Source of the DNA: Thermoplasmata archaeon | GTDB taxonomy: Archaea > Thermoplasmatota > Thermoplasmata > Lutacidiplasmatales > UBA184 | Assembly (NCBI GenBank): GCA_049799275.1 | Contig: JBARHO010000069.1 | Location: 1-53,953 of the forward strand | Direction of reading: 5' to 3' | Length of the DNA stretch: 53,953 bases | Made by a program: the position numbers and the translations under genes | The notes under the pieces: model-generated | What the model saw: only the letters and a program-made list of their open reading frames with translations | Database searches by the model: none | Told to the model about the DNA's origin: nothing | Shown: one piece after another, positions 1 through 53,953 of the stretch | Layout of the letters: the number at the start of each line of letters is the position of its first letter | Position numbering within the stretch: position 1 is the first letter of the stretch

Positions 1-464
1 ATATTGGCGGCTCCAACGTTCTCGCTGCCTACGACCTGCTCTTCTTCGACTCGCTCCTGATGCTCTCGTTCCTCCTCGTATCGTTCGCGATCGCCGTGAA
101 CCTCCGTCTTCCGACGCACTTTGTCGGGATGCTGGGCGTTGTGATCGGGTTCGGCGTCATGTATTACGGGTACCGCGGCTACACGCTTTCTCTGACGGAG
201 GAACCGTTCGAGACCCTGCTCCTGTTCCTCGCGTTCGGTGGGGTTGCCGTTTTGAGCTACCCCGTTACACTGTTCGTCGACTGGTTCGTCGTCGGCCCTT
301 CCGTCCCGGGCGCTGACCCGCTCCCCAGCGGCCCGACTCCCAGGTATCCGAAAATGTGGATGGCACTCCTTGGCCTCTTCATGGTCGTGGTCATATTGGC
401 CGGCATTGCCGCACTCCTTTACGGTTTCGATACGGCGTGGGCCCACCTCGCGAGCCCCCCCTGA
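1..464 (+). CDS. multi-pass membrane protein, 5' end probably cut by window edge
   Basis: The frame of ORF 60..464 stays open back to nt 3, so the gene may start upstream. It has several hydrophobic helices (FLLVSFAIAV, LGVVIGFGVMYYGY, LLLFLAFGGVAVLSY, LLGLFMVVVILAGIAALLY). No family recognised. Confidence 0.5.
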   Translation, partial: IGGSNVLAAYDLLFFDSLLMLSFLLVSFAIAVNLRLPTHFVGMLGVVIGFGVMYYGYRGYTLSLTEEPFETLLLFLAFGGVAVLSYPVTLFVDWFVVGPSVPGADPLPSGPTPRYPKMWMALLGLFMVVVILAGIAALLYGFDTAWAHLASPP

Positions 465-627
465 ACACGACCACTCCACGCCCGGATCGGACGATCACGG
501 GGCCCGTACGCGGCCCAACGACCCATTGGAAGGGGTCTCCATCGGATCGAACGAGCGATCGCGCATCGGCACCGACCGATCCGGGTCTCTAGTTCGATAC
601 AAATACAAGTGAGGATGCCGGAGGAAC

Positions 628-960
628 GTGGCCTCCGGATACCGGTCGCTCCTGTGGTACCTCCTGGTCGGGACGAGAGGGGGACCCAATCGGATCCGGA
701 TCCTGGAGGAATTGCAGATATGCCCTCGTAATGCCCACCAGCTTGCCGAAGTTCTGGGAATGGACTATCGAACGATCCGACACCACGCCCAGCTGCTTGA
801 GAAGAACGGATTGATCCACCGTCCGATCGGTCACGCGTACGCTTCCCCGTACGAGCTTTCCCCCGATCTGACCATCCACTTCGAGCTCATCCAACAGATC
901 CGGACGATCGGACCCGCCCGGCGCTCCCGCGCCGCCAATGCTCGGGGTGATTCGACATGA
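628..960 (+). CDS. ArsR-like winged-helix transcriptional regulator
   Basis: GTG start. The sequence LLWYLLVGTRGGPNRIRILEEL...NAHQLAEVLGMDYRTIRHHAQLLEKNGLI fits the wHTH pattern of small archaeal ArsR-type regulators. Confidence 0.65.
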   Translation: MASGYRSLLWYLLVGTRGGPNRIRILEELQICPRNAHQLAEVLGMDYRTIRHHAQLLEKNGLIHRPIGHAYASPYELSPDLTIHFELIQQIRTIGPARRSRAANARGDST

Positions 961-1273
961 GCTCACGACCGAAGAGGGGGCATTCGTGAGCAGTTGGTTC
1001 ATGGATGCCAGCGTCGTGCTGGGCGTCACGAACATCGGGCTCACCGTGCTCCTGTTCACGCTCTACCGTCGCATCTATGCCGAGACGAAGGCCGCCTTCA
1101 GCCTCGCGCTCGTGGCATTCGCCGGTGCCTTCCTCGTGCAGAACCTGCTCGTCGTCTACTCCTACCTGGCCACCATGCCGCTGATCCCGGACCCGCTCAC
1201 CCCCTATCTGTTCGCGATCGGTGCCTCGGAGGCGTTTGGCCTCGTAGCCATCGTCTGGACCGCTTCTCAGTAG
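938..1273 (+). CDS. small 3-TM membrane protein, probably co-transcribed with the regulator
   Basis: Overlaps the regulator gene by 23 nt. Three hydrophobic segments (VVLGVTNIGLTVLLFTLY, LALVAFAGAFLVQNLLVVYSYL, YLFAIGASEAFGLVAIVW). Confidence 0.55.
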   Translation: MLGVIRHELTTEEGAFVSSWFMDASVVLGVTNIGLTVLLFTLYRRIYAETKAAFSLALVAFAGAFLVQNLLVVYSYLATMPLIPDPLTPYLFAIGASEAFGLVAIVWTASQ

Positions 1274-1464
1274 ACCGGCACCGGACGATCCGTTATCGCC
1301 GGGCCATCTTTCGAGGTCGGGGATCGCCTCAAGGAACCGAGGGCGATGCCGCCGGACCCTCTCAGCGACCCCGCGCGGCGTGGGCATTGGAACGAATTGG
1401 GGTGAGAGTGGTCACGGATCTTGAAAATGACCTATGTACCGCGGCACCGGTCCCTCGCCTCAAT

Positions 1465-2589
1465 ATGAAGGCCGTCGGAGTGACCCTCTTTGCGGCGGTG
1501 CTGGCCGTCGTCGTGTTCGCGCTCGCGGGCGCTAGCGCGACGCCGGTCGGCCCGCACGCGGGGTCGACAGGAGCCGTGTTCGTCATGTCGAACTCGCCCA
1601 GCGGGAACCAAGTTCTGGCATACGAACGTAGCCCGTCAGGTCAGCTCACCTGGATCGAAACGGTCCCCGCTCACGGGAACGGGACCGGGGCCAGCCTCGC
1701 GGACCAGGGGAGCCTCGTGGCGACCCACGATCACGAATGGCTTCTTGCGGTCGATGCGGGAAGCAACCAGATCTCCGTCTTTCGGGTCGATGTCTCGAGC
1801 TCCTCCCACCCCCTGACGTTCCGGGACGTCGTCAGCTCGGGCGGGATCGAACCCGTGAGCATCGCGATCCACCGACCGTTCGTCTACGTGCTCAACGCCG
1901 GGAGCACGATCAGTCAGGGCAACATCGCGGGCTTTCGGCTCCTAGCGGGCGGCCAACTCGTCCCCCTCCCGGGGTCGACCCAGCCGCTGAGCCAGACCGG
2001 TGCGACCGGACCCGCGCAGATCTCCTTCAACCCCTCGGGCACCGTACTGGTCGTGACCGAAAAGGCCACCAGCCTTCTCGATGCGTACACGGTGAACGCG
2101 CAGGGAGTGGCGTCGGGTCCGATCACACACCCCTCGAACGGGAACACGCCGTACGGGTTCGCCTTCGACCCGCAAGGCGTGCTCATCGTGAGCGAGGCGG
2201 GACCGGGAGCGCTCTCGTCCTACTCGGTCTCGAACATGGGCGGGATCGACGGCATCAGCCACTCGGTGACCGACCTTCAGACGGCGCCCTGCTGGGTCGT
2301 CGCGACCGGGAACGATCGGTTCGCTTATACGAGCAATGCAGATAGCGACTCGATCTCGAGCTATGTCATCGGGGGCTCCGGATCCCTCACGCTCCTCCAG
2401 TCGGTGGCAGCGGCCACGAACGCCGGACCGACCGATCTGGCGCTGACCAGTTACGGCGGCTTCCTCTACGTGTACGACTCGGGGGCCCACGACCTCCAGG
2501 GGTTCCATGTCAACGGGGACGGGACCCTGGCATGGGTCGTCACCGCGGGTTCGCTGCCGGCGGGGGCAGAGGGGCTGGTCGCGGTCTAG
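1465..2589 (+). CDS. secreted or anchored 7-bladed beta-propeller lactonase-like protein
   Basis: Internal ATG of ORF 994..2589, chosen because MKAVGVTLFAAVLAVVVFALAGA is a signal/anchor sequence. Repeated motifs such as 'LLAVDAGSNQISVF', 'VYVLNAGS', 'AYTSNADSDSISSY' and 'LYVYDSGAHDLQGF' resemble the lactonase beta-propeller family. Confidence 0.6.
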   Translation: MKAVGVTLFAAVLAVVVFALAGASATPVGPHAGSTGAVFVMSNSPSGNQVLAYERSPSGQLTWIETVPAHGNGTGASLADQGSLVATHDHEWLLAVDAGSNQISVFRVDVSSSSHPLTFRDVVSSGGIEPVSIAIHRPFVYVLNAGSTISQGNIAGFRLLAGGQLVPLPGSTQPLSQTGATGPAQISFNPSGTVLVVTEKATSLLDAYTVNAQGVASGPITHPSNGNTPYGFAFDPQGVLIVSEAGPGALSSYSVSNMGGIDGISHSVTDLQTAPCWVVATGNDRFAYTSNADSDSISSYVIGGSGSLTLLQSVAAATNAGPTDLALTSYGGFLYVYDSGAHDLQGFHVNGDGTLAWVVTAGSLPAGAEGLVAV

Positions 2590-2604
2590 GTACTCTGTCC
2601 GTCT

Positions 2605-2629
2605 CCCCCGGAGGGGAATCCTCCGGGGG
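2605..2629 (+). terminator. perfect 10-bp stem / 5-nt loop hairpin after the propeller gene
   Basis: CCCCCGGAGG-GGAAT-CCTCCGGGGG lies 16 nt after the stop codon and is followed by TCCAACTATTTCCTC. Its role in archaeal termination is not proven. Confidence 0.35.
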
Positions 2630-2725
2630 TCCAACTATTTCCTCGGCTACGCGCCGAACGCGGCCCCTCTTTCTCGAGTGTTGAATGCGTGGACCAAGGG
2701 GCCGCTCAGCCGTCCGATCGCGGTC

Positions 2726-3184
2726 TCACTTCGACTTCGGACCCTTTCCGTGGGCCTTGATCCGGTAGACCAGCACCGGGCACGATGCATGGTGGACGAT
2801 GGCCTCCGATACACTTCCCAGGAAAAGGCGACCCGCGGCGGAGAGGCCCCGAGCGCCGACCACCACGAGATCCTGGGCATGCTGCTCGAGGTACTCGATG
2901 ATCGCCTCGATCACGTAGCCTTCCAGGATCACGGTCGTCACCGATCCGATCCCGGTCCGGTCGATCTTCTCGACCCGAGCGCTCACGGTCGCGCGGTAGG
3001 CTTCCACGTCTTCGGCCGTAAGACGAGGGACGGGGATCGGTCCGGGAAAGGGAACCACTTGAATGGGGATGATCGAGAGAACGGTGAGCGCCGATCGGAA
3101 CTGCTTGGCCAGCTCCACCGCGGCCGTGAGGGCATGCTCGCCTTGCTCCGAACCGTCGAACGCTACGAGGATCTTCTGGAACAT
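2726..3184 (-). CDS. universal stress protein (UspA family)
   Basis: Starts MFQKILVAFDGSEQGEHAL and ends with VVVGARGLSAAGRLFLGSVSEAIVHHASCPVLV, the typical Usp ATP-binding motif G-x2-G-x9-G-S. Confidence 0.85.
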   Translation of the reverse strand: MFQKILVAFDGSEQGEHALTAAVELAKQFRSALTVLSIIPIQVVPFPGPIPVPRLTAEDVEAYRATVSARVEKIDRTGIGSVTTVILEGYVIEAIIEYLEQHAQDLVVVGARGLSAAGRLFLGSVSEAIVHHASCPVLVYRIKAHGKGPKSK

Positions 3185-3358
3185 GGGCTCGCTGCCATCC
3201 GGTGAATCGGTTCGGGTAGATAGAGGGGACGGCGAGCAGATCGGTGCGCAGCGCTCCGGGGATCGGACCGGTTGAGACCGTTCCCGTGTCTCGTGTTCGC
3301 GGCGCCCTTGGACCAGCGGGCGGGGGCTTGGGACACTAGGGGGATCTACCGGCCGTTC

Positions 3359-3922
3359 TCAAGCATCCAGCGTGGACCCCTCAGAGGGCACTCGGAGGTG
3401 GGACTCGCTTTCCAGGACATACCGGTACTCGCTGATCGAGAACCGATGTTGGTCCGGACCCTGCGATAGCCTACGGTCGAAGTCGAGCAGCTGCTTCGCA
3501 AGCCATTCGAAATCCGCGAAGATCAGTGGGTCGTTGCTCTCCCTTCTCCACTTGTCGAAAAGGTCCTCCGGGCCGCGCATGGAGAGATGATAGGCGTTGA
3601 TCCATGTGCCAAAGGCGTTCCAGACCATCCGCTTCTCGAGGACGCCTGACCGAGTGAGGGCCCCGATCAGCTCGAAGAAGATACCCACCTCCCAATCGTC
3701 CGGCTCCTCTCCTCGTTGCTCCTTGAGGAGCCAAGTGCTGAGGTCCTTCCGGGCCTGGCGCATCCGCGGACTGTAGAACCGTTCGCGGAGGTCGAGCAGG
3801 GTCGTGGAGGAATGGAGGCGCTGGGCCTGTCGGAGCTGCCAGTACGCGAACCCCAGTGTTCCGATGACCAGGAGCCAGGTCCCGAGGATGGTCGCCCAGG
3901 TCGTGACGTCGAGGGTGGACAT
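3359..3922 (-). CDS. single-pass membrane protein, DUF4760-like (from memory)
   Basis: An N-terminal TM helix (WATILGTWLLVIGTLGFAYW) is followed by an ~150-aa helical soluble part. The family assignment is unverified. Confidence 0.5.
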   Translation of the reverse strand: MSTLDVTTWATILGTWLLVIGTLGFAYWQLRQAQRLHSSTTLLDLRERFYSPRMRQARKDLSTWLLKEQRGEEPDDWEVGIFFELIGALTRSGVLEKRMVWNAFGTWINAYHLSMRGPEDLFDKWRRESNDPLIFADFEWLAKQLLDFDRRLSQGPDQHRFSISEYRYVLESESHLRVPSEGSTLDA

Positions 3923-4028
3923 GGCGATGGAAAGTTGCCCGCGTGAAAGAACCTTCCCCTCAAAAAGGATAGAGGAGGACGGGCATCAGGTAGAGAGAAG
4001 AGCCCGAACCGCGTCCCGAACGCGTACC

Positions 4029-4823
4029 ATGGGAGCCGGATCACATCCGACCGTGCCGGCCATCGAACGCGGCGAGGGGAGGCCCGTGGTGTTCCTGCAC
4101 GGCTACCCCTTGAGCCATGAGATCTGGCTACCGCAGCTAGAGACCCTCTCTGCGCGTGATCGCGTCGTGCTGCTCGACCTCCCGGGCTATGGTCTCGCGC
4201 GGGACTGGCCGGTCCCCGATTCCCTCTCGGGGTTTGCCGAGAGCGTTCACCAGACGTTCGCCCGGCAGTTCACGTCCCCCGTCGTGGTGGTCGGGCATTC
4301 GTTCGGCGGGTACGTGGCGTTGGAATTGTTCCGGAACCACCCCGAACAGTTCCAGGCGATCGTGCTGACCAATACCCGCTCGGAACCGGATGGTGTTGAG
4401 GCGAGGGAGAAGCGGCTGGCGACGGCAAAAAGGCTCGAGGATCCCTCGCAGTTCCTCGATATCGAAGGGACCATCCGCGGCCTCTTTTCCCCGAGGACCG
4501 GGGAGGCGGCCGGGCCACTATTGGAGACGGCCCGCACCATCGTCCGGAACGTCCCATCGCGAACCATCATCGGCACTCTCAAGGCGATCGCCGGACGCTC
4601 CGATCTCACCCCAGTGCTCTCCACCATCCATGTCCCGGCCCTCGTGATCTGGGGAGAGGAGGACCGCCTGATCCCCCCTGCACAGAGCCGGTCGATGGTC
4701 GCCCGGATACCGGGAAGCTCGGGGGTCGGCATTCCCGAGGCCGGACATCTTCCGTCCCTGGAGGCTCCCGAGGCATTCGCACGCACGTTGAACGGATTTC
4801 TCGACCGTTTGCCGTCGGTCTGA
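4029..4823 (+). CDS. alpha/beta hydrolase
   Basis: Internal ATG of ORF 3804..4823. Contains VVFLHGYP, the nucleophile elbow VVGHSFGG and a C-terminal IPEAGHLPSLE (catalytic His). Confidence 0.85.
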   Translation: MGAGSHPTVPAIERGEGRPVVFLHGYPLSHEIWLPQLETLSARDRVVLLDLPGYGLARDWPVPDSLSGFAESVHQTFARQFTSPVVVVGHSFGGYVALELFRNHPEQFQAIVLTNTRSEPDGVEAREKRLATAKRLEDPSQFLDIEGTIRGLFSPRTGEAAGPLLETARTIVRNVPSRTIIGTLKAIAGRSDLTPVLSTIHVPALVIWGEEDRLIPPAQSRSMVARIPGSSGVGIPEAGHLPSLEAPEAFARTLNGFLDRLPSV

Positions 4824-5005
4824 CCTCCGGCCCGCTCTTTCACGACCGCGGGCGTTCCATCACCGTTCGCGCGGAGCACGGTCGTGCCAACCCCACCCCC
4901 CCGGTACCGTCGCTCCGATACCTAGGTTCGGCGGATCTCAGAGGGGACGTGGATCCCGCTGCCGGTGGACCGGGCAGGAGTTCAGGCCCAGGGCCCTCCG
5001 CTTCC

Positions 5006-5314
5006 TCAGCTCTTCGTTCTTCGCCCGGCTGCTCCTTTCTCGTGCTGAAGGATCTTCTCCAGTTCTTTGACGTTCGTCCTGAGGTAGACCAGGTCGGAGT
5101 GGAACATGGCCACTCCCCTCCTCAATCGTGCGAACTCCTGTGAGAACCGTTCGGACCGCAAGGGGCGCTCGAGCGAGCCCAAATGTCGGAGCAGCGGTTC
5201 GATCCTCAGTTCGGACCAATCTGTTCTAGCACCCAGCCGCGCGAAGCCCTCTCTCAGGTCCTCCAGGTCCCTCCTCAGTGCGGGTAAACTCGCCTTGTAG
5301 ACCCTATCGACCAT
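5006..5314 (-). CDS. hypothetical helical protein (102 aa)
   Basis: ORF with plausible codon usage and a charged, helical sequence. No motif recognised. Confidence 0.4.
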   Translation of the reverse strand: MVDRVYKASLPALRRDLEDLREGFARLGARTDWSELRIEPLLRHLGSLERPLRSERFSQEFARLRRGVAMFHSDLVYLRTNVKELEKILQHEKGAAGRRTKS

Positions 5315-5604
5315 TTCCTCACCTCGAGCCGTTGATCGACCGTCCCTGATCCGGCGTCATCGCTCTCCTACCCTTTCGTGGATCGATCACGATCGTTACC
5401 GCTGGATACGGGATCCGCGGATGGTCATCAGGGCTCCTACACCATCCCTCTCGTCTCCGGGATCCTGACCCGGCTATCCCGGAACGAAGGGGCCTCGAAT
5501 TGGTTCGCTCCGCTCAGATCCGTCCTCCGTCGACGCCCGGGAGGTCTCGACCGAACGTTTCTTGACCCCGGTGGGATCGGGTCGACCGAAGGGGCGACCC
5601 AAGG

Positions 5605-6198
5605 ATGACGGACGCTCGCCCACCGACGCCCCCGACGACCGACGATCAGCTCCGTCAGGCCACGGTGGGGGAACCGACGCGCCTGGACGGCCCGATCCGG
5701 CTCGCGGAATACGACCCGAGATGGCCCCAACTGTTCGCCCGCGAGGCCCAGCGGATCCGGACAACATTGGGCGACCGGGCGATCCGGATCGAACACGTCG
5801 GCTCGACGGCGGTTCCCGGGCTCGTGGCCAAGCCCATCATCGATATCATCCTCGTCGTCACGGATTCCAGTGACGAGCCATCGTATGCTCCCGCCCTCGA
5901 GGGGGCCGGCTACGTGCTCCGGATCCGGGAGCCCGGCTGGCACGAGCACCGTCTCTTCAAGGGACCCGTTACCGCCGTCAACCTTCACGTCTTTTCGTTC
6001 GGCTCGAGCGAGATCGAGTGGACGATCGCGCTGCGGGATCGACTGCGGTCGGATCCGGCCGATCGTGAACTGTACGCTCGGGCCAAGAGGGAGCTCGCGA
6101 GCCGGACCTGGAGGTACGTACAGAACTATGCCGATGCCAAGTCCGAGGTCATCGGGGAGATCCTATCGAGGGCAGGCGCTACGACCACGACGGGCTGA
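5605..6198 (+). CDS. GrpB family protein
   Basis: Contains YDPRWPQLFAREAQRI and IEHVGSTAVPGLVAKPIIDI, hallmarks of GrpB/UPF0157. Confidence 0.8.
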   Translation: MTDARPPTPPTTDDQLRQATVGEPTRLDGPIRLAEYDPRWPQLFAREAQRIRTTLGDRAIRIEHVGSTAVPGLVAKPIIDIILVVTDSSDEPSYAPALEGAGYVLRIREPGWHEHRLFKGPVTAVNLHVFSFGSSEIEWTIALRDRLRSDPADRELYARAKRELASRTWRYVQNYADAKSEVIGEILSRAGATTTTG

Positions 6199-6422
6199 GG
6201 AGAAACTCGAGCATCACCAACAGATCTCAGAGCGACGACCCCCTGGCTTGGCCAAAAGACGGCCTGAGGTGAGCCCGACGCGCTCCGCAGGAAGGGTCCT
6301 GGCCCAATGCGATGTGCCTCCATCGGACCCGGGACCGGGCCAGCGAAGACCATCGACGGTTGGGACGGGGGGGGCGGGGCTCGCTCGGTCAGGGCCGCGC
6401 TCGTCACGGTTCGATACCGCAG

Positions 6423-7406
6423 CTACCCGGGGATCCGGTCGACCCTGGACAGGACCGTGAGCGCCCGGAGGGTGATCATCTTGCTCGGTCGGCCCACGCT
6501 CTCAAAGGCGAGGGGGGTCGGGCGATCCGCCGGATGCGCGGCGTACCAGCGGGCGGCCGGCGGGCCCACGTCGGGATGGACCGCGTCGAGGTTCCATCGG
6601 CCGTCCGCCCGCCGCTTCTTCCGCAGGAGCTCGAGCGCGAGATCGAGACTCGGGTCGTCCCCGTACCCGAGAGCCGTGAGCACGTCGAGGCCGACCAAGA
6701 GGTCGTAGTAGTAATGGACCGGCCAATGGAAGCGGTACCACGGCTCGTACCGCTCTCCCTGGCGGTGCAGCTCCCGATCCAGATAGAACTCGGCCGCTCG
6801 GTCGACACAGGCCTGCATGGACCGGGTCCACTTGGACCGAGGATACGCAGCGAATGCGCTGAGGCCTTCCCACGAGTCGAGGGTCCGCCCCGGAGCGGGT
6901 CGATCACCGAACGACCAGCAGGTCCACCCTCCCTTCGGGTTCGCGGTCCGGACCAACCAGTCGAACGCCTTGCGAACGCGGGGGTCGTCCCCGTACCCGA
7001 ACCGGACCAGCGCCCGGGCCATGTTGCCGGTGTAGCAGTGGTGACCATTCCCGTTGGAGTTGCCGCCGACGCCGCCTCCCTTGAGCGGCGAGCGGGCCAT
7101 CCAGAGCTCGCACGACGCGCGTACCGCGGGGATCGTGCGCGTCGCGCCCAGTTCCGCGAGCACGAGCAGGTTCCAGTTCGTCGCGGTGTACTTCGGCCAG
7201 TAGAGGTTCTTCTCGCGGGCCCACCACCCGGCGGGGTCGCGCCGGGAGAGGATCTCCGCGGCCCATCCAGCCGAAGGGATACGTGCCTTCGCGTCCCGGA
7301 CATCGGGGTCGGCCCCGCTCTTCCCCAGGAGCTGGGTCAACGTGAGATACCGCACCGACGGCTGGTCCGGTTCGAGGAGCCAATCGAGGACCTTCTTGCG
7401 CGTCAC
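6423..7406 (-). CDS. alpha/alpha-toroid protein with prenyltransferase/squalene-cyclase-type repeats (paralogue 1)
   Basis: QW-like repeats (AFDWLVRTANPKGGW, ALELLRKKRRADGRW) and an N-terminal VLDWLLEPDQP. No signal peptide. Close paralogue at 36821..37792. Confidence 0.7.
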   Translation of the reverse strand: MTRKKVLDWLLEPDQPSVRYLTLTQLLGKSGADPDVRDAKARIPSAGWAAEILSRRDPAGWWAREKNLYWPKYTATNWNLLVLAELGATRTIPAVRASCELWMARSPLKGGGVGGNSNGNGHHCYTGNMARALVRFGYGDDPRVRKAFDWLVRTANPKGGWTCWSFGDRPAPGRTLDSWEGLSAFAAYPRSKWTRSMQACVDRAAEFYLDRELHRQGERYEPWYRFHWPVHYYYDLLVGLDVLTALGYGDDPSLDLALELLRKKRRADGRWNLDAVHPDVGPPAARWYAAHPADRPTPLAFESVGRPSKMITLRALTVLSRVDRIPG

Positions 7407-7493
7407 GCTCCCTCGGTCGAGCCCGATGGCCCATATCAGTGCGCCATCTTGGCGACCACTACGGCCGGGATCGCGACCTAGGGTTCCTGCGGA

Positions 7494-9620
7494 TCACGGT
7501 CCATGGCGACGATGTCTCACGAGCGCGATCGCGATCACCGCCCCTCCCAGGGCCGCTAGTCCCACGGCGCCCAGGACCAATCCGTCCGTCATCTGGATCT
7601 CTGGGCCATTGTAAACGGCCAGAGTGATGTTGACATCGACCACCATCGCGTCACCCGTGACCAAGAACGTGCCGGTGTCGGGATCCACCGAGGTGGGGGC
7701 CGACGTGTTCATGGTGTATGAGTACGACCCGTTCATGAGCGTGAAGTCCACCTGATCGTAGGTCGCGGAATTGCTCTCGGATCCCACCATCGTCCCTTGG
7801 GCCGTTCGGATCGCGACCATCCAGGTGATCCCCGGCGGCAGACCTGTTTCCAGGAAGTCGACCGGGAACACCTCGGCCCGCCAGATGATCACCTGCGTCC
7901 CGTTCGCGCCCGTCTCATTGATCGTCCCGAGCCCAGGGCTCGCCGAGTACCCGAGGATCTCACCGATCGAGAAAGGATAGGTCCCGTACGGCTCGAAAAA
8001 GAGGATCGTGGAGTTCGAGCTCGTCGCCGGATGCCCTCCCAAGGTGACTGACCATGAGAGCCCGGAGGGAAGCCCCTGAGCGAGGAAACGGATCTCGTAG
8101 TTCGGTTCGGACCACGAAATGATGGCCGTCACATTTGCGTTCGTAACGCTCTGGGTCCCGACGCTCGGCGTGGCCACGAACCCCGGTATCGGGGCCACCG
8201 CATAGGGGTACGACCCAGCGGGTTCGTAGAACGCGAGCGTCGAGGCATTCCCGGCCTCGGTGAACCCAGCCAAGGTCACCGACCATGAGCGACCGCTCGG
8301 CAGACCGTTCTCGACCAGCGAGACGCGGTAATGGGGCCCGAACTGGATGAGGGAGTACGACCCGGCCGCGATCGTGGAGGTATTGGAGGCGACCAGCGAG
8401 CCGCTCTCCTCCACCTCGAACTCATACTCGCCCGGTGCCACGGTGACATTGGCATGCCCACCGGAGAAGGACCCGTAGAGGGTGTCGTTGATGTACAGCT
8501 CCCCGGAACCGACGGGCATGCTGATGTTCACGATGCCGACCGATGATCGGTCCCAGAGTTCGGTCAGATGCCCCGCGCCGTTGATGAGCTCCGAGCTCAA
8601 GGAACCGTTGATGGCCGGATATAGCTCGGCGGCGGTAACGTTCTTAGAACCTTCCGCTGTGTTGCTCCCGAAGTCGTACGCGTCGATGACGCGCTGATAG
8701 TTGAACCCATTCCAGTAGCTCAGCTGGAGACTAAGGTTGGACCTGACGTCCGTTGTCTGGGATCCGCCCCCGGGCCCGCCGAGGATCAGCTCGGCGTCGT
8801 AGAAGGTGCCGTACGGGTTGTACGAAAGACCGTTGACCACGAATCCGTGATCAGTGAACCCGCGGGCCGACCCGAACTGGACCCGATCGTAGGTGACCCA
8901 GCCCTCGCCGTCATTGTACTCGAAAGCGACCTCAGGAGTGCCGTTCGAGTTGGTCGAGTTCACCCGGAAGTTCACTTGCGCCGGAAAGTGCAAGTTGAGA
9001 TAGTTCCCTGGTAGATACAGGCCGGCCTCGTCGTAGTAGAACGTGGTGGCCCCGGACGGGCTGATGGTCCCGTTCCCGGACACGCTCGAAGGGGTCAGGT
9101 CCGATGGCCGACCGGACTCGTTCCATATGTTGTCAATGAAGTAGATCAACCGATTGCTGGTGTTCACGTCGGCCACATCCTGGATCCAGTACGTGTAGCT
9201 CACGGTCGGGGACGTAAGCAGGAGGTTCACGTTCAGCTGCAGGGTGAACTCGTGCGCATAGGGAAGGCTGGCGTTGTTGGTCAGCACGGATCCGATCGTG
9301 GCCGTTCCGAGAAAGTCGGTCGTGTTGTATTCCGTCCCAGCACCGCTGCGAACGATCCCGTAATCGGCGATGCCCATCGGCGCGGGCTCGTTCGTTTCGT
9401 AGGCGTACGGATTTACGGTCTGGGCGACGGGCCCGAATCCCACATTAGAACGCGGATTGGGACCAGCGGTAGCGGACCCCACCGCGTTGGATCCGGAGTG
9501 CACGCCGGGGTAGGGGGACGCGCCCAGGGCCAGCCCCGGGACAGCGACCGCGAATGCGATGAGAAGGACAAGGGGCCAGAGCCGGCAGGGCCCCTCAGCT
9601 CCTCTCGATAAGGGAGCCAT
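7494..9620 (-). CDS. thermopsin-family (peptidase A5) surface protease with C-terminal repeats and TM anchor
   Basis: Internal ATG (MAPLSRG..., signal peptide). Thermopsin blocks are EPAPMGIADYG, YWIQDVADVNTSNRLIYFIDNIWNESG, TFYYD, FYDAELILGGPGGG and FGSNTAEG. I counted 22 N-x-S/T sequons by eye. Three GLPxGxxWxV repeats precede a C-terminal TM helix and RHRRHGP. Confidence 0.9.
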   Translation of the reverse strand: MAPLSRGAEGPCRLWPLVLLIAFAVAVPGLALGASPYPGVHSGSNAVGSATAGPNPRSNVGFGPVAQTVNPYAYETNEPAPMGIADYGIVRSGAGTEYNTTDFLGTATIGSVLTNNASLPYAHEFTLQLNVNLLLTSPTVSYTYWIQDVADVNTSNRLIYFIDNIWNESGRPSDLTPSSVSGNGTISPSGATTFYYDEAGLYLPGNYLNLHFPAQVNFRVNSTNSNGTPEVAFEYNDGEGWVTYDRVQFGSARGFTDHGFVVNGLSYNPYGTFYDAELILGGPGGGSQTTDVRSNLSLQLSYWNGFNYQRVIDAYDFGSNTAEGSKNVTAAELYPAINGSLSSELINGAGHLTELWDRSSVGIVNISMPVGSGELYINDTLYGSFSGGHANVTVAPGEYEFEVEESGSLVASNTSTIAAGSYSLIQFGPHYRVSLVENGLPSGRSWSVTLAGFTEAGNASTLAFYEPAGSYPYAVAPIPGFVATPSVGTQSVTNANVTAIISWSEPNYEIRFLAQGLPSGLSWSVTLGGHPATSSNSTILFFEPYGTYPFSIGEILGYSASPGLGTINETGANGTQVIIWRAEVFPVDFLETGLPPGITWMVAIRTAQGTMVGSESNSATYDQVDFTLMNGSYSYTMNTSAPTSVDPDTGTFLVTGDAMVVDVNITLAVYNGPEIQMTDGLVLGAVGLAALGGAVIAIALVRHRRHGP

Positions 9621-9642
9621 TCTGATAGACTTTTGGAGGGGG

Positions 9643-9658
9643 TATGTATTAATACATA
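9643..9658. promoter_or_regulatory. 16-bp perfect AT-rich palindrome in a divergent promoter region
   Basis: TATGTATTAATACATA lies in the 131-nt gap between thermopsin (-) and the metallophosphoesterase (+). It is the only AT-rich patch there, so it is a candidate TATA box or operator. Confidence 0.4.
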
Positions 9659-9751
9659 TCGTATACAGAATTCCCCGGACGGCCAGAGGGTGGAAAGGCG
9701 AGGGGAACCGACCGCGACCGTCAAGGCGGCCGATCGATGTCCTAGCGGTCC

Positions 9752-10708
9752 ATGGCCCGAACCACGCGGATCTTCTTCGTCGCAGATATCCACGGGTCCG
9801 CCCTGTGCTTTCGAAAGTTCGTGAACGCGGCCTCGGTCTATCGGGCCGACGTACTATTGGTGGGGGGGGACATATCGGCCAAGACACTTACCCCGCTCTT
9901 TCCCGAGGACGGAGGGTGGACAGTTTCGGTGGAAGGAGCGCGAAGGACCGCGCGGACCGATGAGGAGGTGGCCCTCCTGGAGGCCCGGCTACGGGACGAG
10001 GCGACCGTGCCGTTCCGCACGTCCATCGCCGAGTGGGACGAACTGCTCGCGGACCGCCGCAAGGCGGATGCCGTGTTCGAGCGGCTCGAGCTCGAGGAAC
10101 TTCGTCGATGGCTCGAGTGGGCCCGGGAGCGGCTCGGCTCGAGCTCCACCCGACTCCTTCTGGGGTTGGGCAACGACGATCTCGATTCCATGGAGGACGT
10201 GATCGAGGCGGACGAACTGGCCGAGCTGACCGACCGGGAGATCCTCTGGATCGATGATCACCACGAGCTCCTGACCCTACCCTACAGCAACCCGACCCCC
10301 TGGAGCACGAACCGCGAACTGGGCGAAGCCGAGATCGAGCAACGACTGACCGTGCTCTCCCACCGCCTCCACGATCCGTCGTCCGCGATCTTCAACATCC
10401 ATGTGCCTCCCCATGGTACGCCGATCGATCTGGCGCCACGACTGACGGCCGACCTCACCAAGGTCATGACCCCCGGTGGTGAGCCCGATATGATCCACGT
10501 CGGCAGCACGTCCGTTCGCGCCATGCTCCAACGATCTCAGCCCCTCCTGAGCCTGCACGGGCACATTCACGAGTCGAAGGGTTTCCTCCGGTTGGGACGG
10601 ACCGACGTGATCAATCCCGGAAGCGCGTACACCGAAGGCACGCTCCTTGGGGCGGTGATCGACCTCGCCCCGGACAAGGTCCGGTCGTACGCGCTCACGG
10701 CCGGGTAG
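9752..10708 (+). CDS. metallophosphoesterase (calcineurin-like)
   Basis: Carries FFVADIHGS, LLVGGDI, GLGNDD and SLHGHIHES, the motifs of the metallophosphoesterase fold. Confidence 0.8.
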   Translation: MARTTRIFFVADIHGSALCFRKFVNAASVYRADVLLVGGDISAKTLTPLFPEDGGWTVSVEGARRTARTDEEVALLEARLRDEATVPFRTSIAEWDELLADRRKADAVFERLELEELRRWLEWARERLGSSSTRLLLGLGNDDLDSMEDVIEADELAELTDREILWIDDHHELLTLPYSNPTPWSTNRELGEAEIEQRLTVLSHRLHDPSSAIFNIHVPPHGTPIDLAPRLTADLTKVMTPGGEPDMIHVGSTSVRAMLQRSQPLLSLHGHIHESKGFLRLGRTDVINPGSAYTEGTLLGAVIDLAPDKVRSYALTAG

Positions 10709-11744
10709 GCGCCCCGGGCAAGCGTACCGGAGCGTCCGAGACGGCCGGAGAGTCGACGTCCTGCCACCATTGGGCCGAAAGGAACGCGAACCGGCGCTTC
10801 GGCTCCAGCGCGCCCACCCGTTCCTGCAACTGCCGGATCCTCTCTCGGATCCGATCCTGCAGCGGGACCGGGAGAGCGGCCAACAGTGGCGAACGGTCGA
10901 CCATCGAAAGATTAAGGCTGACGGTCCTCCAGAACCCCCAGTCGGCCGAAAGGATCTCGGCGATCCGCGAGAGGGAGATCGATCCAGTGGTCTCCCCGAA
11001 CGGGAGGTCAAGCAGGAGAGCGAGGATATCCTGCACATCCTTCCTCTCAGGCCCGATCACGACCTCGTGGCGGCCGAATGGGGCCAGGACGCGATCCTGG
11101 ACCTTCGGGGCGTCCGCCGCCGGGATGCGCTGGATGAACTGGAGCTTGGCCAAGAGGAGCAGGGCCGGCGAGAGCGTCCACGTCGCGCGGGGGGCGTTCT
11201 CGATGTCCGATCGCAGATCCATGCGGTGGCAGAACCGGAACTCGTCCGCCACCAGGTCGATGGTCCCGAGATCGATCTGACGGTCCTCCTCGGCCGCGAG
11301 ATCGTGGAACCGGAAGCGTCGACCTTCTCCGAGGGAATTGAAGACCCGGTCGCCGGGGGTCTCGAAGATCTTGAGCGCGCTTCCCTCCCGATCTCCGACC
11401 TCGTTCAGGAATTGGCGAACCAACTTGAGCTGCCGATGAAGGCAGGCGAGGTCCAGGTCATGGAGGGATCGCCGAAGTCCGAGGGAGGCCTCATTGCTCG
11501 CCGGACAGAGGAGTCGGGTCGCCACCCCGCCGAAGAACGCGATCGGGAGCGCAGGATCCAGCGATCGCGCGGCGTAGACCAGGCCGACCGCTTTGGCGAC
11601 CGTCGCGTCGGACAGATCGATGTGAGGCGGTAGCGACAGCTGCCGGCGCATCTCCTCCGGCGCTACTCGGAAGCGGATGGGAAGATCGATGTCGACCTTC
11701 TCCCGAGAGATCGGATCGATGACGAGCTGGACGCGTCCGGCCAT
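10695..11744 (-). CDS. hypothetical protein with possible nucleotidyltransferase-fold N-terminal half
   Basis: FFGGVATRL...RRSLHDLDLAC...IDLVADE resembles the hG[GS]...DxD...D pattern of Pol-beta-type NTases (AbiEii/NTP_transf_5-like). Its 3' end overlaps the convergent gene by 14 nt. Confidence 0.45.
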   Translation of the reverse strand: MAGRVQLVIDPISREKVDIDLPIRFRVAPEEMRRQLSLPPHIDLSDATVAKAVGLVYAARSLDPALPIAFFGGVATRLLCPASNEASLGLRRSLHDLDLACLHRQLKLVRQFLNEVGDREGSALKIFETPGDRVFNSLGEGRRFRFHDLAAEEDRQIDLGTIDLVADEFRFCHRMDLRSDIENAPRATWTLSPALLLLAKLQFIQRIPAADAPKVQDRVLAPFGRHEVVIGPERKDVQDILALLLDLPFGETTGSISLSRIAEILSADWGFWRTVSLNLSMVDRSPLLAALPVPLQDRIRERIRQLQERVGALEPKRRFAFLSAQWWQDVDSPAVSDAPVRLPGAPTRP

Positions 11745-11794
11745 TCACCCGCCCGACAACGACGGGCCTCAAAATGGGGCCGGGCGATCGAACC

Positions 11795-13465
11795 TCAGTC
11801 CGGAGGAAGCTCCTTGTTGATCAGGTCCATCGGGATGCCGCGGGCCCTCTGGATCGCGTAGGCGATCCAGTACCCGATGATCCCGATGACGAACACGATC
11901 GGGAGGAACAAGAGGTAGTACACGTTGTACGCGCCGGGAGGCTCGACGAACTGGGCCGTCGAGGCCGCGTAGCTCACGAACCAGGAGCCGATCCAACTCG
12001 CGACCCCCACGATCGTGAGGATCGGTACGGGCCCGACCCGGGCCTGCACGATCCGAGGGGCCTTGCGGAACAGCTGGGGGCGGAGGAAGGGGAAGAGCGC
12101 GCCGCCCAGACAGACCAGACCGACCGCCAGCCAGAAGCCGAAGTTCGAGTAGGAGAGGTACGAGAAGAGCGAGGTGTAGGTGGCCACGTACAAGGAGATC
12201 CAGGAAGCGATCGCGAGCACGATCACGGCGACATAGGGCACGCCGTTCCGGCTGACCCGGGTGAGGAACGCCGGGAGCACTCGATCGAACGACCAAGCGA
12301 AGAGATTGCGGGTCGGGATGATGAAGTAGATCAGCGAGAAACCGAAGAACGTCAGTACCAGCCCGAACGATAGGAAGGCGGCCAGCCACGGGTTGTGGAC
12401 GATGTAGGCCGCCAGGAACAAGGGGGACGGCAGCGCGGGGGCCGAGAAGGTGCCCGACACGTACGACTGGCTGGCCCCGATGAGGAACAGCCGTCCGAAC
12501 GTGTAGTACGTCGCCGCATAGAGGGCCCCGATGATACCGGCAAAGATGAGCGGGGCGGCGAAGATCGCGAGCCCCTGCGTGCGGATCGGGTTGCCGCGGA
12601 TCTCGCCCCCATAGTAGGAACTGTTCGCGTAGCCGACGAAGCTCAACATCGTATACACGATCCCCAGGAAGGTCCCGCCCAGGGTGATCGCGCTCGTCGA
12701 CGAGGCGCTGTTCGCGAGCGTTTGGTAGGCCCCAGAGCCGTTCGCGTTGTTCCAGTCGGTCGCGAACGTCGCCTGCGGCGTCGTCAGCATCACGACCATC
12801 ATGATGATGTAGATGAGAGCGGACACGGCGAAGATCCCGATCGAGATCCGGAAGATCCACCGGGTCGGAAGGAAGCTCACCAGGATCACGACGAGCAGGA
12901 CCGCGAAGGCCACGAGATACACGTACGTGACCGGGTGACCCATCAGGCTGAAGGCCGAGCCCGTCAGCAGCGTGTTCGACCAGGTCAGCGCCTGAGCGCT
13001 ACCCCCGGCGACGGTGAAGCTCGCCAGCATCGTGGGGATGCCGAAGACGGCGGTGTAGTATGCAAAATAGCCCGCCCAAGTGACAAAGACCACGGTGAAC
13101 AGCAGGTTGGTCCCGAGGCCGATGCTGGGATGGAAGATCCGTCCGAGAAAGACGTAGTCCCCACCGGACCGGGGCATGGCGCTCGCGAGCATCCAGTAGA
13201 CGTAGCCGACCCCGAGATTGATGAGGACCCCGATGCCCACCGTCGTGATCAGGTTCGCGTTCGGGTAGCCGGCGGAGGCAAAGACGACCCAGAAGAAGTT
13301 GACGATGATGCCCATGCCGACCAGGTTCGCGAGCAGGGCGGCGCGGGGGCCGACCGTTCGGACCAGGCCGGAGGTCTGGCGCACATAGAGGTCGCGACGT
13401 ACCGTGACCTCGGCGGGCATGTTCACCGTCAGACCCGGCTCCTCGATGTTCCCGGTCGAGCTCAT
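11795..13465 (-). CDS. APC-superfamily amino acid/polyamine permease
   Basis: About 12 TM segments, with GMGIIVNFFWV and AMPRSGGDYVF motifs. I took MSSTGN as the start; the ORF is open to 13522. Confidence 0.85.
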   Translation of the reverse strand: MSSTGNIEEPGLTVNMPAEVTVRRDLYVRQTSGLVRTVGPRAALLANLVGMGIIVNFFWVVFASAGYPNANLITTVGIGVLINLGVGYVYWMLASAMPRSGGDYVFLGRIFHPSIGLGTNLLFTVVFVTWAGYFAYYTAVFGIPTMLASFTVAGGSAQALTWSNTLLTGSAFSLMGHPVTYVYLVAFAVLLVVILVSFLPTRWIFRISIGIFAVSALIYIIMMVVMLTTPQATFATDWNNANGSGAYQTLANSASSTSAITLGGTFLGIVYTMLSFVGYANSSYYGGEIRGNPIRTQGLAIFAAPLIFAGIIGALYAATYYTFGRLFLIGASQSYVSGTFSAPALPSPLFLAAYIVHNPWLAAFLSFGLVLTFFGFSLIYFIIPTRNLFAWSFDRVLPAFLTRVSRNGVPYVAVIVLAIASWISLYVATYTSLFSYLSYSNFGFWLAVGLVCLGGALFPFLRPQLFRKAPRIVQARVGPVPILTIVGVASWIGSWFVSYAASTAQFVEPPGAYNVYYLLFLPIVFVIGIIGYWIAYAIQRARGIPMDLINKELPPD

Positions 13466-13640
13466 GGTCCCTCTCCCACCGACCCCAAGCCGCGCCCCGC
13501 GCAGCGTGTGAAGGTGAGTCACGGGATACCCCCATAAGAACGTTGGCGACTGTGAGTTTTACAACGCTCGGTCGCGTCCCCGGCGTCGACCCCGTGAGCG
13601 TTCCGGCAGAGGGAAATACGTCCCTCCGCTCGGTCGTGGC

Positions 13641-13997
13641 ATGCCGCTCTGGGAAGAGAAGGGAGCCGCTTGGCACGAGGTCCTGCCGGGTGTTCGCCGC
13701 CGGATCCTCGTGCAGGGAGAGGGGCTCACGTTCGTGATGTATCGGATCGAGCCGGGACGGATCTTCCCCCTCCATACGCATCCGCACGTTCAGGCCGGGG
13801 TCTTCTTGGAGGGCGGCGGCGAGTTCCGGGTCGGCGATGAGACCTGGACGATGAAGCAGGGTTCGAGCTATCTCGTGGCGTCGAACGTCCCGCATGAACT
13901 GCGGACGGATCCTATGCGCCCGAGCGTGATCCTCGACGTGTTCCGGCCCGAGCGGGCGGACTTCCAGAACGAGGTCGTGCCGCCCGATCGTCCGTAG
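13641..13997 (+). CDS. cupin domain protein
   Basis: GRIFPLHTHPHVQAGVFLEGGGEF...VPHEL matches the two cupin motifs. Confidence 0.8.
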   Translation: MPLWEEKGAAWHEVLPGVRRRILVQGEGLTFVMYRIEPGRIFPLHTHPHVQAGVFLEGGGEFRVGDETWTMKQGSSYLVASNVPHELRTDPMRPSVILDVFRPERADFQNEVVPPDRP

Positions 13998-14670
13998 TCG
14001 CTCCGCCTCCCGGCGACTCCCAGGCGAACACGCGGGCCATCGCACCGCTCGCCCCCTCGATCTTGAGCGGGGCCGCCACGAGCGTGTAGCGCTTCTGCTC
14101 TTCGAGCTGATCGAGGTGATCCAGCGCTTCGAGGAGCCAGATCCCTTTCCGAAGGAGCACCTTGTGCGCTTCGAAGCGCGCGTTGGAGAACGGGTCGATG
14201 CCGAGCGTATCCGTGCCCACCCCTTTCACGCCCTGCTTCGCGATCCACTCCGCGGCCTCGGGCTCCAATCCCGGGAACGAATAGAGGTACTCTTTCGTGG
14301 GAGCCCGCCGATGGCTCCACCCGGTCTCGAGCAGCACGATCTCGGGACGGAGGCCCTTCGGCCAGTGCGATTCGACGAGGGAGCGGGGGATGAGATCGCC
14401 CGAGAGGTCCTTCCGAAGGTCGAGAACCGCGGCCGAACCGACCAGGTCCTCGGGGGGGATCCGATCGATGGTGGTGCCGTCCTCGAGGAAATGGTAGGGC
14501 GCATCCACGTGGGTCCCGGTATGCGTCAGGCAGTTGACGCGCTCGATCGAATACCCGTCCCGGGCCACGATCCCGACCGGTTCGAACGTCGGCAGCGGAG
14601 AGCTGGCCCAGACCGACATGTGCGTCCGAAGCGTCGCGGTGAGATCGTGCACTCGGCTCGGGACGGTCAT
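13912..14670 (-). CDS. cyclase-family protein (kynurenine formamidase-like)
   Basis: Contains THTGTHVDAPYHF (the HxGTHxDxPxH motif) and GVGTDTLGID. Its Arg/Gly/Ser-rich C-terminal tail overlaps the convergent cupin gene by 86 nt. Confidence 0.8.
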   Translation of the reverse strand: MTVPSRVHDLTATLRTHMSVWASSPLPTFEPVGIVARDGYSIERVNCLTHTGTHVDAPYHFLEDGTTIDRIPPEDLVGSAAVLDLRKDLSGDLIPRSLVESHWPKGLRPEIVLLETGWSHRRAPTKEYLYSFPGLEPEAAEWIAKQGVKGVGTDTLGIDPFSNARFEAHKVLLRKGIWLLEALDHLDQLEEQKRYTLVAAPLKIEGASGAMARVFAWESPGGGATTDDRAARPRSGSPPARAGTRRGSRSGA

Positions 14671-14737
14671 GCGGGCCGCGAGGAGCGCGCGAGTACAAAA
14701 AGGCCGGGGCGCCGGTGCCGCCGTCCCGGGCCCGCTC

Positions 14738-15877
14738 CTAGAGCGGGCTCATCATGTAGTGGCTCAGCCGGCGGACCCCTTCCTCCAGCGCGTCCACCGG
14801 GCTGCTGTACGAGATCCGGAAGTGACCTTCCCCCCGGCTCCCGAAGGCGATCCCGGGGACCAGGGCCAGCCGCTCGCGGTCCAACAGGTCCCGGCAGAAC
14901 CGGATCGAGTCGACCGGGCGGTCGTACCGAGGGAACACGTAGAAGGCCCCGTCGGGCCGAACGATCGATAGCCCCGGGACCTCCGACAGGAGCTCGAGGA
15001 GGCGGTCCCTCCGCGCCCGAAAGATCTCCCGGAACCGGGTCACGTCCGCCTCGGCGTGCTCGAGCCCCCAAAGGGCGGCCCTCTCGATGAAGGGAGGGAG
15101 GCACGTCAGCGTATGCTCCATCACCTTCACCAGCCTTCGCCGGATCTCGGGCGGGGCGATCACGAACCCGATCCGCCATCCGGTCATGGCGAACATCTTC
15201 GAGAAGCTCCCGATGGTCAGGACGGGCACCCCGTCCCCGGCCTCGGCCGCGGGGGCCACGTGATGGCCCTCGTAGATCAGGGACTCGTAGGTCTCGTCGC
15301 TCAGGATCGTGAGATGGTGGTCCCGGGCGACCTGGATCGCAGCGGTGACCTCGGCCCGGGTCATCAGCCTCCCGGTCGGGTTCCCGGGGGATACGAGGAC
15401 CAGGATCCGGCTCCGAGGACCGATCGCTTGGGAGAGCGCCTCCACGTCGAACGAGAAGTCATCGCGAAGCGGGAAGTACGTCGGGCGGGCGCCGACCAGT
15501 CGGATGGGTTGGTCGAAAAGGTAGGTCGGGTCGGGCAGGAGGACCTCGTCCCCCGCGCCGACGGTGCAGAGCAGGCTCGCATAGATCGCGAACTTGGCCG
15601 GGAGAACGACCACGTCCTGCGCGGTGGCGGGGATCCGGTGACGGGTCCGCGCCCGTTGCGCGATCGCTTCGCGCAGGTCCGGCATCCCCTGGGCCGAGAC
15701 GTAGTGCGTGAGGCCCGCCTTCATCGCCTCCACGGCCGCCTGCTGGATCCCGGCGGGGGTCTCGAAATCCGGTTCCCCGATATGGAGGCCCAGGATCTCT
15801 TGGCCCTCTCGGCGCATCTCAAAGATCCGGTCGATGAGCGAGAGGATGGGCGACTCCCCGATCGTGTCGACGAGCAC
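14738..15877 (-). CDS. class I/II PLP-dependent aminotransferase
   Basis: Contains VSPGNPTG and SFSKMFAMTGWRIGF (PLP lysine), plus LTHYVSAQGMPDLREAI. Confidence 0.9.
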   Translation of the reverse strand: MLVDTIGESPILSLIDRIFEMRREGQEILGLHIGEPDFETPAGIQQAAVEAMKAGLTHYVSAQGMPDLREAIAQRARTRHRIPATAQDVVVLPAKFAIYASLLCTVGAGDEVLLPDPTYLFDQPIRLVGARPTYFPLRDDFSFDVEALSQAIGPRSRILVLVSPGNPTGRLMTRAEVTAAIQVARDHHLTILSDETYESLIYEGHHVAPAAEAGDGVPVLTIGSFSKMFAMTGWRIGFVIAPPEIRRRLVKVMEHTLTCLPPFIERAALWGLEHAEADVTRFREIFRARRDRLLELLSEVPGLSIVRPDGAFYVFPRYDRPVDSIRFCRDLLDRERLALVPGIAFGSRGEGHFRISYSSPVDALEEGVRRLSHYMMSPL

Positions 15878-15943
15878 GGCCCACCCAGGGGGTCGTCCGA
15901 TTAAGTTCCTCGGGCCGCCGAACGGCGGGACCCGCGTACCGCG

Positions 15944-16786
15944 CTACGGGCCCGGGTCCGGTCGGGCCGGCCAGTGCTCAGGCAGGATGCGGGCCCGGGT
16001 CGTCGCGAGCCTTTGCTGGTCCCCGAAGTAGGCGAGCTGTCGCCGGCCGGGTCGGACGGCCCGGACCATCCATCGGCGGCCCGTATCGACCCTCCACAGC
16101 ACGAGGAACTCGGGCTCAGCGAGCGGAAGGGCGAGCCGTCGACGCCCCTGGACCGCGTCGGAGAGAGCCGCGACGGTCAGTGTCCCCTGATCGAGCGCCC
16201 GCAACGCGGCGATGATCCTGCGGACCATGCCCCACACGAACGAGGGAGCGCGCAGATCGACGATCAGCCACGACCGGGACCGGCGGACCGTCACTTCGTC
16301 GATCGTTCGCCAGACCGGGCCGCGCGAGGATAGGTCGCGTCCGAACGAGCGAACATCGATACGTCCAGCGAGGACCTGAGCTCCTTCCTGCCATCGGGTG
16401 AGATCGTGGTCCTCCTGGGGTTCGAAATAGCGATACCAACGGCGCCGAGCGTGACGCGGGTGGGATCCGAACGGGGCGGGAGCGGCGGCGGTGAAGTAGA
16501 TCTCCGGCGCGATCCCGTTGAGCGCCCGGAGCAGCGCCGGGCCGGGAAGAGGGCTCGTCAACGCGAGGACGTTCGCCCGAGCGCTCACCCCGCGATCCGT
16601 ACGGCTGGCGACCTCGAGATGAGCGCCGTCGATATCCGGCACGATCGCGCTGCGAACTAGTTCTCGGCGGATATCGCCCTCCACCGTTCGCTGTCCGGGC
16701 TGACGGGCCCATCCGGCGAAAGGATGACCGTCGTAACCGAACTGGACGAACCAACGGGTGCCGGCCGCTGGGGCCCTCACGCTCAA
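15944..16786 (-). CDS. truA: tRNA pseudouridine synthase A
   Basis: FGYDGHPFAGWARQPG and the catalytic-Asp motif SRTDRGVSA. The size (280 aa) fits TruA. Confidence 0.85.
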   Translation of the reverse strand: MSVRAPAAGTRWFVQFGYDGHPFAGWARQPGQRTVEGDIRRELVRSAIVPDIDGAHLEVASRTDRGVSARANVLALTSPLPGPALLRALNGIAPEIYFTAAAPAPFGSHPRHARRRWYRYFEPQEDHDLTRWQEGAQVLAGRIDVRSFGRDLSSRGPVWRTIDEVTVRRSRSWLIVDLRAPSFVWGMVRRIIAALRALDQGTLTVAALSDAVQGRRRLALPLAEPEFLVLWRVDTGRRWMVRAVRPGRRQLAYFGDQQRLATTRARILPEHWPARPDPGP

Positions 16787-17394
16787 GGAGGGGGCGATCC
16801 GGCCGCATCCGGCGCGCTCGCGGCCGCCTTCGTCGACCGGTCCAGGAGCCGCTGGAACGACTCGAAGTGCTTCACGAACGGGTCCGCTCGACTGCGTTCG
16901 GCGAGCTCCCCCAGGGCGATCTCGAGCTGGGCCTTGGCCTTCACGTCCCCCGATCGGGCGCGGACCGCGTAGACACAGAGGAGCTGGTAGCTCGGGAGCA
17001 CGATCGCATCCACCCGTGGGCGGCTCATGTCACCCTTGCGCGGGCGGTAGACCTTCTCCAACGGGACCGCCTCCGCGAGCGCCCGACGGTGGGAGAACCC
17101 GAGGAACCGCTCCTGGCCCAGCACTCGGGTGACCTCACGGACCGAGCCGTTCAACGCGTTGGTCAGGCGGTCGGTCTCGTGCCAGCACCACAGCCCGAAG
17201 CCGTAGTCACCCTCGAGATAGGCCTCCCATGCCTTCGCGTACAGCTGCCGCTCCTTCTCCTCGGTCGAGAGCTCCGGTAGGATCTCCCCCCTCCAATCGG
17301 AGATCATCACGTCCACCCGCATGGTGGCGGAGAACGCCCGCTTTTCAGGCACTTTCGGTGGCTCGGCCATCGAGGCTCCGAACCCTTCCGGCAC
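16783..17394 (-). CDS. hypothetical protein, translationally coupled between amidohydrolase and truA
   Basis: The GTG start abuts the amidohydrolase stop codon (an alternative ATG is at 17370). Its stop overlaps the truA start by 4 nt. No motif recognised. Confidence 0.5.
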   Translation of the reverse strand: MPEGFGASMAEPPKVPEKRAFSATMRVDVMISDWRGEILPELSTEEKERQLYAKAWEAYLEGDYGFGLWCWHETDRLTNALNGSVREVTRVLGQERFLGFSHRRALAEAVPLEKVYRPRKGDMSRPRVDAIVLPSYQLLCVYAVRARSGDVKAKAQLEIALGELAERSRADPFVKHFESFQRLLDRSTKAAASAPDAAGSPPP

Positions 17395-18960
17395 TTATGG
17401 GTGCGTGACGACCTCGGCCTTCTCGTAGACGGCCGCTCCGGCCCGCCAGGTCGCGTCGATGGATGGGGATCCGAGGCGGATGGCCTGGACCAGGTCCGTT
17501 GCGGAGTGTACGACAAAGTCAGCGGGTGCGTCGACCTCGATCGTGCCGAGGCCGGAAGCGCCCAGCACCTCCCCGGCATTTCGAGTATAGAGCTGGAGCG
17601 CGACCTCCGGGGCGAGGGTCTCCACCCCGGCCCCTCCCTCGAGCCGGATGCGATCGGGGCCCCGGTCGATCGCGACCTGGAGCCCGGCCCACGGGTCCAA
17701 CGTCTCCACGGGGGAATCGCTCGAGCCCGCCAGACGATAGCCCCGCTGGATCAGTGTACCGAACGCGTAGGTCCAACGCGCCCGGAAAGGGCCGAGCCGC
17801 TCCGCGATCCATCCGTCGCTCGCGACGAACCCGGGTTGTACGACCAGATCCGGACGCACCGTGTCCAGGAGCGGGAACAGGTCAGGGGGCGTCAGCGAGG
17901 CGTGCTCGATCCGCGGACGGTGGTCGGGCGGGTCGTCCCGCAGGGCCTTCAATGCCGTTGAGAGCGCCCGGTCCCCGATCGCGTGGATCGCGATCGGGAG
18001 CCCCTCGCCCGCGGCCCACCTCAGGGACGCCTGCAGTGCCGGACCGTCGAGCACCGGGACCCCGCTCTCCCCGGGATCGTCGGTGTAGGGAACGGAGAGC
18101 CACGCCGTACGGGCCCCGAACGACCCGTCCATGAAGAGCTTCACGCCGGCGAGCCCGACCGAGTCCGACCACGGCAGGCGGCGCAGCTCCGCCAAGCGCG
18201 GCCGCTGGCCCACGGACAGATAGAAACGGAGCCGGACCGGAAGGGACCGGGCCTGGGCCGACCCTGTGGCCCAACGGACCTCGGGCGCCGAGGCGCTCAT
18301 CGACGCGAGCGTCGTGAGGCCCAAGCGCGAGGCCATCAGGAGGGTCGGCCCGAGCGCATGGGGTCGCTCGAAGAAGCTCTTCTGAACGAGCTCCTCGACC
18401 GGTTCGAGAGCCGTGTCGAAGAGGACCCCGGTGGGGTCCCCCGCCGGGTCGCGGCCGATCCTCCCACCCGGAGGGTCGGGCGTCCCTTTCGTAATGCGGA
18501 GCATCTCGAGGGCCGCCGAGTTGACGACCGCCACGTGATGACATACCCGGAACAGGACGATGGCGCGGCCCGGCTCGATCCGGTCCAGATCGGTCCGGTC
18601 CGGGTACCGGTGCTCTAACAGGAGCTCGTGGTCCCATCCTCGACCGATGATCGGACCGAGGGCTCGCGACCGCCCCGCGGCCGCCGTCCGGTCGAGCAGC
18701 TCCGAGAGCGATCGCACCCCGCGAAGGTCCACCCCTTCCTGTTGGAGCACCGTGTGGAAGAGGTGCATGTGCGCGTCGATCAGGCCGGGAACGACGAGCC
18801 TCCCGGCGAGATCATGACGAACGGTCCCCTGGGGGGCTTGACGAGCGACCTGCGTAGAGGTCCCGACGGCGATGACCCGGCCCTCCTCGACCAGGAAGGC
18901 CTCCGCGTAGCGGCGGCCCGTGAACACCCTGCCATCGACCCAAAGGTCGGTCGGAGCCAT
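17395..18960 (-). CDS. metal-dependent amidohydrolase (amidohydrolase_3/YtcJ-like)
   Basis: VPGLIDAHMHLFH, IAIHAIGDRA and a C-terminal GSDSPVE fit the family. Confidence 0.85.
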   Translation of the reverse strand: MAPTDLWVDGRVFTGRRYAEAFLVEEGRVIAVGTSTQVARQAPQGTVRHDLAGRLVVPGLIDAHMHLFHTVLQQEGVDLRGVRSLSELLDRTAAAGRSRALGPIIGRGWDHELLLEHRYPDRTDLDRIEPGRAIVLFRVCHHVAVVNSAALEMLRITKGTPDPPGGRIGRDPAGDPTGVLFDTALEPVEELVQKSFFERPHALGPTLLMASRLGLTTLASMSASAPEVRWATGSAQARSLPVRLRFYLSVGQRPRLAELRRLPWSDSVGLAGVKLFMDGSFGARTAWLSVPYTDDPGESGVPVLDGPALQASLRWAAGEGLPIAIHAIGDRALSTALKALRDDPPDHRPRIEHASLTPPDLFPLLDTVRPDLVVQPGFVASDGWIAERLGPFRARWTYAFGTLIQRGYRLAGSSDSPVETLDPWAGLQVAIDRGPDRIRLEGGAGVETLAPEVALQLYTRNAGEVLGASGLGTIEVDAPADFVVHSATDLVQAIRLGSPSIDATWRAGAAVYEKAEVVTHP

Positions 18961-19024
18961 GGGAGAGGCCCGAGGCCCGCCGCGACCTAAATGCTCCGAC
19001 CGGGGGGAGAGGGGACCTGGTGGC

Positions 19025-20509
19025 TCACACGTCGAGGTACCGGTAGAACTCGTAGGGATGCGGCCTCAGGTTGAGCTGCAGCTGCTCGTCCCGCTTGATC
19101 TCGTAGTAGATGTCCAGGACCGAGGACCCGAAGACCGACTTGAGGAACTCGTCGTCCGACTGAAGGCACTCCAGCGACTCGGAGAGCGAGCCAGGCAGCT
19201 CCCGGATCTGGAGCTCCCGCCGGCGCGCGGGGGAGAGCTTGTAGATGTCCGTGTCCACAGGCGGGGGAGGCTCGATCTTCCTTCGGATGCCGTCGAGGCC
19301 CGCGAGGGAGAGGGCCGCCTCGGTGAGGTAGATGTTCGCGGCCGAATCGGGGGTCCGGTACTCGACCCGCTTCGAGGCCATCTGGCCTCGGTGGTAGTAC
19401 GGGATGCGGACGTTCGCCGACCGGTTCGACCGGCTCCAGGCGATGAACACGGGCGCCTCATAGCCGGGGACGAGGCGACGGTACGAGTTCGTCGTCGGGT
19501 TGGTGATGGCGCAGAGGGCGCGCGCATGATCCAGAAGGCCGCCGACGTAGTACCGGCAGGTCTGGCTGACCTCGGCGTACGGGTCGTTCGCGTCGTAGAA
19601 CGCGTTCTGTTCCGACGACCACAGGGACTGGTTCATGTGCATCCCGATCCCGTTGTCGCCGAAGACCGGCTTCGGCATGAAGGTCGCGATCTGGCCGTGC
19701 TGCGCGGCGACGTTCTTGATCACGTACCGGATGTCCTGTACGTGGTCCGCGGCCGCGATGAGATCGTCGAACCGCATGTTGATCTCCATCTGACCCGCCG
19801 TGGCGACCTCGTGGTGGTGGGCGTCCATCTGGATGTGGAAGTTGTCGGAGAGCACGTTGCAGATCTCGCTGCGCAGCCCTTCCATCCGATCGTACGGGGC
19901 CGCGCGGTGGTACCCCTCCTTGAACCGGATGGCGCCGTGGCCGTCATGGGCCTGCCACGGGGACTCGGCGCTGTTCAGGAGATAGCCCGCGCCCCCCCAG
20001 GCGTCCCGGACGGCGTTCGCGGAGGGGAGGAGCTGGACGTTATCGAAGACGAAGAACTCGATCTCGGGGCCCCAGTAGGTGCGGTCGTATCCGGCATTGG
20101 TGAGGACCTCGACGGTCCGGCGCGCGATCCCTCGCGGATCATGGGAGTACGGTTCTCGGGAGGCGCCGACCAGGATGTCCGCGATGAACCGGACGCTCCC
20201 CCCTTGCGCGGACGCCCACGGGATCGTGGCCATCGTGGAGGGGTCGGGCACCAGGATCATGTCCGACTCGTAGATCTCGCGGAACCCTTTGACCGAGGAG
20301 CCGTCGAGCTTCGGGATCCCCGTGGCGAACGACTCCGTCGTCAGGGTCTCGGCGGGGAGGTGGAGATGGTTGAAGCCGCCCAACAGGTCCGTGTAGAAGA
20401 GTTCGACCCAGCGGACCTTGAGGCTCCGCACCTGTTCCACCGCCTGCGCCGCCTCCGATCTTCGCTCGTCCGTGGCCTGCCAACCGGTCCGCTGACCCAC
20501 CGCTGCCAT
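19025..20509 (-). CDS. glnA: glutamine synthetase type I
   Basis: VELFYTDLLGG, KPVFGDNGIGMHMNQS, NSYRRLVPGYEAP and RIPYYH...RVEYRTPDSAANIYL are canonical GS-I blocks. A GGAGG lies just upstream of the ATG. Confidence 0.95.
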   Translation of the reverse strand: MAAVGQRTGWQATDERRSEAAQAVEQVRSLKVRWVELFYTDLLGGFNHLHLPAETLTTESFATGIPKLDGSSVKGFREIYESDMILVPDPSTMATIPWASAQGGSVRFIADILVGASREPYSHDPRGIARRTVEVLTNAGYDRTYWGPEIEFFVFDNVQLLPSANAVRDAWGGAGYLLNSAESPWQAHDGHGAIRFKEGYHRAAPYDRMEGLRSEICNVLSDNFHIQMDAHHHEVATAGQMEINMRFDDLIAAADHVQDIRYVIKNVAAQHGQIATFMPKPVFGDNGIGMHMNQSLWSSEQNAFYDANDPYAEVSQTCRYYVGGLLDHARALCAITNPTTNSYRRLVPGYEAPVFIAWSRSNRSANVRIPYYHRGQMASKRVEYRTPDSAANIYLTEAALSLAGLDGIRRKIEPPPPVDTDIYKLSPARRRELQIRELPGSLSESLECLQSDDEFLKSVFGSSVLDIYYEIKRDEQLQLNLRPHPYEFYRYLDV

Positions 20510-20623
20510 CGTTCCTCCATGGACCGAGCGCCTTCGGATACATCAACCCTTAGACCACGGAACTGACCGTTCGACCATATTTGTCTGCAAACTCATTAAG
20601 TATGTCCATTCCATTGTAGGCCC
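20510..20623. promoter_or_regulatory. divergent glnA / Lrp-AsnC control region
   Basis: 114-nt gap with AT-rich boxes (CATATTTGTCTGCAAACTCATTAAGTATG). CATTAAGTAT is centred about 26 nt upstream of the regulator ATG. Confidence 0.4.
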
Positions 20624-21118
20624 ATGCCTAGGACGTCCAGCCTCGACGCCCTCGATCGGGCGATATTGGAGGAGCTCAACATCGACGCTCGTCGGAGCCA
20701 CCGGGAGATCGCGCACCGGTGCGAGGTGTCCCCGACCACCGTCAGTGCGCGGATCGCCCGTCTGGAGCGGGACGGCATCATCCGCGGCTATGTCCCGTTG
20801 CTCGACGACGAGCTGTTGGGATGGGATCTGGTGGCGACGATCGGGATCCGCATCTCCAAAGGAAAACTGCGAGAGGTCGAGGAGCGTCTCGCACGGGACG
20901 CCCGCGCGTACGCGATCTACGATGTCACCGGCGACTTCGATGCCCTGCTCATCGGTCGGTTCCGCGATCGACGGGACCTGGACCGCTTCGTGAAGCAGGT
21001 CCTCCAGGACCCCCACGTGGAACGGACGAACACCCAGGTCGTCCTGAACCGGGTGAAAGAGGACCGCCGCGTTCCGCTCACCCTACGCCCGGTGGACCGG
21101 GCGCAAGGCAACGACTAA
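20624..21118 (+). CDS. Lrp/AsnC family transcriptional regulator
   Basis: An N-terminal HTH (LDALDRAILEELNIDARRSHREIAHRCEVSPTTVSARIARLERDGII) plus a RAM/ACT-like C-terminal half (YDVTGDFDALL). Confidence 0.9.
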   Translation: MPRTSSLDALDRAILEELNIDARRSHREIAHRCEVSPTTVSARIARLERDGIIRGYVPLLDDELLGWDLVATIGIRISKGKLREVEERLARDARAYAIYDVTGDFDALLIGRFRDRRDLDRFVKQVLQDPHVERTNTQVVLNRVKEDRRVPLTLRPVDRAQGND

Positions 21119-21153
21119 AATAACCGGGTCCGTAGGTCGGCCGGGGAGCCTTC

Positions 21154-21975
21154 ATGGATTGGGGAATGCAGAACCGTCTGTCCCGGATCCTCTCGCCGCG
21201 ATCGGGGCGGACCGTCATGCTCGCGGTCGATCATGGATATTTCATGGGTCCGACGCGCCACCTCGAGGACGCTCGGGCCACGATCACCCCGCTCATCCCG
21301 CACGCCGATGCCCTTGCGCTCACGCGGGGCATCCTCCGGAACTGCGTCGCACCAGAGGCCCAGGTGCCTATCGTCCTTCGGGTCTCGGGAGGGGTCACGG
21401 TCCTCAAGGAGGATCTCAGCGACGAGGCCGTCACCACCTCGATCGACGAGGCGCTGCGGCTCAACGTCAGTGCGGTCGCCATGAGCGTGTTCGTCGGCGC
21501 TCCCCACGAGCACCAGAGCCTGGTCGCCCTGGGCGAGCTCGTGAACGGAGCGGAGCGGGCGGGCATGCCCGTGATGGCGATCACCGCCGTGGGAAAGGAG
21601 CTCGACAAGCGGGATGCGCGGTACCTGGGCCTGGCCTGCCGGGTCTCCGCGGAGCTGGGCGCCCACATGGTGAAGACCTACTATTGTGAGGGATTCGAGA
21701 AGGTCGTCGAGGCCTGCCCGGTCCCGATCGTGGTGGCGGGCGGCCCCAAGCTGGACGATGACCGGGCGGCGCTCACCCTGGCCTTCGATGCGATGGCCGC
21801 CGGGGCCAAGGGGATCGACATGGGGCGGAACATCTGGCAGTCCGATCACCCGGTCGCGATGCTGAAGGCCCTTCGGGCGATCGTGCACGACGGGGCGGAC
21901 GTGCGGGAGGCCCTGACCATCGTGTCCGAGACCAAGCCCCGTAGCGCCCGCGCCACGCGCGTGGTGCCGGCCTGA
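21154..21975 (+). CDS. class I aldolase of the DhnA/LsrF/ADH-synthase family
   Basis: LAVDHGYFMGP, the Schiff-base region HMVKTYY, VVAGGPK and IDMGRNIWQ fit the family. The specific substrate is unknown. Confidence 0.75.
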   Translation: MDWGMQNRLSRILSPRSGRTVMLAVDHGYFMGPTRHLEDARATITPLIPHADALALTRGILRNCVAPEAQVPIVLRVSGGVTVLKEDLSDEAVTTSIDEALRLNVSAVAMSVFVGAPHEHQSLVALGELVNGAERAGMPVMAITAVGKELDKRDARYLGLACRVSAELGAHMVKTYYCEGFEKVVEACPVPIVVAGGPKLDDDRAALTLAFDAMAAGAKGIDMGRNIWQSDHPVAMLKALRAIVHDGADVREALTIVSETKPRSARATRVVPA

Positions 21976-22032
21976 TCACGGGCTCACCAGGGACCGTGGC
22001 TCGAAGCCGGGTCGGGCCGAGGACGTTCGACC

Positions 22033-22782
22033 ATGGATCTTGAGGACCGTGTTGTCCTCGTTACCGGCGGATCCCGTGGGATCGGTCGCGCGATCGCCCT
22101 GGCCTGCGCCCGGGAGGGCGCGCATGTGGTGGTCGGGTATCGGCGGGATAGGACCGCCGCGTCCCGGACCTGCGCGGAGATCGAAGCGCTCGGCCGGCAG
22201 GCGCTCCACGTGGCCGCGGACGTCGCGGACCCGGATGCGGTCCGGCAGATGGTCGGTCAGGCGGGGGAATGGAGGTCGGCCCTGGACCATGTCGTCACCT
22301 CGGCCGGCACCTACGGGGGGGAGGCGACCGAGGGGACCGATCCCTCTTCGTGGAACGATATCGTGGACCCCGACCTCCGCGGCACGTTCTTTACGGTACG
22401 CGAGTCCATCGGTTGGCTGAAGCGCTCTCGCACCCCGTCGATCGTTCTCATCTCGTCGATCCTCGGATCCAAGGCGAGCGCGGGGGCGGTCCCCTACCAG
22501 GCCGCCAAGGCCGGCATCGAACAGATGGCCCGAGGCCTGGCGGTCGAGCTCGCACCCCATATCCGGGTCAGCGCCGTCGCACCGGGTTTCATCCGCACGG
22601 ACATGAACCGGGGCGGACACACCGATCCGATCTTTGCCCAACGGGTCGCTTCCGCGACCCCACTTCGGCGATGGGGAGAGCCCGAGGACGTCGCCGATGT
22701 GGTCGGTTGGCTGCTCAGCGACCGGGCCAGCTGGGTCACGGGCGCCGTGCTCGGGGTGGACGGAGGGATGGGACTGGAATGA
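22033..22782 (+). CDS. SDR-family oxidoreductase (FabG-like)
   Basis: VTGGSRGIGRAIA, the active-site YQAAKAG and a PGFIRTDM segment. Confidence 0.9.
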   Translation: MDLEDRVVLVTGGSRGIGRAIALACAREGAHVVVGYRRDRTAASRTCAEIEALGRQALHVAADVADPDAVRQMVGQAGEWRSALDHVVTSAGTYGGEATEGTDPSSWNDIVDPDLRGTFFTVRESIGWLKRSRTPSIVLISSILGSKASAGAVPYQAAKAGIEQMARGLAVELAPHIRVSAVAPGFIRTDMNRGGHTDPIFAQRVASATPLRRWGEPEDVADVVGWLLSDRASWVTGAVLGVDGGMGLE

Positions 22783-23552
22783 CCTCCGGCGAGGGCGGCG
22801 CCCCGGTCGCGTGGATCACCGGAAGCTCTCGGGGGATCGGCCGCGGGATCGCCCTCGAGCTGGCCCGGGAAGGGCTCGACGTCGCCGTCCACGCCTTCCG
22901 GTCCGCGGCCCAAGGGGAGGAGACCGTTCGACAGGTCGAGCGACTTGGTCGTCACGCCCGGCTGGTGGTCGGGGACGCCGGGGACCGGTCCGCGGTCCGA
23001 AGAATGACCGAGGAGGTCCTCGCGTTCCAAGGGCGACTGGATGTGGTCGTCGCCAACGGTGGGATCGCCGGCCCCTATGGGAAGGAGGAGGAGACGGAAC
23101 CGAGCTGGTCCGAGACCTTGCGGACGAATGCGCTCTCGATGCTCTGGCTGGCCCGGGAGACCCGGGATGCGCTCGCCGCACGACGGGGGTCACTGACCGC
23201 GGTCGCATCCATCGCTGGTCTCCGTACGAACCCGGAGGGTATTCCCTACGGAAGTTCGAAGGCGGTCGTCCTGTGGATGGTACGTTCCTTGGCCCTCCAG
23301 CTCGCCCCCGAGATCCGGGTCAACGCCGTGGCCCCGGGCTGGGTCGAGACCGACATGAGCTCGGAGGTGTGGGGTGACCCGGGATCAAGGGCGGAGGTCG
23401 AGCGCGGGACCCCGCTCGGCCGATGGGGACGTCCGGAGGATGTCGGTCGGGCCGTTGCCTTCTTGGCATCGGATCGAGCTCGCTTCGTGACCGGCCAGTC
23501 GTTGGTCGTCGACGGCGGAGCGAGCTTGATCTGGAGCCTGGCCCACGAGTAG
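22779..23552 (+). CDS. SDR-family oxidoreductase, second tandem copy
   Basis: Internal ATG of ORF 22269..23552, forming an ATGA overlap with the preceding stop. Contains ITGSSRGIGRGIA, YGSSKAV and PGWVETDM. Confidence 0.9.
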   Translation: MTSGEGGAPVAWITGSSRGIGRGIALELAREGLDVAVHAFRSAAQGEETVRQVERLGRHARLVVGDAGDRSAVRRMTEEVLAFQGRLDVVVANGGIAGPYGKEEETEPSWSETLRTNALSMLWLARETRDALAARRGSLTAVASIAGLRTNPEGIPYGSSKAVVLWMVRSLALQLAPEIRVNAVAPGWVETDMSSEVWGDPGSRAEVERGTPLGRWGRPEDVGRAVAFLASDRARFVTGQSLVVDGGASLIWSLAHE

Positions 23553-23697
23553 CGGCCTCTCCGGCCGGGGATCCGGTACGGACCCTCCGATGGATCGGTC
23601 CGAGGGCCAGGACGACCGGGGAGGATCCCGGCCCGTGGATCGAGGGTCCGCCCGGCCCAGTTCTATCGATGGGGCGGGGACACCCGTCCCAGCGAGC

Positions 23698-25359
23698 TCA
23701 TTCCGTGAACTTCCGCATCTCGGCATTGAACGGCCCAGCCCCGAACGGGCGCCCGGTGAGCTCCCGCAGACGGGTCCACCAATCGAACGACGTACCGTCG
23801 CGGAACCAGTGGCGAACGAGCCAAGGTCCGACGCGGGCGTTCGGCCAGAGCTCACCACCGACCTCCTCCCGGAGCGCCGCGTTGAGCGCGGGGCGGAGCA
23901 GTTCGGCGTAGACGTAGCTCGGCGAATAGAGCGGTGCCTCCACCACGAAGGAGTTCGCGAACGGGGGTCCACGGTACCGGTCGTATCCGAAGAGCCGGCG
24001 CGCGAAGCGGACGCCCGATTCCACCGGGTCCCGGTCCGGATGCAGGTAGAGCGTCAGTTCCTGCTGGACCCAGCCGGCCAACCAGGCCAGGGTCTGGAGC
24101 GGAGCGCGTCGTTCGTTCTCGATCGCGGCTTCGCGATGCTCTGAAGGCAGTCCGGGCCGTTCGCGGAGCCAACGCTCGGACGAAGCGATCTGCTCGAAGA
24201 ACCGGCCTTCGCCTTCCGCGAGCCCCGCAAATCCGGGGATGCCCTCGTGCCACCGGAGCAGGTGGGAGGTCGGTTGCCGGATCGATCGGGACGACAAGGC
24301 GTGACCGACCTCGTGGAAGAGGACGCGGTACTGGGACCAACCGCCGGCGGGCTGGATGACGACGCGGACGTCCTTCGGCGGGTCCGGCGCGAGGCAGAGA
24401 CCTCCCACCGCGAGATCGTGCCGATCGACGCGGAAGTGGAAAGCGCTGGGCGGGAACCCCCATCTTCGGATCCCGGCGACGATGGCGGGGAACATCGTTC
24501 CTCCGGGGAACGCGGTATCGGGGAGCCGGCGTTCCTGCTCCTCGGCGAACCGAAGGTCCCAGGGGTACCATCCCCGTTCATGGGTCCGGTCCTCGAACTG
24601 TTCTCTCCTTCGGCGCATCTCCCGCGGGACGAACCGAAGGGCGTCCTCCATCAGCACTTCGAGCCGGGGGACCGTGAACCCCTCCATGGAGAGCCGGTAC
24701 TCCGGGAAGGACCGATACCCGAGCTCGCGCGCGCGGTCGTTCCGGGCCGCCACCAGGGAGACCAGGTCCGCTTCGATCGGTCGGTACAAGGGTTCCTCGG
24801 CATAGAAGGCCCGTTCCCGCTCCCTCCGGTCCTCGGAGGTCCGTAGTGCCGCCCGTACGATGGCCCGACCGGTCCGACGGCCGTGCCACCGGGGCCGGTA
24901 TCCAGCGATCGCTCGCTGGAGACGGGCTCGACGTTGGACGATCTCCGCCGTTTGCTCGATCTGGGATTCCAGGACCGCTCGAGCGGCCAGCTCGAGGCGC
25001 CGCTGCAGAGGACCAGGTGGGCACCCCTCCCGGAGCTGACGGATCCGCTCCAGCGTTCCGGGAAAGGAAAGGAGCCGGTGCCGGCGGGTCTGATCGGTCG
25101 CCGAGCCTCGCATCGACCGGCCGGTGACGAGTTTCCACTCCGCCAGGAGGATGTGGCGATCGAGCGGCGCGAGCCTTCGCTCGAGGTCGTCGATGAACCG
25201 ACGAGCCTCGGTACGGCTCGCCCGACCCGTGGTCACGACCGTCCCCGAGACCGAACGACCGTTTATCCCTACAGGATCCGAGCACTGACCTGGGACGGGG
25301 ACCCGGTCATCCGTTCCGGGACCCGGGAGCTTCTGCTCCGCCTCGCCCTTTCTCGGCAT
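23698..25359 (-). CDS. HEXXH zinc metallopeptidase (M3/M2-like oligopeptidase)
   Basis: FHEVGHAL zinc motif in an ~550-aa all-helical protein. I chose an internal start because the maximal ORF (to 25452) would run through the tRNA-Leu gene and its promoter. The exact start is uncertain. Confidence 0.7.
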   Translation of the reverse strand: MPRKGEAEQKLPGPGTDDRVPVPGQCSDPVGINGRSVSGTVVTTGRASRTEARRFIDDLERRLAPLDRHILLAEWKLVTGRSMRGSATDQTRRHRLLSFPGTLERIRQLREGCPPGPLQRRLELAARAVLESQIEQTAEIVQRRARLQRAIAGYRPRWHGRRTGRAIVRAALRTSEDRRERERAFYAEEPLYRPIEADLVSLVAARNDRARELGYRSFPEYRLSMEGFTVPRLEVLMEDALRFVPREMRRRREQFEDRTHERGWYPWDLRFAEEQERRLPDTAFPGGTMFPAIVAGIRRWGFPPSAFHFRVDRHDLAVGGLCLAPDPPKDVRVVIQPAGGWSQYRVLFHEVGHALSSRSIRQPTSHLLRWHEGIPGFAGLAEGEGRFFEQIASSERWLRERPGLPSEHREAAIENERRAPLQTLAWLAGWVQQELTLYLHPDRDPVESGVRFARRLFGYDRYRGPPFANSFVVEAPLYSPSYVYAELLRPALNAALREEVGGELWPNARVGPWLVRHWFRDGTSFDWWTRLRELTGRPFGAGPFNAEMRKFTE

Positions 25360-25386
25360 CTCCAGAACCGCACGTTCGGGGTCGAG

Positions 25387-25409
25387 AATCCGAATGTTGA
25401 TATCGGATT
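25387..25409 (+). promoter_or_regulatory. candidate tRNA-Leu promoter (AT-rich box inside a 7-bp inverted repeat)
   Basis: AATCCGA-ATGTTGATA-TCGGATT. The TTGATAT box is centred about 30 nt upstream of tRNA position 1. Confidence 0.35.
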
Positions 25410-25428
25410 GCGAGTACAATGCGAACGC

Positions 25429-25513
25429 GCGGGGATCGCCCAGCTTGGTCAAAGGCGCCAGATTCAGGGTCTGGTCTCGTAGGAGTTCGTGGGTTCAAAT
25501 CCCTCTCCCCGCA
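25429..25513 (+). tRNA. tRNA-Leu (anticodon CAG), no encoded CCA
   Basis: Hand-folded. Acceptor stem GCGGGGA/TCCCCGC; perfect anticodon stem CCAGA/TCTGG with loop TT-CAG-GG; long variable arm (CTC-GTAG-GAG); T-arm GTGGG-TTCAAAT-CCCTC with one U-U mismatch; discriminator A. Confidence 0.85.
25492..25513 (+). repeat. direct repeat copy 1 (3' end of tRNA-Leu; attL-like)
   Basis: GGTTCAAATCCCTCTCCCCGCA is identical to 29682..29703. Confidence 0.9.
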
Positions 25514-25558
25514 TTTCCAATACTTGAACCCATGCAGGGTTCGAATCCCAGACCCGCA
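25514..25558 (+). repeat. junction module: hairpin plus degenerate third copy of the tRNA 3' end
   Basis: TTTCCAATACTTGAACCC-ATGCA-GGGTTCGAATCCCAGACCCGCA. By my alignment, 25538..25558 matches the 22-nt repeat at 17 positions with one gap. The layout parallels 29656..29703. Confidence 0.5.
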
Positions 25559-25681
25559 CCGGGGGCGGGCGATCCCTCGGCCGCTCGTCTCAAGCCCCCG
25601 TGTCTCGGCGCATTGTCCGATGGCCCGCGGTCTCCATGTCGCCGCGAAACCTATTAGGCCTATTGGAGTAATAGCAGTGCA

Positions 25682-25909
25682 ATGGCCGCCGTGAATGAGC
25701 GCATGACATCCATCACCCTTCCGCACAACGTGCGCAATCGATTGCGCGACTACCAAGTCGGAGGGAAGAGTGCGGCTCAAGCCATTGAGGACTTGATGGA
25801 TGAGATTCCCCCCGATTACTTTCGCCGTGACGTCCAACGCGCGTTGCTCCTTCCTCGGGAGTCGTTGGAGAGCTTCCGTAGGAGACATCGACTCTCGCAG
25901 TCACGCTGA
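25682..25909 (+). CDS. ribbon-helix-helix antitoxin (RelB/CopG-like)
   Basis: MTSITLPHNVRNRLRDY fits an RHH beta-strand plus helix. Its stop codon is immediately followed by the toxin ATG (TGAATG). An alternative start is at 25703. Confidence 0.65.
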   Translation: MAAVNERMTSITLPHNVRNRLRDYQVGGKSAAQAIEDLMDEIPPDYFRRDVQRALLLPRESLESFRRRHRLSQSR

Positions 25910-26272
25910 ATGTTCACCCTGGAATTCGCCGACCCAATTGCTGGTCAGAGCTTTGAGCGGCTCCCCCGTCGAGTGCAGAGTAGGTTCAATGAGGCGTTCG
26001 AGCACCTCGCGCAGCATCCGCGGTCCGCTTCCCCCGAACTGGATGTTCACCAGCTTTCGGGATACCAGAATGTCTGGACCTTGCGAATGCCCCCTTGGCG
26101 AGGGATCTACGCCATCGACGGAGATGACGTCGTCCTGATCGTCTTCGGACATCGGACGAGTGTGTACCCACTGCTGCACAGCCTTCTGCCTCCCGAGGGC
26201 CGGTACTTCACTCGGCCACCAAAGCGGGGGAGAGCGGTCAGAACACGCAGAACCCCGGAGCGTAAGCCATGA
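25910..26272 (+). CDS. RelE/ParE-family toxin
   Basis: LSGYQNVWTLRMPPWRGIYAIDGDDVVLIVFGHRTSVY matches the RelE/ParE C-terminal core (W-x-LR...YR-x-IY...I...HR). It has a basic C-terminal extension. Confidence 0.8.
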   Translation: MFTLEFADPIAGQSFERLPRRVQSRFNEAFEHLAQHPRSASPELDVHQLSGYQNVWTLRMPPWRGIYAIDGDDVVLIVFGHRTSVYPLLHSLLPPEGRYFTRPPKRGRAVRTRRTPERKP

Positions 26273-26379
26273 CAGGTACCCCCGGACGGGCGACTCTCGG
26301 AAGTGAACGAACCCCCCGACCCAATCATGGCCTAAATCGCCGCGGAATCCCCAAACACGGACCGTAAGGGTGATTTCGA

Positions 26380-27051
26380 TCAGGTAGGATCGCGAACGCC
26401 CCTCCCCGATTCCGGACTCATGGCGGGTGGTATCGGTGTCCGTTCGTCTACGACCCTCGCTGCCGGAGCGAGCAAGTAGCTTCCGTAACCAATCAGCCAG
26501 ATGAGCAGTGGGTACACGATGGCCCGTTCCCAACCCCCGCCGCCTAAAGTGGCCTGCACCAGCGGGGTGGAATATGCGCCGAACTCGATCCCCACGCTTG
26601 CGAGGCTCCTGACCCCGAGCGCGAGGGCGAAGTAGCGGAACGCCGATTCGATCCGTCGGTAGGACAGGATGGCCGCGAGCGGTCCGGGTACGAAGGCGAG
26701 CACGGCACCGACCGAGTGGACCACCACGTTGACGTTTTCCGGCGAGAGCACCGCGAGGAGCAGCCCCGCGCCGGGCAGAATGTTGAGGATCATTTCCCCG
26801 CGACTCCCCGTGCCCCGATAGAGGTAGTAGGCCCCGGCGATCCACGCGAGACCCGCAAGGAACAGTAGCGGCTCTCCCGCCCAGGCTGTGCGGGTGCCGA
26901 GCGCAAGTAGGTCGCTGATGGTGTTGCGGTGAACGCTGTAGCTGGAAGCGAGGGACTCCAGGACCGTGACCACGAGGAGGAATGTGACTCCCGCGAGGGT
27001 CAACAAGATCCCGGAGCGGTGGAGGTCTGGGGCGTCCGGTGGCGCCTGCAT
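26380..27051 (-). CDS. multi-pass membrane protein (DUF998-like)
   Basis: About 6 TM helices. Its start overlaps the upstream stop by 1 nt (TAATG). The family call is from memory only. Confidence 0.6.
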   Translation of the reverse strand: MQAPPDAPDLHRSGILLTLAGVTFLLVVTVLESLASSYSVHRNTISDLLALGTRTAWAGEPLLFLAGLAWIAGAYYLYRGTGSRGEMILNILPGAGLLLAVLSPENVNVVVHSVGAVLAFVPGPLAAILSYRRIESAFRYFALALGVRSLASVGIEFGAYSTPLVQATLGGGGWERAIVYPLLIWLIGYGSYLLAPAARVVDERTPIPPAMSPESGRGVRDPT

Positions 27052-27470
27052 TACTGCACCCCGGCCCGGCGTTCGCTCGAGCCGCCTTCCTGGAGGTCCT
27101 GTAGCCGGGCGCGCATCTCCTCTCGTGAGATTTCGCCGCGGGCGTAGCGGGCACGGACGATCCCTTCGGGGGGCGCCCGCCAGACTCTATCGGGCCATGC
27201 CCGCTGGCCCCGACCGCGCCAAGGCCGCAGAACAAAGAATACCAGCACCCAGACCAGTCCAAGACCGAGGGGGATGAGGAACCCGTACGGAGAGGCCGGG
27301 CCCGAGTACACTGGAGCGGCGATGATCCCAGCCCATGAGAGGTAGGTGAACACCGCCGCGAGCGCAAGGAGGGTTCCGATGACGGCGATGGGAATAATCC
27401 AGAACCGAGACGGCATCCGGCACTCGATCGGTCCAGTGTCGACCCCGGTGAGACCGGACATCGCGGTCAT
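27051..27470 (-). CDS. membrane protein with C-terminal SHOCT domain
   Basis: Two TM helices followed by IVRARYARGEISREEMRARLQDL (SHOCT consensus). I chose the start that forms an ATGA overlap with the SDR stop. Confidence 0.65.
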   Translation of the reverse strand: MTAMSGLTGVDTGPIECRMPSRFWIIPIAVIGTLLALAAVFTYLSWAGIIAAPVYSGPASPYGFLIPLGLGLVWVLVFFVLRPWRGRGQRAWPDRVWRAPPEGIVRARYARGEISREEMRARLQDLQEGGSSERRAGVQ

Positions 27471-28261
27471 CCCCACCCCGCCATCCGTCCACCGTCGACG
27501 AGGAGCGTCACGCCGGTCACAAAGCGTGCCGCGTCCGAGCCGAGCCACACCACGGCCTCCGCGACCTCCGCCCCCATGCCGAGACGCCGCATCGGAACTG
27601 CCTGTCGGGCCTGCTCCTGGTAGGTCTCCGGAAGCCCGCGCATTCGATGGGTCTCGATAGGCCCTGGGGCGACCGCGTTCACACGCACATTCCGCTGCGC
27701 GTAATCGATTGCCGCAGCCTTGCTAAGGCCGATCACCGCATGTTTGGCGGCCGTGTACGGACCCCCGCCGCGGAACGCCGAGATCCCGGCGGTCGATGAC
27801 ATATTGACAATCGCCCCGCCGCCGGTGGCAAGCAGGAGCGGTATCTCCTGCTGCATGGCACGGAAGGTTCCCCGAACGGTCACGCGGAAGACGAGGTCGA
27901 AGGTGGCAGGGGGCACGTCTGCGAGATCGGTGGGCGGGGCGCCCTCCCCGGAGTTGTTGAACGCGACGTCGAGCCGACCGAAACGGGTCCGAATCTCCGT
28001 TCCGAGTCGGTCGATCGATGCATCGTCCGTGAGGTCCAGCGGCACCACCAGCGCCTCTTGGCCGAGTTCCTGAATCTCCTGGGCGACGGTAGTGAGCCCC
28101 TCGACATCCCGGGAGGCGAGCACGACCGAGGCGCCTCGGCGGGCGAAGAGCCGGGCCGTGTCAGCACCAATTCCTTTGCTCGCGCCTACGACTAGGGCGA
28201 CCTTCGACTTGAACTGCCTCTCTTCGCCCGGTCCGGAAGACGGCGATGCATCGGTCATCAA
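27467..28261 (-). CDS. SDR-family oxidoreductase
   Basis: VVGASKGIGADTA, NNSG, YTAAKHAVIGLSK and PGPIETHR. Confidence 0.9.
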   Translation of the reverse strand: MMTDASPSSGPGEERQFKSKVALVVGASKGIGADTARLFARRGASVVLASRDVEGLTTVAQEIQELGQEALVVPLDLTDDASIDRLGTEIRTRFGRLDVAFNNSGEGAPPTDLADVPPATFDLVFRVTVRGTFRAMQQEIPLLLATGGGAIVNMSSTAGISAFRGGGPYTAAKHAVIGLSKAAAIDYAQRNVRVNAVAPGPIETHRMRGLPETYQEQARQAVPMRRLGMGAEVAEAVVWLGSDAARFVTGVTLLVDGGRMAGWG

Positions 28262-28333
28262 TATTAGATATACTGTAAACCTAAATAAGGCTAATGCCTT
28301 GATTCAAGTCACCCGACGTCTGCGGGAACGCGA

Positions 28334-29038
28334 ATGAGCCCTCGAAGGTACGACCTCGGACGAAGACGCGGTGCCTCGGAAGCGACCCGGACCCGGATTC
28401 TCGAAGCGGCACGCGAGCTGCTTGGCGGGAAGAGCGGTCCGGAAGAGTACTCCATGGATGCGGTCGCAGCTCAAGCGGGAGTCTCGCGCATGACCGTCTA
28501 TAACCAGTTCCGCTCCGAGGTCGGCCTACTGGTTGCACTCGCAGACCTGCTCGCAGCTCGGGGGGGTATGGCTCGGATGCCCGAGGTGTTCCTCGAGAGA
28601 CGGCCGGCCGAGGCGATACGGAAGTTCGTCGCCGTGTTCGTAGGTTTCTGGGCCTCCGATAGGGTGTTGTTGCGGCGCCTGCGCGCGCTCGGTGTGCTGC
28701 GCCCCGGACTCTACAGGTCCCTGCGTGAGCGGGACTCGTGGAGGCGTGAGGGAGCAAAGACACTCATCCACCGGATTCGATCGGCAACGCGTCTCCAGAT
28801 GGACGAGGACGCCACGGTCGATCTCTTGACGAGCTTGACGAGCTTCGAGACGTTCGACTCGATCTCCGCCGACGACAAGAGCCCCGATGAGGTCGCCCTC
28901 TTCCTAACGAGCGCGATTCTCCTCTTCTTCGGACTGCGCGGGGACCGGCGCTCTTCCAACCCGGTCCGTCAGCTCCCGAAGGCGGTCGCTCCATCCCACT
29001 CGCCCAGAGCAGGCCCCCGGCGGCAGGCCGGACCATGA
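28334..29038 (+). CDS. TetR/AcrR family transcriptional regulator
   Basis: TRTRILEAARELL...YSMDAVAAQAGVSRMTVYNQFRSE is a TetR HTH. It is divergent from the SDR across a 72-nt AT-rich gap (28262..28333) that contains AAGGCTAATGCCTT. Confidence 0.9.
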   Translation: MSPRRYDLGRRRGASEATRTRILEAARELLGGKSGPEEYSMDAVAAQAGVSRMTVYNQFRSEVGLLVALADLLAARGGMARMPEVFLERRPAEAIRKFVAVFVGFWASDRVLLRRLRALGVLRPGLYRSLRERDSWRREGAKTLIHRIRSATRLQMDEDATVDLLTSLTSFETFDSISADDKSPDEVALFLTSAILLFFGLRGDRRSSNPVRQLPKAVAPSHSPRAGPRRQAGP

Positions 29039-29505
29039 TCCGAGTCGAAGTTCAGCGGGAGCTGACGGCCGCTGCGGACGGCGTCTGGATGATTGTCGCG
29101 GCCACGGATGATGAGCCCCGGTACTGGCCGGGGCTATCGGAGCTGCGCACGGTGCGACGCGAGGGGCTCGTTAGCGAACGAGAAGTTTCCGTGCGGCGCG
29201 GTCCGCTCGGGAAGATGAGGAGCCGCCAGCGGATCGAACTGCGGCCGGAGCGGACGACCGTACTACTGACGATGACCGGAGGGCCGATGCACGGAACGCG
29301 GTCCATTGTCATCTCCTCCCTCGGGCCAACGCGAACGAGCATTGACGTCGTTTGGGAGGTCCGCATCGAGGGGATGCCGAGATTTGCCGAACGGTTCGTT
29401 GAAACGAGCCTCCGAGGTACCACACGAATAGCGCTCGACCGGATCGGAGAACTGGCCTTGAAACGCCTTCCCTCGATGGCTCCGCGGAATCTTGTCCCCT
29501 CATGA
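29035..29505 (+). CDS. SRPBCC (polyketide cyclase/dehydrase-like) protein
   Basis: ATGA overlap with the TetR stop. Size and beta-rich pattern (VWMIVAATDDEPRYWPGL...IDVVWEVRIEG) fit the START/SRPBCC fold. Confidence 0.7.
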   Translation: MIRVEVQRELTAAADGVWMIVAATDDEPRYWPGLSELRTVRREGLVSEREVSVRRGPLGKMRSRQRIELRPERTTVLLTMTGGPMHGTRSIVISSLGPTRTSIDVVWEVRIEGMPRFAERFVETSLRGTTRIALDRIGELALKRLPSMAPRNLVPS

Positions 29506-29665
29506 GCCGACGAGCCAATCGTCTGCGGATCCCTTCGGGACTGCGGGGGCGACCGCCGCGGCGGAGTCGCCGAGCGCATCACTGTCCAGATCTAACCTGA
29601 GGGCTTCGGACACACTCCTAGAGTTCCAGGTCAGACCTTGGACGGTGGAGAGCACTTTCCATAAT

Positions 29666-29690
29666 ATTTGAACCGCCGGGCGGTTCAAAT
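29666..29690. repeat. perfect 25-bp palindrome overlapping the right-hand direct repeat
   Basis: ATTTGAACCGCC-G-GGCGGTTCAAAT. The right arm is the T-arm/T-loop-like start of the repeat, and the left arm is its exact inverted complement. Confidence 0.9.
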
Positions 29691-29703
29691 CCCTCTCCCC
29701 GCA
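29682..29703 (+). repeat. direct repeat copy 2 (orphan tRNA-Leu 3' end; attR-like)
   Basis: GGTTCAAATCCCTCTCCCCGCA is identical to 25492..25513. No GCGGGGA acceptor 5' strand or anticodon arm lies upstream, so it is not a tRNA gene. Confidence 0.9.
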
Positions 29704-29949
29704 CGGGACCCATGCTACCGAAGATCTTGCGCGTACTCGAAACCACGGGCGGATCAGATCCCAACTTCCACCCGAACTCGCGTCCCCGTATCGAACGGCC
29801 CGCGTCGAACCTATTCGACCTTGTACCAGATGGGGCGGGGCGTCCGTCCCTGGCCGGGTACACGCGCGCCTACTGCACTTGGCCCATGGCGACGTGGATC
29901 GTCGCCTCGTCCCGGTCGTGACGCTGACCGGCCCTGGTCGATGAACGGG

Positions 29950-29958
29950 TCTATATCA
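29950..29958 (+). promoter_or_regulatory. TATA-like box
   Basis: TCTATATCA is centred about 33 nt upstream of the ATG at 29987. The same box type and spacing occur at PhoU (52614..52628). Confidence 0.4.
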
Positions 29959-29986
29959 CCGGGCCGGGTTCCTACACCCGGACCCG

Positions 29987-31407
29987 ATGCGCCCACCGGA
30001 AACGCGATACGCGAAGAGCGGCGATCTCCGCATCGCCTATCAAGTGCTCGGCGAGGGCCCGGTTGACGTTGTTCTAGCTCCCGGAACGATCGGGGTTACT
30101 GAGCTATATTGGGATGAGCCGGCGTTCGCGGGGTTCCTCACGGAGCTCGCTTCGTTCTCTCGCCTCATGATCTTCGACGTACGAGGGACCGGTCTTTCGG
30201 ACCGACCTCCTTCGGTCGCGACGCTCGAAGAGCGAGTGGACGACATTCGCGCGGTCATGGACGCGGTCGGGTCGCACCGGGCGGTCCTGATGGGGCTCTC
30301 CGAAGGGGCGACGATGAGCGTTCTGCATGCCGCGGCCCATCCGGACCGGACCGCGGGGCTCATCCTCTGCGGCGGCCTCGCGAAATCGGTCCGTTCCGCC
30401 GATTACCCGTGGGGGTGGATCCCCGACCAGGTGGAGCGAGAGCTCGAGACCGCGGCCGATCGCTGGGGAACCCGCAGGACTGTCGCGCGTTCGCGAACGT
30501 GCTCGGCCCGAGCCGGGCCAATGATGAGCGGTTCGTAGAATGGGTCGGTCGGCTCGAGCGCTTCACGGCGCCTCCGGGGTGGGGAGCTCAACTTCAGAGG
30601 ATGCTCACAGAGGTCGACATCCGATCGATCTTGCCTTCGATCCATGTCCCCAGTCTCGTGCTCCACTCTCAGGGCGATCAAGTAGCGGAGGTCGGACAAG
30701 GGAGGTACCTGGCCGAGCACATCCCCGGGGCACGCATGATCGAGCTACCGGGCGCGGACCATCTGTTCTGGTTCAACCCGACGGATTGTGCGACGGGGCT
30801 TCGCGAGGTGCGGAGGTTCCTGCGGGAGCTCGAGGGACCGACGGACCTGGACCGGGTGCTGGCGACCGTGGTGTTCACCGATATTGTCGATTCCACTCGG
30901 CGCGCGGCGGCACTGGGAGATCGCGCCTGGAGCCTGCTTCTCGACCGACACGTCGCCATGGCCCGAGCTTCGCTGGTCCGATTTCAGGGAAAGGAGGTCA
31001 AGCTCACGGGGGATGGAATGCTCGCGACATTCGATGGTCCCACGCGGGCGGTTCGATTCGCCGAGGCATTACGGGCCGATAGCCAGAAGTTGGGCCTACT
31101 TATTCGAGCGGGGCTGCACACCGGCGAATGCGCCTTCAAAGAGAGTGACGTGCTGGGCATCGCCGTGCATCTGGCGGCGCGGATAGCGGAAAAGGCCGGG
31201 GACGGTGACATTCTGGTCTCGAGCACGGTGCGTGATCTTTCCGTGGGGTCGGATCTGCGTTTTCGCGATCGTGGGATGCGAAGCTTCAAGGGCGTCCCTG
31301 GCCGCTGGCGGCTCTACTCACTGGAGACGGATCTGGTGGTTCACTCAGGCAGGGACCCTTCTTTGTCCCCGCCTCTCGACCGTGGGGCGACGCGTTCGAC
31401 CCCATAG
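29987..31407 (+). pseudogene. alpha/beta-hydrolase::class III adenylate/guanylate cyclase fusion, interrupted by a -1 frame change near 30465
   Basis: ORF 29987..30538 carries the hydrolase N-terminal half (nucleophile GLSEGA). ORF 30409..31407 continues the same hydrolase domain (HSQGDQV, GADHLFW) and then the cyclase domain (VVFTDIVDST, LTGDGMLATF, GLHTGE). The frames switch within CGCTGGGGAACCC. Confidence 0.75.
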
Positions 31408-31686
31408 GTCACGCGTGCGAAAAAAGGGTCCTCCCCGGTCGGAGGTCTCGAGAGCGGGCAAATCCGCCCGTAGTCGGGAAAGGAGGACTCGAGCCCCCGC
31501 GGGAAGGCCCGCGAGCTCGAGCTCCGGCTCGGATGTCTCCGGGGCCGCTTCCACCGGTCCGCTCGTTCCGGCGAGAGGTCTCTTCGCGCGCCAGCGATCG
31601 CTCGCTTGGATTCCGACGGAGCGGGAGTGACGATTCCGATCCCCGCTTCCTGCGTAGCCAGCACGGGGAACGGAAGGCCCCGCGGC

Positions 31687-32157
31687 CTAGCCCTTTCCCT
31701 TGCCCGATGCGAGCATCTCCTTGTCGATGAACTCCCGGAAGCTGGGGTCGAACCACTGCCCCAGATCCAGTTCGACCCAGTCCCGTCCGACCGTGCCCTG
31801 TGCAAAGTCATTTCGGATCCACTGCCGCCATCCGATCCATTCGTTGTCGCTGATGATCTTTCGCTCGCGCATGTGATACGCGTGAGCGCTGACCAGGGCC
31901 ACCATGTACGCGATCACGTGCTCCGGCTGTGAACCGGACATCGGCCCCGCCACCACGCTGATCAGGTCGGGCTTCTCGAGCAGTAGCTCGCTGATCCGGT
32001 ACCTCTTTTCGTCCAGATCGTTCAGGACCCTGGACCCGACATCCACGGTCATGGCCCGAACTTGTCGCTTCGCAAAGTAGAGTGTCAGGATCAGGCTCCC
32101 GATGATGCCCGCCGTTTGCGCCAGGGTCAGCCAATCGGAGAATCCAAGGGTCCCCAT
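31687..32157 (-). CDS. single-pass membrane protein, unknown function
   Basis: N-terminal TM helix (LAQTAGIIGSLILTLYF) and a Trp-rich helical soluble part (DNEWIGWRQWIRNDF). It lies 212 nt downstream of the TPR cyclase on the same strand. Confidence 0.55.
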   Translation of the reverse strand: MGTLGFSDWLTLAQTAGIIGSLILTLYFAKRQVRAMTVDVGSRVLNDLDEKRYRISELLLEKPDLISVVAGPMSGSQPEHVIAYMVALVSAHAYHMRERKIISDNEWIGWRQWIRNDFAQGTVGRDWVELDLGQWFDPSFREFIDKEMLASGKGKG

Positions 32158-32369
32158 GTGCGAGAGAGGAGCCGGTGGTTCAAGAAGGGTGGCCAGCTTT
32201 CTCTTGGTGCGCTCGGAACGCTAGGCTCTCGTGACCCCACCTAGGACACGACCGACCGCTTTTTCCCGCTTGGTTCGAGCCCACAGTACTTCTCGACCTA
32301 GGCTGGCCGCTCGTCGCGCCCACTCCGTTTCCTGATCCTGCGTCGCCGATGCTCTGCCCACGGTAGGGC

Positions 32370-34409
32370 TCATTCCGGAGCGCGAGGGCCAAGATCGGTA
32401 GAAGAGCTGGGAGGAACGAGCTGGTCATCAGATCGTCGAGAGCGCGATCCGCTCGGCGCAAGCAGGCCCATGTCTCGCTGAAGTTCGATGAATCGGGGAT
32501 CCGCCCTCAGGAAATCGAACATCGGATCGATATTGATCTTGGCCAGAGTGCTGGCCTTGAGCTCAAAGGCCCTCCGGAGCCAAGCCATCGTCGCCGTCTT
32601 GTCCTGGAGGCCGACGAAGGCGATGGCGACATTGAACGGCGAGATGTATCGACCGGAAGAACCGTGCTCGAGCTCGGAGATGAGCTGTCGCGCTTCGTCC
32701 GTCCTCCCGACGATCCCGTACGCGTACGCGAGGTACGCCTTGGCCAGCAGCCCGCCGTGTGAGAGGGCGAGCGCCTTTTCCATCGCCTCCACGCCCTTCT
32801 CGTACATGGTCTTCTGGAGGTAGGTCTTGCCGAGCTTGATGAAGGCCGGTACGAATCCCGGGTCGATCTCGAGGAGCTTGTGGCACTCCTCGATGGCCGA
32901 ATCCGTATCGTTCGCGCTCCGATAGATCTCCGCCGCACAGTCGTGCACGCCCACGGAGTACGGGTCCAGTTCCTCGGCCCTCCTGATCTCGGCCACGGCC
33001 TGGGGCAGGCGACCTCGGAGGGCCAGATGGACGGCGTACGAGTTGCACAGCACCGACCAATTGGGATTGAGCTCGATCGCGCGCTTGAATCCCTTCTCCG
33101 CGGCCTCCCAGTCCCACAGATAGTTCTGCAACAGCTGGGCCCCGGTCGCATGGGCCTCGGGAAGTTGATCGTCGAGCGCCAAGGCCTTCGCCACGAGCGG
33201 TTGGATCTGGTGATACGCCTGCGTCGCATCGGCACAGCCCTCATCGCAGAGACCGATGTGGCAATCCGCGAGACCGACGTAGGCGAGCGCATAGTTCGGG
33301 TCGACCCGGATGGCCTCCTCAAAGAGCTGGATCGCGGTCCGCAGCTCCGCCTCGGTGCCCTTGTGCCAGTGATATCGCCCCTTGAGGACCAGATCGTGCG
33401 CATCCCTATTGGTGGTCGGACGCTTTTCGATCTTCTCCTTTTCCTCGGGAAGGAGGGTGACCTTGAGCGCCTCCAGGACCCGCTGGGCGATATCGCTCTG
33501 GATCGCGAACACGTCCAAGAGGTCCCGGTCGTAGGTCTGCGACCAAAGGTGATCATCGCTCTCCGTATCGATGAGCTGGACGGAGATCCGGACCCGGTTA
33601 CCGGCCTTGCGAACGCTCCCTTCCAGGATCGATCCGACGTTCAATTCCCTCCCGATCTCCGGGACGCTCTTGACGGTATCCTTGTACTTGAGCGCCGAGG
33701 TCCTCGAGATGACCCGAAGGCCGCTCACCATGCAGATGCTGGAGATCAGTTCCTCGGTGAGCCCCTCCGAGAAGTACTCATCGGACCCGCCGGACAGATT
33801 GGCCATGGGAAGGATGGCCACTCGGCGCTTGTCGCGGCCCCGGCCGGTAGGGACCTTGGGGAGCGACGACCCGGCGGACCCCTTCTCCCAGGGGGTCACG
33901 ATCACCTTGAAGACCTCCATGGGCAGTTCGACGTTCTTGAGCTGAACTCGTCCCAGACTGACCACGGGGCTCTCCAGTTTGTTGCGGATGAGATGGTACA
34001 CCTGCTCCGTAACGCACACCCCACCGGGTTCGGCCAACGGCTCGATGCGGGAGGCGACGTTGACCGCGTCCCCGTGGATGTCGCCCTCCGTATGGAGCAC
34101 GTCACCCGTATGGATCCCGATCCGGACCTGGATCGGCCGGTTGCTCGTCGAGGCCACATTCCTCCCCCGGATCGCGCTCTGGATCGCGACCGCACACCTC
34201 ACGGCGTCGAGAGCGCTGGCGAACTCGACCAGAAAGCCGTCCCCGATGGTCTTGACCTCGGTCCCGCCGTATCGGCCGAACGTGCTCCTCAGGATCCTCC
34301 TCTGCTCGGAGAGGAGCTGCATCGCGAACGATTCGTTCTCCTGGGCCAGCGCGGTGTAGCCGACGAGGTCGGTGAACATGATGGCGACGAGGCGTCGGGA
34401 TGCGGCCAC
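32370..34409 (-). CDS. class III adenylate/guanylate cyclase with TolB-N-like and TPR domains
   Basis: VAIMFTDLVGYT, VKTIGDGFLVEF, IGIHTGDV and GDAVNVASRIE form the cyclase core. RVAILPMANLSGG...FSEGLTEELI follows, then about 7 TPR repeats. Confidence 0.9.
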   Translation of the reverse strand: MAASRRLVAIMFTDLVGYTALAQENESFAMQLLSEQRRILRSTFGRYGGTEVKTIGDGFLVEFASALDAVRCAVAIQSAIRGRNVASTSNRPIQVRIGIHTGDVLHTEGDIHGDAVNVASRIEPLAEPGGVCVTEQVYHLIRNKLESPVVSLGRVQLKNVELPMEVFKVIVTPWEKGSAGSSLPKVPTGRGRDKRRVAILPMANLSGGSDEYFSEGLTEELISSICMVSGLRVISRTSALKYKDTVKSVPEIGRELNVGSILEGSVRKAGNRVRISVQLIDTESDDHLWSQTYDRDLLDVFAIQSDIAQRVLEALKVTLLPEEKEKIEKRPTTNRDAHDLVLKGRYHWHKGTEAELRTAIQLFEEAIRVDPNYALAYVGLADCHIGLCDEGCADATQAYHQIQPLVAKALALDDQLPEAHATGAQLLQNYLWDWEAAEKGFKRAIELNPNWSVLCNSYAVHLALRGRLPQAVAEIRRAEELDPYSVGVHDCAAEIYRSANDTDSAIEECHKLLEIDPGFVPAFIKLGKTYLQKTMYEKGVEAMEKALALSHGGLLAKAYLAYAYGIVGRTDEARQLISELEHGSSGRYISPFNVAIAFVGLQDKTATMAWLRRAFELKASTLAKINIDPMFDFLRADPRFIELQRDMGLLAPSGSRSRRSDDQLVPPSSSTDLGPRAPE

Positions 34410-34632
34410 GGCCCGAGAACGGCGCTCGTCAGATTAAGCCCCCGGTCACGGAAGAGGCCCTGATCCGTCCGGGCCCCGCATGCTCCCCTCTCCCCAGAAC
34501 TGGGCCAGGGATCCCGCACCCCGTGGTATCTTCGAACTCGGATGGCTTGGCCACCTTAGATCGAGCAGTTGAGGTGTGCGCATGGAGGCACCACGCACGC
34601 GGTCCAGACCGCCTGCCCGCGGTCGTGCCCGG

Positions 34633-35886
34633 TCACGTTGCCTCCATCCTCACGACCGGCGCCACCGTGGTGCCCGATACGACCTCGTTGCGCGACTGAC
34701 CGTCGTACCCCTTCGCGGCGAAGGTGAACGGGTACGTACCGTCCCGCAGGTAACAGGACGTGTAGCCCGCAGCGGTGGTCCGGTCCCCACATTCTTCCCG
34801 AACCCCGTTGACCGTGGTGTTGGCCCAGGCGCCTTCGACGGGCGACCCGGTGGCGGCGCTGACGACATGGAGGGTCAGTTTGAACGTCGAGCTGGAACCG
34901 GATTGGAAGAGGTCGTACATGGGCGGGTGGACCGTCCAACTGTCGTTCAGCCCGGTATGGCCCAGACCCAGGAGCCACTCCGTGGTCGTCAGGACGTCGT
35001 AGGTGTCGTACTGGATGTGCGACTGATAGTCGGTCCTCCCGTCCCCGCTCACCACGACCGAGTAGACGTGCCCGCCCCCGGTCCCGTTCGGCCCGTCGTC
35101 GCCTTCCCCCTCGTCGTAGAGGATGAAGATCGCCGTGGATTTCCACTCGGGGCTGGCGATCACCTTCGGAATGAGCTGCGACAGCCACACGTCGCCCGCA
35201 CGGTCGGTGGCGGCCCCGGTGGGGCACGCACCGCCCGCTGGGGTCCCGTGCGCGTCGTGGCAGTCATCGGGGGTGATCCACGTGTAGCTATCGAGCGTCC
35301 CATCGGCCAGTGTCTTGGCGAAGCTGGCGGCGTTGTAGACGAGCTCATGTTCCAGGCAGTAGGGATGATCCGCGCTCACGTCCTGGTAGCGTACGAAGGG
35401 GTTGTGCCCCGAGGCGTACAGCGAATCCGCGGGCTGCTCTGGGGCCACGTCGCAGGCGTAGGGCATCGCCTCCTCATACTCTGCCCACGACTCCCCTTGG
35501 GCGTCCAGGAGCGGAGCGAGTGACGTCACCGTCTGGTTCCAGCGATCCGAGCTACTGCCCGACGTGGCGGCGACGTAGTCCCTCGGGGAGTCGTGCGCCG
35601 TCGCCCAGAAGTTCGCCGCATACGCGTACTCCTTCGAGAGGTTCTTCTCGTAGGGCTCCGACAGGGTCGTGGTGTCTTCCTCGTTCTCGTCCATGATGAC
35701 GATGATGTGGCGGATGGGCGTGGGGTACGTGGGGGAGGATACGGGGGCGCCCGCCGAGGGAGGAGGATGGGCCGGGACCCAGCTGGCCCCTGCGGTCGCC
35801 ACGGACGACAAGAGAAGGAGCGCCGCAACGAAGAGCGAGCCGACTATCATGGATCGCACGCGCGGAGACCCTTTATTGTTCGTCAT
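34633..35886 (-). CDS. secreted phosphoesterase-family protein (acid phosphatase/PLC-like) with a beta-rich C-terminal domain
   Basis: Internal ATG (MTNNKGSPRVRSMIVGSLFVAALLLL, signal anchor). Contains HIIVIMDENE, GHNPFVRY, ITPDDCHDAHG and IFILYDEGEG. The C-terminal ~110 aa are PEGA/CarboxypepD_reg-like. Confidence 0.75.
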   Translation of the reverse strand: MTNNKGSPRVRSMIVGSLFVAALLLLSSVATAGASWVPAHPPPSAGAPVSSPTYPTPIRHIIVIMDENEEDTTTLSEPYEKNLSKEYAYAANFWATAHDSPRDYVAATSGSSSDRWNQTVTSLAPLLDAQGESWAEYEEAMPYACDVAPEQPADSLYASGHNPFVRYQDVSADHPYCLEHELVYNAASFAKTLADGTLDSYTWITPDDCHDAHGTPAGGACPTGAATDRAGDVWLSQLIPKVIASPEWKSTAIFILYDEGEGDDGPNGTGGGHVYSVVVSGDGRTDYQSHIQYDTYDVLTTTEWLLGLGHTGLNDSWTVHPPMYDLFQSGSSSTFKLTLHVVSAATGSPVEGAWANTTVNGVREECGDRTTAAGYTSCYLRDGTYPFTFAAKGYDGQSRNEVVSGTTVAPVVRMEAT

Positions 35887-36294
35887 TCGGACCTCCGCCC
35901 GTCGACCTCGAGCTCCTTGTGGCGCTCCGATCAGCGGCCCACGATCAGGAGCTCCTGGGCGCTCGACCAATGCGGATCCCGATCGTTCCCACACTCGTGC
36001 TCCCGTCCCCACGGGGTGACGCGTATCTCGCTCGAGCTCGCTTAAATTCGAAGCGCTCGACAGGATACGACACTGGAACTGTCGCGTCGGGCTCTCCTCC
36101 CCGCTACGTTGCCCTGGGTCCGACCGAGACCCAAGTGACCCTCGACCACCTCGGAGGGAAGCAAGGCCCGGTCCGGGAGCAGGGCTATCAGTACTTGGAC
36201 GATGCTTGGGGAAGTGTGCTCGAGCTGCACGGGACCCGGTTGCCGATGGGAGAGCACCCGTTGACCCGGGACGGGAGCAAGCTCGGTACCTAGC

Positions 36295-36681
36295 GTGAAC
36301 GTTCCGGTCACGACGAAGGATCCCGGGGTCGATGCGTACATCGCTCGATGCCCCGCGGCTATCCGAAGCCGGCTTCAGGCCATACGGAGGGCGATCCGGG
36401 TCGTGGCGCCGGATGCTACCGAGGTGATCAGCTACAGCATGCCCGGCTATTGCTATCCAGGTTACGCGTACAAGGGGATGTTCGTGTGGTTCGCCCTCCA
36501 AAAGGGCCATATCGGCCTCTACGTGCGACCGCCGACCGTGGCTACCCACCGGCAAGAACTGGCAGGGTACGGGACCACCAAGTCGGCAGTACACCTTCCC
36601 CTCGAAGGGAAGCTACCCGTCCGGCTCATCCAGACACTCGTCCGGACCAGCGTCCGGGTCATGAAGGAGAGAAAACGGTGA
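36295..36681 (+). CDS. DUF1801 (YdhG-like) domain protein
   Basis: GTG start. DAYIARCPAAIRSRLQAIRRAI...VISYSMPGY...FALQKGHIGLY fits DUF1801. Confidence 0.7.
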   Translation: MNVPVTTKDPGVDAYIARCPAAIRSRLQAIRRAIRVVAPDATEVISYSMPGYCYPGYAYKGMFVWFALQKGHIGLYVRPPTVATHRQELAGYGTTKSAVHLPLEGKLPVRLIQTLVRTSVRVMKERKR

Positions 36682-36820
36682 GCGGTCACGGCACGCAGAA
36701 CGGCGCTCCCTCCTACCCCGCGATCGCTCGGAACCCATGCGCTCGGATGCGAGGAAGCAGCGGCCGCGCATCCTCCCGTTCCCGGGGTCGGCCATCCGGG
36801 ACGGCGCCCGGGACCCACGA

Positions 36821-37792
36821 TTAGCTCACCCGCGAAAGGACGGTCAGCGCCCGAAGGGTGATCATCTTGCTCGGTCGCCCCGCCGCCTCGAAGGCCAGCG
36901 GGGCCGGGCGTTGCTTGGGGTGTTCCGCGTACCACTGGACGCCCTCGGGGTCGGGGTCCGGTTGGACCGCGTCGAGGTTCCACCGTCCGTCGGGCCGCCG
37001 CTTCTTCTGCAGAAGTTCGAGCGCGAACCCGAGCCGGGGGTCATTCCCATAGCCGAGAGCGGTCAGGCAATCCAGCCCGACCAGGAGGTCGTAATAGTAG
37101 TGCGGAGGCCAGTGGAAGCGGTACCACGGCTCGTACCGCTCTCCTTGGAGGTGGAGCTCGTGCTCGAGATAATATTCAGCGCCCTGCTCGACGCAGGTCT
37201 TCATCGCGGGCGTCCACTTGGAACGGGGATAGGCCGCGAAGGCGCTCAGGCCCTCCCAGGCATCGAGCGTCCGGCTCGGGGCCGGTCCGTCCCGGGAGAA
37301 CCGGCAGGTCCAGCCGCCCTTCGGGTGAGCGGTACGGGCCAACCATTCGAGCGTCCTGCGGACCCGGGTATCGTCCTCATAGCCGAGGCGGATCAGCGCG
37401 CGAGCCATGTTGGCGGTGTAGCAATGGTGGCCCTTCCCCTTCCCGAACCCGCCGACCCCACCCCCTTGGAGGGGCGACTTGGCCATCCAGCATTCGCTCG
37501 AGATCCGGACCTCGGGGATGGCGCGGGTCGCCCCCAGGTCCGATAACGCGAGCATGTTCCAATTGGTCGCAAGGAACCGGGGCTCCAGCCAACCACGATC
37601 GCGGACCCACCAACCGGCCGGATCACGGCGGCGAAGGATCTCCGCGGCCCATCCGGTGGAAGGTATCTGGGCCCGAGCACCGCGAACCTCCCGGTCCGAC
37701 TCTCGCTTTCCCAGAAGCTGGGTCAGCGTGAGGTATCGGATCGAGGGCTGATCCGGTTCGAGCAGCCAGTCGAGCGCCTTTTCCGGGGGCAC
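36821..37792 (-). CDS. alpha/alpha-toroid protein with prenyltransferase/squalene-cyclase-type repeats (paralogue 2)
   Basis: Collinear with 6423..7406 over its whole length and shares long identical runs (QGERYEPWYRFHWP, HYYYDLLVGLD, GRPSKMITLRALTVLSRV). Confidence 0.7.
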   Translation of the reverse strand: MPPEKALDWLLEPDQPSIRYLTLTQLLGKRESDREVRGARAQIPSTGWAAEILRRRDPAGWWVRDRGWLEPRFLATNWNMLALSDLGATRAIPEVRISSECWMAKSPLQGGGVGGFGKGKGHHCYTANMARALIRLGYEDDTRVRRTLEWLARTAHPKGGWTCRFSRDGPAPSRTLDAWEGLSAFAAYPRSKWTPAMKTCVEQGAEYYLEHELHLQGERYEPWYRFHWPPHYYYDLLVGLDCLTALGYGNDPRLGFALELLQKKRRPDGRWNLDAVQPDPDPEGVQWYAEHPKQRPAPLAFEAAGRPSKMITLRALTVLSRVS

Positions 37793-38026
37793 CGATGCAT
37801 GCAGAGGCCCCGCATATTAATCATCGCCAATCTAGGACCCCGCGCTGTAAAACGAGGTGGAGCTGCCGGGGCACATGTCGGCGACCCGGCGACGGTCCGT
37901 GATCGCGATGCTCGAGCTCGGGAGGCTCGCGGGCCGATCACGCTGGGCGCCCGATCCGGACCACACGGGTAGACCTTGGCCCTCGTCGTACGAAATGTGC
38001 CCGAAGGCGGGGATGCGGACGGTGGG

Positions 38027-38449
38027 CTAGTTGATGTCGAACTCGTTGCCTTCGGGATCCTGCATCGCCACGCCGTAGTGGTCTACGCCGGGTTCTTCGA
38101 GCGAACCGAGCCGGATCGCGCCAAGAACCTCCAATCGTTCCGCTTCGGCATCGACCCGTTGCCTGCGGACGGCCATAGGGACCGTGAAACCCCCGCTGGC
38201 GTTGATATCGAGATGGAGACGGTTCTTGACCGCCTTACCTTCCGGAACCTGCTGGAACCATATCGCAGGTCCGGCAGCGGTCGGGTCGACGATCCGGTCG
38301 TCCCCTCCGCCGGTCTCCGACTCGGGGACCCCCTTGCTGATCCAGAACGTTCTCCAGGTATCGAACCCAGCGGGCGGAAGGGCGATCTTGTACCCCAAGG
38401 CTGCCGCCCAGAAATGGGCGAGTCGGTCTGGGTCGGCGCAGTCGATCAC
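38027..38449 (-). CDS. VOC/glyoxalase-like domain protein
   Basis: GTG start with GGAGGG upstream. DCADPDRLAHFWAAALGY...LHLDI...DPEGNEF is typical of the glyoxalase-like family. Confidence 0.75.
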   Translation of the reverse strand: MIDCADPDRLAHFWAAALGYKIALPPAGFDTWRTFWISKGVPESETGGGDDRIVDPTAAGPAIWFQQVPEGKAVKNRLHLDINASGGFTVPMAVRRQRVDAEAERLEVLGAIRLGSLEEPGVDHYGVAMQDPEGNEFDIN

Positions 38450-38610
38450 GATCTGGAACTTGGTCGTCGCTCTCCCTCCTTAGCCGGGTCGATCGTTCCT
38501 GCTCGCCAAAGGGATTGCGGGCCTGACCATCGCGAACGGATCCGCCAACGCGTTTCCGAACGCACCTTCGCTGAGCGGGGGCCCGCCGGCCGGGGCGTTA
38601 ACCCGTGGAC

Positions 38611-38733
38611 CTACCCTTGCTCGATCTTTACGACGTCGTGGCCCACATGGTTCTGGGCCTCGGCCGGGTCGGCCGGGTCGAACTCCGTTCCGCAATCGTT
38701 GCATTGCATGGTCGTGGTCGGCTTGTCCACCAT
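38611..38733 (-). CDS. possible 40-aa zinc-binding micro-protein
   Basis: MVDKPTTTMQCNDCGTEFDPADPAEAQNHVGHDVVKIEQG has a CxxC...HxxxH pattern, AAGGGGGAG about 15 nt upstream, and higher GC3 than the 5' part of the maximal ORF (to 38886). Confidence 0.35.
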   Translation of the reverse strand: MVDKPTTTMQCNDCGTEFDPADPAEAQNHVGHDVVKIEQG

Positions 38734-38895
38734 GCTGCCCGCAGGGCTCTCCCCCTTAAACCCCCTGCGAGGGCGCTGGTCGGACGAGGACCCACTTTCC
38801 CCGCCGGCCCGTTCCGTACGATCAGGTGTACCTTGATGAGGGCTCGACGCGCCCCCGGGAGTGATCTTCGCTCGGGCTTCGGTCACCTCGGCCGT

Positions 38896-40344
38896 TCAGG
38901 ATGAACTTCCCGAGGCCGCGCGGTGAGAGGCTTGTTCGATCGCGACGGCAACCCGGCGCTGCATCGTCGGGGCGTGCAGTCCGGAGGGATCCACATCGCC
39001 CACGTCGTTGAGATCCGCGAGCCGAACGAGAGCGCGGGCAAGCGCGGTCGAGAATTCCGGGTCCCGTCGGAGCCCGGGCTCTTCCGGCCAGAACCCGACG
39101 ACCCGGAGCGAGTGGGCCGCTCGATCGACCCGCATCTCTATGCGGGCGCACAGGCCGTCCCCCCAGAGGATCGGCAGGGTGTAGTATCCCCACCGCCTCT
39201 TCGACTCCGGTTTGTAGACCTCCCAGGTGTACTCGAGATCGAAGCGTTGGGATGCGCGGCCCCCTGCGATCGCCCCCTCCAGAGGAGCTAGAAAAACGAC
39301 CTCCTCCTCGGTCGTCGTCGACCGGGGCCGCCAGCGTGAGGGCACATCACCCGCCCGGATCTTCTCCAGATCCGGGACCGCATCCGCCAGCACACATTGA
39401 GGACCTTGCCATCCGTCCACCTCGAGCTCTTGAACGACCCCCTGTTCCTTCCATCGACGTACCCGATCCGGCCACTCCTCACGCAGACCGTAACGGCCGA
39501 TCCGGGGCCACCCGTGCCGGAACCATTCGGAACTTTTCGCCAATCCCAGGGAACGGAGCGTCTGCAGCAGGAGATGTTCCTCGGCCTCCGGGACCGGGAC
39601 CTCGGGCGCGCGGCGGGGGAACAAGCGATCCGTCAGGTCGAACACCTTCTCGCCCCGGTGTCGGTACGCGACCATGACGTCCCCCTTGAGCCACAGAAAA
39701 TAGAGCGCGAGGCCGGATTCCTTCCTGGCACGGTAGTGCTGGACCCGCTTCTCGGCCAGGCCCTCGAAGTCCCCGGGTCCGAGCGGTCCCCGGCTCTCGA
39801 TCTCACGGGTCACCCGCCTGAGCAGTCCGACCTTCGCCCGAGCGAACCGGCGCCACCTCGGTTCGGCCACCTTGCGTCGCATGACGATCCGCAGATAGGG
39901 CAATTCTTCGATCGGGCGGATCTGGACGTTGCCGCCCGACTCGAACAGGGTCCGTTCGGTGTAGAGCGCGTGCTCTAGGTCCTCGGTGCGATATCCAACG
40001 ATCCGCCCCCAGAGGGCCAGATCATGGCTCCGACCGACCACATCGAGCGGGTCGTATTGGACAGACCCGATGTACCGCAGCGCAGCCTCGACCCCCTTTC
40101 GGCCCTCCCAGCGCCGGCCCGGCCATAGGCCTTGGCGACCCAGGAGGAACCGTCGCGCGTCCTGTACCGATATGGGCCGCAAGGGACGCGGAGGGACGGG
40201 TGACGCGATCAAGCCTTGCAGAAAAAGAGGCGTAGCCGTCCGAGAGGGCCGGTCCGTTCGGGGGATCCGTACCCGGCTCTCCGGCCTATCGTGAGCCTCA
40301 AGGATAGGTCGACCAACACGGCCCCGTAGGGAGCGCCAAGACAT
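38896..40344 (-). CDS. YcaQ/AlkZ-like winged-helix DNA glycosylase family protein (DUF1006)
   Basis: ARRFLLGRQGL, IGSVQYDPL and RWGYYTLPILWGDGLCARIE fit the family. The first ~45 codons are Arg-rich and may not be translated (alternative TTG at 40212). Confidence 0.75.
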   Translation of the reverse strand: MSWRSLRGRVGRPILEAHDRPESRVRIPRTDRPSRTATPLFLQGLIASPVPPRPLRPISVQDARRFLLGRQGLWPGRRWEGRKGVEAALRYIGSVQYDPLDVVGRSHDLALWGRIVGYRTEDLEHALYTERTLFESGGNVQIRPIEELPYLRIVMRRKVAEPRWRRFARAKVGLLRRVTREIESRGPLGPGDFEGLAEKRVQHYRARKESGLALYFLWLKGDVMVAYRHRGEKVFDLTDRLFPRRAPEVPVPEAEEHLLLQTLRSLGLAKSSEWFRHGWPRIGRYGLREEWPDRVRRWKEQGVVQELEVDGWQGPQCVLADAVPDLEKIRAGDVPSRWRPRSTTTEEEVVFLAPLEGAIAGGRASQRFDLEYTWEVYKPESKRRWGYYTLPILWGDGLCARIEMRVDRAAHSLRVVGFWPEEPGLRRDPEFSTALARALVRLADLNDVGDVDPSGLHAPTMQRRVAVAIEQASHRAASGSSS

Positions 40345-40383
40345 AGCCCCGGTCCCCGTCCGCCCCCCTGCTTTGATGAGTCG

Positions 40384-40396
40384 TAATATGTATAAG
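40384..40396 (+). promoter_or_regulatory. TATA-like box of the YVTN surface-protein gene
   Basis: TAATATGTATAAG is centred about 28 nt upstream of the ATG at 40418, which implies a very short leader. Confidence 0.4.
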
Positions 40397-40417
40397 TGAG
40401 GAGTCGATCCCCGCCCG

Positions 40418-42148
40418 ATGTTGACGTCTCATTCCCGGGCCGTCCTCTTCCTGTCGATAGCCGCGACGCTGCTGGTGGTCCTTTCCAGCCTCGGGGCGTG
40501 GGGATCCGGCCCTGCACGGACGGAGAACGGTCCGGGTTCCGCGACCAAGATCGGTCCCGGGCCATTGACCCCATCCTTCCGGCACATACCCGTTCCCATG
40601 CTACGGTCCGGTCCGACGAGGCCGCTCGTTGGGAAGGCCCGTCCACCTGCGCCCAATTCCGTGGTCGCGACGGTCCCGGTCGGGACCTTCCCCGCTTTCC
40701 AAGCTATCGACGCCGCGAATCATGACATCTACGTGGTCAACGAGGCTACCAACAACGTGAGCGTGATCAGCGGTACCACGAACCGAGTGGTCGCGACGGT
40801 CCCGGTGGGTTCGGAGCCGTATGCCGTAGGGTACGATGCGGTGAACCTCGATATCTACGTGATGAACGCCAACTCGGACAATGTGAGCGTCATCGCTGGG
40901 GCCACGAACCACGTGGTCGCGACGATCCCCGTCGGGTCCGACCCCAATTACTTGGCCGTCGACAACGCGAACGACGACATCTACGTAACGAACACCGTGT
41001 CCGATACCGTGAGCGTCATCGCTGGGGCCACGAACCAATTGCTCACGACGGTCCCCGTTGGCGTCTACCCCTATTACCTGGCGATCGACACCTCCAACCA
41101 CGACATCTACGTGACCAACGGCGGTACCGACAACGTGAGCGTGATCAGCGGTACGACGAACCTGGCGGTCGGAGCGATCCCGGTCGGGACCGACCCCGAT
41201 CCCGTGGCGGTCGACGCCTCGAACCTCGACATCTACGTGGTGAACACCGAGTCGGACAACGTGAGCGTGATCGACGGAACGACGAACCTGGTGGTCGCGA
41301 CGGTCCCCATCGGGTCCGACGCCAACTACGTGGCCGTCGACCCCGCGAACCACGATATCTATGTGGTCAATGCCGGCTCCGACAACATCAGCGTCATCGA
41401 CGGGACGACGAACCGGCTGGTCGCGACGGTCCCCGTCGGGACCTACCCCCTGTACCTCGCGTTCGCCACCTCGAACCACGATGTCTACGTGCCCAACTTC
41501 CTTTCCGAGAACGTGAGCGTCATCGATGGGGTGACGAGCGCGGTGGTCGCCTCGGTCCCGGTGGGGCTCTTTTCCGGTGCGGTTGCGTTCGACCCGATCA
41601 ATGATGAGGTCTACGTATCGAACTCGGCCTCCAACACGGTGAGCGTGATCTACGCGCCGCCGACCTATTCGCTCAGCTTCGTCGAGTCGGGCCTCCCGAG
41701 CGGGCACGAATGGAACGTGACCCTCCTCCATGTCGGAAAGATCGCGACCACGACGAGCACGATCGGGTTCGCCGTCCCGAACGGAACGTACTCCTATCAG
41801 ATCGCCGTTGGACATCCCCAGGATGGCTACAAGACGGCGTTCAACGGGACGGTGACGGTGAGCGGGGCCCCCGAGACGGTGAAGGTCGTGTTCACCCAGC
41901 AGCAGTACAAAGTCACCTTCGAGGAGACCGGGCTCGCGAGCGGAACGAAGTGGACGGTGGCGACGGGGACAGGCCCGAAGACGGTGTCGGGGAGCTCAGC
42001 GAACCTGACCATCATGCTGCCGAACGGTACGATCCGGTGGACGGCCAGCGCGAGCGGCTACGACAGCCCCACGGGCACGGTGACGGTGAACGGATCCGGG
42101 GCCACGGTCCTGGTGACCTTCACCTCGGCGATCGGTCGGCCTCCTTAG
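40418..42148 (+). CDS. secreted YVTN beta-propeller repeat protein with two C-terminal GLPxGxxWxV beta-sandwich repeats
   Basis: Signal/anchor sequence (AVLFLSIAATLLVVLSSLGAWG). Eight 42-aa units of type VVATVPVGSxPxxVAxDxxNxDIYVxNxxSDNVSVIxGTTN are followed by ESGLPSGHEWNVTL... and ETGLASGTKWTVA... modules. Confidence 0.85.
   Translation: MLTSHSRAVLFLSIAATLLVVLSSLGAWGSGPARTENGPGSATKIGPGPLTPSFRHIPVPMLRSGPTRPLVGKARPPAPNSVVATVPVGTFPAFQAIDAANHDIYVVNEATNNVSVISGTTNRVVATVPVGSEPYAVGYDAVNLDIYVMNANSDNVSVIAGATNHVVATIPVGSDPNYLAVDNANDDIYVTNTVSDTVSVIAGATNQLLTTVPVGVYPYYLAIDTSNHDIYVTNGGTDNVSVISGTTNLAVGAIPVGTDPDPVAVDASNLDIYVVNTESDNVSVIDGTTNLVVATVPIGSDANYVAVDPANHDIYVVNAGSDNISVIDGTTNRLVATVPVGTYPLYLAFATSNHDVYVPNFLSENVSVIDGVTSAVVASVPVGLFSGAVAFDPINDEVYVSNSASNTVSVIYAPPTYSLSFVESGLPSGHEWNVTLLHVGKIATTTSTIGFAVPNGTYSYQIAVGHPQDGYKTAFNGTVTVSGAPETVKVVFTQQQYKVTFEETGLASGTKWTVATGTGPKTVSGSSANLTIMLPNGTIRWTASASGYDSPTGTVTVNGSGATVLVTFTSAIGRPP
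40661..41668 (+). repeat. eight tandem 126-nt coding repeats (YVTN units)
   Basis: The marker GTGAGCGT (once ATCAGCGT) recurs at 40757, 40883, 41009, 41135, 41261, 41387, 41513 and 41639, an exact 126-nt period. Confidence 0.85.
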
Positions 42149-42174
42149 ATCCATCCCCCGCGCCGCGACACGGC

Positions 42175-42558
42175 TCACGTCCGGGCCGTTGTCCGAACGT
42201 CCCCTCCCACGGCGGCCGACCCCGGCGGCAGGGCCGTTCCCTCCACGTCGCGCTTCAGTCGGGTCAGCAGCTCCACCGAAGGCCGGGCATACTGACTGAT
42301 CCAGCGATCGTAGATGCGTTGGATGGGGACCGCATTGAGGTGGTTCCATCGGAACCGACCTTCTCGGCGGACGATGATCAGGTCGGCTCGGGCGAGCACG
42401 CGCAGGTGCTTCATCGTGGTGCACCGATCGAGCGGGCTCATCTCGTCGCAGAGCTGACCTGTCGTCATCGCCTGGTCCCCGAGCCGATCCAGGATCTGCC
42501 GTCGAGTGCGATCGGCCAGCGCCCGGAAGACCCTCTCGGGTCGCTCATCGCGAACCAT
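42175..42558 (-). CDS. ArsR/SmtB family transcriptional regulator
   Basis: VFRALADRTRRQILDRL...MTTGQLCDEM...TTMKHLRVLARADLI is an ArsR wHTH. Confidence 0.85.
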   Translation of the reverse strand: MVRDERPERVFRALADRTRRQILDRLGDQAMTTGQLCDEMSPLDRCTTMKHLRVLARADLIIVRREGRFRWNHLNAVPIQRIYDRWISQYARPSVELLTRLKRDVEGTALPPGSAAVGGDVRTTART

Positions 42559-42571
42559 CTCCTCGCTCCAG

Positions 42572-42595
42572 ATATGTTACCATTTAGTAACATAT
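42572..42595. promoter_or_regulatory. candidate ArsR operator: 9-bp perfect inverted repeat with 6-nt spacer
   Basis: ATATGTTAC-CATTTA-GTAACATAT lies in the 73-nt divergent gap and overlaps the AT-rich CATATATATT box upstream of 42632. Confidence 0.55.
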
Positions 42596-42631
42596 ATATT
42601 CTCGCCATCCCTGGGGCCTACCGGGGCGGAA

Positions 42632-43084
42632 ATGGAGGTCAAGTTCGAAGTGCACGTGAAGGTCCGGAAACCCGTTGCCGAGGTCTTCGAAGCGGTCTAC
42701 GATCCGAAGACGCTGAGCCGCTACTTCACGACGGGCGGCGCGAGCGGCCCCTTGAAGGAAGGCACCACCGTGACCTGGCAGTTCGCCGACGGTCCCGACG
42801 GCGGTACCCCCCGATTCCCGGTGGCTGTGACGCAGGTGGTCCCCGAACGGCTGATCGCGCTCGAGTGGAAGGCGCAGGATGGGGATTACACGACCCGGGT
42901 GGAGGTGAAGTTCGAGCCCCTGGGTCCATCGGCGACCATGGTCAGCATCTCGGAATCGGGTTGGCGGGACACGCCGGAGGGCCGGAGCAGCTCGTACGAC
43001 AATTGCGGCGGGTGGATGCAGATGGCGAGCTGCCTCAAGGCCTACCTCGAGTACGGGATCAACCTTCGCGAAGGGTTCTTCTGA
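42632..43084 (+). CDS. SRPBCC / AHSA1 (Aha1-like) domain protein
   Basis: Internal ATG of ORF 42506..43084. VRKPVAEVFEAVYDPKTLSRYF...ESGW...GGWMQMASCLKAYLEYG fits the AHSA1 family, which is commonly paired with ArsR. Confidence 0.8.
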   Translation: MEVKFEVHVKVRKPVAEVFEAVYDPKTLSRYFTTGGASGPLKEGTTVTWQFADGPDGGTPRFPVAVTQVVPERLIALEWKAQDGDYTTRVEVKFEPLGPSATMVSISESGWRDTPEGRSSSYDNCGGWMQMASCLKAYLEYGINLREGFF

Positions 43085-43237
43085 ACGGGGAACGGGCCCG
43101 TCGCCACCGGACCCGAGGCCGTGCGTTCGACTCCAAGAGGTCCGCCGTACTTTCGACGCCCTCAGGGGTCGCTCCGTCCTTCGCGGGAGTGCCGAAGGAT
43201 TGATCCACGGCCTGGGGTTCGCCCGGCCGGGGAACGA

Positions 43238-43528
43238 ATGTCGGCCTACCTGATCGCCCAGATCCACTGGCATGACCAAGAGAAGGCCAAGGAATACCGT
43301 GAGAAGCTCGGACCGACCCTTCAGAAGCACGGGGCTCGGACCCTCTATGCCGGCGAACCTCACGTGCTCGAGGGGGAGTGGGATCCCCTCCGGACCGTTC
43401 TGATCGAGTTCCCGAACATGGAGGCCCTCCGAGCCTGGTATGATTCCGAGGAGTACGCCCCCTTGATCCAGTTACGAAAGCAAGCCGGCACGACGAACAT
43501 GGTCGCCGTAGAGCAGCCGGCGGGCTGA
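43238..43528 (+). CDS. DUF1330 domain protein
   Basis: Internal ATG of ORF 43121..43528. MSAYLIAQI...VLIEFPNMEALRAWYDSEEYAPLIQLRK matches the DUF1330 consensus. Confidence 0.8.
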   Translation: MSAYLIAQIHWHDQEKAKEYREKLGPTLQKHGARTLYAGEPHVLEGEWDPLRTVLIEFPNMEALRAWYDSEEYAPLIQLRKQAGTTNMVAVEQPAG

Positions 43529-43766
43529 CCCGACACCAAGAGCCGCTCAGGGTCGGGAAAGGGTAGGTCCTCGCGGGGCCGCCTCCTGACCGGCGGGAAG
43601 CGCGGTCTGGCCGGATGTTCTGCCCCGCGGGGACTGGGGTCAGGCCTTGATCTCGGGATCGATCTCGATCGTCCTCCGTTCAGCTAGGTCCGGTCATGTG
43701 GGATGCTCGTATTCGCCTGTACCCGAGTCCCTCTCGAGGTCCTCCGGATGGTCCCTCGCCCTCGAT

Positions 43767-45281
43767 CTACAGTGGCGGGACGCACTCGGCGGGCACTCCC
43801 TGCACACCGGAAATATCCGCGCCTACCGCGGTGATGTAGTTCGGAGCTCCGCAGGCCGCGTCGTAGAACGCATCGTGCGCCAGGTCGGCCCCGTCAAAGT
43901 TGGTCTCTTGGCCGGCCGTCGGCCCCAGACCGACCAACACCGCACCGGTCAGGTCACTATCGGGTAGGCTCGCTCCTCGCAGCTGAGCTCCCTGAAGGTC
44001 CGCGCCGGAGAGATCGACCTCCAACAGATCGGCGCCCGCCAGGTGGGCCCCCTGAAGGTCCGCTCCGTTCAGGTCGGCGTACTGCAGGCTCGCACCTCGG
44101 AGATTGGCCCCGCTCAGGTTCGCTCCCGCGAGGTCGGCATACGCGAGGTCGTCGCTGGCCAGGTCCCGCCCCGACAGGTTCGCGCCGGGCAGGTAGGTGT
44201 GCGCGAGGTCCGCGCCCCGGGCGAACAGCCGGTCATTGAAGAACCCGGTCAGCGCCGGCCATGCCTCGGTCCCGTCGTGCCCCGTTCCGGTCGGCGGCAG
44301 CCCGAGCAACCACTCCATCGTCGAAAGGAGGTCGTAGTGCGAGCTGTTGTAGTCGAGAGCTCCCACGCCGAGCGTGTACGGGCTGACCGCCACCGTGTAG
44401 ACGGGTCCTCCTTGGAGCCCATCGTACCCGGTGAAGTTCTCGTTGCCTTCCTCATCGTACGCTTCATCGTAGGTGATGAAGATGACCGAGCTGGAGAACC
44501 ACGGCTGGGCGATCAGCTTCGGGATGAACGTCGAGAGCCAGTGGTCCCCGTACGCCGCCGAGGAGGAGTGCGCGTCGTTCAGGATGTTCGGGGCGATGTA
44601 GGTGAACGCCGGCGGGGTCTGCGAGTACGGGTAGTCCGCCGTCAGGTTGGCGATCGGGAGCACGTGCGTCATGCACGCGGAACCAGGCGTTCGTCCTCCG
44701 AGGTCGCTGTAGTACGGGAACGGATTGTGGCGCACCACATAGAGGCCGTTCGCGCTGTTGTTCTCCTGGCAGTGCTGGCCCGCGCTCTCCTCCCAGTCCA
44801 CCCACGGCAATCCCGCCTCGTCGAGCAGGTTGCCGAGGTTGTTCACCGAGTAGGTGCTGAAGGCGTCCGAGTTGCATTGGAGCGGCTGGCCGGATGTGAG
44901 CGCGAGGTAGTTCGGCGCGGACGGGTGGCAGATGGCATAGTAGCCGGCGTGGTCCGGGTTGGAGTTGGCGTCGCCGCCCCACGCGTAGGTGTTGGCGAGC
45001 TTGGTCTGGTAGGGCTGCTCCCCGTAGATGATCCCCGTCTGTTCGTTCTCCATCATGATGAGGAAGACGTGTTGGATGGGGGTCGGAAGCGTGGGGCTCG
45101 ACGGCCCCTGGCCCATGGGTTCGGCGTTCAGCGCGGCGCTCGACCCGCTCGAGCGGGCCGCGCCCAGGTCCGACCCTTGTAGCGCGCCGGCCAGCGCCGC
45201 CACCAAGAGCACGCTGACCACCGCTGTTCCCAGGCCTATTTTCCAGAGCTGACGCAATTTTTCGTTCACGTTTGGGATCAC
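43767..45281 (-). CDS. secreted phosphoesterase-family protein fused to a C-terminal pentapeptide-repeat domain
   Basis: Signal anchor (LGTAVVSVLLVAALAGAL). Contains HVFLIMMENE, SAPNYLALTSG, RHNPFPYY, APNILNDAHS and IFITYDEAYDE, then more than 100 aa of A(D/N)LxG pentapeptides. GTG start; alternative starts lie nearby. Confidence 0.8.
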   Translation of the reverse strand: MIPNVNEKLRQLWKIGLGTAVVSVLLVAALAGALQGSDLGAARSSGSSAALNAEPMGQGPSSPTLPTPIQHVFLIMMENEQTGIIYGEQPYQTKLANTYAWGGDANSNPDHAGYYAICHPSAPNYLALTSGQPLQCNSDAFSTYSVNNLGNLLDEAGLPWVDWEESAGQHCQENNSANGLYVVRHNPFPYYSDLGGRTPGSACMTHVLPIANLTADYPYSQTPPAFTYIAPNILNDAHSSSAAYGDHWLSTFIPKLIAQPWFSSSVIFITYDEAYDEEGNENFTGYDGLQGGPVYTVAVSPYTLGVGALDYNSSHYDLLSTMEWLLGLPPTGTGHDGTEAWPALTGFFNDRLFARGADLAHTYLPGANLSGRDLASDDLAYADLAGANLSGANLRGASLQYADLNGADLQGAHLAGADLLEVDLSGADLQGAQLRGASLPDSDLTGAVLVGLGPTAGQETNFDGADLAHDAFYDAACGAPNYITAVGADISGVQGVPAECVPPL

Positions 45282-45538
45282 CCCAAATAAATATAGAAAG
45301 TTAAAATATAAATTCTTCAGCCCAGTTACTATATAGAAACTGGTTCAACGCGGATCCGACCTCCGCAGCGCCTGCCCACCACCGAGGAGCGACCCGTCTC
45401 TGGGCACGTACTGCCGGGCTGGGGGTCAACGGGCGGTCTACTTCGGTCCTACCCGGTGGACCGAGGTAGGTATGCGGTGCGATCGCGCCTACAGGGCGTT
45501 TCATGATCCCCCCGCATCCGCTTTAGGGTCGTCCGATC

Positions 45539-45946
45539 ATGGCCCTCCGAGAACCCATGAGCGGCGAAGTCTGTCACTTTGAGCTACCCGCGGACGACAC
45601 GGAGCGAGCGCGAAAGTTCTACTCTTCGACCTTCGGATGGAAAGTAACGAAGATGCCGGAGATGGACTACACCATGGTCACGACCGGGACGCTCGATGAC
45701 AAAGGGATGCCCAACGAACCGGGGGTCATCGGGGGCGGCATCGCCAAGCGCGGCGGCCAGGTCGTCCATCCGGTCGTGACCATCCTGGTCGATGACATCA
45801 CCGCCGTTCAGAAGACGATCGAGAAGAACGGTGGGAAGATCCTCCAGCCGAAGCAGCCGATCGGCGATGGGAGCATGGGCTACACCGGATATTTCAAGGA
45901 CAGCGAGGGGAACGTGGTCGGCCTCTATACGATGCCGAAGCGCTAA
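45539..45946 (+). CDS. VOC/glyoxalase family protein
   Basis: HFELPADDTERARKFYSSTFGWK...GYFKDSEGNVVGLY is the typical glyoxalase/bleomycin-resistance fold signature. Confidence 0.85.
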   Translation: MALREPMSGEVCHFELPADDTERARKFYSSTFGWKVTKMPEMDYTMVTTGTLDDKGMPNEPGVIGGGIAKRGGQVVHPVVTILVDDITAVQKTIEKNGGKILQPKQPIGDGSMGYTGYFKDSEGNVVGLYTMPKR

Positions 45947-46083
45947 CGTCGCTCGATATCGTCCCGAGCCCCCTACCGGCGACGCGCGATCTGGCGTCGC
46001 CGGCTCCCTTGTCCCCATCCGCACGACGACCCGGTCCACGCAAGGTTCACAAAGAAGAGGAGCGCTCGCTCCGCGAGCGACCC

Positions 46084-46518
46084 ATGTCCGATATCGAGGA
46101 GCTGCTGGCGGGCGATACGATCCAGGCCTACGACGCGATGCGGGCCTTACGACCGGGGATCGGGACCCCTTCGGAGTTCACCGAGCGGGTCAACGGGCGG
46201 TTGCGGCCCGAAGGATACCGCCTGGTCGTCGCCCGGGAAGGGGACCGGGTCGTGGCCGTGGCGGGGTTCCGGATCGGCCATGATCTCTGCTTTGGAAGGT
46301 ACCTCTACGTCGACGACCTGTCGACCCATCCGGATCACCGTGGCCGAGGTCACGCCGGCCGCATCCTCGATTGGTTGATCGCCGAGGCGCGGCGCACCGG
46401 GTGCGATCAGTTCGAGCTGGATTCCGCGACCCGGCCGGAGCGCGACGACGCGTACCGATTGTACCTGAACAAGCGGCTGGCGATCCGCGCCATGCATTTC
46501 AACCGACCCTTGCCCTGA
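46084..46518 (+). CDS. GNAT family N-acetyltransferase
   Basis: Internal ATG of ORF 46009..46518. LYVDDLSTHPDHRGRGHAGRILDWL is the acetyl-CoA binding motif A (R/Q-x-x-G-x-G/A). Confidence 0.85.
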   Translation: MSDIEELLAGDTIQAYDAMRALRPGIGTPSEFTERVNGRLRPEGYRLVVAREGDRVVAVAGFRIGHDLCFGRYLYVDDLSTHPDHRGRGHAGRILDWLIAEARRTGCDQFELDSATRPERDDAYRLYLNKRLAIRAMHFNRPLP

Positions 46519-46557
46519 CCGGCCGGGAACGCGGGTCGGGGCCGTCCTCGAACGGGC

Positions 46558-49329
46558 CTACCGCTTGCGGACCCGACCCAGCACGTACGGCAGGATCCCT
46601 CCGGCCCGGTAGTACGCGAGCTCCACCTCCGAGTCGATCCGACATCGGACGCGGAACCGGCGCGCGGGCCCGTCGTCGGGCTCGGCCGTGACCTCGAGCT
46701 CGGTGCGAGCGGTGAGGATCTCTCCTTCGGTCAGGGCGAGGGTGTACCGCTCGCGTCCGGTGAGACCGAGCTCGGTGGCCCCTTCGCCGGCGTGGAACTG
46801 GAGAGGAAGTACGCCCATCCCGACCAGGTTCCCCCGGTGGATCCGTTCGTAGTCCTTCGCGATCACCGCTTGGACGCCCAGCAGCCGGGGACCCTTCGCC
46901 GCCCAATCGCGGGAGCTGCCCTGTCCGTAGCCCGAGCCCGCCATCACGATGAGGGGGACCTGGTCCTTCCGGTACCGCTCGGCCGCCTCGAAGATGGTCA
47001 TGCCCTCGCCCGAGGGGAAGTGGACCGTCCATCCGCCCTCCTTGGGGGCCGCCAGGAGATTGATAAGGCGCACGTTCGCGAAGGTGCCACGGACCATGAC
47101 CTCATGGTTCCCCCGCCGGGCCCCGTAGGTGTTGAACTCCCGCATCGGCACGCCGTGCTGTTCGAGGTACGCTCCCGCCGGGCTCGTCTGAGGGATCTCG
47201 CCGGCGGGTGAGATATGGTCCGTCGACACCCGATCCCCCAGGATGGCGAGAGCACGCGCCCCGGTGAGGAGCGGACGGCCCTGGAAGGGCGGCTCGGGCA
47301 GCGCGAAGTACGGGGGGTTCTGGACGTAGGTCGATGCCGGGTCCCAGGGATAGATCGTGCCCCCCGGCACCTGGAGCGCCTCCCAGTGCTGATCCCCTTG
47401 GGAGATGGTCCGGTACTTCTCCTGGAAGATCGACGGGTCCAGATGTGCCTCGACGAGCTGGCGGATCTCCTCCGCCTTCGGCCACAGGTCCCGAAGGTAC
47501 ACGGGGTGTCCGTCCGGGCTCTGGCCCAGGGGCTCGCGCGTGAGGTCGATGTCCATCCGCCCGGCGAGCGCGAAGGCGACGACCAGCATCGGGGAGGCCA
47601 GGAAGTTGGCGCGGACGAGGTTCTGGATCCGGGCCTCGAAGTTACGGTTCCCGCTCAGCACCGCGGCCACGTAGGCGTCCTCTTCGAGTACCGCCTTCTC
47701 GACCGCCGGGATCAACGGTCCACTGTTGCCGATGCAGGTCGTGCACCCGTAACCCACGATGTCGAACCCGATCGCCTCGAGGTCGGGAAGGAGCCCCGCC
47801 CGGGTCAGGTACTCGGCCACCACCTTCGAGCCGGGGGCCATCGAGGTCTTTACGTGGGCCGGGGGATGGAGGCCGAGCTGCCGCGCCCGTCGGGCGATGA
47901 GGCCGGCGCCCATCATCACGGTCGGGTTCGAGGTGTTGGTGCAGCTAGTGATGGCCGCGATGACGGTGGACCCGTCCTGCACGCCGGGGTCCGGTCGGGA
48001 AGGGAGCGGACCACCTACTCCGCTGGCCCGGTCGACGTTCCCGTCGAACGGATGGAGCGGGTCGTCGGACGGATATTCGGGGGTCGGTCCGGGACCGCGG
48101 GCGGGTCGCGGGCGTTTGGATCGGTACTGCTCGAGGCCCACGCGGAACGCCTTCGGAAGATCGCTCAGGGCGATGGCCTCCTCGGGGTTCTTGGGCCCGG
48201 AAAGGGTCGGGACGATGCTGCCGAGGTCGATCGAGATATGGTCATCGAACTCGGGCTCGGGGTTGGACGGGTCGAACCAAAGCCCCTGGCGCTTCGCGTA
48301 GGCCGCTACGCGGTCCACGATCGCCGCCGGTCGGCCCGTTCCCCGGAGATACGCGATCGTGGCGTCGTCGATGGGAAAGAGCGCGGCCGTCGCGCCGTAC
48401 TCCGGGCACATGTTCGAGATCGTTGCCCGATCGGGGACGCTGAGCGCCGCGAGACCGGGCCCCGTGAACTCCACGAACCGCTCCACGACCCCCTTCTTGC
48501 GGAGCTCCCGGGTGACCGTCAGCACGAGGTCCGTCGCCGTGGCGCCTTCCGGGAGCTGCCCGGTCATGCGCACCCCGACGACCTGCGGAAAAGGTACGAA
48601 GGCGGGCTCTCCGAGGAGGACCGCTTCGGCCTCGATCCCTCCGACGCCCCATCCGAGGACGCCGAGACCGTTCACCATCGTCGTGTGGGAGTCCGCTCCC
48701 ACCAGGGTGTCCGGGAAGGCGTTGGTCGTACCGTTCTCGGTGCGGCGATCGACGACGGAGGCCAGGTACTCGAGGTTCACCTGGTGACAGATCCCGTTGC
48801 CAGGCGGGACCACCCGATAGTTCTGGTAGGCGTCCTGGGCCCACCGGAAGAGCGCATAGCGCTCGGAGTTCCGGTCGTACTCGCGGTCCAGGTTGATGAG
48901 CAGGGAGCCCTTCGTGCCGAAACTATCGACCTGGACCGAATGGTCGACGATGAGGTCCACCGGTATGCGAGGGTTCACCAGCAGGGGATCCAGCCCCCGG
49001 CCGGCGGCCGCGGACCGGAGCGCGGTCAGGTCGACGATGACGGGAACGCCGGTGAAATCCTGCAGAAGGACCCGGCCAGGATAGAACGGAAGTTCGTGGT
49101 CGCTCGCCGAACCCTTCCCGTTCGCAAGGGAGCGGATCAGTCCGAGGTCCATCCCCTTCGGATCGAAATGTCGGATCATGTTCTCGAGGAGGATCCGCGT
49201 GGTCAGCGGGCGCGTGAGTAGCCGCTTCGCGTCGACCTCGGGGATCCGGTCGAGGCAGTAGATGGTCGAGCGTTCCCCGCGGACCTCGAGGGTCTCGGTG
49301 ACGCCGCCTAGCTCATTGGCGCTCATCAT
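46558..49329 (-). CDS. acnA: aconitate hydratase A
   Basis: 923 aa. Contains ILLENMIRH, GADSHTTMVNGLGVLGWGVGGIEAE, TSCTNTSNP, GCTTCIGNSG and GSGYGQGSSRDWAAKG. Confidence 0.95.
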   Translation of the reverse strand: MMSANELGGVTETLEVRGERSTIYCLDRIPEVDAKRLLTRPLTTRILLENMIRHFDPKGMDLGLIRSLANGKGSASDHELPFYPGRVLLQDFTGVPVIVDLTALRSAAAGRGLDPLLVNPRIPVDLIVDHSVQVDSFGTKGSLLINLDREYDRNSERYALFRWAQDAYQNYRVVPPGNGICHQVNLEYLASVVDRRTENGTTNAFPDTLVGADSHTTMVNGLGVLGWGVGGIEAEAVLLGEPAFVPFPQVVGVRMTGQLPEGATATDLVLTVTRELRKKGVVERFVEFTGPGLAALSVPDRATISNMCPEYGATAALFPIDDATIAYLRGTGRPAAIVDRVAAYAKRQGLWFDPSNPEPEFDDHISIDLGSIVPTLSGPKNPEEAIALSDLPKAFRVGLEQYRSKRPRPARGPGPTPEYPSDDPLHPFDGNVDRASGVGGPLPSRPDPGVQDGSTVIAAITSCTNTSNPTVMMGAGLIARRARQLGLHPPAHVKTSMAPGSKVVAEYLTRAGLLPDLEAIGFDIVGYGCTTCIGNSGPLIPAVEKAVLEEDAYVAAVLSGNRNFEARIQNLVRANFLASPMLVVAFALAGRMDIDLTREPLGQSPDGHPVYLRDLWPKAEEIRQLVEAHLDPSIFQEKYRTISQGDQHWEALQVPGGTIYPWDPASTYVQNPPYFALPEPPFQGRPLLTGARALAILGDRVSTDHISPAGEIPQTSPAGAYLEQHGVPMREFNTYGARRGNHEVMVRGTFANVRLINLLAAPKEGGWTVHFPSGEGMTIFEAAERYRKDQVPLIVMAGSGYGQGSSRDWAAKGPRLLGVQAVIAKDYERIHRGNLVGMGVLPLQFHAGEGATELGLTGRERYTLALTEGEILTARTELEVTAEPDDGPARRFRVRCRIDSEVELAYYRAGGILPYVLGRVRKR

Positions 49330-49465
49330 CGCACATCCATCGCGACGGCCCGGGGCCGTCCGGGCGCTCGTAGAACGTGGGGGCTAGTTCCGCTTTGCCG
49401 TCGGACGCGGGCCAAGAGGCCGCGCTGATCGCGGGTCGACCCGGCACCACGGTCGACCGGGCGAA

Positions 49466-49810
49466 CTACCGGGGCACCGGCGGCGGGCTGAAGCTCCGGT
49501 CCAACAGTCGCTGCCAGTTCCGTCGGGTCCCGTCCAGGGATCCCGGAGTTCCGGTCAGGAGATGCTCCACCCGCCCATCGCTCCATTCCAGGAAGACCTG
49601 GGGAATGAGATAGTCCTCCACCCAGTCGCCGTACCGCTTGACCAGTTCGTCGGCGATGATCTCCTCCCCCGGCACGTCGATGTCGAGCAACTGGACCGGG
49701 ACGCCCAAGAGGGCTCCCAGCCGGTCGACCGGCTCGGTCGACACGGGTACGCAATGCGGGCACCAGTGCGCATAGACGAGAACGATCTTGGCCGGACGAA
49801 CGATCTCCAT
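49466..49810 (-). CDS. thioredoxin-fold protein with CPHC active site
   Basis: KIVLVYAHWCPHCVP has the W-C-x-x-C redox motif at the start of a ~110-aa protein. Confidence 0.7.
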   Translation of the reverse strand: MEIVRPAKIVLVYAHWCPHCVPVSTEPVDRLGALLGVPVQLLDIDVPGEEIIADELVKRYGDWVEDYLIPQVFLEWSDGRVEHLLTGTPGSLDGTRRNWQRLLDRSFSPPPVPR

Positions 49811-49902
49811 GATCCCGAGCCCTCTGCTCCTCGCCGGGCATCGGAGAATTCAACGATGGTTCAAATAGCCCCGGTGGGTCGTCCCATGCGAGGACCCAGC
49901 TC

Positions 49903-50241
49903 GTGACCCCGCGGAAGTCCTCCCGTTCTCGTTCGAAGCGATCGACGAGGTCCGCCAGCCCCCGCACACCTCCGAGTCACCCGGATCGCTCGACCGCGCA
50001 CGCGCTCACCTCGGAAGATCGTTTGCGATCCCCCTCGGGGACCGTTCGGGTCGACGAACCGGTCCACACGCACATCGTCTGCCAGGCGTGTGGCCGCATC
50101 GCACAGTTCCCGCTCGCTCCCGAGGAGGAGACCATCCTCCTGCTGCTCGCGGAACGGCACCCGAAGGACTGGGAGGTGGACCGCATCGCGTTCTCCCTCA
50201 CCGGGTCCTGCCGCGCCTGTCGCCAAGGGCGCCCGCAGTAA
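49903..50241 (+). CDS. Fur-family-like C-terminal metal-binding domain ORF (N-terminal wHTH not recognisable; possibly a degraded gene)
   Basis: HTHIVCQACGRI...(40 aa)...GSCRACRQG reproduces the Fur/PerR HxHxxCxxCG ... CxxC structural-Zn pattern. The first ~50 codons after the GTG are Arg/Ser/Pro low complexity. Confidence 0.4.
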   Translation: MTPRKSSRSRSKRSTRSASPRTPPSHPDRSTAHALTSEDRLRSPSGTVRVDEPVHTHIVCQACGRIAQFPLAPEEETILLLLAERHPKDWEVDRIAFSLTGSCRACRQGRPQ

Positions 50242-51443
50242 TGGGCTACTTCACCGCCCCGCAGATCGCGTTCGGGGCCGGGGCGATCGAACAGCTGAGC
50301 GCGATCGCATGTACCCGCGCCTGTCTGGTCGTGGACCCGTCGCTGGTCGACCACGATCGGACGAAGCGGATCATCGAGGAGATCGGCAAGACCGGGGCCA
50401 CCGTCGAGGTCGTCGACAAGGTCGAGATCGGACCGACGCTCGCATCGATCGAGCCGGTCGTGGAGGACCTGCGTTCCTTCGGGCCGGATTGGATCGTGGC
50501 GGTCGGGGGCGGCAGCACGATCGATACCGCCAAGGCCGGCTGGGTCCGCTATGCCGACCCCGAGGTCACGTTGGGATCGGTCACGCCGCTCCGCGACCTG
50601 GGCTTGAGGAGGAAGGCCCGTTTGATCGCGATACCCTCGACGAGCGGCAGCGGGAGCGAGGCGTCCTGGCAGGCGCATCTGAGGGACCCGGAGGGTCGTC
50701 TCATCGAGATCGCATCTCGGGAGCTCGTTCCCGATTGGGCCCTTTTGGACCCGCTCCTACCGATGTCGATGCCCCGAGAGGTCCTGGCCGACACCGCCGC
50801 CGATGCCTTTGGCCATGCCCTTGAGGCCCTGGTCTCGGAATGGTCGGACCCGTTCTCCGACGCGATGGCGCGCGAGACCATCCGGACCGCGGCCGAGCTC
50901 TTCCCTCGGCTGATGAAGGACCGGGACGATCTCGAGCTGCGCGAGCGGTGGCACGCGGCCGCCACGATGGCGGGCCTCGCCGTTTCCAATGCGCAGACCG
51001 GGGCCGCGCATGCCTTGGCCCACGCCCTCTACCCGTACGTTCGCCTGCCGCACGGCCGACTGGTCGGGATCGTGCTCCCGTACCTCCTCGATTTCAACTA
51101 TCCCTCCGCCCGGGAGCGGTATGGGACCCTGGCATCGATCTTCGAGGACCCGGTGGTCCGTTCCCGAGGACACCTGGCCGCCCATGTGCAGTCGCTCCTC
51201 AGCGAGATCGGTCTACCCGCGACCCTATCGCTCGCCGGGGTGACCCCTTCGGCCGTGGAGGATCATCTCGAGGAGATCGTCCAACGCGCGATGTCGTCCT
51301 CCTCCGCCCGGTCGAACCCCCGGATCGCTTCGGCCGCGGAATGGCGCGGGCTGGTCCAACAGGTCCTTCGCGGACCGGTGTACACTCCTGATCCCATGTC
51401 CCGTGCGGAGCGTCCGAGCGGCGCAGGGTCCCCCCGATCATAG
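50241..51443 (+). CDS. iron-containing alcohol dehydrogenase family protein
   Basis: Internal ATG of ORF 50088..51443, overlapping the preceding stop (TAATG). Contains VAVGGGSTIDTAK, IAIPSTSGSGSE, DAFGHALE and HALAHAL...HG. Confidence 0.85.
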   Translation: MGYFTAPQIAFGAGAIEQLSAIACTRACLVVDPSLVDHDRTKRIIEEIGKTGATVEVVDKVEIGPTLASIEPVVEDLRSFGPDWIVAVGGGSTIDTAKAGWVRYADPEVTLGSVTPLRDLGLRRKARLIAIPSTSGSGSEASWQAHLRDPEGRLIEIASRELVPDWALLDPLLPMSMPREVLADTAADAFGHALEALVSEWSDPFSDAMARETIRTAAELFPRLMKDRDDLELRERWHAAATMAGLAVSNAQTGAAHALAHALYPYVRLPHGRLVGIVLPYLLDFNYPSARERYGTLASIFEDPVVRSRGHLAAHVQSLLSEIGLPATLSLAGVTPSAVEDHLEEIVQRAMSSSSARSNPRIASAAEWRGLVQQVLRGPVYTPDPMSRAERPSGAGSPRS

Positions 51444-51525
51444 AGCTGCCCGGTTCTCTATAGTTCCGGGGGATCCCTCGTCGGACCGGCCGGGGGGGAG
51501 AACGTTCCCAGTAGGGTCCGGTTCA

Positions 51526-52587
51526 CTAGGAGGTCGTCGCACCCTGAGGTTCACCGCGGGCGGTCACCGTTGATTCGATCGCGTGGTTGATCGCGATCTC
51601 GGCGAGGTCGCTCGCATAGAGCGCGCTCCGTTCCAGGCTCTCGAGCACATACGCGAGCCCGACCGCCATCCGACCCCGCTTCGTGGAGAGCTCGCGCAGG
51701 ATCTTCTCCCGCTCCCGGGAGACGTGCTTCGCATCGTCAACGACCGCGTTCGCGCGGACGATGTCCTTCTGCTCGAGACTATCGACCGCCTCCGAGAGGA
51801 CGCGGGCGGCCGCATCGGAGAGGTGTTCGAGCTCGGTGACGAGCGCGCCCGGCGGGGACTCCTTTCCGAGGATGGACACCGTCTCGGCGATCCGGACAGC
51901 GTGGTCCGCGATCCGTTCCAGGACGCGCGAGGCCAGCAGGTACGTCGAGCACTCCGGAAGGGTCAGCCCGAGCGACGTAAGGGTACGCACGTCGCGGAGC
52001 GCGGTGGTGACCTGCTTCTGCACGAACCAATGGAGGCGGTCGACCTCCCAGTCCCGCTCGATGACGTCCCGGGCGATCAACGCGTCCTGGCTCTTGAACG
52101 CCGCCATGGCATCGACCTGCATGGAACGGACCATCTGATGCATCCGCCGGATCACCGAGGGGATCGGGAGCGGGTTCGCCCCGACCACGTCCTGGAGCAC
52201 CACGGCCTCGGCCGTCTCCTCGAGGATCTCGGGACCGATCATCCGCTGGGCGAAGCCTCGCACCACGTCGCGGGTCTTCGCGCTCATCCGCCCGTGGGTC
52301 CGCACCTCGAGGAGCGGCGCCCCCGCGATGTACTCGGCGACGAGGACGCGGAAGAGGTGCGCCTGGTCCATATCGTTCGTCACCTCGACCGTGCGTCGGA
52401 TGTTCTCGCCCCGCGGCGCGTCCTCCGGGTACATGGTCAGTGTGCCGTCGGACCGGGGCGTGAAGACGAGGACGTCCCCGGCATGGAGCCCGCGCTGGGT
52501 CACCCAGCTCTTCGGGAGCGAGATGATGAACGTCGAACCGCCGGTCTTTTGGATCCGACGGCCGTGGAACCCTCCGGTGGTCCTCAT
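51526..52587 (-). CDS. phoU: archaeal-type phosphate uptake regulator: AbrB/SpoVT domain + two PhoU domains
   Basis: Internal ATG (MRTTGG...). IQKTGGSTFIISLPKSWVTQRGLHAGDVL is the AbrB-like swapped hairpin. Two PhoU repeats follow (ERIADHAVRIAE, DLAEIAINHA). Confidence 0.85.
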   Translation of the reverse strand: MRTTGGFHGRRIQKTGGSTFIISLPKSWVTQRGLHAGDVLVFTPRSDGTLTMYPEDAPRGENIRRTVEVTNDMDQAHLFRVLVAEYIAGAPLLEVRTHGRMSAKTRDVVRGFAQRMIGPEILEETAEAVVLQDVVGANPLPIPSVIRRMHQMVRSMQVDAMAAFKSQDALIARDVIERDWEVDRLHWFVQKQVTTALRDVRTLTSLGLTLPECSTYLLASRVLERIADHAVRIAETVSILGKESPPGALVTELEHLSDAAARVLSEAVDSLEQKDIVRANAVVDDAKHVSREREKILRELSTKRGRMAVGLAYVLESLERSALYASDLAEIAINHAIESTVTARGEPQGATTS

Positions 52588-52703
52588 GGAGCGCCGCGGG
52601 CCCACCGAGCCGGTTTCTATATAGATTTGGTGCACGGCCGGTCGGGCCCCTGTTCCCGGGCGCACGCGGCTAAATAATCGGCCCGGTGGTGCCCCGCCCA
52701 TTC
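52588..52703. promoter_or_regulatory. divergent promoter region with two back-to-back TATA-like boxes
   Basis: TTTCTATATAGATTT (52614..52628) is centred about 34 nt from the PhoU ATG. GCTAAATAATCGG (52668..52680) is centred about 30 nt from the ATG at 52704. Confidence 0.45.
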
Positions 52704-53953
52704 ATGGAACCTGAGCCGCTCGTGAAGGTCCGCTTCCGCGGCCGGATCCGGACGGCCGACCCGAACGAACCGCTATCCCACGCTCTGGGAAAGGACCCTT
52801 TCTCGATCCTCCAACGCTCGATCCGCTACCATCGCCCTCGGGCCCCGTTCTGCGGGGTGGGCTACTGTACCCAATGCCTGGTGCGGGTCAACGATGCCCC
52901 GAACGTCCGGAGCTGCCGGTATCTTCCGAAGGAGGGCGACGTCATCGAGACCGAGAACGCCTGGCCGCGGCCGGGGCTGGATCTTCTGGGCGCTCTCGAT
53001 TGGATCTTCCCGCGTGGGATCGATACCGTCCACGGGTTCCGTCGGCCGGCGTTCCTGACACCCCTCTACCATCGGGTGGTCCGGCGCTTGGCGGGGTACG
53101 GGGAGCTTCCCCGGCACGCTCCCGAGCGGCCGCCCTCCTCGGTCGGTCCCCCGACCCCTACCGACGTACTCGTGGTCGGAGCGGGTCGGGCCGGCCGTGC
53201 GGCGGCCGAGCGGCTCGAAGAGCATGGGGTCTCGACCATCGTGATCGAACGGGAGCGGGCCGCTCTCCCTCCGGCGTCCCTGCGTGGGGTCCATGCCAGA
53301 ACGACCGCCGTCTTCCTGAGCCGGCGATCGGTCGGTGAACGGAGCTCGTTCGGAGCGATCGTCGTCCCGGAAGGTCGCCCGGCCCTCGCGATCACCGCGC
53401 GGTCCGTGATCCTCTCCCCCGGCGGATATGACGCCTCCCTCTTCTTCGCCGGGAACGACCGCCCGGGGGTGGTGGTCGCCGACCAGGCCGAACGGGCGGC
53501 GCCGGTCGCGGGTCCCCGTCCGTTCCGTCGGGCCCTCTTGTTCGGAGGCGGCCCGCGCGCCGCGGAGATGCTCCGTCGGTTCGGCGAATCGGTCGAGGCG
53601 GTCGCGTCGTTCGGGGCCATCGATCCCGAGGTGACCTTGCGCGCCTCCGAGCTTGGGATCCCGCTCTACCCCCGGACCATCCTGCTCCGGGCCGATGGCC
53701 GGGCCCGCGTGCGGTCCGTCCGGCTCCGTTCCCGCGGAGGGGAGACCACCTTCTCCCTCTCCGTTGATGCGGTCGTCCTCGCCCACCGGCGCCTCCCGAA
53801 CGCCCAGCTCTTCTTCCAACTCGGGGCCCGGATGCACTGGGAGCCTTCCATCGGCCACTATCTTCCGGACCTCACCGACACGCTCGAGACCACGGTCCCA
53901 GGACTGTTCGCGGCCGGGGAGGCCGCCGGCTTCCCCCCCGATGGGACGGCGGC
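52704..53953 (+). CDS. 2Fe-2S-binding / FAD-dependent oxidoreductase (sarcosine-oxidase-alpha/HcnB-like), 3' end beyond window
   Basis: Absent from the ORF track because it has no stop in the window. My translation is MEPEPLVKVRF...FCGVGYCTQCLVRVNDAPNVRSCRY (Fer2_4-type Cys cluster), then DVLVVGAGRAGRAAAERL (Rossmann GxGxxG) ...GLFAAGEAAG, with no stop to nt 53953. Confidence 0.8.
   Translation, partial: MEPEPLVKVRFRGRIRTADPNEPLSHALGKDPFSILQRSIRYHRPRAPFCGVGYCTQCLVRVNDAPNVRSCRYLPKEGDVIETENAWPRPGLDLLGALDWIFPRGIDTVHGFRRPAFLTPLYHRVVRRLAGYGELPRHAPERPPSSVGPPTPTDVLVVGAGRAGRAAAERLEEHGVSTIVIERERAALPPASLRGVHARTTAVFLSRRSVGERSSFGAIVVPEGRPALAITARSVILSPGGYDASLFFAGNDRPGVVVADQAERAAPVAGPRPFRRALLFGGGPRAAEMLRRFGESVEAVASFGAIDPEVTLRASELGIPLYPRTILLRADGRARVRSVRLRSRGGETTFSLSVDAVVLAHRRLPNAQLFFQLGARMHWEPSIGHYLPDLTDTLETTVPGLFAAGEAAGFPPDGTA

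Follow-up and report, generated by a model that had tools for sequence, protein, structure and literature searches.

A toxin–antitoxin islet without a recombinase gene at the 3' end of a tRNA-Leu(CAG) gene in a Thermoplasmata archaeon: a probable CIME-like integrative cassette

The window, i.e., the whole 53,953-nt stretch of DNA from an uncultured Thermoplasmata archaeon that was analysed, has a single tRNA gene according to ARAGORN, a tRNA-Leu(CAG), which Rfam model RF00005 also matched at full length (44.5 bits), the T and D stems each having one non-standard pair. Directly 3' of this gene is an islet of 4,190 bp (25514..29703) with seven genes, which ends in a second copy of the tRNA 3' end. 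The features of the locus are as follows.

25429..25513, plus strand: tRNA-Leu(CAG), the integration target, intact after insertion, CCA not encoded (ARAGORN, Rfam)
25492..25513, plus strand: attL core, 22 nt at the 3' terminus of the tRNA, beginning with the penultimate base of the 5' T-stem strand and closing with the discriminator base
25514..25558, plus strand: left arm, with ACTTGAACC (25522..25530), a 7-nt spacer and GGTTCGAAT (25538..25546), which runs into a pseudo tRNA 3' end, GGTTCGAATCCCAGACCCGCA (25538..25558)
25640..25681, plus strand: conserved block AACCTATTAG-GCCTATTGG-AGTAATA just 5' of the antitoxin start, from an alignment of ten left ends; putative promoter/operator
25682..25909, plus strand: antitoxin, 75 aa, putative ribbon-helix-helix type
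25910..26272, plus strand: RelE/ParE-superfamily toxin, 120 aa, start codon immediately after the antitoxin stop
26365..29603: lineage-specific cargo, ~3.2 kb, comprising the next five genes
26380..27051, minus strand: DUF998 membrane protein (Pfam)
27051..27470/27548, minus strand: membrane protein with a weak SHOCT-like C-terminus (sub-threshold Pfam)
27467..28261, minus strand: SDR (Pfam)
28334..29038, plus strand: TetR (Pfam)
29035..29505, plus strand: SRPBCC (Pfam)
29604..29681, plus strand: right arm, ending in ATTTGAACC (29666..29674) and the spacer GCCGGGC (29675..29681)
29682..29703, plus strand: attR core, where the tRNA 3' end recurs, 22/22 identical
29733..29767, plus strand: host flank, with what may be a relic left arm, TACTCGAAACC-ACGGGC-GGATCAGATCC

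The 22-mer, GGTTCAAATCCCTCTCCCCGCA, is present in exactly two copies in the window, both on the plus strand, and the count remained at two when three mismatches were allowed. None of 100 shuffled sequences had any match to it, and the repeat, being exact and absent from the shuffles, is non-random. No 5' tRNA half precedes the copy at 29682, as judged by ARAGORN, Rfam and the sequence itself. The duplication of the tRNA 3' end in the same orientation, and the lack of a 5' half at the right copy, had been proposed in a preliminary description of the locus, and both were confirmed here. Across 82 fetched loci, among them relatives with the same tRNA-Leu(CAG) at the syntenic position, the 22-mer was confined to tRNA-Leu(CAG) genes or the far ends of inserts, which rules out a dispersed genomic repeat.

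Pfam supported the earlier identification of the toxin, DUF998, SDR, TetR and SRPBCC genes above its thresholds, whereas the SHOCT match fell short (16.7 bits versus a cut-off of 27). The toxin is the best characterised of these by sequence, with matches to Pfam ParE_toxin (31.9 bits versus a cut-off of 23), a PHROG RelE-like toxin (E 9.6e-08) and PDB entry 3bpq_B, RelE3 (E 4e-4). Its homologues fell into 47 clusters, and source names that identify an organism were mostly Thermoplasmata. The antitoxin is 79–89% identical among cassettes at tRNA-Leu and had no match in Pfam, PHROG or NCBIfam. Its assignment to the ribbon-helix-helix type, also made earlier, is only weakly suggested by RHH_5 matches at E 0.087 in three of ten homologues, a match to MazE4 5xe3 at E 0.42, and a single-sequence AF2 model (pLDDT 65) with helices at residues 15–26 and 31–38. 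The cargo is bounded by the points at which homology to the minimal cassette L008 ends (26364) and restarts (29604). Homologues of the DUF998, SHOCT-like and SRPBCC genes were absent from the loci fetched to that point, except for five loci from the same population as the window (L001–L005).

A Pfam scan of 46 ORFs across the window detected no recombinase family; the precomputed Pfam table of L001 was the sole basis for identifying the GlnA, AsnC, DeoC, amidohydrolase and pseudouridine-synthase genes along with a few short ORFs. The scanned ORFs of the cassettes described below likewise had no recombinase genes (Pfam, PHROG, NCBIfam), and neither Cas1 nor a transposase was found in the window or the cassettes. 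This agrees with the earlier statement that no integrase, excisionase or split-integrase remnant is visible. Non-coding DNA at the islet ends measures 168 nt (25514..25681) and 176 nt (29506..29681), as had been reported; the latter is the largest non-coding gap and too small for a hidden recombinase remnant. Three window ORFs of 114–349 aa (10695..11744, 31687..32157 and 49466..49810) had no family match, and Pfam may overlook divergent archaeal recombinases.

An empty site, for which the preliminary description had proposed an in-silico test, was found in L006, a relative with ~90% DNA identity to the window (92% protein identity in its M3 peptidase). In L006 the tRNA is joined straight to the DNA that lies 3' of the right repeat in the window, with one 22-mer. 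Its two matches, to 23479..25513 (91.9%) and 29682..30096 (87.5%), overlap solely in that 22-mer. A second occupied/empty pair is formed by L064 and L066: relative to L066, L064 has a 2.70-kb element, here called element X, between the tRNA core and its toxin–antitoxin cassette, and the core is duplicated. The junctions in both pairs lie exactly at the 22-bp core. These data support precise insertion at the tRNA-Leu(CAG) end and the attL/attR footprint proposed in the preliminary description. The perfect 22/22 repeat is only weak evidence that insertion was recent; a rough, uncomputed estimate is that ~1.4 neutral substitutions would be expected since the split from L006.

Composition, which had been called indecisive, proved informative. 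GC3 of the toxin and antitoxin genes (0.67–0.68) is under that of all 40 background genes (minimum 0.718), and the tetranucleotide distance of the islet was matched by just 1 of 100 windows of the same size. In all loci GC3 of the toxin–antitoxin pair was below that of housekeeping genes.

Homologous antitoxin/RelE-type toxin pairs were found beside the same tRNA in at least 12 other Thermoplasmata loci (L008, L013, L064–L072, L075), with either tRNA-Leu(CAG) itself or an internal core copy immediately 5' of the pair. In most of these loci the far boundary is another tRNA 3' end, in many cases degenerate, 1.0–4.2 kb away, giving cassettes of ~1.0 to 4.2 kb. The commonest conserved unit is the two arms plus the toxin–antitoxin pair, and other cassettes hold different inserts between the toxin gene and the right arm; that this unit recurs, and that the remaining five islet genes are lineage-specific cargo, had been missed previously, as had the conserved palindromic arms, the third tRNA-3'-end-like copy at 25538..25558 and the possible relic arm.

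The cassettes have non-coding arms in common, with palindromes that resemble a tRNA T arm (TTGAACC-N7-GGTTCRAAT). At the right end of the islet, ATTTGAACC, GCCGGGC and the start of the attR core form a 9-7-9 palindrome. The right arm is conserved 5' of the distal repeat in ten cassettes (nhmmer E 9e-18 for the window, whose sequence was among the ten that went into the model). The left arm of the window aligns with the left ends of homologous cassettes, including element X (E 2.3e-07, the window being one of eight model-building sequences). Element X has both arms and no toxin–antitoxin pair. The arms contain indels, have stops in every frame in some elements, and show uncompensated changes in the palindromes; they look like non-coding DNA sites.

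Comparison of four-fold sites revealed that the toxin–antitoxin genes of L008, L064 and L066 are 95–98% identical, whereas the adjacent DeoC, GlnA and peptidase genes of these hosts are saturated (53–57%). For the window versus this trio, the values were 62–68% for the toxin–antitoxin genes and 44–50% for housekeeping genes. Near-identical toxin–antitoxin genes in hosts with saturated housekeeping genes indicate that the cassettes move horizontally between species to the same tRNA site. The counter-case raised earlier, that all relatives share the seven genes with host-like composition and phylogeny and no empty alleles, does not describe these loci: relatives without the genes and empty alleles exist, the toxin–antitoxin composition is atypical and its phylogeny conflicts with that of the hosts. 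Tandem arrays were also observed, in which newer cassettes had entered at the tRNA-proximal position beside older ones. Outside the trio, synonymous sites are saturated in most cassette pairs, and many copies could therefore be old ones passed on vertically.

Overall, we consider that the islet is probably a non-autonomous, CIME-like integrative cassette that entered the tRNA-Leu(CAG) 3' end by conservative site-specific recombination, with its recombinase encoded elsewhere. Its circular form would have an attP of ~110–130 bp, in which the 22-bp core lies between the right and left arms and four T-arm-like 9-mers alternate in orientation. Recombination of attP with the tRNA gene would restore the tRNA at attL, with the original 3' end displaced to attR. 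A crossover 3' of the T loop, inside TCCCTCTCCCCGCA, is probable: 14 of the 25 distal-core mismatches are in T-loop positions 6–8, a clustering that fits attP-derived sequence to the left of a crossover lying further 3'. Because a recombinase gene is missing from the cassette, an enzyme acting in trans would have to carry out both integration and excision, most likely a tyrosine integrase of the host or of another element that uses the same tRNA-Leu site, working directly or via tandem accretion and co-excision with a helper. Approximately 20 kb of context was available per relative, and helper elements >10 kb away would be missed. The toxin–antitoxin pair at the tRNA-proximal end presumably serves as an addiction module, making loss of the cassette costly, and variable cargo, here the DUF998, SHOCT-like, SDR and TetR–SRPBCC genes, would be accommodated in a slot that separates the toxin gene from the right arm.

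The preliminary description had left three options: decay, mobilisation in trans, or machinery that is not obvious. The family-level evidence favours mobilisation in trans of an integrase-less form over the other two. Decay would mean that a larger, integrase-bearing element lost its integrase and most genes, that the immobile remnant was fixed by toxin–antitoxin addiction and inherited vertically, and that a deletion between the 22-bp repeats produced the L006 allele. Decay into att-flanked remnants is well documented (PMC5704250), and the lack of an integrase in the window scan, the many toxin–antitoxin pairs that have diverged as much as their hosts, and the degenerate distal cores (3–5 mismatches in L008, L072 and L066; no clear attR in L075 or L013) would all be accounted for. 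We nonetheless find it unlikely: it is the integrase-less form itself that is near-identical in three saturated hosts, both arms are conserved well beyond the surrounding non-coding DNA in at least ten cassettes with differing cargo, new cassettes entered beside older ones, and independent decay would not arrive each time at an identical minimal layout of 1 kb.

Copying of the cassette between genomes by ordinary homologous recombination that follows DNA uptake or cell fusion, with no dedicated recombinase, is a poorer prospect still. The 85–88-nt tRNA is nearly invariant across hosts, the core, arm and relic copies on the right side could provide short homology, and between L064 and L066 the block of high identity begins precisely at the core and stops just past the toxin gene, short of the right arm. 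But the right flanks are saturated between hosts that share near-identical cassettes, both occupied/empty pairs have their junctions exactly at the core, and conservation of the palindromic arms is left unexplained.

It is very improbable that the toxin–antitoxin pair mobilises the cassette through an unrecognised recombination role, or that host XerA acts on dif-mimicking 9-7-9 palindromes, as in IMEX elements. The inverted 9–11-mers around a 7-nt spacer in the arms do resemble Xer or core-type sites. Archaeal XerA can catalyse integration in vitro, but the dif spacer is 6 nt (PMC8371274). The target tRNA is not dif, and the spacers differ between arm (GCCGGGC) and tRNA (GTTCGTG). The pair is the sole gene set common to most cassettes, but element X manages without it, and the toxin is an ordinary RelE/ParE family member. 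That the repeat is a transposase target-site duplication, as in non-autonomous casposons, some of which are reported to target the 3' ends of tRNAs in certain Euryarchaeota, a Thermoplasmatota relative among them, is hardly credible: one empty-site copy and two occupied-site copies also fit staggered-cut transposition, but the ends are related as direct repeats with no terminal inverted repeats beyond the internal palindromes (inverted scores 9–11 versus a null of 7.6–8.2 ± 1.5, maxima 13–16), neither Cas1 nor a transposase was found in the window or cassettes, and distal cores that differ mainly in the T loop fit attP heterology better than a decaying duplicated target.

The proposed trans-mobilised cassette shares traits with several known systems. 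As in type II RelE/ParE modules, a small antitoxin gene is followed directly by a gene for a RelE/ParE-fold toxin, an identity backed by the Pfam, PHROG and PDB matches. General descriptions of toxin–antitoxin loci present them as mobile but give them no defined vehicle, whereas the module here carries its own site-specific attachment arms. Toxin–antitoxin cassettes are also common in chromosomal arrays of integron gene cassettes, which they are thought to stabilise. Integron cassettes resemble those described here in being small and recombinase-less, with an imperfect palindromic end site and serial insertion at a single entry point, newest nearest. They differ in that here no IntI lies beside the entry point, which is a tRNA 3' end and not attI, the palindromes by inspection fail the attC core motifs RYYYAAC and GTTRRRY (TTTGAAC, GTTCAAA), each cassette comes with an upstream region of its own, and the observed arrays comprise just 1–3 units. 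Integrons have been reported in Archaea (PMC9668308).

CIMEs (cis-mobilizable elements) of Streptococcus, in the account given in PMC5704250 (citing Pavlovic 2004 and Bellanger 2011), accrete in tandem at the 3' ends of tRNAs and genes. They too are flanked by attL and attR, lack integration and transfer genes, sit in tandem with other elements at one att site, and rely for mobilisation on the recombinase of another element, as would the cassette. CIMEs are described there as decay products of ICEs/IMEs with identified integrases, whereas the cassette has no known parent element or integrase, its host is an archaeon, and its integrase-less form is a coherent, horizontally spreading family whose minimal unit is 1 kb and whose members have a slot for cargo and palindromic arms that are conserved. 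Toxin–antitoxin stabilisation of an integrated mobilisable island is cited in the same source for SGI1, and such a pair is likewise found on the cassette. Archaeal tRNA-integrating elements use tyrosine integrases of the SSV ("suicidal") and pNOB8 (classical) types (PMC8371274, PMC7253208), and they also target the 3' part of a tRNA, regenerate it and are bounded by a direct repeat of its 3' end. Those elements carry an integrase gene, either undivided or as int(N) and int(C) parts, one at each end; the cassette has neither, and its arms are non-coding, with no ORF consistently spanning the reconstructed attP. Gene fragments of tRNAs are a general by-product of such integration (PMC9897764).

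The flank to the right of the repeat may itself retain a relic left arm (29733..29767), a possibility with modest support. L006, the relative with the empty site, has this sequence too; its offset and orientation are as expected, and the left-arm nhmmer model matched it at E 0.009 in the window and 0.091 in L006. The alignment of left ends and a repeat comparison add to the evidence. Downstream of it, AACCTATTCGACCT (29808..29821) resembles the block upstream of the antitoxin gene.

The window has a single tRNA gene, a tRNA-Leu(CAG) at 25429..25513 on the forward strand (ARAGORN), which matched the Rfam tRNA model over its full length with 44.5 bits. Its last 22 nt, GGTTCAAATCCCTCTCCCCGCA, are present at 25492..25513 and again at 29682..29703 in the same orientation, with 22 of 22 positions identical. 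The preliminary description had reported this perfect, same-strand repeat of the tRNA 3' end and the lack of a 5' tRNA half before the second copy, and both observations were borne out. There are exactly two copies of the 22-mer in the window, no further copy being found there at up to three mismatches and none in 100 shuffles, and tRNA and Rfam searches found no 5' half in front of 29682..29703. The islet (25514..29703) is bounded, therefore, by a direct repeat of the tRNA 3' end, with the intact tRNA gene at one end. In the cmscan alignment, one D-stem pair of the tRNA was non-standard, and its T stem (GUGGG/CCCUC) had U opposite U at the second pair. At that T-stem position the tRNA-Leu genes of three fetched loci (L007, L012 and L014) have a G, giving a G-U pair; the U-U mismatch is common to most other relatives and is thus a lineage trait rather than damage caused by integration.

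Named-organism homologues of the M3-type peptidase flanking the islet were all from Thermoplasmata archaeon, and a relative with an empty site was found in JGI contig Ga0642876_0053840 (L006), whose peptidase is 92% identical to that of the window. L006 397..2431 aligned with window 25513..23479 at 91.9% identity and L006 2..418 aligned with window 30096..29682 at 87.5% identity. The 22-mer is all that these two matches have in common, and the tRNA is joined directly to the right flank of the window. This indicates that the 4,190 bp at 25514..29703 represent a discrete insertion, or a precise loss in the relative, bounded by the repeat. The reading of the two copies as attL and attR had been offered along with a proposed empty-site test, and that test, run here, upheld it, as L006 has a single 22-mer and exact junctions. 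The composition of the islet agrees with a foreign origin: the GC3 of its toxin-antitoxin genes (0.67–0.68) is below that of all 40 background genes, and its tetranucleotide distance was reached by only 1 of 100 windows of the same size.

The islet was also present in other data from the source population. A 658-kb contig (L001; ENA ERZ25039507 contig_12365) corresponds to the window with 99.8% identity, and the same islet was found on short Logan contigs from three runs (SRR28024218, SRR28061326 and SRR28041439). Right of attR, 29987..30538 and 30409..31407 of the window are overlapping halves of an alpha/beta-hydrolase-adenylate cyclase gene that is intact (473 aa) in L001, but in L001 the SDR and TetR genes are broken. 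These split genes look like indel errors, different in each of the two assemblies, rather than real pseudogenes. One Logan contig (L005; SRR28041439_85462) follows window 27901..29619 with 100% identity but departs from it at 29619/29620, and its next 28 nt (1720..1747) have no other occurrence in the window or the fetched loci. The break coincides with the start of the right-arm homology at 29604, and the junction may reflect strain variation, or it may mark a recombination seam between cargo and arm. A look-up with the SRPBCC protein returned no new contigs for this junction.

The principal features of the islet are as follows.

25429..25513 (+), tRNA-Leu(CAG)
25492..25513, attL core, the last 22 nt of the tRNA
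25522..25546, left arm
25682..25909, antitoxin of 75 aa, its stop at 25909 abutting the toxin start at 25910
25910..26272, RelE/ParE toxin (Pfam ParE_toxin 31.9 bits, cut-off 23)
remainder of the islet, a DUF998 protein, a membrane protein with a SHOCT-like tail, an SDR and a TetR-SRPBCC pair
29682..29703, attR core, the second copy of the 22-mer

The genes previously listed between the repeats agree with our ORF and Pfam check, with two of the domain labels being weaker. The RelE assignment stood (ParE_toxin, 31.9 bits), the SHOCT-like match was sub-threshold, and the RHH label of the antitoxin was weakly supported. Matches bearing on a ribbon-helix-helix fold were weak: three of ten homologues hit RHH_5 (E 0.087), a MazE4 hit had E 0.42, and the AF2 single-sequence model of the antitoxin had a pLDDT of 65. 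The toxin, by comparison with known proteins, also matches the PHROG family "RelE-like toxin" and, among solved structures, RelE3 from Methanococcus jannaschii (3bpq_B, E 4e-4). With a toxin above the family threshold and a small antitoxin gene directly upstream, the pair has the features of a type II RelE/ParE system.

Searches with the peptidase alignment in GTDB genomes and with the toxin in metagenomes revealed that the islet belongs to a family. Immediately downstream of tRNA-Leu(CAG), or of an internal copy of the core, the Thermoplasmata loci L008, L013, L064–L072 and L075 carry a homologous antitoxin/toxin pair, with 79–89% identity to the window antitoxin and 73–87% to the toxin. Most of these loci have a second tRNA 3' end downstream, with 0–5 mismatches, and the inserts range from ~1.0 kb (L066) through 1.4 kb (L008, L072), 2.0 kb (L067) and 2.56 kb (L069/L070) to the 4.19 kb of the window. 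More distant toxin-antitoxin homologues (57–63% identity; L076–L081) are not located at a tRNA and lack the cassette ends described below, which confines the association with the tRNA to the closer subfamily.

The ends of the cassettes are conserved non-coding arms. A right arm precedes every distal core copy (consensus CAC.TTcCAcGaTATTTGAACCgcCGGGCgGTTC...TCCCTCTCCCCGCA), and within it ATTTGAACC together with the start of the core forms a 9-7-9 palindrome. The left arm, just inside attL, has the form TTGAACC-N7-GGTTCRA(A/G)TCC; in the window its continuation, up to 25558, is a pseudo 3' end of a tRNA. It is followed by a conserved CCTATTAG-CCTATTGG block just upstream of the antitoxin start. 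Indels distinguish the arms of different elements, some of which have stops in all frames, and changes in one half of the palindrome are uncompensated in the other half; together these features suggest that the arms are protein-recognized DNA sites rather than coding sequence or RNA structure. An RNA-structure role in particular was rejected on the uncompensated changes and because Rfam found only the tRNA in 25000..30200.

Between the arms, the toxin-antitoxin pair is accompanied by a variable slot. Relative to the minimal cassette of L008, the window has homology only at 25426..26364 and 29604..29704; by this alignment, the intervening 3.2 kb (DUF998, SHOCT-like protein, SDR, TetR and SRPBCC) is cargo. 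No homologues of the DUF998, SHOCT-like or SRPBCC proteins were present in the loci fetched by that stage. In the same slot, L069 has 1.66 kb more than L071/L072, encoding a 400-aa protein, L008 has an extra 380 bp compared with L066, and L067 has a transglutaminase-like protein. Other units occupy the same site, and those of L064 (element X), L014 and L009 combine arms of this kind with a different gene content. In L064 a 2.70-kb unit with the same kind of arms, element X (6872..9575), lies between the tRNA and the toxin-antitoxin cassette; it has no toxin-antitoxin pair but encodes a 420-aa secreted/surface protein and a 199-aa membrane protein, neither with Pfam or PHROG matches. L014 has a 780-bp unit (9010..9788) at tRNA-Leu with a distant, DUF7557/VapB-like antitoxin and a RelE-like toxin, L012 (9073..9781) has left-arm-like sequence followed by a 132-aa ORF without a Pfam match, and L009 has a 1.4-kb unit (1144..2539) whose direct repeat reaches ~21 nt past the tRNA (GAGCGGATTTGAACCCATGGG).

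Four-fold degenerate sites, analyzed in place of an uninformative protein-level correlation (host versus toxin-antitoxin identity, Spearman 0.17–0.20, not significant), provided evidence of horizontal spread. The toxin-antitoxin genes of L008, L064 and L066 are 95–98% identical at these sites, whereas identity in the neighbouring DeoC, GlnA and peptidase genes of those contigs is 53–57%, which is saturation. Hence the cassette reached these three hosts, where it occupies the same tRNA in each, long after the hosts had diverged. The window toxin-antitoxin genes were 62–68% identical to those of the three loci at four-fold sites (host genes 44–50%), and those of other pairs were saturated.

L064 and L066 form a second occupied/empty pair with exact junctions: relative to L066, L064 contains the 2.70 kb of element X as a clean insertion that separates the tRNA core from the toxin-antitoxin cassette, and its core is duplicated. 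The order in L064 is tRNA, element X, arm and core, toxin-antitoxin cassette, and in L068 an arm and perfect core are followed directly by a toxin-antitoxin cassette. These arrangements indicate that new units enter beside the tRNA and older ones are pushed outward. In the window, 29733..29767, to the right of the repeat, aligns with the left arm (E 0.009) and is also present in L006 (E 0.091); this modest similarity suggests that it may be a relic of an older cassette.

The absence of an integrase from the window, remarked on in the preliminary description, held among the 46 window ORFs scanned with Pfam, none of which matched a recombinase family; five housekeeping genes were identified only via the precomputed Pfam table of L001. 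The seven islet proteins and the ORFs of six other cassettes likewise gave no recombinase family, the cassettes of differing gene content (element X, L014 and L009) contain none, and the non-coding gaps of the islet, at most 176 nt, are too short to hide a recombinase. No parent element carrying an integrase was found in the 82 loci or IMG/VR. In IMG/VR, scans with the core and arm pattern, the toxin and the antitoxin returned nothing relevant, a relaxed-core scan returned only jumbo-phage tRNA arrays (L073, L074), a general-palindrome scan returned only an unrelated 32% GC contig (L082), and no viral or plasmid attP was found.

We propose that the cassettes move by conservative site-specific recombination between the 3' end of the tRNA, the region reportedly preferred by archaeal integrases (PMC8371274), and an attP of ~110–130 bp that consists of right arm, core and left arm. 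Mismatches of the distal cores to the tRNA are concentrated in T-loop positions 6–8 (14 of 25; P ~8e-7 under a uniform model, in which related elements are treated as independent although they are not). This cluster is compatible with a crossover on the 3' side of the T loop, predicted to lie within TCCCTCTCCCCGCA, in which case the T-loop part of attR would be derived from attP. The reconstructed attP has four T-arm-like 9-mers in alternating orientation, and these are candidate recombinase binding sites. The integrase-less form has spread although no recognizable recombinase is present in the cassettes or scanned window ORFs, and the enzyme is therefore likely supplied in trans. It might act directly, or the cassette might be co-excised with a helper integrated in tandem, and the toxin-antitoxin pair presumably penalizes cassette loss.

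Among described elements, the streptococcal CIME comes closest; it is defined by the retention of attL and attR with loss of the genes for integration and transfer (PMC5704250). The islet likewise retains attL/attR and has no integration or transfer genes, and its family shows the tandem accretion at the same att site seen in CIMEs (L064, L068), the window itself having only the weak relic arm. It differs in its archaeal host and in that no parent element was found (82 loci, IMG/VR), CIMEs being products of the decay of an identifiable ICE, IME or other element with an integrase. On balance, we think it somewhat probable that these elements are, as a whole statement, a non-autonomous, CIME-like integrative cassette family of Thermoplasmata, most members being built on a RelE-type toxin-antitoxin pair, with a recombinase acting in trans. 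Within this statement, action in trans is far less certain than the discrete insertion and the membership in a family.

A broader reading is that recombinase-less units with T-arm-mimicking palindromic ends are serially inserted at the tRNA-Leu(CAG) 3' end by a dedicated recombinase encoded elsewhere, a tRNA-anchored form of cassette capture. We consider this reading unlikely. If true, the system would be a functional analogue of the integron with a different entry site, cassette sites and enzyme, and toxin-antitoxin cassettes would be its commonest, stabilizing members, with a defined vehicle for horizontal movement. The family does resemble integrons in the serial capture of palindrome-ended units next to an entry point, and integrons themselves have been reported in Archaea (PMC9668308). 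By the usual criteria the islet is not an integron cassette: there is no IntI among the scanned window ORFs, and the arm half-sites TTTGAAC and GTTCAAA, read from the sequence, do not fit the attC motif RYYYAAC ... GTTRRRY. An SSV-type ("suicidal") element, in which integration splits the integrase gene into int(N) and int(C) at the two ends, was rejected: no conserved ORF spans the reconstructed attP, the attP junctions of five cassettes have stops in the corresponding frames, the arms vary by indels, and there is no room for an int(C). A casposon or transposon with target-site duplication was also rejected, as no Cas1 or transposase domain and no terminal inverted repeats were found, the inverted-end alignment scores of 9–11 being within the shuffle range (means 7.6–8.2, sd 1.5, maxima 13–16). 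An IMEX, which uses host Xer at dif, does not agree with a target at a tRNA-Leu 3' end.

Islets that are flanked by att sites and lack an integrase are commonly written off as dead remnants. In this case, the form without an integrase makes up a coherent family: its ends are conserved, it has a slot for cargo, and it has clearly spread between species in recent times. To us the CIME-like family has the look of a design that is maintained, not of debris. This would imply a so far undescribed recombinase in uncultured soil Thermoplasmata that serves elements with which it does not travel. The family also offers a testable vehicle (arms and core, ~110–130 bp) for the long-assumed mobility of toxin-antitoxin modules, and identifies tRNA-Leu(CAG) as a hotspot of gene gain in a lineage without cultured members. 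The models of the arms and core built here could help in the search for the helper enzyme and in marking tRNA fragments that mislead annotation.

The regions on both sides of the tRNA had variations of their own. Upstream, two tandem SDR genes at 22033..23552 of the window, between DeoC and the M3 peptidase, are absent in the syntenic loci L007 and L008, and the peptidase is missing in L066, L067, L069 and L075, so that DeoC abuts the tRNA; the upstream side is therefore also variable. On the other side, window 29704..50000 is a variable region with genes for cyclases, phosphoesterases, glyoxalases, AlkZ-like, ArsR-AHSA1, DUF1330 and GNAT proteins, and the distance from the Fe-ADH and PhoU genes to the tRNA is ~20 kb in the window versus ~4.4 kb in L008. 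The distant toxin-antitoxin homologues of L076–L081 sit in similar accessory regions. Three ORFs on the reverse strand of the window (10695..11744, 31687..32157 and 49466..49810) have gene-like GC3 and no Pfam match; the first two had no NCBIfam match, and the second had no PHROG match. A relative of the 156-aa protein encoded at 31687..32157 may lie beside the tRNA in another fetched locus, L020, based on similarity judged by eye.

What the first reader, a model, noticed from the sequence alone, without database searches (positions are those of the whole stretch)
29656..29703. Homologous palindromic junction modules that mimic the tRNA T-arm at both islet ends
Directly 3' of the tRNA (25514..25558) lies TTTCCAATACTTGAACCC-ATGCA-GGGTTCGAATCCCAGACCCGCA. 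At the right end (29656..29703) lies TTTCCATAATATTTGAACCGCC-G-GGCGGTTCAAATCCCTCTCCCCGCA. Both have the same order of parts. A TTTCCA..AATA..TTGAACC arm comes first, then its inverted complement, which is also the T-stem/T-loop part of a tRNA 3' end, then an acceptor-like CCCGCA. The right copy is a perfect 25-bp palindrome (29666..29690). The left copy is a degenerate third copy of the tRNA 3' end (17 of 22 positions with one gap, by my alignment). So the locus holds three copies of the tRNA 3' end, two of them preceded by a related arm. This fits successive integration and deletion events at one att site. It also fits a recombination site whose inverted arms are built on the T-arm. I do not know this arrangement from described archaeal integrative elements.
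Basis: seen in the sequence. Interest (0 to 1): 0.6.

Follow-up and report, generated by a model that had tools for sequence, protein, structure and literature searches.

The report
T-arm palindromes at tRNA-Leu integration junctions
The two look-alike palindromic modules are real and belong to a lineage-wide family of attachment-site junctions, where integrase-borne islands and integrase-less gene cassettes pile up behind a leucine tRNA gene of soil Thermoplasmata; the inverted arm is probably a recombinase docking site, but that is not proven.

Summary
tRNA-Leu(CAG) lies at 25429-25513, and its last 22 nt recur exactly at 29682-29703. The right module holds a perfect 25-nt palindrome (29666-29690). 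The left module (25514-25558) is significantly similar to it (34/48 columns, z=6). A fourth, decayed module lies at about 29731-29774.

The modules are not ordinary tRNA trailers. In this genome they occur only here. Across 150 species of the genus (Ca. Lutacidiplasma-type Thermoplasmata), about 90 matches in 46 species share one geometry: inverted arm TYGAACC, a 7-nt gap, then GGTTCRAAT. A reversed-pattern control gave 0 matches. They sit at the borders of small, unrelated cargo units behind tRNA genes.

The left module is the conserved left end of a toxin-antitoxin cassette also found in another species. The right module matches the right junction of a 21-kb defence island elsewhere.

A divergent tyrosine integrase of about 470 aa abuts this same tRNA in three other species. 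It carries a T-arm-like site that resembles the palindrome's left arm in inverted orientation. This genome has no such integrase.

The two arms do not co-vary, which argues for a double-stranded protein-binding site and against a hairpin.

The scan reported the same kind of junction earlier on other genomes.

The parts
25429..25513 (+). tRNA-Leu(CAG), intact; the integration target (attL side)
   Evidence: ARAGORN. Rfam RF00005 44.5 bits. The match including the gene is 100% identical in several species of the genus.
25492..25513 (+). Core repeat copy 1: two T-stem bases, the T-loop, the T-stem 3' strand and the acceptor 3' strand
   Evidence: Exact 22-nt direct repeat with 29682-29703. Present once or twice in 127 of 150 genus genomes.
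25514..25558 (+). Left module (the cassette's P' arm). It consists of a 10-nt trailer-like piece (25514-25523), inverted arm TTGAACC (25524-25530), a 7-nt gap (25531-25537), direct arm GGTTCGAAT (25538-25546) and a decayed acceptor-like tail (to 25558).
   Evidence: Homologous to the module that precedes the same toxin-antitoxin pair in G030; the window lacks 30 nt of the spacer. The inverted arm is a 9/9 complement of the tRNA's own T-arm (last fold).
25682..26272 (+). RHH-type antitoxin (75 aa) and ParE toxin (120 aa): the first cargo, which forms one cassette with the left module
   Evidence: Pfam ParE_toxin 2e-07. 81% and 83% amino-acid identity to the pair behind tRNA-Leu in G030. Homology with G030 fades about 30 nt after the ParE stop.
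26380..29505 (.). Remaining cargo: DUF998 membrane protein (-), short-chain dehydrogenase (-), TetR regulator (+), SRPBCC/polyketide-cyclase-like protein (+). No recombinase.
   Evidence: Pfam. No integrase remnant by tblastn at E<=1. The SDR-TetR pair is also found about 3.6 kb beyond the last module of the G061 array.
29656..29703 (+). Right module (attR). It consists of a P-arm flank (29656-29665), inverted arm ATTTGAACC (29666-29674), a 7-nt gap GCCGGGC (29675-29681), direct arm GGTTCAAAT (29682-29690) and the rest of core copy 2 (to 29703).
   Evidence: The same 36-38 nt recur in G061, G147, G172, G142 and others.
29704..29774 (+). Roughly 30-nt spacer plus a decayed fourth module (arm-gap-arm at about 29731-29774). 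This is the older junction, displaced by the islet.
   Evidence: 80% identity over 121 nt with G147, where this module is intact. Weak profile hit, E 5.2. No significant fold (z -0.2).

Best explanation
The modules are attachment-site junctions of a lineage-specific family of DNA elements that insert by site-specific recombination into the 3' end of tRNA-Leu(CAG), and of at least one other tRNA, in Ca. Lutacidiplasma-type Thermoplasmata.

Proposed layout of the element-borne site (attP), left to right:
1. an inverted T-loop-like arm;
2. a 7-nt gap;
3. the direct T-arm plus the tRNA 3' end (the core, where strand exchange must occur);
4. after 8-45 nt, a second T-arm-like module.

After insertion, the tRNA keeps an intact 3' end followed by the second module; this is the left module here. 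The displaced old 3' end is then preceded by the inverted arm, which creates the palindrome; this is the right module here.

The 4.19-kb islet is a composite of at least two integrase-less units: a toxin-antitoxin cassette and a metabolic/regulator block. It was stacked in front of an older junction.

Inferred, not shown:
- Such units are moved in trans by a divergent tyrosine integrase of about 470 aa, which is found abutting the same tRNA in other species.
- The repeated T-arm-like half-sites, with their fixed 7-nt spacing, are docking sites on double-stranded DNA for that recombinase or a partner protein.
For: - The exact 22-nt core repeat brackets the islet, and the tRNA is intact.
- Genus-wide pattern search: about 90 matches in 46 of 150 species, against 0 for the reversed control.
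- With the gap left free from 0 to 30 nt there were 134 matches. I tallied them by hand. 76 have a 7-nt gap, 11 have 6 nt and 3 have 8 nt. 31 have a 2-nt gap, and I take these to be a sequence internal to tRNA-Arg(CCG), which I checked in one case only. 13 are scattered over other lengths.
- 27 different gap sequences share this length.
- The modules border unrelated cargo: toxin-antitoxin pairs, PKD/beta-propeller proteins, cyclase-TPR, MBL hydrolase, methylase, MFS transporter, RibD_C.
- Presence/absence at exact borders: in G061 a 4.2-kb unit sits between the tRNA and the 717-bp toxin-antitoxin unit that abuts the tRNA in G142 and G172. It is flanked by a 35-bp repeat starting at GGTTC.
- The left module plus toxin-antitoxin pair is shared with G030.
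- The right module, spacer and fourth module are shared with G147, where they close a 21-kb low-GC defence island.
- The integrase family lies directly 3' of tRNA genes in 83 of 150 species. It lies directly behind tRNA-Leu(CAG) in G064, G147 and G158.
- G147 has only two exact cores: the tRNA with the integrase, and the right-type module.
- The integrase-side arm reads GGCGGTTCAAATACC..., while the bottom strand of the right module's left arm reads GGCGGTTCAAATAT....
Against: - No integrase or remnant exists in this 93%-complete assembly.
- No relative with the empty site for exactly this islet was found.
- The link between the two G147 contigs is circumstantial.
- Integrase-bearing elements of the same family at tRNA-Gln (18-nt repeat) and tRNA-Val (candidate 10-nt repeat) show no clear inverted T-arm in their P arm. 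The palindrome is therefore not a general requirement of the family.
- The similarity between the integrase-side site and the left arm is short (about 14-20 nt).
- No binding or recombination has been shown.
- The constant 7-nt gap could partly reflect common descent of the copies.
Confidence: 0.6

Rival explanations
1. The inverted arms have no function. The modules are decaying scars of repeated integrations that all descend from one ancestral attP, and the palindrome is a historical accident carried along.
For: The left module and the fourth module are visibly decayed. The tails after the direct arm diverge freely between copies. Integrase-bearing relatives at tRNA-Gln and tRNA-Val lack the inverted arm.
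Against: The arms and the 7-nt spacing are kept while gap sequence, tails and cargo vary (27 gap variants). The architecture is seen at two or more different tRNA targets. Near-perfect copies occur in many species.
Confidence: 0.2
2. The palindromes act as folded single-stranded hairpins or cruciforms, like integron attC sites or the CTX phage attP. The array would then be an integron-like platform.
For: The 25-nt palindrome is perfect and folds stably (-11.4 kcal/mol). The arrays consist of integrase-less cassettes rich in toxin-antitoxin pairs.
Against: The variable T-loop position does not co-vary between arms. The counts are T/A 32, T/G 29, C/A 21 and C/G 13, close to independence. Complementarity of the inner gap is only 0.51 against 0.41 for shuffled partners. 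The stems are 9-12 bp, enough for one binding site and not the two boxes of an attC. Cassette genes face both ways. No IntI-type gene lies beside the arrays.
Confidence: 0.1
3. The cassettes exploit the chromosomal XerA recombinase in an IMEX-like manner. The arm-gap-arm module would be a dif-like site.
For: In most species the top PF00589 match scores about E 1e-37 to 1e-41 (140 of 150 species have a match); I take this to be XerA. It is the only canonical tyrosine recombinase detected in several module-bearing genomes. The module is close in size to dif, which has 11-nt arms and a 6-nt spacer (PMC8371274).
Against: Insertion is at a tRNA, not at dif. The identity between junctions lies in the tRNA core, outside the gap of the palindrome. 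Only 46 of 150 species have modules.
Confidence: 0.05
4. The modules are subterminal hairpins of an IS200/IS605-like (HUH) element, or ordinary tRNA processing or termination signals.
For: Similar hairpins lie in the same orientation at both ends. T-rich TTTCC follows the tRNA.
Against: No Y1 transposase (PF01797) was found in five genomes, including this one. The ends carry a direct repeat of the target, which such elements do not make. The motif is absent after the other 27 tRNAs and is present or absent between species at the same tRNA.
Confidence: 0.03

Closest known systems
tRNA-gene attachment sites of tyrosine-integrase elements, T-loop and 3'-end sublocations (Williams 2002; archaeal overview in PMC8371274)
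   Same: A direct repeat of the tRNA 3' part brackets the insert and the tRNA is regenerated. The identity block starts at the T-arm. An integrase gene lies directly 3' of the tRNA in autonomous members.
   Different: An inverted copy of the T-stem 5' strand plus T-loop lies 7 nt upstream of the core in the P arm, and a second T-arm-like module lies in the P' arm. I found no description of this in the review or in the other papers retrieved. Most units carry no integrase.
Cis-mobilizable elements (CIMEs) and tandem accretion at tRNA or other att sites in bacteria (ICESt-type islands). This comparison rests on my own knowledge and was not checked in a paper here.
   Same: Integrase-less units bounded by att repeats are stacked at one site, and related autonomous elements use the same site.
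   Different: The host is an archaeon, the units are much smaller (0.7-4 kb) and the junction is palindromic. Mobilisation in trans is only inferred.
Integrons and clusters of attC sites lacking an integrase (CALINs), including archaeal ones (Ghaly et al. 2022, PMC9668308)
   Same: Arrays of small cassettes separated by imperfect palindromes, an abundance of toxin-antitoxin cargo, and a recombinase often absent from the locus.
   Different: The sites derive from a tRNA 3' end and the array is anchored on a tRNA gene, not on attI. Stems are short with no sign of selection for pairing. Genes face both ways. No IntI-type integrase is present. The paper does not mention tRNA.
dif sites of XerA/XerCD and elements that exploit them
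   Same: An inverted-repeat site of about 25-28 bp with a short central gap.
   Different: The geometry is 9-7-9 (or 12-1-12), not 11-6-11. The location is a tRNA. The crossover is inferred to lie outside the gap.

Membership tests
tRNA-targeting tyrosine-integrase integrative element (attL/attR logic) | A direct repeat of the tRNA 3' part brackets the inserted DNA | tested here: met
   Exact 22-nt repeat at 25492-25513 and 29682-29703.
tRNA-targeting tyrosine-integrase integrative element (attL/attR logic) | An intact tRNA gene is regenerated at one junction | tested here: met
   ARAGORN and Rfam both call a full tRNA-Leu(CAG). The match including the gene is 100% identical in other species.
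tRNA-targeting tyrosine-integrase integrative element (attL/attR logic) | An integrase gene lies inside the element | tested here: not met
   The islet has no recombinase domain. The assembly has no remnant. A cognate-type integrase sits at the same tRNA in G064, G147 and G158.
tRNA-targeting tyrosine-integrase integrative element (attL/attR logic) | Presence/absence polymorphism exactly at the repeats | tested here: inconclusive
   Shown for a sister unit: a 4.2-kb unit in G061 against G142/G172, with a 35-bp repeat. No empty site was found for this particular islet.
tRNA-targeting tyrosine-integrase integrative element (attL/attR logic) | An excised circular form or an empty site in sequencing reads | not testable with these tools
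Integron / CALIN | attC sites that fold as single strands, with paired R and L boxes and pairing kept by selection | tested here: not met
   Stems are 9-12 bp only. The arms do not co-vary. The attC covariance model itself was not available.
Integron / CALIN | An IntI-type integrase next to attI, or at least typical promoterless cassettes all in one orientation | tested here: not met
No tyrosine recombinase lies beside the arrays.
IS200/IS605-type element | A Y1 HUH transposase (TnpA), and ends without target duplication | tested here: not met
   PF01797 is absent in five genomes. A 22-nt direct repeat is present.
Casposon | Terminal inverted repeats flanked by a target-site duplication | tested here: not met
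   The two end modules are in direct, not inverted, orientation. Cas1 was not searched for.

The most novel reading that the evidence does not exclude
Soil Thermoplasmata of this lineage run a tRNA-anchored gene-capture system. Small integrase-less cassettes carry a dedicated symmetric site built from two T-arm-like half-sites 7 bp apart. A large, so far uncharacterised family of about 470-aa tyrosine integrases inserts, stacks and reshuffles them in trans. Functionally this would be an archaeal counterpart of integrons, built from tRNA-type att sites.
Probability: 0.3. Interest if true: 0.7.

Novelty: new variant of a known kind. Interest (0 to 1): 0.5.

Why it matters
- It gives a concrete, testable model of how uncultured soil archaea collect toxin-antitoxin, defence and metabolic genes behind one tRNA gene.
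- It links integrase-less cassettes to a candidate integrase family that standard Pfam thresholds miss (20-22 bits).
- It defines a compact, symmetric site that could serve as a recognition code for that family. This would help both in annotating archaeal islands and, later, as a genetic tool.
- If the inverted arm proves dispensable, the result is still a clean map of a recurrent integration hotspot.

Tried and rejected
- Canonical integrases near the arrays: none. This covers PF00589 in 5 and then 150 genomes, and tblastn with the genome's own two recombinases.
- SSV-type integrase (PF16795): absent.
- Serine recombinases (PF00239): two truncated resolvase ORFs lie about 170 nt upstream of modules in G007. 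Full-length resolvases in G061 and G172 have no modules nearby, so I dropped this link.
- Y1 transposase: absent.
- Exact 36-mer of the right module in viral contigs and metagenome contigs: no hit. A degenerate version found only Thermoplasmata MAGs and 5 metagenome contigs, none with an integrase in the stretch held.
- Coding reading of the conserved 38-45-nt spacer: the bottom strand reads ...HFFDRFIYKFPAGRGI with its stop in the T-loop, but it is never part of a long gene. This remains unexplained.
- Arm covariation as a test for a hairpin: negative.
- Homology of the right junction with the region downstream of the G061 array: not convincing.
- Right junctions (attR) of integrase-bearing elements at tRNA-Val and tRNA-Gln: found or suspected, but without a clear inverted arm.
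- Rfam on the islet: only the tRNA.

Full report
**1. Observation**

The window is contig C69 of a 2.23-Mb, 66.7% G+C archaeal MAG. ARAGORN and Rfam place one tRNA gene in the window, tRNA-Leu(CAG), at 25429-25513. Its last 22 nt recur exactly at 29682-29703.

The right module contains a perfect 25-nt palindrome at 29666-29690. As single-stranded DNA it folds at -11.4 kcal/mol (z -4.4). The left module folds at -5.9 kcal/mol (z -2.5).

A global alignment of the two modules has 34 identical columns of 48. None of 5000 dinucleotide shuffles reaches this score (z 6.0). The part upstream of the direct T-arm is also far above chance.

In this genome the arm-gap-arm pattern beside a tRNA-like tail occurs only at these two places. 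None of the other 27 detected tRNAs is followed by it. A profile built from relatives' modules adds one weak, decayed copy at 29731-29774.

**2. The islet**

Between the repeats lie the following genes:
- an RHH-type antitoxin and a ParE toxin;
- a DUF998 membrane protein;
- a short-chain dehydrogenase;
- a TetR regulator;
- an SRPBCC protein.

There is no recombinase in the islet and no integrase remnant anywhere in the assembly. G+C content dips to 0.59-0.62 at the left end, against about 0.69 upstream.

**3. The modules are a lineage-wide family**

The same tRNA-Leu(CAG) is present in relatives, and the sequence behind it is hypervariable.

A pattern for inverted arm, 6-8-nt gap and direct T-arm gave about 90 matches in 46 of 150 species of the genus. 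The reversed control gave none.

With the gap left free from 0 to 30 nt there were 134 matches, which I tallied by hand:

| Gap length | Matches |
|---|---|
| 7 nt | 76 |
| 6 nt | 11 |
| 8 nt | 3 |
| 2 nt | 31 |
| other lengths, scattered | 13 |

I take the 2-nt class to be a sequence internal to tRNA-Arg(CCG); this was checked in one case only.

Record titles place the lineage in Thermoplasmata, including Ca. Lutacidiplasma silvani (order described in PMC9287336).

The modules often come in pairs or series 0.7-4 kb apart, behind tRNA-Leu(CAG) and behind at least one other tRNA. They separate unrelated cargo:
- toxin-antitoxin pairs;
- PKD/beta-propeller proteins of 1090-1190 aa;
- a cyclase-TPR protein;
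- an MBL hydrolase;
- a methylase;
- an MFS transporter;
- a RibD_C protein;
- a DDE transposase.

**4. Evidence that the borders are recombination joints**

In G061 a 4.2-kb unit lies between the tRNA and a 717-bp toxin-antitoxin unit. In G142 and G172 that 717-bp unit abuts the tRNA directly. The extra unit is flanked by a 35-bp repeat that starts at GGTTC of the T-arm and runs 13 nt past the tRNA end.

The tRNA side has no inverted arm. Exchange must therefore occur inside the core, not in the gap of the palindrome. The same follows in the window, where the sequences left of GGTTC differ between the two junctions.

**5. What each window module is**

*Left module.* The left module, the leader and the toxin-antitoxin pair are homologous to the stretch behind tRNA-Leu in G030. 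Identity is about 80% at nucleotide level and 81% and 83% for the two proteins. The window lacks 30 nt of the 45-nt spacer seen in G030 and in many other species. Homology ends about 30 nt after the ParE stop. The left module is therefore the conserved left end (P' arm) of a cassette, and the islet is composite.

*Right module.* The right module, the following spacer and the decayed fourth module are 80% identical over 121 nt to G147, where the fourth module is intact. In G147 this junction closes a 21-kb low-G+C island. That island carries an SMC-like ATPase, methylases, Mrr, a UvrD helicase with a PD-(D/E)XK nuclease, and MTaX1-HNH.

The arrangement 'core, 38-45-nt spacer, module' is the common state directly behind the tRNA in several species. 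The window's fourth module is therefore the older junction, pushed downstream by the islet.

**6. A candidate recombinase in trans**

Following a resolvase fragment in G007 led to two tandem elements at tRNA-Gln. Each begins with a 423-aa protein that scores only 20-22 bits on PF00589, below the curated cut-off.

This family occurs in 83 of 150 species, often in several copies. It typically lies 70-130 nt behind a tRNA gene (Gln, Val, Lys, Ala, Glu) and reads away from it.

I crossed its coordinates with all exact copies of the tRNA-Leu core. In three species (G064, G147, G158) a 78-100% inter-related member lies directly behind tRNA-Leu(CAG).

In those three, the tRNA end is followed after 7-8 nt by a direct T-arm-like site, GG(C/G)GGTTCAAATACCACAAATAG. 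The bottom strand of the right module's left arm reads GGCGGTTCAAATAT... in the window, G147, G149 and three further records (one GTDB MAG and two metagenome contigs).

G147 holds only two exact cores: the tRNA with the integrase on one contig, and the right-type module at the end of the island on another. This suggests, but does not prove, that the palindromic junction is the right end of an integrase-borne island, and that T-arm-like motifs are what the protein recognises.

**7. Hairpin or double-stranded site?**

Across 95 module contexts the variable T-loop position shows no co-variation between arms. The counts are T/A 32, T/G 29, C/A 21 and C/G 13. The inner gap is only slightly more self-complementary than shuffled partners (0.51 against 0.41).

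Each arm is kept as a T-loop-like word, and the spacing is kept, but pairing is not. That fits two half-sites for a protein dimer on duplex DNA better than a folded strand. It could also partly reflect common descent.

**8. Limits**

- Integrase-bearing elements of the family at tRNA-Gln and tRNA-Val show cores of 18 nt and a candidate 10 nt, with no clear inverted arm. The palindrome is therefore a feature of the tRNA-Leu-type (and one other) sites, not of the whole family.
- The conserved 38-45-nt spacer has a protein-like pattern on the bottom strand but is never part of a long gene. I cannot explain this.

**9. Comparison with known systems**

The logic is that of tRNA-targeting tyrosine-integrase elements with T-arm or 3'-end cores (PMC8371274), and of tandem accretion of integrase-less derivatives. 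The array resembles integrons and CALINs (PMC9668308), but it fails their defining features.

I found no description of an inverted T-arm in the P arm in the review or in the SNJ2 paper.

Earlier notes of this scan describe the same kind of palindromic junction and a 717-bp toxin-antitoxin cassette in other genomes of this group. I re-derived both independently here. I add the integrase family at the same tRNA, the spacing statistics, the lack of covariation, and the composite origin of this islet.

**10. Verdict**

The feature is real and is a new variant of a known kind. The junction role is well supported (about 0.85). The docking-site role of the inverted arm is plausible (about 0.5).

Noticed in passing
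window 25476-25513; loci L021, L031-L033: The T-stem of tRNA-Leu(CAG) has a U50-U64 mismatch in this genome and in most of the genus. One species has G50 (a wobble pair). Three more distant genomes, one of them in the same genus, have A50, a normal pair with U64.
   Followed up: partly
L104/L105 (G007:C2:1697000-1730000): Two tandem integrase-bearing elements lie at tRNA-Gln(UUG) and share a 2.7-kb direct repeat (88% identity). Each carries a truncated resolvase ORF and a T-arm palindrome. The shared backbone ends exactly at another T-arm-like site, after which the cargo differs.
   Followed up: partly
window 29704-29740 and homologous spacers (e.g. L089, L075, L093): The 38-45-nt spacer after the tRNA core is conserved across species. 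On the bottom strand it reads like a short peptide (...HFFDRFIYKFPAGRGI) whose stop codon lies in the T-loop. It is never part of a long ORF.
   Followed up: partly
window 32370-33965 (-) and L092:4671-6590: The cyclase-TPR protein downstream of the islet is 36% identical to a cyclase-TPR gene that forms a single cassette between two modules behind tRNA-Leu in G167. The window's array may therefore extend to about 34.4 kb, although no module was detected there.
   Followed up: partly
G000 contigs C78:9187-9215 and C211:3437-3463: These are tRNA-like 3' ends that ARAGORN did not call, probably from intron-containing tRNA genes. The C78 tail (…CCCCCCCCCGACA) nearly matches (one C longer) the tail of a module placed behind tRNA-Leu in G007.
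   Followed up: no
genus-wide, e.g. L133:1426-1499: In many species, I infer, tRNA-Arg(CCG) itself contains a near-palindrome (TCGAACC, 2 nt, GGTTCGAATC). It spans the variable region and the T-arm. It accounts for the 31 matches with a 2-nt gap.
   Followed up: partly
window 20663-21918 vs L084:1-1255: The Lrp-type regulator and DeoC-family aldolase abut tRNA-Leu in relatives. Here they lie about 3.5 kb upstream of it, with two SDR genes and a 584-aa minus-strand ORF in between.
   Followed up: no
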